From IMG/VR virus record IMGVR_UViG_3300018876_000008, positions 32,001-96,000 of that record: a DNA stretch of 64,000 nucleotides; one strand, 5' to 3'. This stretch comes from a virus. The notes beneath the pieces are model-generated. The model did not search any database. It was not told where the DNA came from and saw nothing but the letters and a program-made list of their open reading frames with translations. Positions 1 through 64,000 of the stretch are shown here, one piece after another. Numbering within the stretch: the stretch's first letter is position 1; each line of letters begins with the position of its first letter. The position numbers and the translations under genes were made by a program.

Positions 1-483
1 GAAGTTGAAAAGGTAATTGACGCTTTAGAAATAGGTGTTAATGTAGAGTTAGAACACACTACTGAAATGATGTTAGCATTTGAAATAGCTATGGACCATA
101 TCTATGAAGATTTAGATTACTATAATAAATTAGAAAAAATAGAATCTAAAGAGGCTACAACATCATCCTCCTCAGGACCATATGATGCTCCATTTGGGGG
201 ACCTAAAAGAGACCCATTAAAAATAGACACACCTAAAAGTGTTTATTCTAATTTAAGGTCAGTACAGGACAAAAACTTCCCAAAGTATGGAGGTAAAGGT
301 GGTACATATGTTAAAATTAAAGATAAGTGTAAAAAATTCCCTTACTGTAATCAAGGTGATATAAATGCTTTAGAATTCTTTGAAAATAACATAGTAAAAG
401 AAGCCATAAAACGAGTATCTCAAAAATATAACTTAGATAGTTCCTTTATAAAGGGGGTTATTATGGAGAAGTTAAATAAATAA
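1..483 (+). CDS. 5'-partial DUF5661-like phage protein
   Basis: Frame is open from base 1 (EVEKVIDALEIGVNVELEHT...EIAMDHIYEDLDYYNKL), matching the G-x-x-VE-x-EH...EIA-x-DH-x-x-E...YY-x-KL pattern of DUF5661. The track start at 67 is internal. Confidence 0.65.
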   Translation, partial: EVEKVIDALEIGVNVELEHTTEMMLAFEIAMDHIYEDLDYYNKLEKIESKEATTSSSSGPYDAPFGGPKRDPLKIDTPKSVYSNLRSVQDKNFPKYGGKGGTYVKIKDKCKKFPYCNQGDINALEFFENNIVKEAIKRVSQKYNLDSSFIKGVIMEKLNK

Positions 484-497
484 TTGATACTTACTAT

Positions 498-505
498 ATA
501 TTTAT
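498..505 (+). promoter_or_regulatory. ATATTTAT putative phage late promoter (one of ~20 copies)
   Basis: Lies 15 nt upstream of the ATG at 521. The same octamer recurs a short distance upstream of many gene starts on both strands. Confidence 0.65.
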
Positions 506-520
506 AATAAAAATACTGAT

Positions 521-1606
521 ATGAAAGATATTGAAAATATGATTGAAAACCTTGTTGAAAGAGTTCTAAGCGAGGAAGTCAATAAAAAAGTTAAAGATAT
601 TACTGAATCTGTTTCGGGTGAAATCGATGAAATGGAAGAGTATTACGAAGTAGCCAAAAATCGTAAAGAAGATAGAATGGCTAAAAAAGAAGAATCAAAA
701 GAAGGAATGGGTAAAATGCCAGAATTAAGAGACAAATTCGATGGAAGAGACTCTAAGGTTGTTGGTGTCTATTCTGATATAGATAAGCAACGTGAGGAAA
801 TGGAAGAAGAGGAAGTTGAAGAAGGAAATAAATTTAGTGGTGCGAGAGCAGAGGCTATTAAAAATGGAGAAAAAGAGTTTACTGTTGATGGTGAAACTTA
901 CCCTGTTGAAGATGAAGAAGATGAGGTTAAAAGTGAATCTAAAAAACAGACTCTTCAATTAACTGAAGATGAAATGATTGAACTTATCCAAAGAATAGTA
1001 AAAGAACAAAAAATTGAAGGTATTTCATCTGAAAAAAAATCAATGAAAACTTCTAAAAAAGATAATGAAGATTACATTAAGTCCGTAACTAAAAAAATGA
1101 CAGAATATCTTAAAGACGCTGATGAAGGAAAGTATGAAGCTAACCCTACAGAGTTCCCAAAAGGTAATGGAGATAGAAAAGATGATAAGATGATGTACAC
1201 TGCCTCTAAAGGGGTTGAAGAGTATATAGACCAAATAGCACGTTCAGGGGGTATGGAAAACTTAGACTACGACCAAATCAAACCTGACGAAGAATGGTTA
1301 GACCTTAACATACTTGGTTCGTCAGAAACAGGTAATAATCCTGAATGGGGCAATGCGGTTAAAACAGACACAGGAGAAAAAGTTAAAGATAGAATGGATA
1401 AAAACGTTCTTGCTAAACTTAAGAAACAGTCATATAACAAAGCACCTCAACCTGTTACAGATTTTGCTGGTAAAAAAACACATGATGAAGACATGGCAGG
1501 TATTGAAGTAGCTGAATCAAAAACTGAAAACAAAAAGAAAGAAAAAGTAAATGAGGAAATTGATAAAATGAAAAAATTAATTTCTCACAATTACAAAACT
1601 CAGTAA
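521..1606 (+). CDS. Highly charged putative head/core (scaffold-like) protein
   Basis: 361 aa, E/K-rich, with many [ILV]xE sites (VLSEE, ITES, VEEG, VKEQ, VNEE); preceded by ATATTTAT. Confidence 0.5.
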   Translation: MKDIENMIENLVERVLSEEVNKKVKDITESVSGEIDEMEEYYEVAKNRKEDRMAKKEESKEGMGKMPELRDKFDGRDSKVVGVYSDIDKQREEMEEEEVEEGNKFSGARAEAIKNGEKEFTVDGETYPVEDEEDEVKSESKKQTLQLTEDEMIELIQRIVKEQKIEGISSEKKSMKTSKKDNEDYIKSVTKKMTEYLKDADEGKYEANPTEFPKGNGDRKDDKMMYTASKGVEEYIDQIARSGGMENLDYDQIKPDEEWLDLNILGSSETGNNPEWGNAVKTDTGEKVKDRMDKNVLAKLKKQSYNKAPQPVTDFAGKKTHDEDMAGIEVAESKTENKKKEKVNEEIDKMKKLISHNYKTQ

Positions 1607-1650
1607 ACAATAAAACTTTATATTTTTTTGGTCCATTCTATATTTTTAAT

Positions 1651-2136
1651 ATGAAAAGATATAGTATGGACCAATTTTTTAACTGGCTATCTAAACCTAT
1701 GAAAAAGGAGGATGTAGAAATATGGAATCGCGCCAACAATATTATTCCTGAATATTGTGATTTATTTGAGGACTTTAGTTTTTCCTTATTTTTTTTAGTT
1801 AGTACCACTTATTTAGGTTTTAGTCACGGTGAGAATAATATGACTAAAATTGGTGTAAGTAATGTTGAAAAAGTAAAACACTTTCAATGGTGTTGGAATA
1901 AGACTATCAAAAATTTTAATAAAGAAAATATAGTTTTCGACTTTAATAAAAGTGATTACGACTATTTCGAATCTTTCTATATGGAAGTATTTTATGACCA
2001 ACGAGATGAAAAGGTGAGGGACACTATTGAAACTTTCCTAAAGGAGTTATTCAATAGGAAAAGAGCGGTTACAAAATCTGATATGGAAATGTTTACTGAT
2101 TTATATAAGACATTAGAACGTTCACTTAAAATATAA
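1651..2136 (+). CDS. Hypothetical protein
   Basis: 161-aa ORF with typical composition, in an operon-like run. Confidence 0.7.
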   Translation: MKRYSMDQFFNWLSKPMKKEDVEIWNRANNIIPEYCDLFEDFSFSLFFLVSTTYLGFSHGENNMTKIGVSNVEKVKHFQWCWNKTIKNFNKENIVFDFNKSDYDYFESFYMEVFYDQRDEKVRDTIETFLKELFNRKRAVTKSDMEMFTDLYKTLERSLKI

Positions 2137-2215
2137 TTTTTTCCTTTTCTATTTACTATGAGCAATATAAAATTAACTTTTTACTAAAATAAACTAAAAT
2201 AAGATTTTTAAAAAA

Positions 2216-2386
2216 ATGGAAACATTAGAAACAATTAAAGGACTAGTCGAAGAACTTTCAGTGGACACTACTAAGTTCTATGGTGGTAACAAATCTGCCG
2301 GTGTAAGGGCTAGAAAAAGCGCACAACAACTAAAAGCACTTTTACAAGATTTAAGAAAAGAAATTTTGGAAGAAAAAAATAAGTAA
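2216..2386 (+). CDS. Histone H1-like protein (Hc1 family), missing from the ORF track
   Basis: METLETIKGLVEELSVDTTKFYGGNKSAGVRARKSAQQLKALLQDLRKEILEEKNK (56 aa). GNKSAGxRARK is the hallmark of Bacteroidota/Chlamydia Hc1-type proteins. Confidence 0.85.
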   Translation: METLETIKGLVEELSVDTTKFYGGNKSAGVRARKSAQQLKALLQDLRKEILEEKNK

Positions 2387-2390
2387 GTCT

Positions 2391-2588
2391 ATGTTAGAGA
2401 ATGTAATGACATATATCACTATTTTTACTGCGGTATTTTCAACATTATCACTATTAAGATTAGCTATTAACTTTATTAGAGCTCTCCTCTCCAATCCACC
2501 TAAAAAGTTTGAGATTGGCGGGAGAGCAATAATATATTATGGTATTTGTTTATCATATTTAATAACACTATCAATAATATCATTATGA
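2391..2588 (+). CDS. Small two-TM membrane protein
   Basis: Two hydrophobic segments; stop overlaps the next start (ATGA). Confidence 0.65.
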   Translation: MLENVMTYITIFTAVFSTLSLLRLAINFIRALLSNPPKKFEIGGRAIIYYGICLSYLITLSIISL

Positions 2589-3046
2589 GTACATATTATA
2601 ACTTTTTAGAAAAAATACATCCGTATTTAAAGTCAGTCAGAAAACTAAAGACTCACGTTAGTTATGATTTAATATTTTCAGATAGATGGTCAATACCTAA
2701 AAACAAGGCTAAAAATATTGAAATAGTTAAGAACGGTGTGGAAGCGGGGTATATACAATTATCTTTTGTTTGTCCGATTAATCGTGATACGGTTGGTGAA
2801 GTTGAAAGTTTTATAGACGGTATTATTAAATCTAACCAAGAAAGAGAAGAGAAAGAAAAACTATTTAGGTCGAAAGTTCAAGAATTAAAAGGTATTTTTG
2901 AAAAACAAAAATTAGAAGATTTAAAAGGTTTAAAATTTGATGTTGATGAAATAACTAGTTTAATAAATTCAAATGAAGGAGATATCGAATCAGGACATAC
3001 AGAAGGAGCTGAAGTTACTACAGACGGAACGACTAAAGTCGATTAA
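2585..3046 (+). CDS. Hypothetical protein (start re-called to 2585, MSTYYNF)
   Basis: ATGA overlap with the upstream stop; coiled-coil-like C-terminal half. Confidence 0.65.
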   Translation: MSTYYNFLEKIHPYLKSVRKLKTHVSYDLIFSDRWSIPKNKAKNIEIVKNGVEAGYIQLSFVCPINRDTVGEVESFIDGIIKSNQEREEKEKLFRSKVQELKGIFEKQKLEDLKGLKFDVDEITSLINSNEGDIESGHTEGAEVTTDGTTKVD

Positions 3047-3182
3047 AGAAATTGAATCCTCCAAAAACTTATTCATTAAGGAAATAAAATCCTTAAAAAA
3101 AGATAGTGTGTCTAATACTATTTTTGTTGAAAAAAAATATACAATATGGGAAAGGATAAGAAAAGTTTTAGGGATGAGTTAG
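2973..3182 (+). CDS. Hypothetical protein
   Basis: 69-aa ORF overlapping its neighbours. Confidence 0.55.
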   Translation: MKEISNQDIQKELKLLQTERLKSIKEIESSKNLFIKEIKSLKKDSVSNTIFVEKKYTIWERIRKVLGMS

Positions 3183-3373
3183 AAAAGTTAGCTAATATTT
3201 CTCAGTTAGTCGACAATTCAATTTTGTCAAAGGGAGATGTTAATATAATAATAGAGTTAGAATCTAAAGAATATTTAAAAATAATCAAAAATTTTGCGGA
3301 TATTTATAAAAAGTCAGAAGAATTCGTAATTGAAATCTCTGATACTAAATTTACGTTCGTTTTGAAAAAGTAG
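3146..3373 (+). CDS. Hypothetical protein
   Basis: 75-aa ORF. Confidence 0.55.
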   Translation: MGKDKKSFRDELEKLANISQLVDNSILSKGDVNIIIELESKEYLKIIKNFADIYKKSEEFVIEISDTKFTFVLKK

Positions 3374-3995
3374 TAGTCTGTCTATATAACTTCTTTTTAT
3401 CAAATCCATTTTTAACTAATAAATCATACATCCATTTTCTTTGTGTTGTTGAGACATCCTTAACAAATATTGAATCATTTCTATTGTTATCTCTGAAATA
3501 CTGTTCCATAGTTTCTAAAAGTCTATGAGAATCCTGAATATTTTTTAAACTGAATACTCTAAACACATCATTTATTTGTATTACCAATTTGTTATTTAAA
3601 GTCGAAATACTTTTCATTTCTTTTTTAATACAATATTTTGATATTAATTTATCAAATCCGATTCTTTTATTGGTTTGCCAATCAAATACTTTTTCTTCAA
3701 CTCGATAAGGTTTTATATCTTTTATGATATAGTCTGAATCGTCAGACATAAAAATTTCTTCATTACGCCCAATCTCGTCTTCAACGAATAGTGGTATTTG
3801 AAATGAGTCTTGATTACTTAATAATGCTAGTTCATATTTAGATTCTTCCGCATTTTCGTATCTTACCTCAAAATAACAATTATTATTTTTAATAAGAGAT
3901 TTAAATTTATCACGAGCACGTTTCTCTGACTGATAACCTTTGATTATCTTTTTCTTTTTCTTATTCTTAAATAATACAATTATATAATTCTGCAT
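3351..3995 (-). CDS. Hypothetical basic protein
   Basis: 214-aa ORF; its start codon overlaps the dnaJ start in CATG. Confidence 0.7.
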
Positions 3996-4947
3996 GAAGA
4001 ACTATTATCAAATTTTAGGTGTTAATAAAGACGCTTCTCAATCGGAGATTAAAAAAGCGTATAGAAAATTAAGTAAACAATATCATCCAGATGTCAACCC
4101 TCAAGGGGAAGATAAATTCAAAGAAATTGTTGAAGCTTATGATATTTTAGGTGATGAAGGTAAAAGAAAACAGTATGACAACCCAAATCCTTTTGGTGGT
4201 GGTAATCCATTTGATGCATTCAGTCAAATGTTTAATAGACAACGTAGACCACAAAAACCTAAGGTAAAAGATAGGATAATAAAAGTTACCTTAACTCCTG
4301 AACAATCCTTTAAGGGTCTTAATAAAGAATTAACATATAAATCTAAAGAATCTTGTCAAATGTGTGCCGGAACAGGAGGTAACAAAAATGTATGTACATC
4401 ATGTTCTGGAAGAGGAGTACACCAACAGAAAGTTGGTACGGGATTTTTTACTCAAATAGTTGAGACACAATGTCCAAGTTGCCAAGGTAGAGGTCAAATA
4501 GTGATTGACCCATGTATTAATTGTAATGGAGTAGGTGCAATCGATAAATTTAAAAACATTAGAGTTGATATACCTAAAGGGGTTGACACAGGAGATTTTT
4601 TAAGGGTTAATGGAAAAGGTGATTTTATAAATGGTATACAAGGAGATTTATTAGTACAAATTAATTTGATAAAAAGTAAGTATGAAAAGGTTGGTAATGA
4701 TTTGGTATTTCAACTGATAATTAGTCCTATTGACATGATTACTAACCAAACACTAATAGTCTCACACCCTGACGGGGACTTACAAATTAACTTACCAAAG
4801 GAGTTAAGTACGGAAAAACCCCTTAGAATAAAATCTAAAGGGTTTGTAACTAAGAGGGGTATTGGTGATTTTTATATCAAAATTTCAGTAATAAATAAAC
4901 AGATTACTGAAGATGATAAATCTAAACTTAAAGAATTATTTAAGTAA
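3994..4947 (+). CDS. dnaJ: DnaJ/Hsp40 co-chaperone
   Basis: J domain with HPD, short G/F region, four CxxCxGxG repeats and a C-terminal substrate-binding domain. Confidence 0.95.
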
Positions 4948-5115
4948 CGTTCCAATAAGTTGAATTAATTTTATAGTCCCGTATATTGATGTACCCAACA
5001 TGTAGAATGAAATTAATACTACAAATTTTTGACTAACATTTAAACCCTTATTACAGGTCTTACACTTTTTGTCTTTTTTTATTTCTTCTCCCTTAACTGT
5101 ATACTCTTTTGACAT
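4936..5115 (-). CDS. Small CxxC + TM protein, missing from the ORF track
   Basis: [59 protein letters not shown] (59 aa) fills the gap. Confidence 0.6.
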
Positions 5116-5182
5116 AATATTATTTTTAATACGTCTAATTTAAGTAAAAAACATTACTTTGTAAATCAATATATAAATAATA

Positions 5183-5539
5183 TTAGTCTTTAGTTGCCAC
5201 TAAAAAGTTAATATCGGTGATTATCTTAGCTCTTGACTTTAGACCGTTAGAATATGTCACTTCAACATAATCATTATCAAGGTAATGTTTCCACACACCA
5301 TGTTTTACTCCATTCTTAAACTTACCTATAACTAATAAGTTTCCACTTTTGTCATATTGTTTCCATATACCAATATGTTTACCATTTTCATTGTATGTCC
5401 CTTCTTCTAATATTATTCCTGTTTCAGATGTTTTTGTATAGACAATATTATTGTCAAAATCTCTAACATATGTTTTTTGTTCTTGAGACAGTACACTTAT
5501 TGAAAATAACATAGACATAATTAATAATAAATTTCTCAT
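5183..5539 (-). CDS. Secreted MORN-variant repeat (YwqK-like) protein
   Basis: Signal peptide plus repeats GTYNENGKHIGIWKQY / GKFKNGVKHGVWKHY. Confidence 0.75.
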   Translation of the reverse strand: MRNLLLIMSMLFSISVLSQEQKTYVRDFDNNIVYTKTSETGIILEEGTYNENGKHIGIWKQYDKSGNLLVIGKFKNGVKHGVWKHYLDNDYVEVTYSNGLKSRAKIITDINFLVATKD

Positions 5540-5614
5540 AATTATTGTTATTTAGATTAGGTTTATTTTATACCACTTCAGTGATAAAATATGTTACTCA
5601 TTTTAATATTTCAA

Positions 5615-5652
5615 TAACTGTTTGGTAACAGTTTGGTAACATTTAGTTAACA
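5615..5652. repeat. Four TAAC direct repeats at 11-bp period
   Basis: taactgtttgg taacagtttgg taacatttagt taaca; TAAC starts at 5615, 5626, 5637 and 5648. Confidence 0.7.
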
Positions 5653-5733
5653 ATAAATATAGTTAAAATTGATAATATGTCTATAAAATCATTCATTTTA
5701 AACTCCTTTGTATATTTATAATAAAAAAATATT

Positions 5734-5946
5734 ATGAAAAAAATTTTAGATTTTATTAAAAATGTTTACAATTTAGTTAAGAATTGGATTGTTGGAAACG
5801 GTATCGAAGGTGTAGTTGGGCTAATTGCAGGTTTATTACTATGGTCATTCGGTTATAAGATTTATGCAGGTTTCGCATTTGGTGTATTTGCAACCAGAAA
5901 TTGGGAACTACTTAAATCTTGGGTAATTAAGAAGATTGGTAAATAA
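5734..5946 (+). CDS. Small membrane protein (possible holin-like)
   Basis: Gly-rich TM segments; ATATTTAT at 5712-5719; followed by a terminator. Confidence 0.6.
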   Translation: MKKILDFIKNVYNLVKNWIVGNGIEGVVGLIAGLLLWSFGYKIYAGFAFGVFATRNWELLKSWVIKKIGK

Positions 5947-5951
5947 GAAAT

Positions 5952-5980
5952 AAAAAACCTCACTTCGGTGGGGTTTTTTT
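5952..5980 (+). terminator. Intrinsic terminator
   Basis: aaaaaacctcac-TTCG-gtggggtttttt hairpin with T run. Confidence 0.85.
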
Positions 5981-5990
5981 ATGGTTTACA

Positions 5991-6021
5991 TTTGCTTTTT
6001 GAATATTTTTTACTATGTTTG
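5991..6021 (+). promoter_or_regulatory. Bacteroidota-type primary-sigma promoter
   Basis: TTTG (5991-5994), 19-nt spacer, TATGTTTG (6014-6021), upstream of dam. Confidence 0.7.
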
Positions 6022-6036
6022 TAAAAAAGAAAAATT

Positions 6037-6954
6037 ATGTTATCATATATCGGAGGTAAAAGTAGAATAGGTAAATGGATAGTAGAGTACTATCCAACAG
6101 ACATGGAGGTCTATTTAGAAACATTTGGAGGAATGTTTTGGTGTTTTTATAATATGGACTTAGATTTATATCCTAATCTTAAGAAAGTGGTTTATAATGA
6201 TTTTAATCCACTAAACTATAATTTGTTTCTTTGTATTCAGAATCCAACAGAATTACTTAAAGCTGTTGAAAATATACCTTGTCAACAAAAAGGGGTTTAT
6301 CCAACGCCACCAATGTATAAAGATTTATTTAATGAGTTTCAGAAAGAAATATTTGCAGACTCGTATACTACAATCAAAAAACCTAATTATGAATTGGCCG
6401 CTAAATATGCTTATGTTCTAACTCAAGTTTTTAGTGGTAGTAAACCTGAAACATCAAGTTTCATTGACCTTAAAGGGAAGTATAAATCAAAATACTTAAC
6501 ATTTAGAGATAAATTAAAGAATGATAAGTGGGTTAAAAAATTCTTAGCGGTCACTCACGTTGAGAATATGGATTTTGATGACGTAATTGAAAAATATGAT
6601 TCACCAACAACGTATATATATTTAGACCCACCGTATTGGAAAACTGAAAATTATTATTCTAATCATGATTTTGACCGAAATGACCATGAAAGACTTGCCA
6701 ACACCTTGCAAAATGTAAAAGGTAAATTTTCATTATCTTACTACGACTTTGACCTTTTACATACTTGGTTTCCTAAAACTAAATTCGCTTGGGCGGAAAA
6801 AGATTTTGCTAAAGCTGCTGCGGCATCTAAAGGTAAAAAACAAAATAAAGGTACTGAGTTATTGATTATGAATTATACTATAAAAGGTATAACATCGTTT
6901 GAAGTTAAAACAGAAAATGAAATCAATAGAGGTCAACTTTCTTTAGACCTATAA
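6037..6954 (+). CDS. dam: Dam-family (D12 class) DNA adenine methyltransferase
   Basis: YIGGKS, ETFGG, VYNDFN and the catalytic DPPY motif. Confidence 0.88.
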   Translation: MLSYIGGKSRIGKWIVEYYPTDMEVYLETFGGMFWCFYNMDLDLYPNLKKVVYNDFNPLNYNLFLCIQNPTELLKAVENIPCQQKGVYPTPPMYKDLFNEFQKEIFADSYTTIKKPNYELAAKYAYVLTQVFSGSKPETSSFIDLKGKYKSKYLTFRDKLKNDKWVKKFLAVTHVENMDFDDVIEKYDSPTTYIYLDPPYWKTENYYSNHDFDRNDHERLANTLQNVKGKFSLSYYDFDLLHTWFPKTKFAWAEKDFAKAAAASKGKKQNKGTELLIMNYTIKGITSFEVKTENEINRGQLSLDL

Positions 6955-7032
6955 TTACATACACTTCTTATACAATATAAAAAATAGAATATTTTTAATT
7001 TATAACATATTTATATGAAAACGAATAGAGAT

Positions 7033-8361
7033 ATGAAGTTTAATAAAATCATTAAAAGTATTATAGTAGAACAGGGTCGTTATGAGATTCTGAAAAAAAC
7101 CTATACTCAACCTAAAAAAAAAGGTGAGAAGGTTAAGCCCGCAAAAATGTCACTTGAACAACTTAACAAAATAGTTTTAGCTGACCCAACCACTCGAAGA
7201 GACGGTGAAAATATTAAAAAGGCAGGAAAATACGTAAATTGGATTATAAAACAATTTTTACAGATTGAACCAAAAATAGAGTCTCAATATGGTTCGCCTC
7301 AATTCAAAAAAGATTTAAAGGAGAAAACTGATTTGTTTTTTGAGGATTTGTATAAAACTACTGAAGATTTAACTAAATTTGATAGATTTAAAGGCCAACT
7401 AGATAGTGAATTAAGAGATATAAACAAATTAACTATTGATACTTTATTTAATTCAGTTAAAGACTTTAGTTTAGAAAAAGCCACGACTACTAAAGCTGAA
7501 AGAAAAAAGATGGATGTACATCCAGGGGCTGAACAAGTCTATAGCGGTTCTAAATATGATGTTTATATGATTGAAGACCAAGGAGACCTTGGTAAAGAAG
7601 CCGCATGTTTCTATGGGGGACAAAATAAAGAAACACGTTGGTGTACATCAGCACCTGGTCTCTCATATTTTAACACTTACATTAAGCAAGGTCCTTTATA
7701 CGTATTAATTGATAAGACTGACACCGAAGTAGGTGATGTGTCAGGATTACCAAAACATAGATATCAATTCCATTTCCCAAGTAATCAGTTTATGGATATT
7801 AATGATAGACAAATTAATCTAGTGGAATTTTTACTTGGAGAAGAGGAAGGGTTAAGAGAGTTCTTTAAACCTGAATTTATGAAGGGACTATCTAGTGCGG
7901 ACGGAACAGAGGTTACGGTTGAATACCCAAGAGATGCCGCTTCAAAGTTTATTGCCTTATATGGGTTTGATAAATTCTTTGAAGATTTACCTAATAATTT
8001 AGGTAGGTTAGATTTTATTAAAGGAAGTTCAGGTAGGTATGGTCAACAAGATAATAAAGACCTTAACATAAAAATACCAGAAAGTATTGGTAGATTCAAA
8101 AATATGTACGCATTACACCTTGACGGTATATTAGATGAGTTACCTTCAAGTATATCAAACTTAGAAGACTTAATGTTTTTATCACTTCCTAATAATAAAA
8201 ACCTTAAATCATTACCTAAAGAAATGGCGGAAAAGAATGGTGATGATTACAAAATGAAAAATTTAGCAGTTATAACTCTGGCAGGAACTAACCCTAATAT
8301 AGAAATTCCTGAAGAGGTTCAAAAAATGATTGACGAAAAAGGTATCAAAGTTTTTAAGTAA
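7033..8361 (+). CDS. WCT-domain phage protein with C-terminal leucine-rich repeats (start re-called to 7033)
   Basis: KYVNW, RDINKL, CFYGG...TRWCTS motifs; LRR-like IPESIGRFKNMYALHL / LPSSISNLEDLMFLSL / LKSLPKEM. ATATTTAT at 7007-7014 abuts the track ATG, which favours the ATG at 7033. Confidence 0.7.
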   Translation: MKFNKIIKSIIVEQGRYEILKKTYTQPKKKGEKVKPAKMSLEQLNKIVLADPTTRRDGENIKKAGKYVNWIIKQFLQIEPKIESQYGSPQFKKDLKEKTDLFFEDLYKTTEDLTKFDRFKGQLDSELRDINKLTIDTLFNSVKDFSLEKATTTKAERKKMDVHPGAEQVYSGSKYDVYMIEDQGDLGKEAACFYGGQNKETRWCTSAPGLSYFNTYIKQGPLYVLIDKTDTEVGDVSGLPKHRYQFHFPSNQFMDINDRQINLVEFLLGEEEGLREFFKPEFMKGLSSADGTEVTVEYPRDAASKFIALYGFDKFFEDLPNNLGRLDFIKGSSGRYGQQDNKDLNIKIPESIGRFKNMYALHLDGILDELPSSISNLEDLMFLSLPNNKNLKSLPKEMAEKNGDDYKMKNLAVITLAGTNPNIEIPEEVQKMIDEKGIKVFK

Positions 8362-8411
8362 ATCATTGAAATTCTGTTATATTTCATTTAGTTTTATTTA
8401 AAATTACTATT

Positions 8412-8699
8412 ATGTCAAACATAGATGTTGAAATATATTTCTCACAATTCAAAACTTTTTTTGTTGAAAACCCTAAAGAATTAAGAAAATTAATAGGGAG
8501 AGCTTCTGACGAAGAGTTTTTTAATGAAGTTTATCTTGAGATAAATAATAATCACGAAAGAGGTGAGGAAGTAGTATTAACACAAAAACAAATAATAGAA
8601 ATAGTTCTAAAAATTAATAAATCAAAACCTAAAGACATTAATGATACTGTAGATAGTATTTTCCAAAAAACTGATTTTGGTTTGATTTGTTTGAATTGA
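8412..8699 (+). CDS. Hypothetical protein
   Basis: 95-aa ORF. Confidence 0.65.
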   Translation: MSNIDVEIYFSQFKTFFVENPKELRKLIGRASDEEFFNEVYLEINNNHERGEEVVLTQKQIIEIVLKINKSKPKDINDTVDSIFQKTDFGLICLN

Positions 8700-8776
8700 T
8701 ATCTTATCCATACCCTTTATTTATTTTTCTAATTATTTATTTTGAATATATAATAAACTAATAATTTATATGATAA

Positions 8777-10210
8777 ATGTACTGTAGAGATAATAGTTAT
8801 AGTGATGGTATCGACAGATTTATAGTTATTACTGTCGCTACAGAAAATAACAAAGAATTAGACCGATTTAGAGAATCGTGTCATATTAATAATATACCCT
8901 ACAAGATTATTGGTTTAGGTCAAGAATGGACAGGAGGTGAGGCTAAAGATGGGGTATTGTTACAACCTGGAGGAGCACAAAAAATAAATCTTCTTAAGAA
9001 AGAATTAGAGGATTATCCTAATTTATCTAATCACATAATTTTATTTACAGATTCATATGATGTAATAATTAATTCAACACCAAGTGAAATAGTTAGTAAA
9101 TTTAGGACTATGAAATCACCCGTAGTATTTTCAGCTGAAAAAACTTGTTGGCCGAAAAAAGATTTACAAAATAAGTACCCACCATCAACTACGGAGTATA
9201 AATTTTTAAATTCAGGAGGATTTATTGGTTACGGAGACCACATAATTAAAATTGTAAATAAAATTGATGTAAGCAATGATTACGATGACCAACTATATTA
9301 CACTGAAAGATACTTTGAGTCTTTAGCTGAAGATAAGAATATCATTTTAGATAATAATCAAAATATATTTCAAACCCTTAATGAATCCTTAGATGATGTT
9401 TTGGTGAAGGACGGTAAAGTTTTTAACAGAATAACAAATACGTATCCTTTAATAATTCATGGAAATGGTGGTTCGTCAATAAAAAATGTCCTAAATGATT
9501 ATTACCGCAGGTTATTTGATAAAGATGTTACAACTATAAATTATTTTAAGAAGGAAGATGACTTGGAGGATTTTGAGGATAATGTTAATATAGGATTATT
9601 TCTTGATGAGGAAGTCCCTAACATTAATCAAACTTTCGACCACATTAGATTTTTAAAATACCCTAAAGATAAAATATCCCTCACAATATATTATTCTGAT
9701 AACACACACAAGTATGATATTGATTTGTTTGAGAAAAAATATTCACATATTTTTAAAGAGTTTTATGTAAAATTTAATGACGATGGTAAAATAAAGTCAC
9801 GAAAAGACTTTTTGATTAATTCTTATGGTCTGTCTGATTATACAGTTTTAATGGAATCAAATCACATTTTTAGAAATAATAAATCTTTAGGGTTGATTAT
9901 CAAAGAGTGTGAAGGTATAATAACTCCTATGATTCATAAAGAAGGTAGTGATTGGGTTAATTTTGATTGTGAAAAGACTAAAAAGGATTCTTACAGGACT
10001 TATGAAACTAAAGGAATATGGGAGGTAAATTATCTTTACGGTATACACGTCATAAAAAATGATTTAATTCCTTACTGTGTAAATTCTTTATATATTAATT
10101 ACGATAACTATACAGACCCTAATTGGGACATTATGTTGTGTGATAATTTAAAAAGTAGAGGGGAAACTCTACAAATTTCAAATACAAACTATTACGGAGG
10201 AATTATATAA
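8777..10210 (+). CDS. PLOD/LH3-like glycosyltransferase (GT + accessory domain, no hydroxylase domain)
   Basis: Colinear with the PLOD N-terminal GT domain: VITVAT, GLGQEWTGG, GGAQKINLLKKEL, FTDSYDV, FSAEKTCWP, FLNSGGFIG, DDQLYYT, IFQTLN, IIHGNG. The second half has LKYPKDKISL, as in the PLOD accessory domain. Confidence 0.85.
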   Translation: MYCRDNSYSDGIDRFIVITVATENNKELDRFRESCHINNIPYKIIGLGQEWTGGEAKDGVLLQPGGAQKINLLKKELEDYPNLSNHIILFTDSYDVIINSTPSEIVSKFRTMKSPVVFSAEKTCWPKKDLQNKYPPSTTEYKFLNSGGFIGYGDHIIKIVNKIDVSNDYDDQLYYTERYFESLAEDKNIILDNNQNIFQTLNESLDDVLVKDGKVFNRITNTYPLIIHGNGGSSIKNVLNDYYRRLFDKDVTTINYFKKEDDLEDFEDNVNIGLFLDEEVPNINQTFDHIRFLKYPKDKISLTIYYSDNTHKYDIDLFEKKYSHIFKEFYVKFNDDGKIKSRKDFLINSYGLSDYTVLMESNHIFRNNKSLGLIIKECEGIITPMIHKEGSDWVNFDCEKTKKDSYRTYETKGIWEVNYLYGIHVIKNDLIPYCVNSLYINYDNYTDPNWDIMLCDNLKSRGETLQISNTNYYGGII

Positions 10211-10252
10211 TTCTTCTTTTTTTATTAATTATTTTTTACTATTTTTGTGTTT

Positions 10253-11899
10253 ATGGATAAACGTGAAAATTTACATTACAAAAAAGTTATAGACTCTTAT
10301 AGTATTGATTACTTTAGAGGTTATAACCGTATTAATGATAGATTTGAAACATATTCTGTACCTAAGTATGGTCATTGGGCTCATATTGATAAAAAGAGTG
10401 TCGATGAAAAAGAGTTTAAGGATAATTACGCTAATCAACAAGTTGCAGTTGAAAGTACAAAATACATAATAGTAATTGAAGAGTTTAGTAATAAAATTTC
10501 ATTAAAATTATATTCAACATTCCGAGCTCGTTCAGTAGGTGCAAAGTTTTTTAGAGTTAGAAAGGAATTATTATTTGTTACATACAATTTAAAGTTTAAT
10601 AATTTTTATACTGGTATTGTAAACAAAAAAAATAAAAAATTAATTAATAAGAGAGTTCGCGTTAATGATTTTTATAATCATCCTTTTAGTCGTATTGGTT
10701 TAGAAATAAGAAAAGTACTAAGAGACAGTTCACTAAAAAATGGTGGTAATATAGATGTTATACCTAATATGACAAAGATAAATGATTTATCGGATAACAT
10801 CATGAATATATTTTTAAACGCTATAATGGAAAAATGTGAAGTTAAATGTGATATTAGGAGTAAAGACCACGAGGAAAGGTTTTTTCAACTATTTTTAGAA
10901 TGTAATAAATTTAAGTATCCTAATAATTACAAAGAATACTCAAAATTACGTATACCTAAAAAACTACTTAAAAAACAAATTAATTTAGTTTCATCATTTA
11001 TGTCTACTAATTCTTTATATGGAAAAAAAGTACGAAAGTTTTTAAATAGTGGTGATAATATAGATTTTAATAAGTTAGTTAATCTCTATCGGTTGTTAGG
11101 AGTAGATTATTTTAACCTCTTAAATGATAGTGTATTTTCAAAAAACGATTTACAATACTATGATTCTTTTAAAGTTAACGAATTAGATTTTAGTTTAAAT
11201 TTATCAAACACAATGAAAACGAGGATAGTGAACGTGATAAATCAAGGACTTAGACTTAATTTACTTACAGACCATTTAAGGATGGTTAGTGACTTGAGAG
11301 AAAAACATAATTATATATTTAAATGTCATTTTAAAAATATAGATGAATTTAGTAATGAACATTATGATTTATCAGAGTTATTACAGTCTTATAATACAGG
11401 GGTAATTAACAGAAATTATGGTGATGAGGTTAATTCATGTATCGAAAATACGATAAGTGATTTAGTTGGTATTGAGTATTATCCAAAAGTATTAACTAAT
11501 ACTAAAGAGTATAATGAAGAATCACAAATTCAAAAAAATTGTGTAAGAACTTACTCCGAAAAATCAAATAATATTATAATATCACTTAGATGTGGTAATA
11601 TTAATAGTAATAATCGTGCAACTATTGAATATCGTTTTACTAAAAACAATATAGAAAGAGTACAATCTTTAGGAGGTAAAAACCATCAATTAAGTAATAT
11701 GTGGAAAGTACCTTTAGATATTTTAGATGAGAGAGTTAAAACCTTATATAAAAATAAAATATTAAATCCTCCTCATTTGTTTAAAGAATACAAAAGTGGT
11801 TTAGTAATTGAAAGACGCGCAGTATTAGATGGTGATTATGTAGTATGGGATAACATCGATGATTTACAAGAAAATGAAATTATGGATTTACCATTTTAA
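10253..11899 (+). CDS. PcfJ-like domain protein (start re-called to ATG 10253)
   Basis: C-terminal EESQIQKNCVRTY...RATIEY...QSLGGKN pattern of PcfJ-like domains; ends in DLPF; TATTTTTG box at 10240-10247. Confidence 0.7.
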   Translation: MDKRENLHYKKVIDSYSIDYFRGYNRINDRFETYSVPKYGHWAHIDKKSVDEKEFKDNYANQQVAVESTKYIIVIEEFSNKISLKLYSTFRARSVGAKFFRVRKELLFVTYNLKFNNFYTGIVNKKNKKLINKRVRVNDFYNHPFSRIGLEIRKVLRDSSLKNGGNIDVIPNMTKINDLSDNIMNIFLNAIMEKCEVKCDIRSKDHEERFFQLFLECNKFKYPNNYKEYSKLRIPKKLLKKQINLVSSFMSTNSLYGKKVRKFLNSGDNIDFNKLVNLYRLLGVDYFNLLNDSVFSKNDLQYYDSFKVNELDFSLNLSNTMKTRIVNVINQGLRLNLLTDHLRMVSDLREKHNYIFKCHFKNIDEFSNEHYDLSELLQSYNTGVINRNYGDEVNSCIENTISDLVGIEYYPKVLTNTKEYNEESQIQKNCVRTYSEKSNNIIISLRCGNINSNNRATIEYRFTKNNIERVQSLGGKNHQLSNMWKVPLDILDERVKTLYKNKILNPPHLFKEYKSGLVIERRAVLDGDYVVWDNIDDLQENEIMDLPF

Positions 11900-11971
11900 C
11901 TTATTGACATAATAAAAATATTATACTATGTTTACTACAAAATAAATTCTATAATTAAATACTAAAAAAAA

Positions 11972-12169
11972 ATGTCAAAATTAAGAAGAAGAGTAATATA
12001 CACAGATATTAGATGGGAAGAAACAGAACCACTAACTGAAGAGCAAATTAAAAAATGGAAATCAGACGATGAAGAACTCCAAGAGGAAGTTATGGATGAG
12101 GTAGAGTTTGATTTAGTTAACGATAAGGCCTTAGAAGATTCTGATTGGCCCGAATTAATAGAAGAATAA
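11972..12169 (+). CDS. Small acidic hypothetical protein
   Basis: 65 aa; first gene of a + strand run, after TTGACA...TATGTTTA. Confidence 0.65.
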   Translation: MSKLRRRVIYTDIRWEETEPLTEEQIKKWKSDDEELQEEVMDEVEFDLVNDKALEDSDWPELIEE

Positions 12170-12179
12170 AAATAAAGAT

Positions 12180-12779
12180 ATGGCAAATAATTTAAAAAGT
12201 TTCGTTAAAGTTAATGCTAACGAAAAAACGGTAAAATTTATTGATTCTTTAATCGATAAAATTAATGATAATGACAATGATAGTTCTATAACTGCATTCG
12301 CAAAGGCATTCTACAACAATGTAGAGTTAGGTGAAAGTGGAGGTGTGATGAATTCGTGGTCGTTGGATAATCTTGGTTCTAAATGGACCACTTTGTACGA
12401 TGTTCAAGATGAGGCTGAGTTCTCAATAGAATCTGCTTGGTATCCACCAAAAGAATTTTTTATACATCTATATAACTTATGTGTAGAATTAGATGAAAAT
12501 GTTGAAATTGAAGTTACTTACGAAGATGAAACATATAGTCCAATTGGTGCGATTTTAATTAAGAAAGATAATGAAGGAACTCCTTGTATGTGGGTCGAAG
12601 AAGATGATGATATTGAGAATCCACTTGAGGATATGGATTGGGACGATGAGGAATATGATACAAAATCTGAGGAGTTTTATGATAGTATTTATGAGAATCA
12701 ACAATCACTATTGGCGTTATGTCATGAATTAGTATTAACAGATGGGGAACCAATATTAGAAAAAGAAGAAGTAGAATAA
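12180..12779 (+). CDS. YubB/DUF1281-like ferredoxin-fold phage protein
   Basis: WSLDNLGSKW, FSIESAWYPP and YEDE motifs; acidic tail. Confidence 0.55.
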   Translation: MANNLKSFVKVNANEKTVKFIDSLIDKINDNDNDSSITAFAKAFYNNVELGESGGVMNSWSLDNLGSKWTTLYDVQDEAEFSIESAWYPPKEFFIHLYNLCVELDENVEIEVTYEDETYSPIGAILIKKDNEGTPCMWVEEDDDIENPLEDMDWDDEEYDTKSEEFYDSIYENQQSLLALCHELVLTDGEPILEKEEVE

Positions 12780-12780
12780 T

Positions 12781-13917
12781 ATGAAAATTAAATTAGAATA
12801 TATTTGGTTAGATGGGTATAAACCCGAACCAAATCTTAGAAGTAAAGTAAAGGTTGTAGATGCACCTACCCATGAAGTTAAGGGTAAAACATTACACGGA
12901 ATAACATTAAAAGATTGTCCTCAATGGGGATTTGATGGTTCATCAACTAAACAGGCTGAAGGTAATTTTTCTGATTGTATCTTAAATCCTGTTAGGTTAT
13001 ATCCTAATCCACTTAACAAAGGTATATTAGATTCATACCTTGTTTTTTGTGAAGTTATGAATCCTGATGGTACTCCACATGAGTCTAATACTCGTAATTT
13101 ATTAGGTAAGGAAGATGATAAAGACTTATGGTTTGGTTTCGAACAAGAATATACCATCATGAAAGACAGTAAACCTATCGGATTCCCAAAAGATGGATTC
13201 CCTGAACCTCAAGGTAAGTATTACTGTGGTGTTGGTAATGGTCAAGTAAACGGTAGATTATTCGTTGAACAACATATGGAAAATTGTATTATGGCAGGTA
13301 TTGAAGTTACAGGTACTAATGCTGAAGTAATGTTAGGTCAATGGGAATACCAAGTATTAGGTAAAGGTAAACTAAAATCAGGTGATGACCTTTGGGTATC
13401 GAGATATATTTTAAATCAAATGTCAGAGGATTATGGTTTTAAAATAGAATACCACCCTAAACCTGTAACTGGTGATTGGAATGGTTCAGGATTACATTGT
13501 AACTTTTCTAATATTAAAATGAGAGAAGAAGGGGGTAAAGAATATTTTGATGCAATATTTAAAACATTTGAGTCAAGACATATTGAACACATAAAATGTT
13601 ATGGTTCTTCAAATGACATGAGGTTAACTGGTGACCACGAAACTCAATCAATTCATAAATTTAGTTGGGGAGTATCGGACAGAGGAGCATCAATTAGAGT
13701 TCCAATATCCACAGAAAAAGAATGGAAGGGATATGTTGAAGACAGGAGACCTGCTTCTAACGCAGACCCCTATAAAATCATTAACATTATTAATGAATCT
13801 ATAAATAACGCAGAAGAACTATACAAAACATTACACAATATGTATAGCGATGTAAAAGTAAGTGATGAAGTCAAAGAAATGGTTTTGACTGAACCATTAG
13901 AAAGAGATACTGAATAA
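12781..13917 (+). CDS. glnII: Glutamine synthetase type II
   Basis: LEYIWLDG, WGFDGSST, GFEQEY, PQGKYYCGVG, NAEVMLGQWEYQ, DWNGSGLHCNFS, RLTGDHET, RGASIRVP, EDRRPASN. Confidence 0.95.
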   Translation: MKIKLEYIWLDGYKPEPNLRSKVKVVDAPTHEVKGKTLHGITLKDCPQWGFDGSSTKQAEGNFSDCILNPVRLYPNPLNKGILDSYLVFCEVMNPDGTPHESNTRNLLGKEDDKDLWFGFEQEYTIMKDSKPIGFPKDGFPEPQGKYYCGVGNGQVNGRLFVEQHMENCIMAGIEVTGTNAEVMLGQWEYQVLGKGKLKSGDDLWVSRYILNQMSEDYGFKIEYHPKPVTGDWNGSGLHCNFSNIKMREEGGKEYFDAIFKTFESRHIEHIKCYGSSNDMRLTGDHETQSIHKFSWGVSDRGASIRVPISTEKEWKGYVEDRRPASNADPYKIINIINESINNAEELYKTLHNMYSDVKVSDEVKEMVLTEPLERDTE

Positions 13918-14291
13918 TGGAAAAAAAAGATAATATAGTTGATAAGGATAGATACCAACTACCTAATGAAATATTAACTTATGTTAGTAAAATTATGGGT
14001 GGTACAGGTAATCATTCCTTACCAACTGTTATCGAAACAGAGTTTTATACTAAAGATGCTTTAGATAGAATTTTAGAGAAAAATAAAATAGTATCATCGT
14101 ATAAAACTTATGATGGTGATAATATAACCTTAATAGATGGTCTTATACGATTTTCGGACAGTATTAGTTTTTTATATTTTATAAAAAGAAAAGATGAAAA
14201 TACTTATAAGTTTTACACCATATGTAAAGAAGAATCTTCTAATGGTATGATATTCTTCTTGAATAGTTATAAAAAATTTAAAACAATTTAA
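13917..14291 (+). CDS. Hypothetical protein
   Basis: 124-aa ORF, translationally coupled (TAATG). Confidence 0.65.
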   Translation: MEKKDNIVDKDRYQLPNEILTYVSKIMGGTGNHSLPTVIETEFYTKDALDRILEKNKIVSSYKTYDGDNITLIDGLIRFSDSISFLYFIKRKDENTYKFYTICKEESSNGMIFFLNSYKKFKTI

Positions 14292-14294
14292 AAA

Positions 14295-14615
14295 ATGAAA
14301 ATATTAAATTCTCAAGAACTACAAGAAAAAATTGACAGCGGAGAAAAATTCATTGTAGATATGTATGCCGATTGGTGTGGTCCTTGTCGAATGTTATCAA
14401 AAGTGATTGATAATGTTGATAAAAAATTAACAGAGGAAAATCATTCAGTCAATATCTACAAATTCAATATTGAATCAGATAAAGATATGTCTGTTAAATT
14501 AGGTGTACGTTCAATACCCGTTCTATTAGCGTTTAACGAAGGTAAAAATGTCCAAACTAAAATAGGATTAGTACAAGAAAACGTGATAGTAGAAATGGCT
14601 AATTCCATACTTTAA
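14295..14615 (+). CDS. trxA: Thioredoxin
   Basis: WCGPC active site and VRSIP cis-Pro motif. Confidence 0.93.
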   Translation: MKILNSQELQEKIDSGEKFIVDMYADWCGPCRMLSKVIDNVDKKLTEENHSVNIYKFNIESDKDMSVKLGVRSIPVLLAFNEGKNVQTKIGLVQENVIVEMANSIL

Positions 14616-14623
14616 ATTTTACA

Positions 14624-14908
14624 ATGAAAAAAGTAGTATTATATACGATGAAAGGTTGTCCTCACTGTGATGAGATGAAACAAAAATTAATTGAGTCTAA
14701 AATAAGATTCACTCAAAGAGATATTCATAAATTTGAAAAAGAATATGATTTGTTTGTCGAGGCAACCGGTAGTGAGTATATACCTGCATTCATGTTGTTA
14801 AACATTGGAAAAAATAATAAGACATCAGACGTAAAATTAATGGTACCTGATGATGACTTTGATGATTTAGATGAAGCTTTGTATAAGGTGAGAAGATATT
14901 TAGACTAA
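14624..14908 (+). CDS. Glutaredoxin-like protein
   Basis: VVLYTMKGCPHC and YIP motifs. Confidence 0.85.
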   Translation: MKKVVLYTMKGCPHCDEMKQKLIESKIRFTQRDIHKFEKEYDLFVEATGSEYIPAFMLLNIGKNNKTSDVKLMVPDDDFDDLDEALYKVRRYLD

Positions 14909-15766
14909 TATCATCTCACCTACTTTATCTTTTATTTTCCATATATTCTCATTACTTATGATTTCTTCTTCAAAATCATAATTCTCTAAATCCCATCTTG
15001 ATATAATTTTATTAGGTTCAAATGTAAATAAATCTAATATTAGTGATTCCAACCATTCTGTACTAGTTATTAAACTTTTAGAAGTTATCTTAAGACTTAG
15101 GTTTTCCCAGTTGATGGATTCAAAATCTGAATCTGTAAAAAATTCAATATTTATATCCTTACACAAATTTCTTTCAAAAATATTATATATTATATAGTTG
15201 AAGTAAGAGTCAAATAACTTACTAGATTTTAGATGTTTACCATATTTTTCAGAAGAATAAAAACTTTCAGATAGATTATTAAGGTTTACAATTTTATAGT
15301 CATCAAAATTACTTATGATATTATTTAAATTCTGAGAATTATATTTTTTATTTATAAGTAGAGTATTTAAATCTGTACACGCGGTCAATCTATAATCTAA
15401 ACCATTTAACGTGTCGTTATAAGTTATTTTATTTAAGTTATTGATAAAGTCATCTTTAATATAAGTTTTATTAATATAAATTGGGTCTTCTTTGATAACC
15501 TGACTATATTCTATCAAATCAACAACATTAAATGTAATTGATTTATTAAATAATTTTTGATAGTACGAATTAAATAGTTTGGAAAAGTTTAAAGGGGTAC
15601 TATGTGTTGTGATGCCTTTAACCACTACAAAATTTCCATTGTTTATTACTTGTATATTTGTTTTATGATTTTTTGTTTCTTTATTTATTTCAGTAATTAT
15701 TTTATTAGCTAATAAATTAGTTAACTTTTTACCGTTAGAATAAGTTTCTATAATTTGATTCGACAT
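14900..15766 (-). CDS. Degenerate S-adenosylmethionine synthetase (MetK)-like protein
   Basis: Segments align by eye to MetK ([10 protein letters not shown] ~ [39 protein letters not shown] ~ [45 protein letters not shown] ~ FDLRPAGIIEMLDL). GHPDK and GAGDQG are absent. Confidence 0.55.
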   Translation of the reverse strand: [288 protein letters not shown]

Positions 15767-15904
15767 ATTAAATGACTTTTAAATATTTATTGATTGAATG
15801 ATAAAAAAAATTACTCAAAGGATAAATACAAATCAGTATTTAAATTAGATATAAACTTCTTTACGAGTATTTATAATATAAGATAAAACCTTTTAAATTC
15901 ATAC

Positions 15905-18900
15905 ATGGCTAAAGACGTAAGAATAGTACCACAACCCACAGGAACTACACTTCCTTATATTTTATTTGAAAATGCAAATGGTGATGTTATGTCACTTAAT
16001 GTTAGTGATGATGGTCGCATAGTATTTTCAGGTGCCACTCATGGTAATAATTTAGTAACCATAGATAGTGACCGTGTTAATATTAAAGGCTCAATACATA
16101 TGGGTAATGACATGGGATTCAACGGGGTTATGACTATTACCGATACTGGAGGGTGGAAAGGTAGTACAGTCGGATTAAAAGGTAATAAAGGTACTGTAGG
16201 ACCAACAGGTCCAAAAGGACATCAAGGACCAACAGGCCCCGCAGGTGCAAGAGGGACAACCGTTAAAGGTGAAAGTGGTGATAAAGGAAGAAAAGGTCTT
16301 AAAGGTCTTAAAGGGCTTAAAGGTAATATTGGTACCAGTAGAATATTTTATAATGATGGAGATAAAGGGTTAAAAGGAAAACAAGGACCACAATCAACTG
16401 ATAAAGGAGATAAAGGACTTAAAGGTCTTAGAGGTGTTAAAGGCGAAATAGGTCAATTAGGTCCAATAGGTATACAAGGACCACAAGGCCCTGTGGGTTT
16501 AAAAGGAATTAACTCAGATAAAGGTATAGTTGGTGATAAAGGGGATAAAGGATTAAAAGGTCTAAAAGGTTTAAAAGGGTTAAAGGGTCCTGTCGGATTA
16601 AAAGGTAAAAAAGGTATTTTGGGACCACAAGGTCCTATTTCTCAAGCCGGTAATGTTGCGGATAAAGGAACAAAAGGTCCAAAAGGGCCACAAGGTCAAA
16701 AGGGACCAAAAGGAATTCAAGGACCACAAGGTACAAAAGGGTTAACCGCAAACACAGGAGGTCAAGGACCAATAGGGCCTAAAGGGCCAACAGGGAGTAA
16801 AGGTATTAAAGGACTTCGTGGTAACAAAGGGGTTAAGGGACTTAAAGGACTTAAGGGGCTTAAAGGTCGTAAAGGTCTTATTGCGGTAACTGGTGATAAT
16901 GGTCAACAAGGCCCAATCGGTCAACAAGGTCCCATTGGTTTTAAAGGTGATAAAGGACTTAAAGGTTTAGAAGGACCAAAAGGACCAAAAGGTATCAAAG
17001 GTCCTCAAGCCGAAACAACCGTTCAAGGACCACAAGGTTCACAAGGACTACAAGGAAATACTTCTACCGATAAAGGTATCAAAGGTCAGAAGGGATTAAA
17101 AGGTAATAAAGGTATAAAAGGATTAAAACCTAATAGTGGTGAAAGAGGGAATATAGGAGAAACAGGACCTAATGGGCCTCAAGGTATTCAAGGTCCGAAA
17201 GGAGATGATAAAGGTCAAAAAGGTTTTAAAGGTATAAAAGGTAAAAAAGGAGTTAAAGGAGCCATAGGTCCACAAGGTGAAATTGGTAATCAAGGTAATA
17301 TTGCTACCACTGGTGATAAAGGTCTTAAAGGATTATTCGGTCCAACAGCATTTAAAGGATTAAAAGGGTTAAAAGGTAATAAAGGATTAAAAGGTCCAAA
17401 AAATATTCAAGGACCACAAGGACCTGTCGGGTTGGATGCGGATAGAGGTTCGATAGGTAATCAAGGACTTCAATCGACCGATAAAGGATTAAAAGGTCCA
17501 AAAGGTCCAAAAGGAATTAAAGGATTAAAAGGTTTAAAACCTGGAAGAGGACCCCAACCTAGTGTAGGGTCGAGGGGAGTTCAAGGACCACAAGGACCAC
17601 AAGGACCGCAAGGGCCTACATCAGCAGATAAAGGATTTAAGGGACTTAAGGGACTTAAAGGTATTACAGGTGTAAGAGGAGAACAAGGTATAGGTGGACA
17701 AAGAGGAACTCAAGGGACACAAGGACCAACAGGAAATAGAGGTAATACAGGTACTAGCTCAGATAAAGGAAATAGAGGTCCCCAAAGTACTGAAAAAGGA
17801 TTAAAAGGACCTGACGGAGGTAGAGGACCTCAATCGACCGATAAAGGACAAAAGGGACCTCAAGGAAGTAGAGGGGCAAAGGCCTCAACAGGTGACCAAG
17901 GACCAACCAGTACTGATAGAGGGAATCAGGGTGAAACCGGTCCTAATGGGCCAAATTCAACTGATAAGGGACAAAAAGGACCTAGAGGAGGAATAGGTAC
18001 TCAAGGACCTAAAGGTTATAAAGGACCACAAGGACCTGCTAACAATGACAGAGGCCCGGTAGGTGATAAAGGTTTTAAAGGACCAAAAGGAAATAGAGGT
18101 GCTATCGGTGGACAAGGTTCAGTGGGTAACACTTCTACCGTTAAGGGTTCTATAGGTCCCTCTAATACTACAAAAGGTCTTAAAGGAATTAAAGGTAGAA
18201 AGGGTAGTGAAGGTCCAAGAGGACCAGAAGGCCCTCAAGGACCAAGAGGTACAGCATCTACAGTTAAAGGATATAAAGGACCTAGTAATAGTGTTAAAGG
18301 TATTAAAGGGTTAAAAGGTTTAAAAGGTTTAAAGGGCCCAAGAGGACCACAAGGTCCAAGAGGACCACAAGGTAGTACATCTACAGTTAAAGGTTCTATA
18401 GGAAATCCTAATAACTTGCAGGGTTTAAAAGGTTCAAAAGGTTTAAAAGGTCTAAAAGGTAGTACAGGACCAAGAGGTCCACAAGGGGCGAGAGGTAATG
18501 TGTCGACAGTTAAAGGATATAAAGGTTTAGCCAATAATACAAAAGGAAATACAGGAGAAACGGGACCTCAAGGTTTAAAAGGTCGACAAGGTAGTCAAGG
18601 ACCACAAGGTCCAAGAGGAACGGCTTCTACTGTTAAAGGACCAAAAGGATTGACAAATACAACTAAAGGTCCAAAAGGTCTTAAAGGGTTAAAAGGACTT
18701 AAAGGAACCAAAGGTCGAAAAGGAGACAAAGGGTTAATAGGTAATCAGTCCACAGTCAAAGGATATAAAGGACCTAATAATACTACAAAAGGACCTAAAG
18801 GACCTAAAGGGTTAAAAGGGTTAAAAGGAAATTTTGGACCTGCAGGATTTAAAGGATTTAAAGGTCCACAATCAACAGTCAAAGGTGCTATAGGTGAACA

Positions 18901-19765
18901 AGGAGTTAAAGGACTAAAAGGAATAAAAGGATATAAAGGACCTGACGGAGGTAGAGGACCTCAAGGAAATAAAGGTGTAAAAGGTCCTGTTGGAAGACCT
19001 GGACCTACCGGACCAACAAATACAACTAAAGGTTTAAAAGGACCAACAGGCCCAAATGGACCTCAAGGACCGAGAGGAGGAATAGGACCACAAGGTATTA
19101 AAGGTCAGAGAGCCCAACAAGGACCATTAGGAGATGTTGGTGATGAGTATGGTCCAAAAGGTCGTAAAGGTGCTATAGGACCTACCAATACAGATAAAGG
19201 TCCAAAAGGACCTATCGGTCGTGATAATCTAACTAAAGGTGCGAAAGGACCTAAAGGTGATATAGGTCCTGTCCTCGTAAAAAATGGACCTGGTGACCAA
19301 GGACCAACAGGTCCAAGAGGAAATAAAGGACCCAAAGGTCCGATAGGTAGAACGGGACCAACAGGACCTATAGGGGGTACAGGACCACAAGGTCCACAAG
19401 GTCCAAGAGGGGCTCAAGGGGTACAAGGACCTCAAGGACCTGCTTCAGATAAGAGAGTTAAAAATAATATTAAGTCTTTAAAGGGTAATTTATCTAAATT
19501 AAAAAATATTAGAGGTGTTAAATTTACATGGAAGGGTGGAATAAATCACAGATTTAATATAAAAGGAAATGATATCGGTTTTATCGCTCAAGAAATTGAT
19601 AAAGTTATACCTGACGTGGTATTTACTGGTGAAGACGGATTCTTAAAATTAGAATACGGTAAGTTAGTTGCTATTGGGATTGGTTCAATACAAGAGCAAC
19701 ATACACGTATAACTCAACTTAAGGAGAGAATTAACATATTGAAATCAAAAGTTTTAAATGGGTAG
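15905..19765 (+). CDS. Collagen-like tail fibre 1 with C-terminal peptidase S74 chaperone
   Basis: Over 1000 aa of interrupted Gly-X-Y (GLK, GPK, GPQ); C-terminal SDKRVKNNI...GFIAQE domain with coiled coil. Confidence 0.88.
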   Translation: MAKDVRIVPQPTGTTLPYILFENANGDVMSLNVSDDGRIVFSGATHGNNLVTIDSDRVNIKGSIHMGNDMGFNGVMTITDTGGWKGSTVGLKGNKGTVGPTGPKGHQGPTGPAGARGTTVKGESGDKGRKGLKGLKGLKGNIGTSRIFYNDGDKGLKGKQGPQSTDKGDKGLKGLRGVKGEIGQLGPIGIQGPQGPVGLKGINSDKGIVGDKGDKGLKGLKGLKGLKGPVGLKGKKGILGPQGPISQAGNVADKGTKGPKGPQGQKGPKGIQGPQGTKGLTANTGGQGPIGPKGPTGSKGIKGLRGNKGVKGLKGLKGLKGRKGLIAVTGDNGQQGPIGQQGPIGFKGDKGLKGLEGPKGPKGIKGPQAETTVQGPQGSQGLQGNTSTDKGIKGQKGLKGNKGIKGLKPNSGERGNIGETGPNGPQGIQGPKGDDKGQKGFKGIKGKKGVKGAIGPQGEIGNQGNIATTGDKGLKGLFGPTAFKGLKGLKGNKGLKGPKNIQGPQGPVGLDADRGSIGNQGLQSTDKGLKGPKGPKGIKGLKGLKPGRGPQPSVGSRGVQGPQGPQGPQGPTSADKGFKGLKGLKGITGVRGEQGIGGQRGTQGTQGPTGNRGNTGTSSDKGNRGPQSTEKGLKGPDGGRGPQSTDKGQKGPQGSRGAKASTGDQGPTSTDRGNQGETGPNGPNSTDKGQKGPRGGIGTQGPKGYKGPQGPANNDRGPVGDKGFKGPKGNRGAIGGQGSVGNTSTVKGSIGPSNTTKGLKGIKGRKGSEGPRGPEGPQGPRGTASTVKGYKGPSNSVKGIKGLKGLKGLKGPRGPQGPRGPQGSTSTVKGSIGNPNNLQGLKGSKGLKGLKGSTGPRGPQGARGNVSTVKGYKGLANNTKGNTGETGPQGLKGRQGSQGPQGPRGTASTVKGPKGLTNTTKGPKGLKGLKGLKGTKGRKGDKGLIGNQSTVKGYKGPNNTTKGPKGPKGLKGLKGNFGPAGFKGFKGPQSTVKGAIGEQGVKGLKGIKGYKGPDGGRGPQGNKGVKGPVGRPGPTGPTNTTKGLKGPTGPNGPQGPRGGIGPQGIKGQRAQQGPLGDVGDEYGPKGRKGAIGPTNTDKGPKGPIGRDNLTKGAKGPKGDIGPVLVKNGPGDQGPTGPRGNKGPKGPIGRTGPTGPIGGTGPQGPQGPRGAQGVQGPQGPASDKRVKNNIKSLKGNLSKLKNIRGVKFTWKGGINHRFNIKGNDIGFIAQEIDKVIPDVVFTGEDGFLKLEYGKLVAIGIGSIQEQHTRITQLKERINILKSKVLNG

Positions 19766-22700
19766 AGATATTAACATAAATCCAACAGGTGGTACAATTC
19801 ATTTTTCAGGTCAATCAAATACTAAGATTGATGTGAAATATACTAGCGGTGAATTAAATTTTAATACTCACTTAGGTAACGACTTTAAAATAACGAATCA
19901 TTTAGAACTTGATAGTTTAAAATTTATGGCTGAAACCTCAGTTGTAAAAAATAATAGTGATGAATTAATTGACGACCGTGGTAACTGGAAAGGGCATGCA
20001 ATGAATATGGGAGGGCCAACAGGACCAACAGGGCCACAAGGACCTGTAGGGGCAAAAGGTGATGAACCATCTGCAGGTCAAAGAGGTGCAAAAGGTGAAA
20101 AAGGTATTAAAGGACAGACTTCATTAGAACAAGGACCTACGGGTGACGTTGGACCAAAAGGTCTTAAAGGTATTAAAGGTGAGAAAGCCTCCCAAGGACC
20201 ACAAGGACCTGCAGGGGTAAAAGGTTTAATTGGACCACAAGGTTCTGAAGGACCAGCTGGACCTGCCGCGATTAAAGGGGATATTGGGACACAAGGACCT
20301 AAAGGGTTAAAAGGTTTACAAGGTATTAAAGGTTCAATAGGTAATTCAATTAAAGGTCCTATAGGTGCAGATGCAGATAAAGGTAATACAGGACCTACCG
20401 GTAATAATAAAGGAGATATTGGACCTAAAGGTATTGTTGGGGATAAAGGTCCACAAGGACCAATTGGTCTTACAGCAAATTTAGATGTTTATGTTTTCTA
20501 TGATGCAACATCAATGCCAAGTGATAAGGCTAAAGAGGCTTCTCAAAGTGTTAGAGATTGGTTCCAAACGGTAAACGGTAATGGTGACATTAACAAATTA
20601 TACGAGGGTGTAATCGGTAAAAACAATGTTAATGGTGAAAACTGGTTATGGTGGGCATCTTATCCATATCTTGGTTCACTTAGTGGTGGTACGTTGAGTA
20701 ACGGAACACAGTTGAGTGAATTTAATAGTGCGGTACCTAACGCCACTTATGATTCCGATTATTGTAAATCTAATTCGGGTGGTAATTGTGTACCAAGAAA
20801 TTCACAATTTAATGATGGTCTAACCACATATAGAAGAATTAACAGAGGTCTTAATTTAGATACTGGTGCTGTAGAAAATATTTCTCAAGGGGTTCCTTTT
20901 GACCATAGTAATTTAAATAATACAGAAACATCGGGACAGGGTTCATTCGGTGGTGATAATACTAATTATTTAGTTATCATAGTCGCCGATGAGTCAGATG
21001 GTATTGTTGGTTTATATCATGGACAGTTAGGTGGGACACCAACCAACGCTACTAAGAGTGATTTATATAATAAACCATTTGAACTGAATGGTGATTATTG
21101 GAATAATAGTGCCGGTACTGAATATACTAATAGATATTTACACGACTACTGTGCATATATACAAGTTTATGAAGACATTATATCTAATAGACAAGGAAAT
21201 GCAAGAGGTTTAATATATCCTGTAGTAAATCCACTTAGAGGTACCGCCACATATGCATTTGTTCAACATGCGGTTGGTGCTGTTGAAGGTGAAACCATTA
21301 CTACTCAAGAATTTTTAAATAGTTACGGAGACCAAATGGATTCAGTTGGTCCTGAAAATTTAAATTTAACTGCATTAACACATACTAATGTATATTCAGC
21401 TTTAGCTTCTGAAAATTGTTATACGAGTTTAAATGTAGATTTTAAAAATGGGGCGGGGTTAAAACACTTTGGTTTTGGAGTTGACCCAACCGTAGATAAT
21501 TTTACTGAAGAGGTGGTAACAAATGCGTTAACATCATTTTTACGTCAACAAGGTGATACAGGTGACCAAGGTAATAAAGGTATTACAGGTGATGATAAAG
21601 GAACAAAAGGTCTTAAAGGTATAAAGGGACTAAAAGGTATTAAAGGACAAAGAGGTCCTAATACGGATTCAGGTTTAAAAGGTGCGATAGGTGACCAAGG
21701 ACCTGTTGGTATTGACGGTCCAATAGGTAACTTAAAAGGACCCAAAGGTGAAGTAGGTGTTGTTGGGCCAAAAGGTTTAAAAGGTCCTGATGGTAGTATA
21801 GGTGATTCACCAAAAGGTGCTGTTGGGTTAACAGGTGACCAAGGACCTACAGGTGGTAGAGGTGAAACATCGACAGATAAGGGTCAAAAAGGTATTAAAG
21901 GACAAAGAGGTGTTAAGGGATTAAAAGGATTAAAAGGTATCAAAGGGTTAATAGCAGTTCAAGGGGATGTAGGACCAACAGGACCTCAATCAGATAAAGG
22001 AATTGTTGGTGATAAAGGTAATAAAGGGCTTAAAGGTTTAAAAGGATATAAAGGTATCAAAGGAATTAAAGGTCCTATTGGTATAATTGCCGACCAAGGA
22101 GATACAGGACCCGTTTCTCAAAACGGTGAAGGTGCAGACAAAGGATTCAAAGGACTTAAAGGTATAAAAGGATTAAAAGGTAAGAAGGGTATTGAAGGAC
22201 CTAAAGGACCTACAGGTACATCTTCGGAAGAAGGTACTGTTGGACCTACAGGTGAAAAAGGAGAAAGAGGACCACAAGGAGATAAAGGTAATAAAGGTTT
22301 AAAAGGTCTTAAAGGTAAAAAAGGTATAAAAGGTACTAAAGGACTTAAAGGTTTAATTGCCAGTCAAGGAGATAAAGGACCACAAGGGCCAATTGGTGTT
22401 AAAGGTGAGCAAGGAAATAAAGGGGACAAAGGACTTAAAGGTATTAAAGGTCAAAAAGGTTATAAAGGATTAACCGGTCCTCAAGGTAACAAAGGTTTAA
22501 TGGCTTCTCAAGGAGATACAGGACCACAAGGACCGGCAAGTATTAAAGGTCAAAAAGGACTTAAAGGTATTAAAGGTCAAAAAGGATATAAAGGGTTAAG
22601 AGGTAATAAAGGTCCAAAAGGTTATAAGGGATTAAAAGGTATTACAGGTGATAAAGGATTTATTAGTACAGTTACCGGAGATAAAGGTATTAAAGGTCAA

Positions 22701-24941
22701 AAAGGGTTTAGAGCAACCGATGGAGATAAAGGTATAAAAGGGCAAAAAGGTTATAAAGGTAATCAAGGTCCAAGAGGAACTGCATCTACAGTAAAAGGTT
22801 TAAAAGGTCGTAAAGGTTTTAAAGGTAATAGGGCTACTGATGGTGTAAAAGGATTTAAAGGATTTAAAGGATTAAAAGGGTTACGAGGACCTTTGGGACC
22901 ACAAGGTAGTCAGGAGGGCCCAAAAGGATTAATAGGTGCAGAAGGCCCTATAGGTCCTACTGCCGATAAAGGTTTAAAAGGATTAAAAGGTATTAAAGGA
23001 CCCAAAGGACCTAAAGGACCTAAAGGATTAAGGGCAGGTGCAGTTGGACCAACAGGACCTAAAGGACCAATCGGACCTACTGCAGAAAAAGGATTTAAAG
23101 GTCTAAAAGGTCCAAAAGGTTATAAGGGACCTAAAGGACCTACAGGTTCCACAACAGGTGCTGAAGGAGATACAGGACCACAAGGTCCAACAGGTCCTAC
23201 CGCTTACAAAGGGTTTAAAGGGATAAAAGGATATAAAGGTCCGAAGGGTCCAAAAGGACCTCTTGGTTTGACAACAGGACCTAAAGGGTTAAAAGGACCT
23301 ATAGGTCAAACAGGACCAACTGCGAATAAAGGCCAAAAAGGATATAAAGGACCAAAAGGATATAAAGGACCTAAGGGTCCACTTGGACCGACTACAGGGG
23401 ATAAAGGACAAAAAGGTAAGAAAGGTTCGATAGGTGATAGTGCAAATAAAGGATTAAAAGGTCCAAAAGGGCCTAAAGGTTATAAGGGGCCTAAAGGAGA
23501 AAAAGGTCCTCATTCAAACAATAAAGGACCCGTAGGACCTCAAGGACCACTCGGACCTACCGCTGATAAAGGTGAACAAGGACCTAAAGGACCAATTGGA
23601 AATAAAGGACCTAAAGGACCAAAAGGAAGTGCAACCGGTGATAAAGGGCAACAAGGAGAGACAGGACCACAAGGACCTCTTGGAAAATCAGGACCAACTG
23701 GAGGTGTTGGAGATAAAGGTCCGAAAGGTGCCAAAGGTCCTCAAGGGTTAAATGGGATACAGTCAGGACCTACAGGACCACAAGGACCTGTTAATAACAC
23801 AAAAGGACAAAAAGGATATAAGGGACCTGAAGGTCCAATAGGTATACAAGGTCCCGAAGGAGAAATCGGTAATACGGAGGGAGCTCAAGGACCTAAAGGT
23901 AGTGTAAGTACGGTTAAAGGTCCTAAAGGACCTAAAGGTTATAAAGGACTGAAAGGATTATACGGTCCCAAAGGTTTAAAGGGTAGACAAGGACCGACTG
24001 ATATTAAAAAATTTATTGGTCAACAAGGTGATAAAGGACCAAGAGGAACAGATTCTACAGTTAAAGGACCGACAGGTCCACAAGGGGCTAAAGGGCCAAA
24101 AGGACCCATAGGACCTAAAGGAGCTAGAAAAACTCAAGGACCGACAGGTCCACAAGGGGCTAAAGGGCCAAAAGGTTACAAAGGACCTACAGGGCCACAA
24201 GGTCCAAGAGGTCAAAAAGGACGTGTAGGTGCAAGTGGACTTAGTGGTCCACAAGGGGAAAAAGGATTTAAAGGTAGGAAAGGACCTGCGGGACCTTCAG
24301 GTGTATCGTGTTATTCACACGATGTTGCACTTATAAGTGATAAAGCATTACCATGTAGCTTTTGTGATAGAGATGCGCCACCGTGTGGTGAGGAACCCAA
24401 CGTTACAGTATATTCTCCTAATTCAGGGGCATTAAGTGCGGGTAATTTTGTTTATACTGACTCAAATTGTACCGAATGTAGAACACCGAGACCTGGTTGT
24501 TTTGATGATAAGTCAGGCCAATTTACATTATGGGACGCTGACCATAATAATAGTTCTATACATACTTGGGATTTACAATTTTGTGGATTATTAAAGTGTG
24601 CGGATTGTTCCTTCTCAGATGAAAGACTTAAAACTGGTATTAGAACAATATCTAATTCATTAGAATCCTTATTAAACATTCAAGTTACTGAGTACGATTG
24701 GAATGAGAAATATTCGGGTTACGATTTCTTAAAAGAAAGACAAAAACTTCACTCTATTGGTATGATTGCACAAGATATCCAAAAAATATTTCCTGAAGTA
24801 GTTTACAAAAGAAGTGATGGTTACTACGCTATTAAATATTTCAAATTAAATGCACTAATAATAGAATCGATTAAGTCTCACCAAGTATTTATAGATGATA
24901 TTGATGAACAAATAAAATGGTTAAAAACACAAATTAATTAA
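19758..24941 (+). CDS. Collagen-like tail fibre 2 with inserted vWA-like domain, Cys-rich tip and S74 chaperone
   Basis: Gly-X-Y blocks interrupted by a ~355-aa globular insert (VYVFYDATS...LVIIVADES); Cys-rich region; SDERLK...GMIAQD. Confidence 0.88.
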
Positions 24942-27900
24942 TGGCTAATATTATTATATACCCTACAGGGAGTACTACTAATAGTAATCCTCACATTATA
25001 TTTACAGGTTCAGGTAGTAATGATTATACTATTGAAATAGATACTAGTGGTGATTTAATATTTAAATCGTCTAGCAATATTTTTAAAATTAAAGATAGTG
25101 CTCAACCATTTCAATTTGACGGTGAAGTAGATGTGGTTAATAGTGAATTATATGTGGGTAATACTATGGTTGTTGATTCAAATGGTAATTGGGTTGGAGT
25201 ATTATCAGGATTAAAAGGAATACAAGGACCAATTGGTGCAAAAGGAAGAGTTGGTGACCAAGGACCTAAAGGTGCAAAAGGTCAAGAAGGTCCTGTTGGT
25301 GAGCAAGGAGATAAAGGTAATCTAGGTATTAAAGGAAGAATAGGTTCTACAGGAATTAAAGGTGCAAAAGGACCTATTTCAGTTAAAGGTGATAAAGGTA
25401 ATAGAGGGCCTCAAGGGGAAGACGGAGCGGTAGGACCTAAAGGTTTAAAAGGTGTAAGACCTTCAGACAGTAGTAAAGGTATAAAAGGACCAAAAGGTTT
25501 AAAAGGAGAAACATCTAACGATAAAGGTTTAAAAGGACCTATAGGTTTTAAAGGTATTAAAGGTAATAAAGGACCGAAACAAGTTACAGGACCCCAAGGG
25601 TCTCAAGGAGGTATTTCGCCAAAAGGACCTATTGGGTTACAAGGTCCGACAAGTACTGACAAGGGTCAAAAAGGACCTAAAGGTATTAAAGGAGTAAAAG
25701 GTCAGAAAGGTATTGACGGTAATAAAGGTCCTGAAGGTGATAAAGGTTTAAGATATACTGATGGGGACCAGGGGCCACAAGGACCTACAGGTCCTACTGC
25801 AGACAAAGGTATTAAAGGTAACAAAGGTGTTAAGGGGTTATTAGGTCCACAGGGAATACAAGGACCTGATGGTACTGTTGGTACTCAAGGACCACAAGGA
25901 CCCTTAGGACCACAGGGTGTACAATCTTCAGATAAGGGAGATAAAGGTATTAAAGGTATTAAAGGTAGGAAAGGAATTAAAGGTCCTAAACAAGTACGTG
26001 GTAATATTGGTATACAAGGTGATAAAGGTTTTATAGGGCCACAAGGACCTGAAGGACCAGCAGGACCTGCAGCCGTTAAAGGACCTATAGGTCCACAAGG
26101 GCCGATTGGGCCAAAAGGTTTGGAAGGGAACCGAGGGCCACAAGGTTCATCATTAAAAGGACCAACAGGTTCGGGAGGTGAGAAAGGTCCGCAAGGTGAT
26201 AATAGTACAGATAAAGGTCCTATAGGTATAAAAGGACCGATAGGTATAAAAGGTTTTAAAGGACCTAGAGGACCACAATCAGAAGTAAGTGTTGGTGATA
26301 AAGGTAATACTGGACCCATAGGACCACAAGGACCGGCTAGTTCCGATAAAGGACTAAAAGGGCCTCAAGGGTTTAAAGGGTTAAAAGGTAAGAGAGGACC
26401 ACAAGGACCACAAGGAAATAATGAAAAAGGATTTATAGGTGATGGTGCACAAGGGGGAGATATAGGTCCAACAAATACTGATAAAGGACACCAAGGACCA
26501 ACTGGACCTGTCGGACCAAAAGGTTTTGTAGGTACTAAAGGTAGTATAGGTACGTCTCCTCAAGGTGATGTAGGAGATGGTGGTGACCAAGGACCTACTG
26601 CAAGTCAAGGGCCAGCAAGTACCGATAAAGGACTAAAAGGTTTAAAAGGATTTAAAGGGCCAAAAGGGTTTACAGGCCCTCAAGGAGGTATAGGACCTAG
26701 AATTACAGGACCCACAGGACCTAATGGACCTACCGGACCAACAAATACAGATAAAGGTTTAAAGGGTTTTCAAGGACCAACAGGTCCTACTAATACGGAT
26801 AAAGGCACACAAGGGTCTAAGGGGCCAAGAGGACCTCAAGGTGGTCAAGGACCAACAGGACCTAACGGACCTAAAGGTATAACAGGAGGTCAAGGACCTC
26901 AAGGACCTACTAGTACTGATAAAGGTGTTAAAGGTCAAAAAGGATATAAAGGACCTGAAGGGCCAACAGGAGAAAAGGGACCATTAGGACCAAAAGGATT
27001 ACAAAATAATACACAAGGAGACCAAGGACCCGTATCAAGTGATAGGGGTGATAAAGGGCCTAAAGGTATTAAAGGTATCAAAGGTGTTAAAGGACCTAGA
27101 GGTGAACAAGGAGCCAAGAATATTACAGGAGCAAAAGGACCAACAGGACCCCAAGGACCTGCTGGAAATAATAAAGGACCAATTGGACAATTAGGACCCA
27201 TAGGGTTTACAGGTCCACAAGGTTTAAAAGGTAGTACAAGTGATATAGGTAATAAAGGTCCGATAGGACCACAAGGACCCGCGAGTACGGATAGAGGGGT
27301 ACAAGGTAATATAGGTGCATTTATTGGACAAGGCCCCCAAGGACCTCAAGGACCAAATAGTTCAACAGGTCTTGTTGGTGCTCAAGGACCAATAGGACCT
27401 GCGGGTAACAATAAAGGACCAATCGGCCCTCAAGGTAATAGAGCGGATAAAGGACCTATCGGTCCTGTAGGGGAGAAGAATAATACTGGTGGACAAGGAC
27501 CAACCGGCCCACAAGGACCGGCTAGTAGTGATAGAGGACCCCAAGGACCCCAAGGTAATAAGGCACAAACAGGTGACCAAGGACCAATAGGTCCGCAAAA
27601 TATAGTAGGTGCTCAGGGACCCATAGGACCACAAGGGCCGGCTAGTTCAGACAAAGGACCAAAAGGACCATTAGGACCTATAGGACCTATAGGACCACAA
27701 GGCTCTATAGGTTCCAAGAATGCGACTGGTGGTGTTGGTGATAGAGGACTTCAAGGAGACCAAGGACAAAATAGAGGACCTCAAGGAGACCAAGGACCAA
27801 TACAGTCAGGAGGTTCTCAAGGTATACAAGGACTAAAAGGGTTAAAAGGACTAAAAGGAGGTAGAGGTACTCAAGGTCCAAATAGTTCTGATAAAGGACC

Positions 27901-28780
27901 AATAGGTCAAAAAGGGCCTAGAGGTCCACAAGGACCAAGAGGAGGAAATGGTATACCAGGACCACAGGGTCCAACAGGACCTAACGGACCGATTGGACCT
28001 GAAGGTAATAAAGGTATTAAAGGAATAAAAGGTTTTATAGGACCTAAAGGTCCCAAAGGACCACAAGGCCCACAAGGCCCAACCGGCCCACAAGGACCAC
28101 TAGGACCGTTAGGGTCAAGTAGTACAGATAAAGGAGAAAAAGGTTCAAAAGGACGTAAAGGACCGATAGGGATAACAGGAGCTAAAGGGCCAAAAGGTTA
28201 CAAAGGACCTAAAGGTTCAATAGGTCTTGATGGTGCGAATGCAGATAAAGGTATTAAAGGTCTAAAGGGTCCTTTACAACTTAAGGGACGTAAAGGTCCT
28301 ATTGGACCACAGGGTCCCACAGGCCCTAAAGGGTCACAAGGATTAATTGGACCTAAAGGTTATAAAGGTCCTACAGGTGGTGGAGGACTTCAAGGAGCCA
28401 CAGGACCTCAAGGACCTGCCGGAGCACAAGGACCAGCAGGAGGACCATCTGACAAAAGATTAAAAGAAAATATTGTTACCATTGATGAAGCACTTAAAAA
28501 AGTATTGAAATTAAGAGGAGTAGAATTTATATGGAGAAAAGAAGGTATTAATGGTGAAATCATTGATGAGGGTGGTAGAAAAGATATTGGTGTTATTGCA
28601 CAAGAAGTTAAAGAGGTTTTACCTGAATTAATTCTTGGTGACGAAGAAAGTGCTTATAGAGTAAGATACGGTGAAATGATATCAATATTATTTGAGGCTA
28701 TTAAAGAACAAGAATCAATACTAGATTTAAAAGAAGATGAGTTAGAAGAGTTAGAGAGAAAATTTAAAGATAATCAGTAA
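24941..28780 (+). CDS. Collagen-like tail fibre 3 with C-terminal peptidase S74 chaperone
   Basis: Long Gly-X-Y region; SDKRLKENI...GVIAQEV. Confidence 0.88.
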
Positions 28781-29819
28781 TCATATCGTTAAGATATTGA
28801 GAAACCAAAGTATGGTCGGCATAATCATAATAACTTCTACTCATTGACGCACCTTCAATTACTTCCTCAGAAATCATTTCTTTAGTCAGGTCTTCAAAGT
28901 CACCATAATACTCAAATACATTTCTGTAATCATCTAACTGATAGTCATCATTAAAAATTGAACTAAATAAATAAGGTATGAATTTGGTAACTTCTATAAT
29001 GTAGTTGTAAATTGTTTTTTCTTCACCATTACTAGTTTTTACGGTCTTAGATTCCCAATCACCACTATTATCTATTTCCAATAGATGTTTAATCTCATTT
29101 ATTATTTCATTATACTTTTCATCAGTATATGCGGTGTTATATGAGTGATGGTGAAGTGAATATAAATTACCTGAAACTTCAGAAGCCTCATCTAATAAGA
29201 CTTTAGTAGATTTTTCATCTTCTTCTAAAATATCCATTACTAATAAAGGGTCTTTAACTTCAACATAATTAGGGTGACCTTGGTCTTGAGCGATATTTTC
29301 TAATAACTCAGTTTCGGGTGAAATTTGAGTTCCTGATAATTCTTCAGATATTGATTTGGCAAGTAAGAATTTATTTTTTTCATTTAACTCTTCAATAACA
29401 TCGGTGTATAAATTTTGAGTAACATCTTGAAATGGTTCGAACCAATCATCTTCACCTAAAATATTTTCAACCATTTCTGATGATGACATTTCACGATGAC
29501 CGTCATCTGATTTAAAAAAAGTACTTAAGTCTGACCTTTCCCCAAGAGTTAAAAAATATTTATCACCTTTTTTACTTATATCACTATAGGTGGAAACAAT
29601 GTTATCGATAGTTTTTTTACGGTCATCAATATAACTCTTTCTTAGATAAGTCATTGGAAACATTTCAATAACACTTTCGTATGTGTCGGAGTTTTGAAGT
29701 AATCCGAACCTTTCTAGTAAATCAAAAAAACTATCCTTATCACCATTGAGATAACGGTTGATAAAGTCTTCAACCTCACCTGAACCTCCTTGTAGTATAC
29801 TGATAATTTTTTCTTTCAT
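28764..29819 (-). CDS. Acidic hypothetical protein
   Basis: 351 aa, D/E-rich; ATATTTAT on the minus strand at 29836-29843. Confidence 0.75.
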
Positions 29820-29843
29820 AACATGTTATTTACTTATAAATAT

Positions 29844-29870
29844 AAAAAAAGGTGAGTTTTACCTCACCTT
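29844..29870 (-). terminator. Intrinsic terminator
   Basis: aaggtgag-ttttac-ctcacctt hairpin next to an A run (U tract on the minus strand). Confidence 0.7.
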
Positions 29871-29895
29871 AGATTAATCCGCTAAAAATAATTAG

Positions 29896-30027
29896 TTATT
29901 TTTTTTCGTAATACTTTTCTACTGTTTTCTTAATTGCCTCTTTTACAGTTTGAGTATTGGCATTTCTTACAGTTTGAGTAGTTTTCTTTTGTTGGTTTTT
30001 GTTTTTATTTTTACAGCCGCATCCCAT
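29896..30027 (-). CDS. Small basic MGCGC-motif protein, missing from the ORF track
   Basis: MGCGCKNKNKNQQKKTTQTVRNANTQTVKEAIKKTVEKYYEKK (43 aa), flanked by its own ATATTTAT (30059-30066, minus) and a terminator. Confidence 0.7.
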   Translation of the reverse strand: MGCGCKNKNKNQQKKTTQTVRNANTQTVKEAIKKTVEKYYEKK

Positions 30028-30129
30028 AGTTGATATTTTTTTGATAAAGTTTATAATAATAAATATATGTAACCATGAATTAATGTAATAATTGGTTTTT
30101 AATTATATTTATGATAAAAGTACAATATT

Positions 30130-31743
30130 ATGAGTCTTAGTCAAGTTTTAACTGAAAGTAGGAAAGATGATTTTTTGAGAAAATTTAAAAGTAAGTTTTC
30201 ACCTGAACAACTTAAGAAAGTGTTTAGTCTTTCAAGAAGTTTAGCACCTAATCAAAAATTCCTAATGTTTTTAGGTAATGTAATATCTTCAGAAAATTTT
30301 GATGAGAATCTAAGTAAGGCTGAAAAAGTAGTAGAAAAGTTTATAAAATATCAACAAGCATTAGAACAAAAAGATATTAATCAGTATAGAACTTTAGAAG
30401 ACATAATAACTACAATTAATAATCATGAAAATAAAGTAAGACGTACAGTTAAATCAGTAGACGGTGCAGATGTCGTATATGAAAATGATAGATTTACAGT
30501 AGTAACACCTCAGACACATAAGGCAAGTTGTTACTATGGGGCTGGAACTAAATGGTGTACGGCCTCTTTAAATGGTTCTACACATTTTGATAATTATAAT
30601 GTTGATGGTAAACTTTTTTATATTCTAGATAAAAAGGCTAAAAGTAATGACCGTTTTTATAAAGTGGCGGTTTTACAAAAATATGATGGAGATAAGACTT
30701 TTTATGATGCACCAGATAAATCATTCAAAGACGGATGGATATTAGGTACTCCTGAGTATGATGAAATACAGAAGAGTATTGATGAGTATATTGAAACTAA
30801 CTACCAACGAGAAATTAAAATTTTCAAAGATAAAGAAGCCGCTCGTTTAGAAAGAGAAAGATTAAGAAAGATAGCTGAAAGACGTAGAATTGCTCAAATG
30901 TTAGCTGATGCGGAAGAAAGAAAAGAAAACGATGAATGGAATTTAGAAAACACTGATGTTGATGGTGAAAAGGCTAATGCAGTTTTTGAAGTTTTAGTTG
31001 ATGAATATGGTGTTAATGTTAATGAAGAAGAAGGAGAATCTATCTACAATTTAGTTCCTTCACAATATTCCCATTATGATTTACAAACGTTTGAATGGAC
31101 AGGAGAAGACGAACAAGGATTAATACTCGCTGTTGGAGATTGGGATGAGGTATGGCAGGCGGCTAAGGAATATTATGAGGGTTTATGGGACGATATGGGT
31201 GCTGATGGTTGGAATAGAGGTTTTGTTGAATCATATATTGATGAAAGTGAAGTCAGAGATTGGTTTTATGATATGTTTGAAGAAGATGTAAATAATAATT
31301 ATGAGGTTTACTTTGATGATGACTTACCTCTGTCTGATGAACAGGAATCTCAAATCGCCAAATTAAAAGAAGAACAAGAAGAGTTAGATGAAATAACTGC
31401 TAATCTTGACGATGAATATACTGATGATGAAGTAGAATTAGCTGAAGATAGATGGAATGAAATTGATGATGAAATAACTGATATTGAAAGTGACCCTCAA
31501 GGAGAACCCACAGTTGGACAGATAGAAGATATGGTTAATTCAAGAGTAGACGATGTAATGTATGATATGGTAAGGTCTATGGAAGATTACGGATTAGATT
31601 TAAATGACTATGTGGATACTGATGCTTTATTTGAGGCGGCTATTGATGCTGATGGTGTTGGTAATGCCTTGAATAGTTATGACGGTGCTGAATATGAGTC
31701 ATCAATCAATGGAACTTGGTATCATGTAGTTAGAACAGAATAA
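30130..31743 (+). CDS. WCT-domain phage protein with long acidic C-terminus
   Basis: KDINQY and CYYGAGTKWCTAS; D/E-rich second half; ATATTTAT at 30105-30112. Confidence 0.75.
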   Translation: MSLSQVLTESRKDDFLRKFKSKFSPEQLKKVFSLSRSLAPNQKFLMFLGNVISSENFDENLSKAEKVVEKFIKYQQALEQKDINQYRTLEDIITTINNHENKVRRTVKSVDGADVVYENDRFTVVTPQTHKASCYYGAGTKWCTASLNGSTHFDNYNVDGKLFYILDKKAKSNDRFYKVAVLQKYDGDKTFYDAPDKSFKDGWILGTPEYDEIQKSIDEYIETNYQREIKIFKDKEAARLERERLRKIAERRRIAQMLADAEERKENDEWNLENTDVDGEKANAVFEVLVDEYGVNVNEEEGESIYNLVPSQYSHYDLQTFEWTGEDEQGLILAVGDWDEVWQAAKEYYEGLWDDMGADGWNRGFVESYIDESEVRDWFYDMFEEDVNNNYEVYFDDDLPLSDEQESQIAKLKEEQEELDEITANLDDEYTDDEVELAEDRWNEIDDEITDIESDPQGEPTVGQIEDMVNSRVDDVMYDMVRSMEDYGLDLNDYVDTDALFEAAIDADGVGNALNSYDGAEYESSINGTWYHVVRTE

Positions 31744-33443
31744 TGACAAACATAAAAACATACAAGATTGGAGATAAATGGTCAGATGATTTCGATTACA
31801 ATGGTATGTTGAAATCAGGATTAAAAGTAAGCCTAAAAACTCCAATAAAAAAAATGGAAGATTTGTTAAAATCTTTTACAGATGTTAACTACCATTCAGA
31901 GGGAGGACATTTATCACACCTTATTAAAATGGTAAAGTCAGGTAATAATAAAGATGCGGAAAAACACCTTAAAGACTTTAAAGACTCAATTAATAAAACC
32001 TTACATAATTTATCAGAAGGTCAGAATCCACACAGAAAAAAATATGTAGACGTTATAAGTGAGGGTAGAAGAGAAGATATTTTAAATAGGTTTAATGAAA
32101 ATCCTGAGTTACAAAAAACAGTAGAGGAATTCTTGGATAACGAATTTAACAAAAGAACTAATTACAAATATGTAAATTGGGTCCTCAAAAAAAACTTTGA
32201 TGATTTTGGTAATACTTTTATTTCTTTAGATAGTGTAATTAATTGGCTTGAGAAATTTGATAGAGTAAGAAAAAACTTACAATACAAAGATATTAATCAA
32301 TATAAAAATATTCATGACCTTATAGATACATTAGAGGTTTATGGTGATACAAAAAGTCAACAAAGGTCAAAATTAAAGGAAGGTACTGAAAGGATATATG
32401 AAGACGATAGAATATTAGTGGTAAAACCATTAACCAAAGATTCTTCATGTTATTATGGGTCAGGTACCAGATGGTGTACAGCATCAACACAGTTCGGTAA
32501 TAGATTTGAACAATACAATTCAAAGGGTCCATTGTATTATTTAATAAATAAAAATATGCAACCTACTAATGATTATTATAAAATTGCAATTCATTATGAT
32601 AGTCAAAATAATAGAATGACTCTATATGATGCTAAGGATGTTGTCAATGAAAATCTTTTAGGTTTAATTAAGACACTTCCGGCCTTTGATGCTATTCAAA
32701 ATGACATTACTCAAAATCATAAATGGGATAGGAGTGTGAACATTATTGATATGTTCCGTAAAATATTTAGTGGTGATTCTAAACTTACTCAAAATCTTAA
32801 TTTTAAAAGATATAGTTACATGATAGATGGTAAACCACTTAGATTACAAGGTTTTACATCTGGTAAACTAATAGGTACATGGGGAGTGAGAGAGTTTGTA
32901 TTAACTGTCAAAGATGATGATTTTGTATTTTATGCGACCAAGAGTAATGTTTTAGATGAAAGACCAATATATGAGGCTATTGAATATGTAGAAAACAAAA
33001 CAGGTCAAGAGATAAGTCCTGATAGAGTGGATAAATCATTATTTACATATGTTTTGTATAAAATTGTGGACTTATTCGTAGAAGAAAACTCACAGTTCAT
33101 GACTGTCGGTAATGACGAGATAACATATTGGAGACCTAAAAATAGTCATTCAAATTATAGGTTTGCTAGTGTGAATCCAGACAATGCTTACATCAGATTT
33201 TTAGAATATATTAGAGATAAAGAATCTCAAAATGAACCAGCCAGTAAAAGAGATTTTTTAATTAATGTTTTAGAAAAAGACCCTGAAAAGATAGTTTTAT
33301 CAGGATATCTCTCAACAATGTTCAGTTCAATGAAAGATGCTGGACTCGTTAGTCTTTACAGAGCCAAAGATTACCCTTATTTTAGGTACAAGATTGGACC
33401 CAACTACAATCTTTGGAAACAAGGAAGACTAGAGAGAATATGA
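31743..33443 (+). CDS. WCT-domain phage protein (paralog)
   Basis: KYVNW, KDINQY, CYYGSGTRWCTAS, GPLYY. Confidence 0.75.
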   Translation: MTNIKTYKIGDKWSDDFDYNGMLKSGLKVSLKTPIKKMEDLLKSFTDVNYHSEGGHLSHLIKMVKSGNNKDAEKHLKDFKDSINKTLHNLSEGQNPHRKKYVDVISEGRREDILNRFNENPELQKTVEEFLDNEFNKRTNYKYVNWVLKKNFDDFGNTFISLDSVINWLEKFDRVRKNLQYKDINQYKNIHDLIDTLEVYGDTKSQQRSKLKEGTERIYEDDRILVVKPLTKDSSCYYGSGTRWCTASTQFGNRFEQYNSKGPLYYLINKNMQPTNDYYKIAIHYDSQNNRMTLYDAKDVVNENLLGLIKTLPAFDAIQNDITQNHKWDRSVNIIDMFRKIFSGDSKLTQNLNFKRYSYMIDGKPLRLQGFTSGKLIGTWGVREFVLTVKDDDFVFYATKSNVLDERPIYEAIEYVENKTGQEISPDRVDKSLFTYVLYKIVDLFVEENSQFMTVGNDEITYWRPKNSHSNYRFASVNPDNAYIRFLEYIRDKESQNEPASKRDFLINVLEKDPEKIVLSGYLSTMFSSMKDAGLVSLYRAKDYPYFRYKIGPNYNLWKQGRLERI

Positions 33444-34216
33444 GATTAAATACAGACTGGATTTTACAAGAACCTATAGATTTAGAACACAAACAATATG
33501 TTCTATTAGACTACATGGCCAAAGTCAATGAAGACTTTGATAACTTCGTATTATACCCATCTTTTCAAGAACTAGCACTACATTTAGCGAGTATAGGTTC
33601 TTTAAAAGAGAGAGGACAGTACCTTATTTTAAATAGAGAACCTGAAGATATTGACGATGAAATATTATTAAGTGATTTAAACTATAAAAAGTTAATTAGT
33701 ACTAAAGAAAATATTGATGAAATATTCAAAATAGTCGAATACTCAAAAGATAAATTAACCGATTTATTTCTTATTGGTAAGTCTATTTATTCTTTAATTT
33801 ATGATGCTACATTGGTGAGTGTTGTTTTTAATGGGGATAAAATAAAAACTGAAAAACCAGGTAGAGGTTTCATTTACTTCAATTACAAAGGTAAAGGTTA
33901 TATTTACCAATACTTTATTAGGTTATTATCAGATAAATCAGGAGAAAACAAATGTGATATAAGTAAAATATATGAAGGAGATATTATAGGTGAAAATTTA
34001 GAAGATGTTATATCATTAATAAAACAAAATCACCAATTAAAAGATGGTCCTAGATATCAACCACATGAAAAAATAGATAAAAGACTACCAATATTTAGAG
34101 TTAAATTTGAACAAGAATATGATTTAGAAGGTGGTTTACTTGCGATTATAAAAAGAAAGGTAATGAATTATATTTTTCAGACAATAAAAATTCAAGAACT
34201 AAAAAATGACGACTAA
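33440..34216 (+). CDS. Hypothetical protein (start re-called to 33440, MRLNTDW)
   Basis: ATGA overlap with the upstream stop; IDLEHKQYVLLDY N-terminal motif. Confidence 0.7.
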   Translation: MRLNTDWILQEPIDLEHKQYVLLDYMAKVNEDFDNFVLYPSFQELALHLASIGSLKERGQYLILNREPEDIDDEILLSDLNYKKLISTKENIDEIFKIVEYSKDKLTDLFLIGKSIYSLIYDATLVSVVFNGDKIKTEKPGRGFIYFNYKGKGYIYQYFIRLLSDKSGENKCDISKIYEGDIIGENLEDVISLIKQNHQLKDGPRYQPHEKIDKRLPIFRVKFEQEYDLEGGLLAIIKRKVMNYIFQTIKIQELKNDD

Positions 34217-34619
34217 AATTAAAAAACCTGACCATATAGTTTGGGATGAAGAAAATCAAAAATATCATGCGAATATTTTACCTTATGGTAGTAGTGTTTC
34301 TGCACCTGTTATTAAGATAGAAGATATATCTTCATATAAACAAAGAAATGTTCAAAAAATACAAACTAAATTCAATAAGAAATATCAAGAGTTAGTTGAT
34401 GAATATAATAATTTAGTTGATGAAGTTAAGTTAAACCAAATAGTGTATGAATCTGATTTCTCATTTGAGCCTGTGATAGGTAATACTTATCATTTATACT
34501 ATAGAGAAAATGGAAAATATTTTTTATCTTTAATTGAACCTGAAATGTGGAATCAAGAATATGTTTTAAGTGTAGAATTAAATTCTGAACATAAATGGGT
34601 TTTAATTAAAGAGGTATAA
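34206..34619 (+). CDS. DUF2452-like protein
   Basis: LPYGSSVSAPVI, FEPVIGNTYHLY, FLSLIEPEMW. Confidence 0.7.
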   Translation: MTTKIKKPDHIVWDEENQKYHANILPYGSSVSAPVIKIEDISSYKQRNVQKIQTKFNKKYQELVDEYNNLVDEVKLNQIVYESDFSFEPVIGNTYHLYYRENGKYFLSLIEPEMWNQEYVLSVELNSEHKWVLIKEV

Positions 34620-34621
34620 AT

Positions 34622-35554
34622 ATGAGTTTACAAAATCCAAAAGACGTAAATGTTACTAACAATACCATATCCACTGTATTAGCTGGAGGATTAGGTAATA
34701 TGATGTTCCAAACAGCTACACTAATGGTTTACGCAAAAGAAACGGGTTATGACCCCTTAGTTGGGTATTGGACAACTCATCAATCCGAAAGTTCTAAATT
34801 TAATAAACATCTCAATAGAAACGGTAGAAATATACACTTTGACCCATGGGGAGGACACATACTTAAAGACCCACATATTTCTTTTGGTGATGTATATCCT
34901 AATATACCTTGGTTCGATAGTCGACCTAATGCATTTCAATGGTGGTTCGACCAAAGTTTAGCGTGGGACATCGATACTGGAGAAGGTGGAGTTTATTACG
35001 ATTTAAAACAAAAAGTTAAACCACCTTATCTATTTCAGGGATATTTTTTCAATAAATTATATTGGCATCATGAAAGAGATTATATTTTAGAATTATTTAC
35101 ACCCGATAAAAATATTAGTGATTATATTGAATATAACTATGGTAACTTATTTGATAAAAGTATTTCTTTACATTTGAGAATGGGTGGAGGAAGACAAGAT
35201 AATTTTTTTGATATTAAATTAATTCCAGATGAATGGGTAAGTAAAATTTTAAAAGAAGAAGGTGATGGACATAAAGTACTTGTATTTTCTGATAACCTAA
35301 ATTCAGCCAAATCATTTGTAAATAAATTAGGATTTCCCAAAGAAAAATTTGTTTATATTGACGAAGACCCGTATATTGCGGTTCATATGATGAGTATGTG
35401 TGATAAACATATTCTATCTAATTCAACTTTATCATTTTGGGGTGCATACCTTGATAAAAAACAAGAAAATGAATATACTTTTATACATGAAAGTTTTTTC
35501 GAAAGACACCCTTATAGTATGATACCTTACGATAAATGGAAAATTAATTATTAA
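34622..35554 (+). CDS. GT11 (alpha-1,2-fucosyltransferase-like) glycosyltransferase
   Basis: GGLGNMMFQ, QGYF, SLHLRMG, VFSD, MSMCDKHILSNSTLSFWGAYL. Confidence 0.88.
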   Translation: MSLQNPKDVNVTNNTISTVLAGGLGNMMFQTATLMVYAKETGYDPLVGYWTTHQSESSKFNKHLNRNGRNIHFDPWGGHILKDPHISFGDVYPNIPWFDSRPNAFQWWFDQSLAWDIDTGEGGVYYDLKQKVKPPYLFQGYFFNKLYWHHERDYILELFTPDKNISDYIEYNYGNLFDKSISLHLRMGGGRQDNFFDIKLIPDEWVSKILKEEGDGHKVLVFSDNLNSAKSFVNKLGFPKEKFVYIDEDPYIAVHMMSMCDKHILSNSTLSFWGAYLDKKQENEYTFIHESFFERHPYSMIPYDKWKINY

Positions 35555-35565
35555 ATTATATTATT

Positions 35566-35781
35566 ATGAGTGAACAAATTGAAATAACAAAAACAATGAT
35601 GAATAAATTGAATGGTAAACTTAGAGTTCCAATTCACATTAGTTATATAGCTAATTACATCTTAAAAGATTCTGTAGAAAAAACTAGAAAAGTTATGAAC
35701 AAACTTGTAGAAGATGGTATGGTAGTAGAAAGTAAGATTGCAAAAGATTATTACGTATTAAATAAAAGTAAAAATGAATAA
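35566..35781 (+). CDS. Small winged-helix-like protein
   Basis: 71 aa; pattern HISYIA...TRKVMNKLVEDGMV...YY. Confidence 0.5.
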   Translation: MSEQIEITKTMMNKLNGKLRVPIHISYIANYILKDSVEKTRKVMNKLVEDGMVVESKIAKDYYVLNKSKNE

Positions 35782-36007
35782 AGAGTTAGTCACACATCCA
35801 ACACATTATGGTGGAAAAGACAATCCATATGAAGTTATAAAAATAGCGGAAGCAACAGGATTAGATAAGGATGCTTATCTTTTTAACGTACTTAAGTATA
35901 TTGTTAGAAGTGGTAAAAAAGATGATAATCCCCCTGTACAAGATTTAAAAAAAGCGTTATTTTATTTGGATAGAAGAATAAAAATAATAGAGAAGAATGG
36001 AGAATAA
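35774..36007 (+). CDS. DUF3310 family protein
   Basis: VTHPTHYG, NVLKYIVRSGKK, DLKKALFYL. Confidence 0.85.
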   Translation: MNKELVTHPTHYGGKDNPYEVIKIAEATGLDKDAYLFNVLKYIVRSGKKDDNPPVQDLKKALFYLDRRIKIIEKNGE

Positions 36008-36866
36008 TAAAATTTATTGCGGTGATGGCCGTAAACTTATGGCTGAAATGCCTGAGAAGACGATTGACTTAGTTGTTACAAGTCCACCTTATGGGGTAGG
36101 AATCGATTATGATAGTTGGGATGACGATAAAGAAATTGCTGAGTATTGGAAATTTACTAGAGAATGGTTAAGAGAGACTTATAGAGTCCTCAAAGATGAT
36201 GGACGTATTGCCTTGAATATTCCTTATGAAATTAACCGACAGAAAAAAGGTGGTAGAATATATTTCTCAGCTGAGTTGTGGATGATAATGAAAGAGATTG
36301 GATTTGGTTTTTTCGGTATTGTGGACTTAGAAGAAAGTTCACCACACCGTAGTAAAACTACCGCATGGGGAAGTTGGATGAGTCCGTCTTCACCATACAT
36401 ATATAACCCTAAAGAATGTGTAATACTAGCCTACAAAAAGAAACACAAAAAGGATGTTAAAGGAACACCCCAATGGAAAGGAGAGTATCAAATGGTACCT
36501 AACGAAAAGATTGAGGGTGAGTTTAGAAAGAAGTTAGTGTATGAAGATAAAGACAAAAAAGATTTTATGTCTTTAGTTTTTGGTCAATGGAATTATTTTG
36601 CGGATACTCAACAAAAGACCAAAGCGACATTTTCATTAGATATTCCATATCGAGCAATTAAAATTCTTTCTTACAAAGAAGATTTGATAATGGACCCATT
36701 CAACGGAAGTGGGACAACATGTTTAGCGGCGGAAATGTTAGGTAGGCCATGGATTGGTATTGATATCAGTAAAAACTATTGTGAGGTTGCTAAAAATAGG
36801 ATAAAAGAATATCAGACAGAACAAAAACAACTCAAATTAGTTTTAGATGAACATACGAGAAATTAA
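35997..36866 (+). CDS. Beta-class N4-C/N6-A DNA methyltransferase
   Basis: DLVVTSPPY precedes DPFNGSGTT. Confidence 0.9.
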   Translation: MENNKIYCGDGRKLMAEMPEKTIDLVVTSPPYGVGIDYDSWDDDKEIAEYWKFTREWLRETYRVLKDDGRIALNIPYEINRQKKGGRIYFSAELWMIMKEIGFGFFGIVDLEESSPHRSKTTAWGSWMSPSSPYIYNPKECVILAYKKKHKKDVKGTPQWKGEYQMVPNEKIEGEFRKKLVYEDKDKKDFMSLVFGQWNYFADTQQKTKATFSLDIPYRAIKILSYKEDLIMDPFNGSGTTCLAAEMLGRPWIGIDISKNYCEVAKNRIKEYQTEQKQLKLVLDEHTRN

Positions 36867-37017
36867 AATGATTAGTCATGATTATATAACTATAGTTACC
36901 ACCGATAATCACGTAAAAACATTTAAAAAGGAAAAACTAACACCAACACAAAAGGTATGGTTTGAGAATATAATTGCATGTTCTTTATCATTAATCACCG
37001 AAACCCCTACAAAGTAA
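36847..37017 (+). CDS. Small hypothetical protein, missing from the ORF track
   Basis: MNIREIKMISHDYITIV...ITETPTK (56 aa), ending at a terminator. Confidence 0.55.
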   Translation: MNIREIKMISHDYITIVTTDNHVKTFKKEKLTPTQKVWFENIIACSLSLITETPTK

Positions 37018-37027
37018 GGGGTTTTTT
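37001..37027 (+). terminator. Intrinsic terminator
   Basis: aaacccct...aggggttt followed by a T run. Confidence 0.7.
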
Positions 37028-37058
37028 GTTATTCAGGATATTTATTAATAAAACTTTT

Positions 37059-37628
37059 ATGTCACGTATTATATTAAAAGAAGAAGAAAAACATTATATA
37101 CAAAAACTGTATTTACTTGAAAATGATACGGTAAGGAAAGATGGTACTAAAATGAGGGCTAGTCAAAACTTTTGGGATTTTATAAAATTCGAAGAAGGTG
37201 ACCCTAAGAAACCTGTGGGTTCTATCAAAGAACCTGTACTTAAAGCTTACAAAGACACTAGTGGTATTTGGACTATAGGTTATGGTCACACAGGAAGTGA
37301 TGTTAAAGAAGGGTTAGTTATAACTAAACAACAGGCACTTAAATTATTATACTCCGACGCAACTATTTCCGCAGATTGTGTTAGAAGATTTTTAAGTGAA
37401 TGGAAAGATAAAGGTTTAAAAACTTATATGTTAACACAAGGAGAATTTGATTCATTGGTTTCATTAGTTTTTAATTCAGGATGTGATTCAGTGAGGATGT
37501 CAAGATTTATTCAATACCTTAAATCGGGTCAAAATAAAAAAGCGGGAGAAGCTATTCTAAAATACAAAGCCAATAATTCTGGTTTAAAGAATAGAAGAGA
37601 AAAAGAAAGTAATATGTTTTTATCATGA
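37059..37628 (+). CDS. GH24 phage lysozyme with N-terminal leader (start re-called to 37059)
   Basis: FIKFEEG...AYKDTSGIWTIGYGHT, LTQGEFDSLVSLVFNSG, GLKNRREKE; ATATTTAT at 37038-37045. Confidence 0.88.
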   Translation: MSRIILKEEEKHYIQKLYLLENDTVRKDGTKMRASQNFWDFIKFEEGDPKKPVGSIKEPVLKAYKDTSGIWTIGYGHTGSDVKEGLVITKQQALKLLYSDATISADCVRRFLSEWKDKGLKTYMLTQGEFDSLVSLVFNSGCDSVRMSRFIQYLKSGQNKKAGEAILKYKANNSGLKNRREKESNMFLS

Positions 37629-39880
37629 AAAAATTAATTAAAGAATCGGGACTAAGGAATATGAAGGCGTTAGCCGACAGATATAAAAAGGCTAAAATTT
37701 ATTTCCACCAAGATTTAGACGGTGTTACAACTGCCTTAGCTATGAAAAATTATTTAGAAGATAACGGAATTAAAGTTGTTGATTCTGAGATAATACAGTA
37801 TGGTGATAAAGAGTTCACTGTTAAAAAACAAGACGCTCAAGGAGATACTATGCCGGTTTTAGTTGACTTCGCCCACGGTAAACCAATGTTTGTTGTCCAC
37901 ACGGACCACCATGATAGTCAAACAGGTGTTGAAGATGAGACTTCAACTTCTTTCAGGTCATCAAGGTCTAATGTTGAAACCTTATCGCAGATAATGTCTC
38001 CAAAAGATATTTTTACTTCTGATGATATAAGGTTAATATCTACAGTTGATTCTGCAGATTTTGCGAAGTACGGATTAAAACCTAAAGATATTATGAATTT
38101 TGTTTTTAAACTTCAAAAAGACGAATCATTACAAAAAAATAAAACAGCTTTAGGATTGGCGACTAACAAATTAATGTTAGCCTATAAGAATAAACCTGGA
38201 TTTATGGAGGAATTAGTTATGACTTCTAACCCATCGTTGTTAAATATATTTCAAAATATTAATAGAATCGCGGCGGAGAGAGGATATGCCCTTCCTGATG
38301 AAATGGATTTAAATCAAAAAGATTACATTCAAAAACAAAAAGAAAGTGAAAAAGTATATGTGGACGATAATATTATAGTTCAATATGGTGGAGGTTCAAT
38401 GTTTAAACCAGGTTCTTATGATAGATACACACCATTTGAAAATAACCCTGACGCTGATTTCTTAGTTATTGCTTGGCCTATGGGATTAGTACAAGCATCT
38501 TGTAACCCATTTAAAAAAGAAAGAGAACTAAAAGGTGTTAATTTAGGTGAGATTGCTCAAGAAGTGTTAAGTAAATGGGAGAGTCAATTAAAGGATAAAA
38601 TAATTCCATTATCTACAATAAAGTGGATATCTGAAGGTAACAAACAATTTGGTGATGAATCAGTTGGTTTTACAAATGCAGATTTAGAAGCATTTTATGG
38701 TGATAAAGTACGTTCTATTGATGGTGGTGATGAATATATGGAAAAGTTAAAAGACATCATGGATACACCTTCAACTCAATTAACGGAAGACCAGTGGGCA
38801 ATATTAGACAAATTAGGTGTACCTGCGTGGGAAATGATTCAAGCAAACTCAGGAGGACATAAATGTATTACTAATATATCGGCACTTAATTATTTCGGTA
38901 GAGGTAAGAGAAAACCTGAAGGTAAATATAAATACAATAAAGATAAAGGTGACTCACCTTATGTTAAGTTTACTAAAATGATTCAAAATGAATTTGTTAG
39001 AAAACTTAAAGAAAAGATTAATGAATCTAAAAATTTAAATGAATCGGTTTTAAATGAAGCAATAGGTTTTATATTTCCAATTGGTAATGAAGAATTCAAT
39101 GTTGGTTATGATTCCTCAGGATTAGGTAGAGGTAAGAAAAAAGTATTAGATAAAGACGAGGCGATTCATAATAGTGATTATGGGGCAGGTGACGCTAAAC
39201 ATCAACACAGAGGAGGACATTTAGGAATTGATATATTTGCACCTAAGGGTACTCCAATTATTTCAGCTACGGATGGAGAAGTGATTAAAGTTAGAAGAAA
39301 AGATAGAACTACTGGTGGTAAGACAGTTAGTGTATTATTAAATGGTATAGTTTATTATTATGCACACTTAGACCAAGTATCTGATAATATAAGTAAAGGT
39401 GACGATATTAAAAAAGGCACATTCATAGGTACAGTTGGTGATACAGGAAACGCTAAAGGAACCCATCCACACTTACACTTTTCGATGTATGAGAAAAGAG
39501 GTGGGTATAAAAGAGGAACTATTGACCCATGGCCATTTTTAAAAGATAGTCTTGATGGGGGAGATTTAATTGTTATTGAACCAGGACAAGTTGTTGATAA
39601 AGTTGAGGGAAAAATTGCACGTGAAGATTTAAGTATTACGGATATTGTTAACAACGGTGATAACTCTGAATTAATATCAATGGGTTCACAAGGTAAAGGA
39701 GTTGAAGAAATCCAAACAATTTTAGATAAAGAAGGTTACGATTTAGGGGATGCTGGGATTGATGGAATCTATGGTCCTTATACAATGAGAGCGGTTAAGA
39801 AGTTCCAAAAAGATAATGGTTTAAATTTGATTGACGGAATTGTTGGTATTGAAACGTCAACAGAATTCAAGAAACACTAA
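37625..39880 (+). CDS. DHH-family phosphoesterase + M23 peptidase + peptidoglycan-binding domain fusion
   Basis: HQDLDG, LVDF, TDHH (DHH); HLGIDIFA...YYYAHL...HPHLHF (M23); DGIYGPYTMRAVKKFQKDNGL...DGIVG (PG_binding_1). Confidence 0.85.
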   Translation: MKKLIKESGLRNMKALADRYKKAKIYFHQDLDGVTTALAMKNYLEDNGIKVVDSEIIQYGDKEFTVKKQDAQGDTMPVLVDFAHGKPMFVVHTDHHDSQTGVEDETSTSFRSSRSNVETLSQIMSPKDIFTSDDIRLISTVDSADFAKYGLKPKDIMNFVFKLQKDESLQKNKTALGLATNKLMLAYKNKPGFMEELVMTSNPSLLNIFQNINRIAAERGYALPDEMDLNQKDYIQKQKESEKVYVDDNIIVQYGGGSMFKPGSYDRYTPFENNPDADFLVIAWPMGLVQASCNPFKKERELKGVNLGEIAQEVLSKWESQLKDKIIPLSTIKWISEGNKQFGDESVGFTNADLEAFYGDKVRSIDGGDEYMEKLKDIMDTPSTQLTEDQWAILDKLGVPAWEMIQANSGGHKCITNISALNYFGRGKRKPEGKYKYNKDKGDSPYVKFTKMIQNEFVRKLKEKINESKNLNESVLNEAIGFIFPIGNEEFNVGYDSSGLGRGKKKVLDKDEAIHNSDYGAGDAKHQHRGGHLGIDIFAPKGTPIISATDGEVIKVRRKDRTTGGKTVSVLLNGIVYYYAHLDQVSDNISKGDDIKKGTFIGTVGDTGNAKGTHPHLHFSMYEKRGGYKRGTIDPWPFLKDSLDGGDLIVIEPGQVVDKVEGKIAREDLSITDIVNNGDNSELISMGSQGKGVEEIQTILDKEGYDLGDAGIDGIYGPYTMRAVKKFQKDNGLNLIDGIVGIETSTEFKKH

Positions 39881-39886
39881 ATTATA

Positions 39887-40243
39887 TTAAATCAAAGAAA
39901 AGGAGACATTGTCTCCTTTTTTTATGCCGTGATTTTTACAGTATCTACCTTCAACTTCTAAAACTGTATTACCAAAACCTTGATATGACTCACAATTTTT
40001 ATTATCATTACACGGTTGACAGTTGGAATGGATTTCAGTTATTTCTGTTCCGTTAATAAAAATGATATCTAATGGTATTATACAGTTATACATCCAAAAA
40101 CTTTGTTCAGTGGTGTTTGGCATAAAAAATAACATACCATCAAAAGATTCGTCAAACTTTTTACCCATCATTCCTTTAGAAATGGAATCTGGAGTGGCAG
40201 AAACTTTGACTTTTAAAATATTATCATTTATTATTACTTTCAT
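39887..40243 (-). CDS. DUF192 family protein (start re-called to 40243, MKVIIND)
   Basis: KGMMG, DGMLF, FWMYNCIIPLDIIFI, VLEV; ATATTTAT (minus) at 40248-40255. Confidence 0.85.
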   Translation of the reverse strand: MKVIINDNILKVKVSATPDSISKGMMGKKFDESFDGMLFFMPNTTEQSFWMYNCIIPLDIIFINGTEITEIHSNCQPCNDNKNCESYQGFGNTVLEVEGRYCKNHGIKKGDNVSFSLI

Positions 40244-40271
40244 ACTAATAAATATACAATAAAAAGAATAT

Positions 40272-40679
40272 ATGAAAAAATACGCAGGTATAATTGTAAG
40301 GTGTAACAATAAGGTTCTACTTTGCAAAAGAAATTCGGACACGACATTACCAGGGTTTTGGTCATGTCCTGCAGGAAGTGTAGAAGATGATGAGCCAGTT
40401 AAAGACGCGGCCATTAGAGAATTTATTGAAGAGACTGATTTACCTGTCATGGGTGATATAGATTTTGCTGCAGTCATAAAACGATATAATAGAGATGGTA
40501 CAAAGGTTAAAGGTATGTTATATACCTATCTTATGGATGTTGAAGAAGAAATGTTTCCGGATTTAGAGAACGCTCACGATGGTGATGAGCATACAGAGTG
40601 TGGTTATTTTGGTAAAGATGAACTACCTGAACCAATGACCAAACAATTTAATAAACTTATAAATATAATTTTAAAATGA
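40272..40679 (+). CDS. NUDIX hydrolase
   Basis: Nudix box GSVEDDEPVKDAAIREFIEETDL. Confidence 0.9.
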   Translation: MKKYAGIIVRCNNKVLLCKRNSDTTLPGFWSCPAGSVEDDEPVKDAAIREFIEETDLPVMGDIDFAAVIKRYNRDGTKVKGMLYTYLMDVEEEMFPDLENAHDGDEHTECGYFGKDELPEPMTKQFNKLINIILK

Positions 40680-40885
40680 ACGAACAATTATTTAACATGT
40701 TGATGAAATCTGCTGAGGCAGATAGAGCAAAGGCTTTATTATCTTTAGAATTACTTGGTAATAAAGCAGTGGGGATTGGAGACCATTCAACAGAAGACTT
40801 CTACAAAAATGCTGAAGAAGCACTTACTACTTTAGTGGATGCAGATGATAGAATCGCAGCATTAACTAAGTATTTTAATAAGTAA
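40676..40885 (+). CDS. Small hypothetical protein
   Basis: 69 aa with VGIGDHS motif; ATGA-type overlap. Confidence 0.7.
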   Translation: MNEQLFNMLMKSAEADRAKALLSLELLGNKAVGIGDHSTEDFYKNAEEALTTLVDADDRIAALTKYFNK

Positions 40886-40908
40886 ATTCAAAAAAATTGG
40901 TCAAAGAG

Positions 40909-41045
40909 CTTGTCTGAGAGTAATTTTTTTGTATCTTTGTATAACTTTTAAAGAAAACGGGCATATTTATATTTTACCCTACTGATTATTTCAGAAATTT
41001 TTTTTAAAAAGTATTTGACAGATTGAAAATTTTGTTGTAAGTTTG
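40909..41045 (+). promoter_or_regulatory. Tandem promoters of the large ncRNA (two host-type, one phage-type)
   Basis: P1: CTTG 40909-40912, 19 nt, TATCTTTG 40932-40939. ATATTTAT 40963-40970. P2: TTTG 41014-41017, 20 nt, TAAGTTTG 41038-41045. Confidence 0.7.
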
Positions 41046-41054
41046 TCAAACAAA

Positions 41055-41086
41055 TCAGTAAGAGTACTGAAGACGTTCTTTGAAAA
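41055..41086 (+). promoter_or_regulatory. boxB-like hairpin + boxA-like antitermination element
   Basis: tcagta-agag-tactga hairpin (41055-41070) followed by GTTCTTTGAAAA (41075-41086), resembling rRNA-leader boxA. Confidence 0.5.
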
Positions 41087-41094
41087 TATTAATA

Positions 41095-41912
41095 AGTGTC
41101 TAATTTGACCATCACAGTTTGTGAAAGAAATACAAAAAGATTAACCCCTTTTTTCTACAACGGTTAAAATAAGACATTTGACGGCGGTTTAGCGTCGTTA
41201 GATAACCCCAGTAATGGGACTAAAGGGATTGAAACGGGAATAGTACACCGTGAATGTCCGCAGTCGTGAGGCTGACAACTAAACAAAGTGGCTACAATCA
41301 AGACCCTAAGGGCAACTGCTAAAGGGACGAGATTACTCTGAATCCGTGGAATATCAGAGTTGAGATAGTGATATCAATAGGAAAAGCTACAGGTGACGGT
41401 TCGACACATCCTGTCAGATGTTGTAGGGCTGGGTACCAGTACGAAGGGATTCCGAGACGATAAGTTAACGTATTCCTGAAGTACCGTAAGTTGACAGACT
41501 TACAGAGAGGTGTGAAGCATTTTGTTTCCAAAAGAAACGAACCTTCTCCCGAAGCACATCTTTCATTATCCCACAGTTGCTATACTAACTAACAATTAGA
41601 AAGCAAAAGTTCTTCGGGCGTTGACAACGAAAGGTGTCTAACACTTCGAGTCATAGACTAACGAAGTCATTGGTAAGACCGCAAGTCTTCTGATGTCGAT
41701 TACCAAATACCTGGTGGGACGGCCATCCCTTCGTAAACTCGCAAGGTTTAACAGAGTAAAGTAGTAGTTGAGTAGTTGTTAACGAGAAGAGTGGTTCACT
41801 CAAATAACCGACACTGACTTGATACTCTCGGCAACGATAGTGGATAAGTGAGCAACCGACATAGGGTAATCTCACTAAAGACAGGTCACATAAACGTGTA
41901 ATCTCAGCGTTC
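41095..41912 (+). ncRNA. Large (~820 nt) structured ncRNA, GOLLD-like
   Basis: No credible ORF and higher GC. GNRA hairpins at 41207-18, 41261-74, 41364-75, 41828-37. Long-range helices 41096-110/41162-177 and 41312-18/41574-80. The terminal hairpin loop GTAATCTC (41898-905) is complementary to GAGATTAC (41329-36). Has its own promoters and terminator. The family call rests on size, context and recalled resemblance only. Confidence 0.75.
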
Positions 41913-41935
41913 TATACTTTATATATATCTTCCTT

Positions 41936-41968
41936 AACCTCAGTTCTAACCAACTGAGGTTTTTTTTT
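41936..41968 (+). terminator. Intrinsic terminator of the ncRNA
   Basis: aacctcagtt-ctaacc-aactgaggtt followed by a T run. Confidence 0.88.
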
Positions 41969-41977
41969 ACCTAATAA

Positions 41978-42009
41978 TTTGTGAGTTAGAATAATATTCC
42001 TTATATTTG
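41978..42009 (+). promoter_or_regulatory. Bacteroidota-type promoter
   Basis: TTTG 41978-41981, 20 nt, TATATTTG 42002-42009. Confidence 0.7.
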
Positions 42010-42029
42010 TAATACTAAAAAAAAATATT

Positions 42030-42338
42030 ATGGAAGGAATTATCACATTAATCATTATCGGTTTCATTTTAACATTTGGTTCACAATTACTAAAAGGTAT
42101 TGGAAACATCTTCGCAGCTTCAGGTAGAGTGGGAGGATGGATTTTAGGAATTATTTTAGTTCTATTTCTTTTAAAGACCATTGTATTCTCACCTAAACCT
42201 ACAGAACCAGGTTCACTATCTCATGCAGAGGAAGTATTTGGAGGTAAAATTACTAAGGAAGGTGAATTTTTTATAGACGTATACGGTGATAAGTACAGAT
42301 GGAATGATACTGAAGAGGATTACGAATGGGTTCAGTAA
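42030..42338 (+). CDS. Two-TM membrane protein
   Basis: Two hydrophobic helices, then a soluble tail. Confidence 0.7.
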   Translation: MEGIITLIIIGFILTFGSQLLKGIGNIFAASGRVGGWILGIILVLFLLKTIVFSPKPTEPGSLSHAEEVFGGKITKEGEFFIDVYGDKYRWNDTEEDYEWVQ

Positions 42339-42388
42339 AATCACTCAAATTATTAGGTCAAGTCATTAATTTTAATTATATTTGTTAT

Positions 42389-42637
42389 ATGGAAAAAGGA
42401 GATAAAATAAAAGATATCAGAGACAATAGTATTCACATCGTTGAGTCAGTAGATGTATATGATGAAGTTACACTTATTTATACAGAAGGTAAAAAATACA
42501 TACCAATCGAGTCAGTTGAATTACTTAGTAAAGTGATTGAAAAAATAAAAAGTTTAATTTTTAACTTAGTTAAACCCAAAAACGAAAAGATACTAACCGT
42601 TAAAGAATTTGAAAAAAAATATTATGAAAATAGTTAA
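42389..42637 (+). CDS. Small hypothetical protein (start re-called to 42389, MEKGDK)
   Basis: TATATTTG at 42377-42384 immediately upstream; KGDKI motif similar to the 43242 ORF (KVGDYV). Confidence 0.6.
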   Translation: MEKGDKIKDIRDNSIHIVESVDVYDEVTLIYTEGKKYIPIESVELLSKVIEKIKSLIFNLVKPKNEKILTVKEFEKKYYENS

Positions 42638-42881
42638 AATTATACATCCTACATTTGGTAATCTACAAGAGAAAGTTTTTGAGGATTCTATACAATTTAA
42701 GATTTACCTTAAAATGGTACATTCTTGTTTGGAATTAAAACAAGACCTCACAACATCTAATGGGAATGATTTTCTTCTCCATATTCCTTACGATGTTCTT
42801 AAATGTTCGATTATTATGGGAGAGGCACAAACAGTAAGTTTGGCTGAATATGCAATTCAAAAATCTAAAATGGAAAAATAA
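42609..42881 (+). CDS. Hypothetical protein
   Basis: 90-aa ORF; the true start may be 42624. Confidence 0.6.
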   Translation: MKKNIMKIVKIIHPTFGNLQEKVFEDSIQFKIYLKMVHSCLELKQDLTTSNGNDFLLHIPYDVLKCSIIMGEAQTVSLAEYAIQKSKMEK

Positions 42882-43249
42882 TGGTAAAAATAATTAATAA
42901 TTTATGGAGTATGATTAAAATGATTATCGTTTTAATCTTTATGTTAGTAGGTGTTCACTTTGTAGGAACTGAGAAACTTGTAGAAGTGGGTCTTATTTGT
43001 CTTGGATTCTATCTTACATATAAACTCATAGATTTAGGTTATTTGTACCTTAAAAATAAGATAAACGGTTTTAAAACGAAAGAAACTAAAGATTCTAAAA
43101 CTGTTAAGGTTAAAGAAGAAATTAATCCTGAAATTAAATATATTGAAGGACTGATTAATGATATAAAAAAGAAAACTAAAAAGAGTGTAAAAGATAAAAA
43201 TACTTTAGACCTTTTAGGTATTAAACTAAAACAATTAAAGCGTGTATAA
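42881..43249 (+). CDS. Membrane protein
   Basis: Two N-terminal TM segments; Lys-rich tail. Confidence 0.65.
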   Translation: MVKIINNLWSMIKMIIVLIFMLVGVHFVGTEKLVEVGLICLGFYLTYKLIDLGYLYLKNKINGFKTKETKDSKTVKVKEEINPEIKYIEGLINDIKKKTKKSVKDKNTLDLLGIKLKQLKRV

Positions 43250-43433
43250 AGTTGGGGATTATGTAATACCAAAAGATAGTAAGACTATCAAGGTAATACA
43301 GGAGATAGAGGAGATTGAAAATCAAGTAATCATTTACATGACTGATAATAGTTCTTATCATATTAGTCAAATATTAACCTTAGATGAGGTAGTAAAAAAA
43401 GATAAACATTATAAAGAAAGTTTTAAAATATGA
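43242..43433 (+). CDS. Small hypothetical protein
   Basis: 63 aa, GTG start, coupled to its neighbours. Confidence 0.55.
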   Translation: MYKVGDYVIPKDSKTIKVIQEIEEIENQVIIYMTDNSSYHISQILTLDEVVKKDKHYKESFKI

Positions 43434-43909
43434 GTGAAAAAAAAGAAATAGTAGGATTTACTGCGGGTAATTTCGATTTGATACACCCTGGTTACATTTA
43501 CACATTTGAGAGCGCTAAAAAACATTGTGATAAATTTATTGTATTCTTACAAAGAGACCCATCACTTCATAGAAAATCTAAGTATAAACCAGTGGTTCCT
43601 TTATATGAAAGGTATAGAACATTAATGGCTATTGAATATATTGATGAGGTTTATGTTTACCAAACTGAAGAAGAGTTGTATGAGTTAATTAAATTTTTTA
43701 AACCTGATGTGAGAATTTTAGGTGAGGATTATATTGGTAAATCTTTTACGGGGGACGACTTACCTCCCAAAGTAGTCTATACTACACGAGCACACGGATG
43801 GTCGACTACCAGAATGAAAGACATGATTGCGATGCAGACAATCAAACAAAACCCCGAAGTAATCAAAGATGCAAATTATTTTGAACGTAAATTAGGAATG
43901 GATGATTAA
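43430..43909 (+). CDS. Cytidylyltransferase (TagD/RfaE-like)
   Basis: GFTAGNFDLIHPGY (HxGH variant), LGEDY, RAHGWSTT. Confidence 0.85.
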   Translation: MSEKKEIVGFTAGNFDLIHPGYIYTFESAKKHCDKFIVFLQRDPSLHRKSKYKPVVPLYERYRTLMAIEYIDEVYVYQTEEELYELIKFFKPDVRILGEDYIGKSFTGDDLPPKVVYTTRAHGWSTTRMKDMIAMQTIKQNPEVIKDANYFERKLGMDD

Positions 43910-44108
43910 AAAAGTATTAAGTTCAAGTAAAGTAGAGGTTAGTGATGACATTAAACACATGCCCAATCAAAAATGGCATAGAATTATAAGTTTTATTAAA
44001 TCAGGGATTAGAATTATTGGTTACGGATTTATACCCTTTAACTTGACAGTCGCGTGTTTCATACTTATTATTAGTGAAGTTATAGGAATCATTGAAGAAA
44101 TGGTTTAG
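43902..44108 (+). CDS. Small membrane protein
   Basis: HRIISFIKSGIRI...ILIISEVIGIIEEMV. Confidence 0.7.
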   Translation: MIKKVLSSSKVEVSDDIKHMPNQKWHRIISFIKSGIRIIGYGFIPFNLTVACFILIISEVIGIIEEMV

Positions 44109-44183
44109 AGGTAAAGGAAAGATAGATTTTCCTATTAGATTAAATAGGATGGTGGAGTAGTCCGATAGCCAAAGTCGGTCCCT

Positions 44184-44210
44184 AAAGGTGGAGGAAACTC
44201 CACCTTTTTT
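44184..44210 (+). terminator. Intrinsic terminator
   Basis: aaaggtggag-GAAA-ctccaccttt followed by a T run. Confidence 0.85.
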
Positions 44211-44268
44211 AGTTTTGAAACTACAATTTTATTAACATTCATATATTTATAATAAAACACCAAAAGAT

Positions 44269-44568
44269 ATGTCAAATATAATAATAACAGAATCTCAGTT
44301 ACGTAGATTAAAATCAAATATCAAAGAAGGGTCTCATGAAGGTTCTTATATGGCCAAACAACAGTTATTTACTATTGCAACATTAGCCTATAAAATGTGG
44401 GAACAAATGGAAGATGGTGAACAACTTGAAGATTGGATGGAAAGTAAAATAGCACAATCTGAACAAGGTTTAGTGTCTGTTGTAAAATCTTTTATGTACG
44501 ATGAGGCTGAGGAAGAGCTAAAAGGTATGGAAAAACTAAATTATGATGATTTAGTTATAGGTACTTAA
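44269..44568 (+). CDS. Phage protein with ITESQL leader
   Basis: MSNIIITESQLRRL...IKEG; YMAKQQL and LEDWMESKIA motifs; ATATTTAT at 44243-44250. Confidence 0.75.
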   Translation: MSNIIITESQLRRLKSNIKEGSHEGSYMAKQQLFTIATLAYKMWEQMEDGEQLEDWMESKIAQSEQGLVSVVKSFMYDEAEEELKGMEKLNYDDLVIGT

Positions 44569-44593
44569 TCAAAATAATTTATTGACAAATAGT

Positions 44594-44628
44594 AACCTTT
44601 CTTCTATTTTAGGAGAAAGGTTTTTTTA
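44594..44628 (+). terminator. Intrinsic terminator
   Basis: aacctttcttcta-ttt-taggagaaaggtt followed by a T run. Confidence 0.8.
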
Positions 44629-44649
44629 TACCTTAAAAAAAATAATACT

Positions 44650-44862
44650 ATGATAAAATTAACATTTAACACAAAAAAACACACGATGGTTTTTAAACCA
44701 GATACTGATAAAAACTATGTGATGGAATATCCTAATGTGACAACCATAAAGGATGAGGATAAGTACTATGAAGTTAGACAAAAACAAGAACCTACTGGTC
44801 CTAGTGTCCCAATTCTCAGAGTACCTATACAATCAACTATAATTGAATATATACATTCTTAA
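44650..44862 (+). CDS. Hypothetical protein
   Basis: 70-aa ORF upstream of thyA. Confidence 0.65.
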   Translation: MIKLTFNTKKHTMVFKPDTDKNYVMEYPNVTTIKDEDKYYEVRQKQEPTGPSVPILRVPIQSTIIEYIHS

Positions 44863-44864
44863 AA

Positions 44865-45923
44865 ATGAATAAATTAGACGAACAGTATAGAGATTTATTA
44901 TTAACTATCTTAGAACACGGTGTTAATAAATCAGACAGGACTGGTACAGGTACTAAGTCTATTTTTGGTTATACGATTCGACATAACATGAAAGACGGGT
45001 TCCCACTATTAACCACAAAGAAGATGGCAGTCAAAACTATGATGACTGAATTGAAGTGGTTCTTAAAAGGAGATACCAACATCAAGTATTTGGTTGATAA
45101 CGGATGTAATATCTGGAACGGTGATGCTTTCAAAAACTATATTAGTAAGACTAATGAGTATAAAGGTAATTGGCCTGATACTATGGATGAGTTTATTGAA
45201 CGAATCAAAACCGATGATGAGTTTGCTAAGAAGTGGGGGGAGTTAGGTCCTATCTATGGAGCACAATGGAGAAATTGGTTTCAAGAGGGAGAACAAATTT
45301 TTGAAGGTGAAACATTACAAGGTTATACTGAAAATAGTGTAGACCAGATTAAAAATTTAATTGAACAGTTAAAAACTAATCCTGATTCAAGAAGATTGAT
45401 GGTTAGTGCTTGGAATGTTGGGGAATTAGATTTAATGACTCTACCTCCATGTCATTACGGATTTCAATTATATACTAGACTTCTAACCGATGAAGAACGA
45501 TATAATATATGGTTTACAAACAATTATATGACGGGTATGGAGAGATTCTTTGACCCTAATAATCTACCTGACTTCGATGAAAAATATTATGAACCAACAC
45601 CTAAACGAGCAATATCACTTATGTGGAATCAAAGGTCGGTTGATACTTTTTTAGGTTTACCTTTTAACATTGCCTCATACGCAACTTTACTTGAGTTAAT
45701 TGCTAACGAAGTGTTTATGGTTCCTGACCAACTGATAGGTAATTTAGGTGATGTTCATCTTTATAATAATCATTTAGAGCAGGCAAAAGAACAAATAAAA
45801 AGAAAGGGATATAAGTTACCTTCAATCCATCTTAAAAATATAAATCTACTAAAGGGAGAATTTAATTATAATATAGATAATTATGAGTATCACCCAACAA
45901 TAAAAGCACCATTAAGTAATTAA
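44865..45923 (+). CDS. thyA: Thymidylate synthase
   Basis: DRTGTGT, FPLLTTKK, ELKWFL, LGPIYGAQWR, PDSRRL, LPPCH, QRSVDTFLGLPFNIASY. Confidence 0.96.
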   Translation: MNKLDEQYRDLLLTILEHGVNKSDRTGTGTKSIFGYTIRHNMKDGFPLLTTKKMAVKTMMTELKWFLKGDTNIKYLVDNGCNIWNGDAFKNYISKTNEYKGNWPDTMDEFIERIKTDDEFAKKWGELGPIYGAQWRNWFQEGEQIFEGETLQGYTENSVDQIKNLIEQLKTNPDSRRLMVSAWNVGELDLMTLPPCHYGFQLYTRLLTDEERYNIWFTNNYMTGMERFFDPNNLPDFDEKYYEPTPKRAISLMWNQRSVDTFLGLPFNIASYATLLELIANEVFMVPDQLIGNLGDVHLYNNHLEQAKEQIKRKGYKLPSIHLKNINLLKGEFNYNIDNYEYHPTIKAPLSN

Positions 45924-45925
45924 AA

Positions 45926-46429
45926 ATGAAATACGCAGGAATTGAATTAACAGAAGAACAAATTAAAGAAAGAAGAAGAAAATCTGATAAATACTTTGAT
46001 TCATTAGGGATAAACCCTGATACTAAAGGTAATATGCACACTGAACGTATATTAGATAAAAAACCAATATACAGACCTGAGGGTCCAATCATTAATGCAG
46101 ATGCAATGATTGAAATAGATTGTTATCTTTTTTATACACATATTGAAATAACCATGCAGGTAGGTGATGATACATATGTTTTTTATGGTAACTCAGGAGG
46201 TGTAGGATTTCCAGGTGGGATGACACAGGTTGGAGATGTTACATATTCAGATTTGGATACTTTACTTGCAACAACTACCTTTGGAGTCTTCTTTGGTGGA
46301 GACGTTGGAGGTGGAGTTGAGGTTACATGGGGAAGTCACGGTAATTGTGTTGGAGGAGGTACTGCTGATTGTTTCCCATGTTGTGCAGGTTCTTTTGGTG
46401 GTAGCGGTAATTGGGTTAAGAAAAATTAA
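45926..46429 (+). CDS. VapA/VapB-like (Rhodococcus equi Vap family) beta-barrel protein
   Basis: FYGNSGGVGFPGG...GDVTYSDLDTL and terminal GSFGGSGNW resemble the Vap core (FDGDAGGL...GTLFTNDLQRL; GVGGGSGSW). Confidence 0.5.
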   Translation: MKYAGIELTEEQIKERRRKSDKYFDSLGINPDTKGNMHTERILDKKPIYRPEGPIINADAMIEIDCYLFYTHIEITMQVGDDTYVFYGNSGGVGFPGGMTQVGDVTYSDLDTLLATTTFGVFFGGDVGGGVEVTWGSHGNCVGGGTADCFPCCAGSFGGSGNWVKKN

Positions 46430-46455
46430 TGAACTAAGAAACCAAAAATAGTATT

Positions 46456-46638
46456 ATGACTAAAAATAGACTTATTGAGAATATTGAAAGAGAAGATGTT
46501 TGGGACAGTGCTAAACATAATTACGCTGACACCTTACTCGAAAAATATGACAGTAAGGGAGTTAGAGATTATCTAACCAATAAATTCAAAGAGACTGGTG
46601 ATTACTATTACATCTCTATAGTTAAGAATAAGACATAA
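46456..46638 (+). CDS. Hypothetical protein
   Basis: 60-aa ORF in an operon. Confidence 0.55.
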   Translation: MTKNRLIENIEREDVWDSAKHNYADTLLEKYDSKGVRDYLTNKFKETGDYYYISIVKNKT

Positions 46639-47030
46639 TGGAAAAAAATATAATTGATTTCATTCAAAGGTTTTATGTGATAGAGAGGAACTATAAAAAT
46701 GAACTTTATATTAGGGATATTTTTGAAGATAGTATTCAAAATTACGTTATAGAGATTACACCAAAAGTTAAGTTTATATGGGGTAAAGCACAAAACGTAA
46801 CAGGTGTCAATTTATGGAATAAAGAATATAGTCATATACAAAAAATAATAAGAGAAGTTTTTAGAGATAAACAGAGTATTGGTTTTTATAAATTTATTAT
46901 TGACGAGGCACATCAAGAAGATTATAAAAATATAACCATACCTCTTAAAATGGTTAAAAATGAGTTTCCAAATCTGTATGGTGAAGAATTAGAAAAAATA
47001 ATAACTGAAAATATTAAAAAAAATGAGTAA
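46638..47030 (+). CDS. Hypothetical protein
   Basis: 130-aa ORF, TAATG coupling. Confidence 0.65.
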   Translation: MEKNIIDFIQRFYVIERNYKNELYIRDIFEDSIQNYVIEITPKVKFIWGKAQNVTGVNLWNKEYSHIQKIIREVFRDKQSIGFYKFIIDEAHQEDYKNITIPLKMVKNEFPNLYGEELEKIITENIKKNE

Positions 47031-47166
47031 CCATTTAAAAGAAACTAATATGACGTATTGGAAACATTGGAAGATAGCAATGAGTTCAGGTATTGCACTA
47101 ATAATACACGCTTGGTTTCCTAATATTTTAAAGGACTACGCAAGTAATAAAATTTGTAAAAAATGA
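47023..47166 (+). CDS. Short DUF6356-like protein, missing from the ORF track
   Basis: MSNHLKETNMTYWKHWKIAMSSGIALIIHAWFPNILKDYASNKICKK; HL..xY..H and IHAxFP..AS pattern; overlaps both neighbours. Confidence 0.6.
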   Translation: MSNHLKETNMTYWKHWKIAMSSGIALIIHAWFPNILKDYASNKICKK

Positions 47167-47753
47167 ATAGAGATTATAATAGTTTAAAAGATGTTATTGG
47201 TAAATTCAATAAGATTATTGTAACAGGACCACATGGGGCTGGAAATAAAATAACCACCAAAGTAATTGCTCATGATTTTAACTTACCTGAATTAAGAGGT
47301 GAATTTGCTTGGTCTTTAGATGAATATGAGTCAGAAGATGGAATCGTAACCTTTCATAATAAACATAAAAACTCAAAGTATTCTTCATTTGGTCCATCAC
47401 AATCTTGTCATCTACATCGAATACCTGAACAGTTAAAAGATGTTCTAGTTGTTTTTATGTATAAAGACATGAATAGTATTGAAAGGTATTCAGATAGAAA
47501 TCCTTTTGTTAAAGACCAAAGCCATCGTTATGAGTGGCAAGTCTATAGACAAATGGTTATGGAAGATTTTCCTGAAAGTGCAAACTATCTTAATAAAAGT
47601 ATAGAACAACTAACGTACCATATATGGGAAAACCATCAAAGAAAATTAGTACCTAATTGGGTTGAGATTAATCATAGTTCTTTAGAAGGTCATGAACTAT
47701 GGATTAGTAAGGAGGATAGAAAGAATTTTAAAGAGTGGCAAACTACTTTTTAG
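47163..47753 (+). CDS. P-loop sulfotransferase/kinase-like protein
   Basis: N-terminal IIVTGPHGAGNKIT P-loop-like motif. Confidence 0.5.
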   Translation: MNRDYNSLKDVIGKFNKIIVTGPHGAGNKITTKVIAHDFNLPELRGEFAWSLDEYESEDGIVTFHNKHKNSKYSSFGPSQSCHLHRIPEQLKDVLVVFMYKDMNSIERYSDRNPFVKDQSHRYEWQVYRQMVMEDFPESANYLNKSIEQLTYHIWENHQRKLVPNWVEINHSSLEGHELWISKEDRKNFKEWQTTF

Positions 47754-47768
47754 ATATATTTATCTATA

Positions 47769-48593
47769 ATGAAACTACTTAAACTTTTAGAAAATATGGT
47801 TCACGAGCAATATACCGGTGTTGACGTTAAAATGTTTGCATTATTTTCTGATGTATTCAGTGAACTTATAAAAGGGTTAGAGTTAGGTATGATGGATGAG
47901 GTTTACGAAGATTTACGAATTAAGTATAAGGACACTAAAAAACTAATACCCTTAAATTATTTCTATGAGTTTTTAATTAAAAACGGAGACTATTTTTTAC
48001 GTGATTCTGAACAATTAAGTGAAAATGACCAAACAAAATCAACACTATTTAAATATTGGGACGATAAAGGTATTGAAGCCAAACCTATTTATCATTATCT
48101 AAATTTAGATGATAGTAATAAGGATGACCGTAAAAAGATATTATCTTACAAAATAGAATATTTTGGTGGGATTGGGAAATTGTTTGATTTAATAAAACAA
48201 AAACTCAATATAGGTAAACCAGTTATAATTACTTCAGGAGGTTATGAAATGGAGGTATTTTTGAATGAGGTTAATATGGATATATATACCGGAAACACTA
48301 ATCATCCTCTTTTCGATAATGATACATCTTATCTTGCTTATTATGATGTTGAATTTATAATTAATGAAGATAATTCACAAGTTACACTAATGACTGACGG
48401 TGAAACTTATGATTTCAACGAATTAGGTAAAAATCCTGAACTAGCTGATTCTGTGGTTGATGAAATAGGATATGAGATTGGTGATGTATTAAGAAATTAC
48501 GTAGACGAAATAACACACCCTTATGGTTTGGATAGTGATTCTGTAGATTTTAAAGGTGTTAGTGAGGAAGACTTCAATAGGTTAAAAAAATAG
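47769..48593 (+). CDS. Phage protein with LLE/VHEQ leader
   Basis: 274 aa; ATATTTAT at 47756-47763, 5 nt before the ATG. Confidence 0.75.
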   Translation: MKLLKLLENMVHEQYTGVDVKMFALFSDVFSELIKGLELGMMDEVYEDLRIKYKDTKKLIPLNYFYEFLIKNGDYFLRDSEQLSENDQTKSTLFKYWDDKGIEAKPIYHYLNLDDSNKDDRKKILSYKIEYFGGIGKLFDLIKQKLNIGKPVIITSGGYEMEVFLNEVNMDIYTGNTNHPLFDNDTSYLAYYDVEFIINEDNSQVTLMTDGETYDFNELGKNPELADSVVDEIGYEIGDVLRNYVDEITHPYGLDSDSVDFKGVSEEDFNRLKK

Positions 48594-48624
48594 TTGATTA
48601 ATCAAAATTTTTATTTTAAGTTTG
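48593..48624 (+). promoter_or_regulatory. Bacteroidota-type promoter
   Basis: GTTG, 20 nt, TAAGTTTG (48617-48624). Confidence 0.6.
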
Positions 48625-48642
48625 TATAAATAAAATAACATT

Positions 48643-49047
48643 ATGCAAATTACAGAAAAAATATTTCAATACCTACAAACTTGCACCTATCCTTTTGAAA
48701 CTGTAAAAGTTGGTGATACTTCAGTATTAAGGAGTTACCCTGATATGGAAGACGTTCTAAGTTGGTTACGTAATCAACATGTTTATATCACAGCGCTTCC
48801 ATTTCGTGATGCGGATGATGGTCCTGAACTTTCATATTATTATTCGGTAATAGACCTAAATGATTTTGGGCAAGAAGAAGATATTCTCTGTGATGAAACT
48901 AACTTAGGTGTTTCTGATTTGGATTATGATACCTATGAAAATGCATTAATTTCGGGTGTTGAGAGTTACCTCAGTTATAAATCCAAAGATTTGAAATGGA
49001 AACGTGAGTTAATGTTTGGTGATAAAATTGGTGAAAAATTAACTTAA
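48643..49047 (+). CDS. Hypothetical protein
   Basis: 134 aa; P...VLSWLR...H...TYENAL pattern. Confidence 0.7.
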   Translation: MQITEKIFQYLQTCTYPFETVKVGDTSVLRSYPDMEDVLSWLRNQHVYITALPFRDADDGPELSYYYSVIDLNDFGQEEDILCDETNLGVSDLDYDTYENALISGVESYLSYKSKDLKWKRELMFGDKIGEKLT

Positions 49048-58170: not shown

Positions 58171-58458
58171 CCCACTTTCTACCACTTTTGTAAGTCTAAA
58201 TAAGACCTTATTCGTTGAGGTCATTTTGTCATAGTTTTAAAAAAGTAGTCCTACAGATACGTTGAGGTATACTTATTTAAACCTATAAGACTACGTCTCC
58301 CCCGCTTATGGGATTAATACTATATTATTTACTGGAAATTAGACATAGTAATTTATTACCCTCTACAAACCCCTAAACAGGGATTTATTGTCGATTTCAT
58401 CGGTGAAATCAGGGATTTTCTTATTTTACACTATTACAGGATGGTGGTAGAAAGTGGG
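58171..58458. repeat. 15-bp perfect inverted repeat
   Basis: cccactttctaccac (58171-58185) and gtggtagaaagtggg (58444-58458). Confidence 0.85.
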
Positions 58459-58672
58459 GAAAGGGACTGTGCTGTGTGTAACGTCCACATGACATTCTGA
58501 CAAATCCAAATAAATTAGTAAAAAGTTTTCAACAAAATATCCCCTGACACCCTGTCAGAGGTAATTTATAAAAAGTTATCAACAATTTTAATGTGTACCA
58601 AAACGGGACCATAATAAAAAGTTATTAACATATGGTGTTCACAACTCTCCAAAGGGTGATATATTTATTAGT

Positions 58673-58984
58673 ATGAAAGAAATCAGGGAGTTCATAGAAG
58701 AGAGTTTCACCCCAAGGGTAGATGAAGACATGAATGGTGTTAAGGTAATATTCTCCTCAACGGTAGGGGAAGGGACCATTTGGTTTGAACCTGCCAAGAG
58801 AGGGTGGAATAGAAAACCCTTATCCACAAATCAATATATCATTGTGGATGCTGACCTGACCCATGTGTTAACATTCTTAAATAGATACTACCAACTCAAC
58901 GAGGAGAACTACCACGACATAAGAAGAATGTTTATCCAGCTCGGAATGGATATGGTAGACAAACATACCAAGGGGGAAGATTAA
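58673..58984 (+). CDS. Hypothetical protein
   Basis: 103 aa; ATATTTAT at 58661-58668, 4 nt before the ATG. Confidence 0.65.
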   Translation: MKEIREFIEESFTPRVDEDMNGVKVIFSSTVGEGTIWFEPAKRGWNRKPLSTNQYIIVDADLTHVLTFLNRYYQLNEENYHDIRRMFIQLGMDMVDKHTKGED

Positions 58985-59740
58985 ATTGTTAATAAATAAC
59001 TCCCCTAAAATTTGGTAGTCTCAAAAAAAAGTGGTACCTTTAGGGTGGTATGAGGGAGGGTAGTATACCAAACAAATCCCCCACACTCTAAAGCATCAAC
59101 ACAAAGATACAACAATCTTTTTTAATACACAACTTGTATGGTAACTTTTTTTTCCTTATCTTTGTTATGTAATATCTCACAAGGATAGGACCGAGTAGAC
59201 TCCAACCTGCCTTATACTTTCCTTCCCCCTAAACTCCAGGGCATCAGTACAAAGATACGAATAATAATTGACACTGCCAAATCCCCACACCATAAAGTTA
59301 TTAACATGACATAATGACTGTTGATAACTTTCCCCACATATATTTGGATATTAACTTGTTCTGACATGACTCCCATAGATGAGGTCTCAGCTATTCCCCC
59401 CCTATATGGGGGTAGGGGTTAAAATACCTTAGGAACCCCCCCTTATGGGGTCCCCCCTCCCTGTATGGGTCCCGTATCCCCCCTCCCCCTGGGGGTGTTT
59501 TGGGGTCCAAAAGGGGGTTCAATCCCGTAAATAAAATATGTACAGATTTCTATATAAAAATGTTTATAAAAATTTTTGGGAAAATTTGGAACTATTTACC
59601 CTTGTTCTATGTATGAGAGTAAATGTTACTTGTGTTTTCTAAAAGGGGACCCCTTATTGAAAAAGGGTCCCAAATGTTGAAACAAAATTTCTGGAAAATT
59701 TTTTGGTAAAATTGGATATTTATTATTAAACGAAATTATT

Positions 59741-60058
59741 ATGGGACAAAGAATAACAATAACAGAAGAACAAAAGGAACATCTACTTGGGATGCATGGT
59801 TTAAATGAACAACCATCTACAGGTTTTGAACGTAGTCTTGAACGTAGTCTTGAGAAAGATATTCCTAAAGGAGAGAAGATAGGTTTTTTGAGTGATGGTG
59901 AATTCAAAGACTTAATTGAAAAACTATCAAAGTGTGTAGATGAAGATGGGTTAAACAAAATGAAAAGATTAAGACCTGAACAGAAAAAGGAATTTGTTGA
60001 GAGAATGGAAATGGCTCTTGGTATTCACATTGATAGACCAGATAGGTCAAAGGGATAG
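59741..60058 (+). CDS. Phage protein with ITITEEQ leader
   Basis: ATATTTAT at 59716-59723; contains a 12-bp tandem repeat (59826-59853). Confidence 0.7.
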   Translation: MGQRITITEEQKEHLLGMHGLNEQPSTGFERSLERSLEKDIPKGEKIGFLSDGEFKDLIEKLSKCVDEDGLNKMKRLRPEQKKEFVERMEMALGIHIDRPDRSKG

Positions 60059-60082
60059 AATATAAGATATAATATTATTTAT

Positions 60083-60115
60083 AAACCCTCGCATTGTTGT
60101 GAGGGTTTTCTTTTT
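60083..60115 (+). terminator. Intrinsic terminator
   Basis: aaaccctcgca-ttgt-tgtgagggttt followed by a T-rich tail. Confidence 0.8.
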
Positions 60116-60144
60116 CTAAGATATTTATGTATAAATAGAATATT

Positions 60145-60753
60145 ATGAGTTGTCCAAGTAAAGAACAGATAGAGTTTACAGTTAAATCCAAAGGGTATAA
60201 ATGGTTTGAGAGTGGTAACTACAATGTTAATATTGTTGGAGTTAGGAATTCTTCTACTTTGAATGATGTTACCAACCAATTTGATGATTGTATGACAATT
60301 AGTTATATGGTTAATGGGATTTGGAATTATAATTGTTTTAAATGTACCACCGACCCTGGTCGTTATTGGGTTGAGGACCCGATGAATGATTCGGGGTGTG
60401 CTATTTTAAAACCTGGCCAATACAGGGGAGCGTATCAAGTTGGATTACATAAGAATGATTATGAGGCTTTGTGTCAGGTTAAACCTGTTGAAGTATATAG
60501 AGACAATGATTTGGATGACGAATATGATTTGAATGATGCCACCGTTCAACGTGGATTGTTTGGTATTAATATACATAGAGCTACTTCCATCCCTGGTAAT
60601 GTTTCCACTCAGATTGATAAATGGTCTGCGGGGTGTCAGGTGATTGCTTCTTATGATGAATACCAAATCTTTATGTCCATTTGTAATGCTGCCAAAAACA
60701 TATGGGGTAATTCATTCACCTATACTCTTATAAATTCGGATGATTTATTATAA
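60145..60753 (+). CDS. L,D-transpeptidase (YkuD)-like peptidoglycan enzyme
   Basis: GINIH...WSAGCQV His/Cys motif; TTDPG, GQY, GLH; ATATTTAT at 60121-60128. Confidence 0.6.
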   Translation: MSCPSKEQIEFTVKSKGYKWFESGNYNVNIVGVRNSSTLNDVTNQFDDCMTISYMVNGIWNYNCFKCTTDPGRYWVEDPMNDSGCAILKPGQYRGAYQVGLHKNDYEALCQVKPVEVYRDNDLDDEYDLNDATVQRGLFGINIHRATSIPGNVSTQIDKWSAGCQVIASYDEYQIFMSICNAAKNIWGNSFTYTLINSDDLL

Positions 60754-60758
60754 CCTGT

Positions 60759-61085
60759 ATGGTAAACGTTAAAGATATACTCGATAAATTAATTGATGGT
60801 TTGTATGTTGATGTTGTGGATGGTCTTCTTAAAGACTATGTTATTAAACAATATCCCAACAAAGGTCCCCTTGTTGTTCATGCGTTATTGAATAATGATA
60901 CCTATTGGAAGGATGGACCCAATGGTAACGGTGGATGGTACAATCTTAAAGAGATGAAAGAAAGAATAGGTAATCTTATGAGGTATGTAAACCTTGAAGT
61001 TGTTGATGTTGAGGTTGTTCCTTACTTTGATAATTCTCCTGAGGATATGTTAGAATGGGAAAAATTAATTAGTGATGAAAGATAA
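60759..61085 (+). CDS. Hypothetical protein
   Basis: 108 aa; probable paralog of the next ORF. Confidence 0.65.
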   Translation: MVNVKDILDKLIDGLYVDVVDGLLKDYVIKQYPNKGPLVVHALLNNDTYWKDGPNGNGGWYNLKEMKERIGNLMRYVNLEVVDVEVVPYFDNSPEDMLEWEKLISDER

Positions 61086-61398
61086 ATATAAAACGGTCCG
61101 TTCTGTGATTGATAATTTATTGGATGAACATACTAAAGACCTCATCAAAGATTATCACGTTGAAATCGTCCCATTTGTTGGGGATTCTTTTAGTGTCAAT
61201 CTTTATGTGTTGATTGATTCGGAGTATTATAACTCTTACGATTCCATAACCAAGTATTCTCAGATAATTCAGATGGATAAAAACCTTAAAGCCATTATGA
61301 AATACGTTTCTCCACTAAAATATGAGAGGTATCTTTTTATGGACGATAACCCCGAACAAGTGAAAAGATACCACAAAATTATCGGTCAGACAGAATAA
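61072..61398 (+). CDS. Hypothetical protein
   Basis: 108 aa; probable paralog of the previous ORF. Confidence 0.65.
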   Translation: MMKDKYKTVRSVIDNLLDEHTKDLIKDYHVEIVPFVGDSFSVNLYVLIDSEYYNSYDSITKYSQIIQMDKNLKAIMKYVSPLKYERYLFMDDNPEQVKRYHKIIGQTE

Positions 61399-61428
61399 AA
61401 AAAACCCCAACTATTAAGAAGGGGTTTC
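61397..61428. terminator. Possible bidirectional terminator
   Basis: aaacccc...ggggttt between convergent genes, with an A run on the left. Confidence 0.55.
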
Positions 61429-61448
61429 TAATTGTGACAGATTTGGTT

Positions 61449-61868
61449 TTACTCGCCAATAATATACTTCCATGAATCATTAATTTCTTCCATTAATGTT
61501 TCCTCGTTATATGTATCTGAGTGTAATCCTGATGCGATGGTTAAACGATATCTCTCAATGAACAATTTCTTGTTATCATTATCAAGGTTTTCGAATTCTT
61601 CCATCCACCATCTTCCAAAGTCCATTAACCATTCATCAATATCTTCATAGAACTCTTTTTCACTTTCCTCAAGGTTATTGTACTCTTCGGTTAGTGATTC
61701 GTATCTATCAGGGAAGGCTTCTCGAAACCATTCTCCCATTAATGATTCGATAGTAATAGTCATGTCTTCGTGTAAGTATGCGAAATCAAGCATTCCCCAT
61801 AAGTTTTCATCCAGTTTCTTCAACTGTCCGTCTAAATCTGACTCGTCAATGTAAAATCTCTGTGGCAT
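61449..61868 (-). CDS. Very acidic hypothetical protein
   Basis: 139 aa, D/E- and W-rich. Confidence 0.7.
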   Translation of the reverse strand: MPQRFYIDESDLDGQLKKLDENLWGMLDFAYLHEDMTITIESLMGEWFREAFPDRYESLTEEYNNLEESEKEFYEDIDEWLMDFGRWWMEEFENLDNDNKKLFIERYRLTIASGLHSDTYNEETLMEEINDSWKYIIGE

Positions 61869-62096
61869 AATATTATTTTTTATTAATTAGTTAATTGTAT
61901 AAAATTTTATTTAATCTTTGGTAGTATAATATAAAATTAATTTTAATAAGACAAGTCATCTATTAAAGTTTTTTGAAATATATATATTTGATGGAAAAAA
62001 GAAAAATAGATATTAGTAAGAGTTTATACGTAACAATTATGGTTGTGGTTTACATTTTATCAATTTAATGATATTTATAAATAAAAACGGTTTAAG

Positions 62097-62735
62097 ATGA
62101 AAAAAGTAATTAAATTAACAGAATCTGATTTAGAAAATATTATCCAAAAAGTTCTTACTGAAAAGACTATGGGAGAAGTGCCAGGTGAACATCCACTATG
62201 TAAAGTTAAGTGTAAGAAAAAAGTATTAGGTAAAGGTAATGTCGGTGTCGATGTTAAAATGGTACAAAGTGCTTTATCTAAGTGTGGATTTAACAAAGAA
62301 AAAGAAGGTGGTGGTATGAACGCCGGTTGTGGTAAAGACTACAAAAAATGTGACGGTAAGTTTGATGTTGAAACTCAAAAAGCTGTTCGTGAATTTCAAA
62401 AAGATAGAGGTATTACAATCGATGGACTTGTTGGACCAAGAACATTAGAAGAATTGACAAAAGGTCAAGACTCGTGTTTGGCACCTTTCAAATGTAACTG
62501 TAAACAAAAAACAAGAGGAGACAAAGAGGGTACTATTCCCGGCACAGGTGTTGTTCCCGCTCCAGGAGATAAGGTTTCAATAAGTTGTAAGAAATCAATA
62601 TCATGTTTTGAAAAACATAAAGACGCATGTGGATTAGCTAAATGTTTAGGAATATGTATACCTGACAATATGTGTAGTACTAAGAAAGATTATCCAATTA
62701 GTGACTTCCCACCAAAATATAGATTTGACGTTTAA
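62097..62735 (+). CDS. Cys-rich peptidoglycan-binding-domain protein with LTESDL leader
   Basis: DVKMVQSAL...DGKFDVETQKAVREFQKDRGITIDGLVGPRT; ATATTTAT at 62071-62078. Confidence 0.8.
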   Translation: MKKVIKLTESDLENIIQKVLTEKTMGEVPGEHPLCKVKCKKKVLGKGNVGVDVKMVQSALSKCGFNKEKEGGGMNAGCGKDYKKCDGKFDVETQKAVREFQKDRGITIDGLVGPRTLEELTKGQDSCLAPFKCNCKQKTRGDKEGTIPGTGVVPAPGDKVSISCKKSISCFEKHKDACGLAKCLGICIPDNMCSTKKDYPISDFPPKYRFDV

Positions 62736-62754
62736 CGACAATATTTAATAGATT

Positions 62755-62790
62755 AAAAACCCTCATAGAAATATGGGGGTTTTATTTTTA
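62755..62790 (+). terminator. Intrinsic terminator
   Basis: aaaaccctcata-GAAA-tatgggggtttt. Confidence 0.8.
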
Positions 62791-62806
62791 TAAGATATTT
62801 ATAGAT

Positions 62807-63274
62807 ATGGAGTTCAACGTATTCAAAGATAAATTTAGTAAAGTGATTTTCTTAGTCACTGCAATTGGTGCAACTATTACACTAATCAACTATGTTGGTC
62901 CTGTTATTAATTATGCTAATGATTTAAATGACCTTGTTCAACAGTATGAACAAATAAATGAATCCTTAGAAAGAATGGACAAACATATTGACCAATACGA
63001 ACAAGATAGGTCTAATAAGAAAAAAAGTTTTTCAATCGGACTGAGAAGTGATACAGAATCGGGTCAAGTTATTTATGTTGATGAAAATAATGGTATTTAT
63101 AGAGCCTTTTTAGATAAGACAACTAAGCAGTATTTTTATTATGATATTGAAGGTATTGCTGTTTACTGTTATACAAAAAAACCAGTGAGAGGTGAGGAAC
63201 GTCACGTTGAGATTAAACCTCTTATTATTCCTGATACTGTTATTATTAATAACTTAGATTCAATACAGAGGTAG
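62807..63274 (+). CDS. Membrane-anchored coiled-coil protein
   Basis: N-terminal TM, then coiled coil; ATATTTAT at 62795-62802. Confidence 0.7.
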   Translation: MEFNVFKDKFSKVIFLVTAIGATITLINYVGPVINYANDLNDLVQQYEQINESLERMDKHIDQYEQDRSNKKKSFSIGLRSDTESGQVIYVDENNGIYRAFLDKTTKQYFYYDIEGIAVYCYTKKPVRGEERHVEIKPLIIPDTVIINNLDSIQR

Positions 63275-63317
63275 GTTTTTCCATTTAACCGATATTTATT
63301 AATAAAACAATTAGACT

Positions 63318-63782
63318 ATGAAACATTTATTAAATGACATGAGCCAAGATGAAATGAATTCTATTCGTGAACAACATACTGGCGGTAAAGAATTAACAAT
63401 TGAGAATTTCTCAGAAATGGTTAACAAAAAATTAGGAGAAGTACCAACATTAGTTACTGAATCAGAATTAGAAGAACAAGGTTTAGGTGCTAGAATGAGA
63501 GCTAATAAAGAAGCTAGAAAACAATCTAAAGAAGCTAACAGAAAATACGATAATTGGGCACGTTCTAAAGGTAAAATACTTTCATACAACCGTGATTTTA
63601 TTAAACGTATTGGTAAATTTCAGGAACAACTAAAAAAAGATTACGTTATTGGTGACAGTTTAAAACTTAGTAAAGATTCACAAATGTTTGAAAAATATCT
63701 TAAAAGTGTTGACGATATGAGAAAGACTTTACAGGCCGCTGAAGAACAAATCAAAAAGTTAGAATTCGACCCTAACAAGTAA
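63318..63782 (+). CDS. Phage protein with IREQH leader
   Basis: MKHLLNDMSQDEMNSIREQH...LVTESELEEQ; ATATTTAT at 63292-63299. Confidence 0.75.
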   Translation: MKHLLNDMSQDEMNSIREQHTGGKELTIENFSEMVNKKLGEVPTLVTESELEEQGLGARMRANKEARKQSKEANRKYDNWARSKGKILSYNRDFIKRIGKFQEQLKKDYVIGDSLKLSKDSQMFEKYLKSVDDMRKTLQAAEEQIKKLEFDPNK

Positions 63783-63864
63783 TGACTTGGAAAATTCTTT
63801 TCCTTTTTAGTCTTATAATTATAATTTATGGTTATTGGGTAGATTCCAAACACGAATAATTATT

Positions 63865-64000
63865 ATGAAAAACTTACTTAAGATAGATGAGTCCGAGAAA
63901 AAAAGAATCTTAGGATTACATGAAAATGTTTTACCTAAAAAGGTAAACCTATCTGAACAATGGTGGGAAGAAGAACCACCAAAAGATAAGTGGCAATTAC
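63865..64000 (+). CDS. 3'-partial phage protein with IDESEKKRIL leader
   Basis: MKNLLKIDESEKKRILGLHENVLPKKVNLSEQWW... runs off the window. Confidence 0.7.
   Translation, partial: MKNLLKIDESEKKRILGLHENVLPKKVNLSEQWWEEEPPKDKWQL

What the first reader, a model, noticed from the sequence alone, without database searches (positions are those of the whole stretch)
8777..10210. Animal-type PLOD glycosyltransferase domain in a phage
The match to the LH3 GT domain covers its whole length, including DxD (TDSYD), FSAE..CWP, FLNSGGFIG, the Asp-rich DDQL helix and HGNG. A degenerate accessory GT-A domain follows (LKYPKDKI). This points to an old shared module or gene exchange among phages, giant viruses and eukaryotes.
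Basis: partly seen in the sequence, partly recalled or inferred. Interest (0 to 1): 0.7.

Follow-up and report, generated by a model that had tools for sequence, protein, structure and literature searches.

The report
PLOD-type glycosyltransferase for phage collagen fibres
A very large marine bacteriophage encodes a close look-alike of the animal enzyme that puts sugars on collagen, next to three giant lysine-rich collagen-like fibre genes, so phages probably hydroxylate and glycosylate their own collagen fibres as animals and mimivirus do.

Summary
ORF 8777-10210 (477 aa) matches Pfam GT_PLOD (E 3.6e-75) and aligns end to end with the GT and accessory (AC) domains of human LH3 (E 1e-59) and with mimivirus R699 (E 8e-43). 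All Mn2+, UDP-sugar and acceptor residues are conserved. The AC domain has lost its DxD.

The context explains the gene. Three collagen-like fibre genes of 1279-1727 aa lie 5.7 kb downstream, with Lys at the Y position of 33-49% of triplets. Elsewhere in the same 169-kb record are a stand-alone PLOD-type lysyl hydroxylase (E 2e-31 to LH3) and a COLGALT-like GT25. Metagenomic relatives fuse GT25, GT, AC and LH into one protein. Related phage contigs keep the GT-fibre synteny.

Cultured phages (Synechococcus phages S-PRM1 and S-CAM9, Roseobacter phage CRP-6) carry GT25-GT-LH fusions beside collagen-like tail fibres.

On trees the gene sits in a metagenomic large-phage clade. It is not nested in animals, and its relation to the animal and giant-virus clades is unresolved.

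Most likely it is a Gal-Hyl glucosyltransferase acting on the phage's own fibres; no biochemistry supports this yet. I found no paper describing it in phages. Other first-stage notes on this genome had already flagged the split-PLOD idea.

The parts
8777..10210 (+). GT-AC gene (477 aa): a stand-alone PLOD/LH3-type glycosyltransferase with an accessory domain and no LH domain
   Evidence: Pfam GT_PLOD E 3.6e-75; LH3 E 1.2e-59 and R699 E 8e-43; Foldseek best hits LH3 and R699; single copy in the record
8813..9526 (+). Catalytic GT-A domain, residues 13-250. Mn2+ ligands D92, D95, H228. UDP-sugar and acceptor residues W51, K69, Y94, E121, W125, N145, D170, D171, Q172, N230.
   Evidence: Residue-by-residue alignment to LH3. 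These residues are invariant in 23 relatives. W51, K69, D92, D95, E121, W125, D170-Q172, H228 and N230 are invariant, and Y94 and N145 nearly so, in 32 diverse GT domains including animals. Their roles come from R699 mutagenesis (PMC12279948). 41-44% identical to animal PLOD GT domains.
9563..10207 (+). Accessory (AC) GT-A-like domain, residues 263-477, with the DxD position degenerate (E-S-N). Predicted docking surface for the separate lysyl hydroxylase.
   Evidence: Aligned to the LH3 AC domain; 21-25% identity to animal and moumouvirus AC; complex model with the LH protein
8718..8740 (+). Two TATTTAT motifs at -59 and -43 of the GT-AC start: a candidate promoter element shared with the first fibre gene
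   Evidence: The motif lies within 80 nt upstream of 56 of 215 genes, against about 0.04 expected per 80 nt. It is also at -37 of fibre gene 1 (sequence). Function not tested.
15905..19765 (+). Collagen-like fibre 1 (1286 aa): 278 Gly-X-Y triplets, Lys at Y in 42%, C-terminal S74 intramolecular chaperone. Proposed substrate.
   Evidence: Translation; triplet statistics; Pfam Collagen and Peptidase_S74
19758..24941 (+). Collagen-like fibre 2 (1727 aa): 297 triplets, Lys at Y in 49%, a 359-aa non-collagen insert, a Cys-rich region and an S74 domain. Proposed substrate.
24941..28780 (+). Collagen-like fibre 3 (1279 aa): 272 triplets, Lys at Y in 33%, C-terminal SDKRLKENI chaperone-type end. Proposed substrate.
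57228..57989 (-). Divergent 2OG-Fe(II) dioxygenase related to the lysyl hydroxylase family (third paralogue in the genome). HxD and the distal His are present; Lys replaces the 2OG-binding Arg.
   Evidence: hhalign to the LH alignment: probability 97.9%, E 5.5e-13; PDB prolyl 4-hydroxylase E 3.5e-5 and L230 LH domain E 9e-5; no Pfam hit

Best explanation
The ORF encodes a retaining, Mn2+-dependent GT-A glycosyltransferase of the LH3/R699 kind, with a non-catalytic accessory domain. It is the last enzyme of a phage-encoded collagen-lysine modification pathway whose substrates are the phage's own three Gly-X-Lys collagen-like fibres.

Proposed order, all steps inferred:
1. The fibre chains are made.
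2. The stand-alone PLOD-type lysyl hydroxylase (G000 12707-13342, outside the window) hydroxylates Y-position Lys on the unfolded chains. It may be docked on the AC domain of this protein, so that the two gene products rebuild an LH3-like module.
3. The stand-alone GT25 (COLGALT-like, G000 about 148568-149317) adds galactose to hydroxylysine.
4. This enzyme adds glucose to Gal-Hyl from UDP-glucose.
5. The C-terminal S74 chaperone domains trimerise the chains, which zip into triple helices of roughly 300 nm, and then cleave themselves off.

Shown here: homology, catalytic-residue conservation, gene content, domain fusions and synteny. Not shown: enzyme activity, sugar identity, modification of the fibres, and physical association of the proteins.
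For: (1) Family and active site. GT_PLOD E 3.6e-75; LH3 E 1e-59 and R699 E 8e-43; best folds LH3, R699 and the human GGT domain. The Mn2+ ligands and the donor/acceptor residues that R699 mutagenesis found essential (K62, E114, W118, N138, D162, D163, H216, N218; PMC12279948) correspond to K69, E121, W125, N145, D170, D171, H228 and N230 here. All eight are invariant in 23 relatives. In the 32 diverse domains, seven are invariant and N145 is nearly so. [quoted passage not shown]

(2) Substrate. The only collagen-like ORFs in the 169-kb record are the three fibres 5.7 kb downstream. They carry 354 Lys at Y against 8 at X, and Lys occupies Y in 33-49% of triplets. X-Lys-Gly is the LH recognition context (established knowledge).

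(3) The rest of the pathway is in the same genome. The LH protein gives E 2e-31 to LH3 residues 500-713 and E 1e-23 to the mimivirus L230 LH domain, with H142, H190 and R200 invariant and D144 nearly so. The GT25 protein's only PDB matches are human COLGALT1 chains, best E 2e-8.

(4) Rosetta-stone fusions. Relatives occur as GT25-GT-AC (P0033, 60% identical), GT25-GT-AC-LH (P0129, P0133) and GT25-GT-LH. The stand-alone GT25 and LH align to the fused domains (E 8e-16 and 1e-34).

(5) Conservation. GT-to-fibre synteny is kept in relatives down to 59% identity. An LH orthologue is present in 4 of 5 related IMG/VR records.

(6) Independent phage lineages. In cultured S-PRM1, S-CAM9 and CRP-6, a GT25-GT-LH fusion sits two or three genes from a tail fibre gene with 59-99 triplets, Lys at Y in 26-39% and none at X.

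(7) Complex model of AC (263-477) with LH. ipSAE 0.76, best control 0.01. That mark was reached by 58 of 80 solved complexes and 2 of 110 mismatched pairs (counts hold only roughly, because my own alignments were used). The runs share at least 93% of their contacts and the partner's pLDDT is at least 80. The interface joins the GT-AC C-terminus (471-477) to the LH N-terminus (7-9). LH3 is solved with this interface inside one chain, so the pass may reflect that likeness only.
Against: There is no biochemical or proteomic evidence. The LH and GT25 genes lie 28 kb and 107 kb from the GT gene, not in one operon. LH and GT25 lack the TATTTAT motif shared by the GT and fibre 1. GT25 was found in only 1 of 5 related records, though all five are 32-66% complete fragments. 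Sequence cannot fix the donor sugar or the acceptor. Mimivirus L230 puts glucose directly on Hyl, and R699 also makes free kojibiose. A preference for Lys at Y is partly a general property of collagen-like sequences, so it does not by itself prove hydroxylation. In the AF2 model the relative orientation of GT and AC is uncertain (pTM 0.54; rmsd about 18 A to full-length LH3).
Confidence: 0.7

Rival explanations
1. The enzyme does glycosylate the phage collagen fibres, but with different chemistry from LH3 and R699: a sugar placed directly on hydroxylysine (as mimivirus L230 does with glucose), or a donor other than UDP-glucose.
For: L230 glucosylates Hyl directly (PMC9546862). GT25 was missing from 4 of 5 related partial records. 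The window carries a further GT11-like transferase after the fibre module, so the glycan may be more complex.
Against: The acceptor-binding Glu (E121) and the whole LH3/R699 sugar pocket are invariant. A COLGALT-like GT25 is in this genome and is fused to the GT-AC in the closest fused relative. R699 did not act on Glc-Hyl.
Confidence: 0.17
2. The glycosyltransferase modifies the host cell surface (LPS or capsule) to block superinfection. This is the usual reading of GT25 and other GT genes in the tail-fibre regions of marine myophages.
For: GT25 is annotated as LPS biosynthesis in Pfam and by JGI. The pelagimyophage literature reads GTs near fibre genes this way (PMC7029224).
Against: That reading does not explain the repeated fusion of this GT to a protein lysyl hydroxylase. 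It does not explain the conserved adjacency to Gly-X-Lys collagen fibres. It does not explain conservation of the Gal-Hyl pocket. PF25342 matched none of 14 control prokaryote genomes, and two strict family motifs matched no confirmed relative in 185,579 prokaryote species genomes.
Confidence: 0.06
3. The gene is a passenger or decaying acquisition with no role in the phage, or it only makes a free disaccharide of the kojibiose type.
For: R699 shows kojibiose synthase and uncoupled UDP-Glc hydrolysis activity.
Against: The frame is intact. Full-length orthologues at 59-98% identity appear on many contigs in conserved synteny. The catalytic residues are invariant. The gene is present in every related large record examined.
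Confidence: 0.04

Closest known systems
Human LH3 (PLOD3), GT and AC domains (PDB 6fxk, 6wfv, 8zgc)
   Same: Same two-domain GT-A plus degenerate GT-A layout. GT domain 41-44% identical to animal PLODs. Same DxxD/His Mn2+ site, same glycoloop Trp, poly-Asp helix and acceptor Glu/Asn. Collagen Lys context available as substrate.
   Different: No LH domain in the polypeptide; the hydroxylase is a separate gene 28 kb away, with two further paralogues. It would work in a bacterial cytoplasm rather than the ER. It is not nested within the animal clade. Poly-Asp reads D-Y-D-D rather than D-D-D-D.
Mimivirus R699, stand-alone collagen galactosylhydroxylysyl glucosyltransferase (PDB 9dyt; PMC9546862, PMC12279948)
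   Same: Stand-alone GT-AC protein of similar size (458 vs 477 aa) in a virus that also encodes collagens, an LH (L230) and a GLT25D-like protein (R655). All residues found essential in R699 are conserved.
   Different: The host is a bacterium, not an amoeba: the window encodes a phage lysozyme and M23/PG-binding proteins. Only 39% (GT) and 25% (AC) identical to the moumouvirus orthologue, which falls in a different subclade. The R699 dimer was not tested here.
GT25-GT-LH fusion proteins of cultured marine phages (Synechococcus phages S-PRM1 and S-CAM9, 614 aa; Roseobacter phage CRP-6 gp58, 589 aa), annotated hypothetical
   Same: Same GT_PLOD catalytic domain (33-35% identity in the cyanophages, 28% in CRP-6), linked to LH and GT25 functions and to collagen-like tail fibres with Lys at Y.
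   Different: Those are one polypeptide without an AC domain. They form the most distant clade (SH-aLRT 98) from the AC-bearing forms to which the window gene, the NCLDV forms and the animal forms belong.
Human COLGALT1/GLT25D1 and the LH3-COLGALT1 complex (PDB 9evj, 8zgc)
   Same: The genome's separate GT25 protein has human COLGALT1 chains as its only PDB matches, best E 2e-8. Together with the GT-AC and LH genes it gives the same three activities as the human complex.
   Different: The phage GT25 is a single 249-aa domain. Similarity is modest, and a complex with the GT-AC protein was not tested.

Membership tests
PLOD GT domain family (Pfam PF25342; LH3/R699-type collagen glucosyltransferases) | Sequence match to the family profile above the curated threshold, over the whole domain | tested here: met
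   252.8 bits against a cut-off of 27; profile positions 4-239 of 246
PLOD GT domain family (Pfam PF25342; LH3/R699-type collagen glucosyltransferases) | Mn2+ site: DxxD plus distal His (LH3 D112, D115, H253) | tested here: met
   D92, D95 and H228 align to these residues and are invariant
PLOD GT domain family (Pfam PF25342; LH3/R699-type collagen glucosyltransferases) | UDP-sugar and acceptor pocket: LH3 W75, K89, Y114, E141, W145, N165, D190, D191, N255 (R699 K62, E114, W118, N138, D162, D163, N218) | tested here: met
   W51, K69, Y94, E121, W125, N145, D170, D171 and N230
PLOD GT domain family (Pfam PF25342; LH3/R699-type collagen glucosyltransferases) | GT-A fold most similar to LH3 and R699 | tested here: met
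   Foldseek: LH3 E 4.5e-43, R699 E 7.5e-39, 6wfv TM 0.87 and rmsd 2.2 A
PLOD GT domain family (Pfam PF25342; LH3/R699-type collagen glucosyltransferases) | Gal-Hyl glucosyltransferase activity on collagen | not testable with these tools
   Needs an enzyme assay or virion mass spectrometry
[quoted passage not shown] | C-terminal Fe2+/2OG lysyl hydroxylase domain in the same polypeptide | tested here: not met
   The ORF stops at the residue aligned with LH3 chain residue 492. The LH is a separate 211-aa gene outside the window. So this is not a PLOD proper but a split form.
[quoted passage not shown] | Non-catalytic accessory domain between GT and LH | tested here: met
   Residues 263-477 align to the LH3 AC domain; the DxD position is degenerate
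R699-type stand-alone viral GGT (GT-AC without LH) | Two-domain protein of about 460-480 aa without LH, encoded by a virus that also encodes collagen-like proteins and a lysyl hydroxylase | tested here: met
R699-type stand-alone viral GGT (GT-AC without LH) | Antiparallel homodimer with cooperative UDP-glucose binding | not tested
Phage collagen-like tail fibre with S74 chaperone (proposed substrate) | Long Gly-X-Y region plus C-terminal Peptidase_S74 intramolecular chaperone | tested here: met
   272-297 triplets per chain. PF13884 E 1e-14 and 3e-15 on fibres 1 and 2. Fibre 3 has the SDKRLKENI-type end but was not scanned.

The most novel reading that the evidence does not exclude
Bacteriophage virion fibres are true hydroxylysine-glycosylated collagens. 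A complete lysyl-hydroxylase, galactosyltransferase and glucosyltransferase pathway, so far known only from animals and mimivirus, works in the bacterial cytoplasm and is widespread in marine phages, from megaphages of about 400 kb to cultured cyanophages and roseophages. The AC-bearing GT-AC(-LH) architecture of animal PLODs belongs to a mainly viral radiation.
Probability: 0.55. Interest if true: 0.8.

Novelty: new variant of a known kind. Interest (0 to 1): 0.7.

Why it matters
Hydroxylysine-linked Glc-Gal is treated as a hallmark of animal collagen, with mimivirus as the one outside case. A phage version would add a new class of virion post-translational modification in bacteriophages. It would also change how the glycosyltransferase and 2OG-oxygenase genes in the tail-fibre regions of marine phages are read; they are currently taken as LPS modifiers or metabolic genes. 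It would supply enzymes that are naturally active in a bacterial cytoplasm for making hydroxylated, glycosylated recombinant collagen, a gap the R699 authors point out (PMC9546862). The idea can be tested directly, because cultured phage-host pairs (S-PRM1 or S-CAM9 on Synechococcus, CRP-6 on a roseobacter) carry the fused version next to collagen-like fibres. It also bears on where the metazoan PLOD architecture came from, though these trees do not resolve that.

Tried and rejected
- Scanning viral contigs with the single protein found no relative; an alignment was needed.
- The genome-contig scan (185,579 prokaryote species) with two strict family motifs found no confirmed relative. A broader alignment (A3) had no stretch conserved enough to search with, so distant bacterial homologues are not excluded.
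- Relatives cannot be drawn for a virus record.
- Cluster look-ups gave organism names only for animals; everything near the window gene is unnamed metagenomic.
- Phage hallmarks: Terminase_6C and the NCLDV capsid family were not found in the 56%-complete record. PHROG scans of ten large ORFs outside the window gave only an SbcC-like nuclease and unknown-function families. The case for a bacterial host rests instead on phage lysozyme, M23 peptidase and PG-binding domains, the PHROG hits and the S74 fibres.
- PF03171 found no LH; PF13640 did.
- A recent transfer from animals is rejected: 41-44% identity in the GT domain, and the gene lies outside the animal clade.
- DNA glycosylation was considered and set aside, because the fusions to a protein lysyl hydroxylase and the conserved Gal-Hyl pocket argue for a protein substrate.

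Full report
**Observation.** The window has about 30% G+C. It is part of a 169,337-bp IMG/VR virus record that CheckV rates 56% complete. Pfam GT_PLOD (PF25342) matches residues 14-246 at E 3.6e-75. Human LH3 aligns over residues 13-476 (chain residues 14-492, E 1.2e-59), which covers the GT and accessory (AC) domains and ends exactly where the LH domain would start. Mimivirus R699 gives E 8e-43. An AF2 model built on 23 relatives (pLDDT 87.6) has LH3, R699 and the isolated human GGT domain (TM 0.87, rmsd 2.2 A, 40% identity) as best folds, followed by COLGALT1. The GT/AC orientation in the model is not reliable (pTM 0.54).

**Active site.** From the LH3 alignment and the R699 mutagenesis paper (PMC12279948), the Mn2+ ligands are D92, D95 and H228. 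The donor and acceptor residues are W51, K69, Y94, E121, W125, N145, D170, D171, Q172 and N230. All are invariant in 23 relatives. In 32 diverse GT domains including animals, eleven of these thirteen residues are invariant and Y94 and N145 are nearly so. [quoted passage not shown] In the AC domain the GT-A DxD position reads E-S-N and varies among relatives, and identity to animal or moumouvirus AC domains is only 21-25%.

**Context inside the window.** Three head-to-tail genes lie at 15905-19765, 19758-24941 and 24941-28780 and encode proteins of 1286, 1727 and 1279 aa.
- Each has 272-297 Gly-X-Y triplets.
- Lys occupies the Y position in 42%, 49% and 33% of triplets: 354 Lys at Y against 8 at X.
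- Pro occupies X in 33-44% of triplets and is almost never at Y.
- Fibres 1 and 2 end in Peptidase_S74 intramolecular chaperone domains, and fibre 3 has the same kind of C-terminal motif.
- They are the only collagen-like ORFs in the record.

At 0.286 nm per residue (established value for collagen), about 1080 collagenous residues give fibres of roughly 300 nm; this is an inference. A phage lysozyme, an M23 peptidase with a PG-binding domain and another PG-binding protein show that the virus attacks peptidoglycan, so its host is a bacterium. No NCLDV capsid gene was found.

**The rest of the pathway, outside the window.** At G000 12707-13342 lies a 211-aa stand-alone dioxygenase. It matches LH3 residues 500-713 (E 2e-31) and the mimivirus L230 LH domain (E 1e-23). 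Its H142, H190 and R200 are invariant and D144 is nearly invariant; these correspond to the LH3 Fe2+ triad and 2OG-binding Arg. A tandem paralogue lies just upstream (31% identity). A third, more divergent paralogue is in the window at 57228-57989 (-). At about G000 148568-149317 a 249-aa GT25 protein has human COLGALT1 chains as its only PDB matches, best E 2e-8. The genome therefore encodes all three activities of the animal and mimivirus collagen-lysine pathway, plus candidate substrates.

**Comparative evidence.**
- The GT-AC protein has 59-98% identical full-length orthologues on marine metagenomic contigs of up to 412,709 bp.
- Synteny (DnaJ, D12 methylase, GT, PcfJ-like, GS-like, Trx, Grx, fibre) is kept down to 59% identity, and the downstream protein is again a Gly-X-Lys collagen.
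- LH orthologues at 72-87% identity are present in 4 of 5 related IMG/VR records. GT25 is present in 1 of 5. All five records are fragments.
- An exhaustive search gave 2725 representative clusters at E <= 1e-3. Their architectures are GT-AC, GT25-GT-AC (including the closest fused relative, P0033, 60% identical), GT25-GT-AC-LH, GT25-GT-LH, a form with a methyltransferase inserted in the GT domain, and the animal GT-AC-LH.
- These fusions tie the three separate phage genes to one pathway. The stand-alone GT25 and LH align to the fused domains at E 8e-16 and 1e-34.
- Many phage-sized IMG/VR contigs place a GT25-GT-LH fusion next to collagen-like ORFs with about 20% Lys at Y and none at X.
- The same is true of cultured phages. 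In S-PRM1 and S-CAM9 a 614-aa 'hypothetical protein' (GT25 1-190, GT 213-433, LH 430-609) lies three genes after the tail fibre gene (at least 59 triplets, 22-23 Lys at Y). In Roseobacter phage CRP-6, gp58 lies two genes after tail fibre gp60 (99 triplets, 26 Lys at Y).

**Split-PLOD docking.** A complex model of AC (263-477) with the LH protein scored ipSAE 0.76, with a best control of 0.01. That mark was reached by 58 of 80 solved complexes and 2 of 110 mismatched pairs; the counts hold only roughly because my own alignments were used. The runs agree in at least 93% of their contacts and the partner's pLDDT is at least 80. The interface brings the GT-AC C-terminus (471-477) next to the LH N-terminus (7-9). 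LH3 has been solved with this interface within a single chain, so the pass may only reflect that likeness. It supports binding but does not show it.

**Phylogeny.** In a FastTree of 172 GT domains and an IQ-TREE (LG+C20+F+G4) of 69, the window gene sits in a tight clade with P0033 (support 99). That clade lies inside a 17-row all-metagenomic clade (98). The animal-containing GT-AC-LH clade (95) and the NCLDV/R699 groups are separate, and the three meet in an unresolved fork. The AC-less cultured-phage GT25-GT-LH clade is the most distant (98). The gene is therefore not a recent capture from animals, and the direction and age of exchange remain open. No confirmed relative was found in 185,579 prokaryote species genomes with two strict motifs, and PF25342 matched none of 14 control genomes. 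Distant bacterial homologues are not excluded.

**Regulation (weak).** TATTTAT lies within 80 nt upstream of 56 of 215 genes, against about 0.04 expected per 80 nt. These include the GT (-59 and -43) and fibre 1 (-37), but not LH or GT25.

**Literature.** Searches found the mimivirus system (L230, R655, R699 and the collagens; PMC9546862, PMC12279948). They also found a general prediction that bacterial dioxygenases modify collagen-like proteins (PMC2938197). They found no description of a PLOD-type lysine hydroxylation and glycosylation system in bacteriophages. GTs in marine myophage fibre regions are currently read as LPS modifiers (PMC7029224). Other first-stage notes of this scan on the same genome had already proposed a split PLOD with Gly-X-Lys fibres. 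I had reached the LH gene independently and tested their claims.

**Verdict.** The protein is a stand-alone, R699-like member of the PLOD GT family and is not a full PLOD. Its most likely role is glucosylation of Gal-Hyl on the phage's own collagen fibres. Confidence is 0.7 for fibre glycosylation in general and lower for the exact sugar chemistry. Enzyme activity, the modification itself and the protein-protein contacts are all inferred, not shown.

Noticed in passing
window 15905-28780: The three fibre genes overlap at stop/start, have similar N-terminal domains of about 85-90 aa and similar collagenous lengths. Fibre 2 alone carries a 359-aa globular insert (about residues 235-595) and a Cys-rich region before its S74 domain. 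This suggests either a heterotrimer or three distinct fibres of about 300 nm.
   Followed up: partly
window 15905-28780: The collagen interruptions are stereotyped 4- or 13-14-residue breaks such as S-T-D-K-G, S-T-V-K-G and N-T-D-K-G. The Lys is again followed by Gly, so these may be a second class of hydroxylation sites, or Ser/Thr modification sites.
   Followed up: no
G000:C1:11952-12563 (L003:362-973), outside the window: A second intact LH-like dioxygenase (203 aa, 31% identical, HxD...H...R present) lies in tandem just upstream of the lysyl hydroxylase. It is conserved next to LH in four related records. It may have a different site specificity or be a prolyl hydroxylase for the abundant X-position Pro.
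   Followed up: partly
G000:C1:138162-138743 (+) and 139109-139825 (-), outside the window: Two further PF13640 (prolyl 4-hydroxylase-type) 2OG-Fe(II) oxygenase ORFs.
   Followed up: no
window 34622-35554: A GT11-like (fucosyltransferase family) glycosyltransferase (Pfam E 3e-7; phrog_2644) lies downstream of the fibre module, after two paralogous phrog_17056 proteins (30130-33443). It may be a further glycan-decorating enzyme.
   Followed up: no
window 10247-14908; L009:16026-17792: The block between the GT and the fibres (PcfJ-like 550 aa, a GS-like protein, thioredoxin, glutaredoxin) is syntenic in relatives. One relative inserts a NodU/CmcH-type carbamoyltransferase between Trx and Grx. 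The redox proteins could help keep the hydroxylase iron reduced (speculation).
   Followed up: no
metagenomic relatives P0044-P0100 (692 aa) and L019: In a sister group a class-I methyltransferase domain is inserted inside the GT_PLOD domain, some members also having an N-terminal GT25. L019 has two collagen-like ORFs downstream with little Lys at Y (0.11 and 0.01).
   Followed up: partly
P0126 (1113 aa, metagenomic): This protein has two GT_PLOD matches in one chain (Pfam, 2 stretches, E 1.9e-146). Its origin is unknown.
   Followed up: no
window 44865-45923: A 352-aa thymidylate-synthase-family protein (phrog_160, E 3e-100). Whether it is a true ThyA or a dNMP hydroxymethylase (DNA hypermodification) was not examined.
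   Followed up: no

What the first reader, a model, noticed from the sequence alone, without database searches (positions are those of the whole stretch)
41095..41912. ~820-nt ornate ncRNA (GOLLD-like or a new class)
An independent transcription unit with no ORF. It has many GNRA-capped helices, nested long-range stems (41096-110/41162-177; 41312-18/41574-80 extended by 41324-27/41569-72; 41848-53/41871-76) and a 3' hairpin whose loop (GTAATCTC 41898-905) could pair with GAGATTAC ~570 nt upstream. Size and phage context fit GOLLD, a giant RNA class of unknown function. No embedded tRNA is visible.
Basis: partly seen in the sequence, partly recalled or inferred. Interest (0 to 1): 0.78.

Follow-up and report, generated by a model that had tools for sequence, protein, structure and literature searches.

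The report
GOLLD RNA gene in marine phage

Summary
Window 41505-41910 (+) matches Rfam GOLLD (RF02032) over the whole model at 301.6 bits, twice the 150-bit cut-off. That model covers only the 3' half.

The 5' half is the GOLLD 5' domain. Its signature hairpin (41182-41205) lies a fixed distance upstream of a GOLLD 3' domain in all 94 sufficiently long phage contigs, and it opens the env-38 RNA whose cage structure was solved.

On 22 non-redundant relatives, 183 pairs are 96% kept and 77 show changes on both sides.

The unit runs from a Bacteroidota-type promoter (41014-41045) to a terminator (41936-41968). No reading frame is conserved. Metatranscriptome contigs from four studies lie on it.

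Its two long-range pairings do not: the 3' loop with GAGATTAC, and 41312-18 with 41574-80. Covariation supports other long-range pairings instead.

This clade has its own terminator, no neighbouring tRNA (0 of 42 loci) and a shorter 5' domain. A conserved 5' leader and hairpin lie outside the published model.

The family is known and its function is not. This scan has reported GOLLD RNAs on other DNA before.

The parts
41014..41045 (+). Promoter of Bacteroidota type: TTTG (41014-17; TTGACA 41015-20), a 20-nt spacer, then TAAGTTTG (41038-45). Predicted start near 41052.
   Evidence: Read from the sequence. 43 of 55 distinct upstream regions of related GOLLD loci have TAnnTTTG, against 7% of random 70-nt stretches, and all 43 have a TTG 15-26 nt further up. 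The consensus itself (TTTG at -33, TAnnTTTG at -7) is from established knowledge of Bacteroides promoters. The start site is inferred.
41056..41069 (+). Small 5' hairpin CAGUA-AGAG-UACUG between the promoter and the leader.
   Evidence: Sequence. The equivalent hairpins in relatives have different sequences, for example UGAUG/AUCAUC and CGGA/UCCG. The longest RNA contig starts at 41065.
41075..41091 (+). Conserved leader GUUCUUUGAAAAUAUUA. GUUCUU is invariant. No pairing partner was found.
   Evidence: Alignments A2 and A3. It is present in 40 of 42 loci of this clade and 51 of 52 of the env-38-like clade. It lies outside the Rfam model and outside the env-38 cryo-EM construct. The partner search was not decisive.
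41093..41180 (+). Variable 5' hairpin with closing stems 41093-41101/41172-41180 and 41104-41110/41162-41168.
   Evidence: The same architecture with different sequence appears in 11 of 11 clade members, z -2.0 to -4.3, and in most env-38-like relatives.
41182..41504 (+). GOLLD 5' domain core. It starts with the signature hairpin CGGCG-GUUUAG-CGUCG followed by UUAGAUAA (41182-41205), then 14 further helices.
   Evidence: The signature pattern was found in more than 115 phage contigs. Every one of the 94 with enough sequence has a GOLLD 3' domain 324-420 nt downstream. Helices 2-15 of the curated structure covary. The env-38 construct begins with the same hairpin.
41505..41910 (+). GOLLD 3' domain, the part covered by Rfam RF02032.
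   Evidence: 301.6 bits, model positions 1-416 of 416, E = 2.4e-85. 90 of 97 model pairs are standard pairs in the window. Covariation throughout.
41346..41350 (+). 5' side of pseudoknot PK-A: GUGGA in the loop of hairpin 41335-41360. It pairs with 41570-41574.
   Evidence: Found by a covariation scan. 99% paired, and 2 of 5 pairs changed on both sides (GUGG/CCAC, AUGG/CCAU, GAGG/CCUC). Also kept in the sister clade, with a complete swap in L058.
41570..41574 (+). 3' side of PK-A: CCCAC, just after the first 3'-domain hairpin at the start of the linker. In the window 41570 is C, where 21 of 22 clade members have U, so only four pairs form.
41548..41554 (+). 5' side of pseudoknot PK-B: CCCGAAG in the internal loop of the first 3'-domain hairpin. 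It pairs with 41612-41618 and closes the linker into a loop.
   Evidence: 100% paired, 2 of 7 pairs changed on both sides. 6 of 7 pairs covary in the sister clade. It corresponds to env-38 467-471/555-559 in Supplementary Table 3 of PMC12286853.
41565..41611 (+). Variable linker (J13/15 in published numbering), 47 nt, with no tRNA. It contains UUGC (41577-80), a candidate partner of the GCAA loop at 41681-84.
   Evidence: Low conservation in A2 and A3. ARAGORN finds no tRNA. The UUGC/GCAA match is sequence only. The published L20-J13/15 kissing loop is intermolecular. Not testable here because the loop is invariant.
41612..41618 (+). 3' side of PK-B: CUUCGGG.
41633..41638 (+). 5' side of pseudoknot PK-C: GGUGUC. 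It pairs with GACACU at 41810-41815.
   Evidence: Both sides are invariant in this clade. The equivalent pairing covaries at 5 of 6 pairs in the sister clade and matches env-38 576-580/743-747.
41810..41815 (+). 3' side of PK-C: GACACU.
41720..41725 (+). Loop CGGCCA of hairpin 41716-41729 (L21a in published numbering), with central GC at 41722-23.
   Evidence: The central GC is kept in all 22 clade members. In env-38 a GC/CG palindrome here forms the kissing loop between the two half-cages. The mapping is by position in the Rfam structure and is inferred.
41895..41909 (+). Last hairpin (P27): stem CGU/GCG, loop GUAAUCUCA.
   Evidence: Rfam alignment. The stem covaries between clades (ACG/CGU, AGG/CCU, CUU/AG) while the loop stays the same. 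RNA contigs of three studies end at 41906-41907.
41936..41968 (+). Intrinsic terminator: a 10-bp stem followed by a U run.
   Evidence: Terminator scan. It is conserved with compensating changes in relatives (CCUCAG/CUGAGG to CCUCGG/CCGAGG).

Best explanation
Window 41051-41968 (+) is a stand-alone gene for a GOLLD RNA carried by a large marine phage whose host is probably a member of the Bacteroidota.

Shown:
- Family membership.
- The two-domain fold of about 840 nt, supported by covariation.
- Three pseudoknots.
- No conserved reading frame.
- A conserved promoter and terminator.
- The sequence occurs in metatranscriptome assemblies.

Inferred from solved GOLLD structures:
- The RNA folds into a 5' cap domain and a 3' ring domain.
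- Copies join through loop-loop contacts. Here these would be the GC-centred loop at 41720-25 and the GCAA loop at 41681-84 with the linker.
- They close into an RNA-only cage of roughly 12-14 chains, with the 47-nt linker pointing inward.
- The cage is made during lytic growth.

What the cage does is unknown for the whole family.

My odds: GOLLD identity 0.97; cage assembly by this member about 0.6.
For: - Full-length Rfam GOLLD match at 301.6 bits against a 150-bit cut-off. Twelve relatives from both clades score 280-323 bits.
- The 5' signature co-occurs with the 3' domain in 94 of 94 testable loci, and env-38 starts with it.
- 183 pairs: 96.3% of cells paired, 77 pairs changed on both sides, 0 of 500 shuffles as good, slid controls 34-43%.
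- Many invariant G-U pairs fix the + strand as the RNA strand.
- Pseudoknots PK-A and PK-B: 99.6% paired, 0 of 500 shuffles reach the observed share paired, cells changed on both sides or covariation score, and 6 of 500 reach the count of pairs changed on both sides. PK-B and PK-C match published env-38 covariations.
- No ORF is conserved.
- Promoter and terminator are conserved.
- Contigs from RNA libraries of four studies lie on 41065-41907.
- Phage setting: lysozyme, M23 peptidase, tail-fibre, DNA methylase and thymidylate synthase genes, in a 169-kb IMG/VR virus record.
- Cage formation and its contacts come from PMC12286853 and PMC12990946.
Against: - Nothing argues against family membership.
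- The frequent tRNA neighbourhood is missing. There is no tRNA in the window, and the phage's eight tRNAs lie 47 kb away on the other strand.
- The 5' domain is about 65-95 nt shorter than in env-38-like relatives, and cage stoichiometry depends on 5'-domain elements. Assembly and chain number of this member are therefore untested.
- The RNA evidence is assembled contigs only. It shows no strand, no level and no exact ends.
- The host is inferred only from the promoter type.
Confidence: 0.93

Rival explanations
1. It is a new class of large ornate RNA that only resembles GOLLD in size and setting.
For: Blastn finds no relative among 50,697 GenBank phage records.
Against: Full-length covariance-model match at twice the curated cut-off. 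Conserved GOLLD loops and pseudoknots. The 5' domain is shared with env-38-like GOLLDs.
Confidence: 0.01
2. It is a GOLLD RNA, but in this clade it does not work as a closed cage. It acts as a monomer or small oligomer that binds a host machine such as the ribosome, a tRNA-processing enzyme or a defence protein.
For: - The function of the family is unknown.
- Ribosome pull-down is mentioned in PMC12286853.
- This clade has a shortened 5' domain and an extra 5' leader and hairpin.
- The sister clade is welded to tRNA-Met, which hints at a link to tRNA biology.
Against: - The loops used for chain-to-chain contacts are kept: the GC-centred L21a loop, the GCAA loops and the 3' terminal loop.
- Every GOLLD examined by cryo-EM, from two laboratories, formed 10-14-mers.
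- Cage and binding roles do not exclude each other.
Confidence: 0.2
3. The conservation reflects a protein-coding gene or a DNA-level element such as a replication origin or packaging site, not an RNA.
For: Short ORFs of 31-74 codons exist on both strands.
Against: - The ORFs are broken in most relatives.
- Substitutions come as compensating pairs, and invariant G-U pairs would be A-C on the other strand.
- The unit is bracketed by a promoter and a terminator.
- RNA-library contigs lie on it.
Confidence: 0.01

Closest known systems
GOLLD RNA env-38 (marine metagenome, 833 nt; 14-chain cage, PDB 9MEE; Kretsch et al. 2025, PMC12286853)
   Same: - Same family by Rfam.
- Same opening hairpin of the 5' domain.
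- Same 3' domain, including the linker-closing pseudoknot (env-38 467-471/555-559) and the 576-580/743-747 pseudoknot.
- GC-centred L21a loop and GUAAUCUCA end loop.
- Linker of similar length (42 against 47 nt).
- Marine origin.
   Different: - The window's 5' domain after the opening hairpin is about 65-95 nt shorter. The 3' domain starts at +324, against +391 to +420 in env-38-like loci.
- The window has its own terminator and no adjacent tRNA. env-38 lies beside tRNA-Met, and 27 of 52 env-38-like loci have a same-strand tRNA within 1 kb, tRNA-Met in 26 of them.
- The solved construct lacks the leader and 5' hairpin seen here at 41075-41181.
Streptococcus agalactiae GOLLD (about 700 nt; 12-chain cage, PDB 9L0R; summarised in PMC12990946)
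   Same: Same family. It has a reduced 5' domain, which shows that members with fewer 5' helices still assemble.
   Different: The Sag RNA lacks P9, P11a-c and P21b. The window keeps both P21a- and P21b-type hairpins. The host phylum and the sequences differ. Which 5' helices the window lacks could not be mapped here.
GOLLD in Mycobacterium tRNA arrays and Lactobacillus brevis prophage (Morgado et al. 2020; Weinberg et al. 2009, as cited in PMC12990946 and PMC12286853)
   Same: Same family, with a phage or mobile-element setting. Expression rises during phage lysis, as reported for L. brevis.
   Different: Those copies sit in or beside tRNA arrays, some with a tRNA inside the linker. Here the linker is tRNA-free and the phage's tRNA array is 47 kb away.
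ROOL RNA (8-chain cage)
   Same: A large phage-borne RNA that forms an RNA-only cage, with unknown function.
   Different: Unrelated sequence and fold. No Rfam match here even at E up to 1.

Membership tests
GOLLD RNA (Rfam RF02032) | Covariance-model score at or above the curated gathering score (150 bits) over the whole model | tested here: met
   301.6 bits, model 1-416 of 416, window 41505-41910 +.
GOLLD RNA (Rfam RF02032) | 3'-domain helices form and are maintained by compensating changes | tested here: met
   90 of 97 model pairs are standard pairs in the window. Helices 16-30 of the curated structure covary on 22 relatives.
GOLLD RNA (Rfam RF02032) | A structured, less conserved 5' domain of about 400 nt upstream of the 3' domain | tested here: met
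   The 5' signature hairpin lies at a fixed distance in 94 of 94 testable loci. Helices 2-15 covary. The same hairpin opens env-38.
GOLLD RNA (Rfam RF02032) | Pseudoknot that closes the variable linker (env-38 467-471 with 555-559) | tested here: met
   41548-54 with 41612-18: 100% paired, 2 pairs changed on both sides. 6 of 7 pairs covary in the sister clade. Published pairs.
GOLLD RNA (Rfam RF02032) | Second 3'-domain pseudoknot (env-38 576-580 with 743-747) | tested here: met
   GGUGUC 41633-38 is complementary to GACACU 41810-15. Both are invariant in this clade, so covariation is seen only in the sister clade.
GOLLD RNA (Rfam RF02032) | Conserved terminal hairpin loop GUAAUCUCA | tested here: met
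   41898-41906. The loop is constant while the stem covaries across clades.
GOLLD RNA (Rfam RF02032) | Encoded by a phage or prophage | tested here: met
   169-kb IMG/VR virus record. Lysozyme, M23 peptidase, tail-fibre, methylase and thymidylate synthase genes around it.
GOLLD RNA (Rfam RF02032) | tRNA gene adjacent to or inside the RNA (frequent, not obligatory) | tested here: not met
   No tRNA in 64 kb. The phage's eight tRNAs lie 47 kb away on the other strand. 0 of 42 loci of this clade have a tRNA within 1 kb, against 27 of 52 in the sister clade.
GOLLD RNA (Rfam RF02032) | Self-assembly into a closed homo-oligomeric cage (10-14 chains) | not testable with these tools
   Only sequence proxies are available: the GC-centred L21a loop (41722-23) is kept in 22 of 22 members, and the GCAA loop 41681-84 has a UUGC in the linker.
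ROOL, OLE, raiA (other large ornate RNAs in Rfam) | Covariance-model match | tested here: not met
   No match at gathering score in the window, and none at E up to 1 in 40800-42100.

The most novel reading that the evidence does not exclude
Native GOLLD transcripts of these marine phages may be larger and more tightly tied together than the published P1-P27 model.
- A conserved leader (GUUCUUUGAA...) and a variable hairpin precede the first published helix in both clades.
- A 5'-domain loop (GUGGA, 41346-50) pairs with the start of the linker (41570-74).
- The window's clade has no tRNA, its own terminator and a 5' domain about 65-95 nt shorter. It might therefore build a cage with a chain number different from env-38's 14.

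I could not establish whether the 5' extension and this pseudoknot have already been described.
Probability: 0.3. Interest if true: 0.45.

Novelty: new member of a known kind. Interest (0 to 1): 0.3.

Why it matters
GOLLD is one of the largest bacterial and phage non-coding RNAs. It forms striking RNA-only cages, yet its function is unknown. Another member does not change that.

This locus and its roughly 90 relatives do offer useful material:
- A clean, self-contained transcription unit with no tRNA attached.
- A graded series of natural variants for covariation work on the poorly modelled 5' domain.
- Evidence for a conserved 5' extension and for a 5'-domain-to-linker pairing, both of which could matter when designing constructs for structural work.
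- A sharp split between a tRNA-Met-linked clade and a tRNA-free clade, which could be used to test whether GOLLD function depends on tRNAs.

The sequence is nearly identical in runs from 13 marine, sponge and salt-marsh studies, so the phage is common.

Tried and rejected
- Blastn of 40900-42000 against GenBank phages found no match.
- The 5' signature pattern gave no hit in 185,579 species' representative genomes. No prophage copy and no host clue came from it.
- Tblastn of the neighbouring 751-aa peptidase gave only partial matches. The best were two uncultured phage records of 635 and 642 kb, which give no host.
- TAnnTTTG is not enriched in the window as a whole: 86 found against 97 expected. 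The promoter argument therefore rests only on its conservation upstream of GOLLD loci.
- My first composite pattern had gaps too narrow and found nothing, even in the window.
- RNAalifold on the whole alignment paired the 5' signature (41186-41203) with the 3' end loop region. I rejected this. All columns are invariant in this clade, and the sister clade changes one side only (UUAGAU to UUAAAU; GCG to GCC) while the local P27 stem covaries.
- RNAalifold on the 3' domain alone gave a fold at odds with Rfam. I used the Rfam structure instead.
- One pair count used nested brackets for two crossing helices and is meaningless. It was redone.
- A search for a partner of the leader gave only many weak, G-U-rich options.
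- Covariation of the published L20-linker kissing loop could not be tested. The loop is invariant here, and my anchor pattern failed on the sister clade.
- Laid RNA contigs left the flanking genes 39000-40500 and 42006-44000 uncovered.
- RNA contig starts at 41172-41183 could mean 5' processing, or merely assembly breaks at the strain-variable hairpin. This stays undecided.
- The weak Rfam match at 41926-41967 (a toxic sRNA family, 24 bits against a 50-bit cut-off) is only the terminator hairpin.

Full report
**What is there.** Window 40886-42029 has no long reading frame between a 69-codon gene (40676-40885) and a 102-codon gene (42030-42338). G+C rises from about 0.30 to 0.43-0.45 across 41150-41900. 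Scanning the whole 64-kb window against Rfam 15 gives one match above threshold: GOLLD (RF02032), 41505-41910 on the + strand. It scores 301.6 bits against a curated cut-off of 150 and covers model positions 1-416 of 416. A permissive rescan of 40800-42100 adds only a sub-threshold match, which is the terminator hairpin. There is nothing for ROOL, OLE or raiA. It is the only GOLLD copy in the 169-kb virus record that holds the window.

**The 5' half.** The Rfam model covers only the conserved 3' domain. A hairpin-plus-tail motif at 41182-41205 (CGGCG-GUUUAG-CGUCG, then UUAGAUAA) was turned into a pattern, which hit more than 115 IMG/VR phage contigs.
- All 94 loci with enough downstream sequence carry a GOLLD 3' domain starting 324-420 nt after the motif. 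The 21 without one are all cut short.
- Twelve loci from both groups score 280-323 bits against Rfam GOLLD.
- The env-38 GOLLD, whose 14-chain cage was solved, starts with the same hairpin (Supplementary Table 4 of PMC12286853).

So 41182-41504 is the GOLLD 5' domain. The relatives fall into two clades:
- The window's clade has 42 loci that are 73-91% identical to the window over about 900 aligned nt.
- An env-38-like clade has 52 loci at about 48% identity, with a 5' domain about 65-95 nt longer.

**Structure and covariation.** On 22 non-redundant members of the window's clade (alignment A3) I counted a structure built from two parts. The 5' domain came from the RNAalifold consensus. The 3' domain came from the Rfam consensus, mapped residue by residue (90 of 97 pairs are standard pairs in the window).
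- Of 183 pairs, 96.3% of cells are paired.
- 77 pairs show changes on both sides.
- None of 500 shuffles reaches any of the five measures.
- Sliding the partners by 1-3 columns drops pairing to 34-43%.
- Many invariant G-U pairs would be A-C on the other strand, so the + strand is the RNA strand.
- The single sequence folds better than all 20 shuffles, z = -2.75.

1. 41096-110/41162-177 is real. It is the closing stem (41093-41110 with 41162-41180) of a hairpin whose sequence differs between relatives but whose shape is kept in 11 of 11 folded.
2. 41848-53/41871-76 is the Rfam hairpin 41848-52/41871-75.
3. The 3' hairpin with loop GUAAUCUCA is the last GOLLD hairpin. Its stem covaries between clades while the loop is constant.
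4. The proposed pairing of that loop with GAGATTAC (41329-36) fails. It is 73% paired and 491 of 500 shuffles do as well. GAUU 41331-34 pairs with AAUC 41296-99, where all four pairs covary. In the solved structure this loop contacts nearby 3'-domain elements.
5. 41312-18/41574-80 with 41324-27/41569-72 is complementary in the window and 82% kept, but it shows no covariation. The two relatives that changed the loop did not compensate. GGG 41324-26 sits in a covarying local helix with 41304-07.

**Long-range pairings the data do support.** A scan of all column pairs and formal counts (99.6% paired, four pairs changed on both sides, 0 of 500 shuffles reaching the observed share paired, cells changed on both sides or covariation score, 6 of 500 reaching the count of pairs changed on both sides) give two pseudoknots.
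- **PK-A** joins GUGGA (41346-50), in the loop of hairpin 41335-60, to CCCAC (41570-74) just after the first 3'-domain hairpin. Variants GUGG/CCAC, AUGG/CCAU and GAGG/CCUC occur. The sister clade keeps GUGGAU/AUCCAC, and one member has swapped both sides to UCCGA/UCGGA.
- **PK-B** joins CCCGAAG (41548-54) to CUUCGGG (41612-18) and closes the 47-nt linker into a loop. It corresponds to env-38 467-471/555-559 in the published covariation table. It covaries at six of seven pairs in the sister clade.
- **PK-C**, a third pairing, joins GGUGUC 41633-38 to GACACU 41810-15. It is invariant here but covaries in the sister clade and matches env-38 576-580/743-747.

The UUGC at 41577-80 may instead be the partner of the GCAA loop at 41681-84. 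That would be the kissing loop the cryo-EM work found to link neighbouring chains. This is sequence complementarity only.

**Transcription unit.**
- Upstream lies TTTG (41014-17), a 20-nt spacer and TAAGTTTG (41038-45). This fits the -33/-7 promoter consensus of Bacteroidota, which I take from established knowledge.
- The motif is not enriched in the window as a whole. However, TAnnTTTG with a TTG 15-26 nt upstream occurs before 43 of 55 distinct related GOLLD loci, against 7% of random stretches.
- A 10-bp terminator with a U run lies at 41936-41968. It is conserved with compensating changes.
- None of the short ORFs inside is conserved.
- The 917-nt unit is almost identical (0.97 of sampled words) in runs from 13 studies of marine, seawater, sponge and salt-marsh samples. 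Six RNA libraries hold 73-86% of it.
- Contigs from four RNA libraries of four studies lie on 41065-41907. Three of them stop at 41906-41907 without a loose end. This is a weak hint that the stable RNA ends at the base of the last hairpin, upstream of the terminator. Contigs cannot give strand, level or exact ends.

**Setting.**
- Upstream are three giant collagen-like tail-fibre genes (the first, 15905-19765, was checked here), a DNA methylase, a lysozyme (36978-37628), an M23 peptidase with a peptidoglycan-binding domain (37625-39880), a DUF192 gene, a NUDIX hydrolase and a small conserved phage protein.
- Downstream are small ORFs, a nucleotidyltransferase and thymidylate synthase.
- No tRNA lies in the window. 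The phage's eight tRNAs form an array 47 kb away on the other strand.

**Differences from the known picture.**
- In the env-38-like clade, 27 of 52 loci have a same-strand tRNA within 1 kb, tRNA-Met in 26 of the 27: 8-23 nt after the RNA's 3' end in 17 loci (one of these a tRNA-Leu), and 160-550 nt upstream in 10. In the window's clade none of 42 does, and a terminator follows instead.
- Both clades carry a conserved leader (GUUCUUUGAA...) and a closing stem with a variable hairpin, 55-110 nt upstream of the first helix of the published construct. One RNA contig includes this part.
- Published work shows that the number of chains in the cage (10, 12 or 14) depends on 5'-domain elements. The stoichiometry of this shorter-domain clade is therefore open.

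**Verdict.** This is a genuine, complete and probably expressed GOLLD RNA gene. It is a new member of a known family, whose function remains unknown. Other agents' notes on this genome also call the host Bacteroidota-type and the habitat marine or salt-marsh. The scan has reported GOLLD RNAs on other DNA before.

Noticed in passing
related loci, e.g. L004, L065, L080, L102 (env-38-like clade): A same-strand tRNA starts 8-23 nt after the GOLLD 3' end in 17 loci (tRNA-Met in 16, tRNA-Leu in one) or, always tRNA-Met, lies 160-550 nt upstream in 10 more, out of 52. None of the 42 loci of the window's clade has any tRNA within 1 kb.
   Followed up: partly
L065:362-778 (+) and L058:9813-10209 (+): Phage contigs that carry GOLLD also carry full-length tmRNA genes (Rfam RF00023, 71-79 bits) within a few kb.
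   Followed up: no
window 41075-41181, and 55-110 nt upstream of the 5' signature in relatives: A conserved leader (GUUCUUUGAA...) plus a closing stem and a variable hairpin precede the first helix of the published GOLLD model in 91 of 94 loci. No pairing partner for the leader was found.
   Followed up: partly
genome positions 120775-122752 (- strand), 24.8 kb beyond the window's end: An array of eight tRNA genes (Thr, Tyr, Ser, Met, Arg, Leu, Ile, Lys), far from the GOLLD gene and on the other strand.
   Followed up: no
window 39887-40477 (-) and 40272-40679 (+): A DUF192 ORF and a NUDIX ORF overlap by 206 nt on opposite strands, and both have family matches. The DUF192 domain itself lies outside the overlap, so the minus-strand gene probably starts at a later codon.
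   Followed up: no
window 41052-41968: The stretch is nearly identical (0.97 of sampled 31-letter words) in runs from 13 studies of marine, seawater, sponge and salt-marsh samples from 2018 to 2025, so this phage or its close kin is widespread.
   Followed up: partly
window 37625-39880: The only long relatives of the N-terminal 460 residues of this M23 peptidase protein among GenBank phages are two uncultured phage records of 635 and 642 kb.
   Followed up: no
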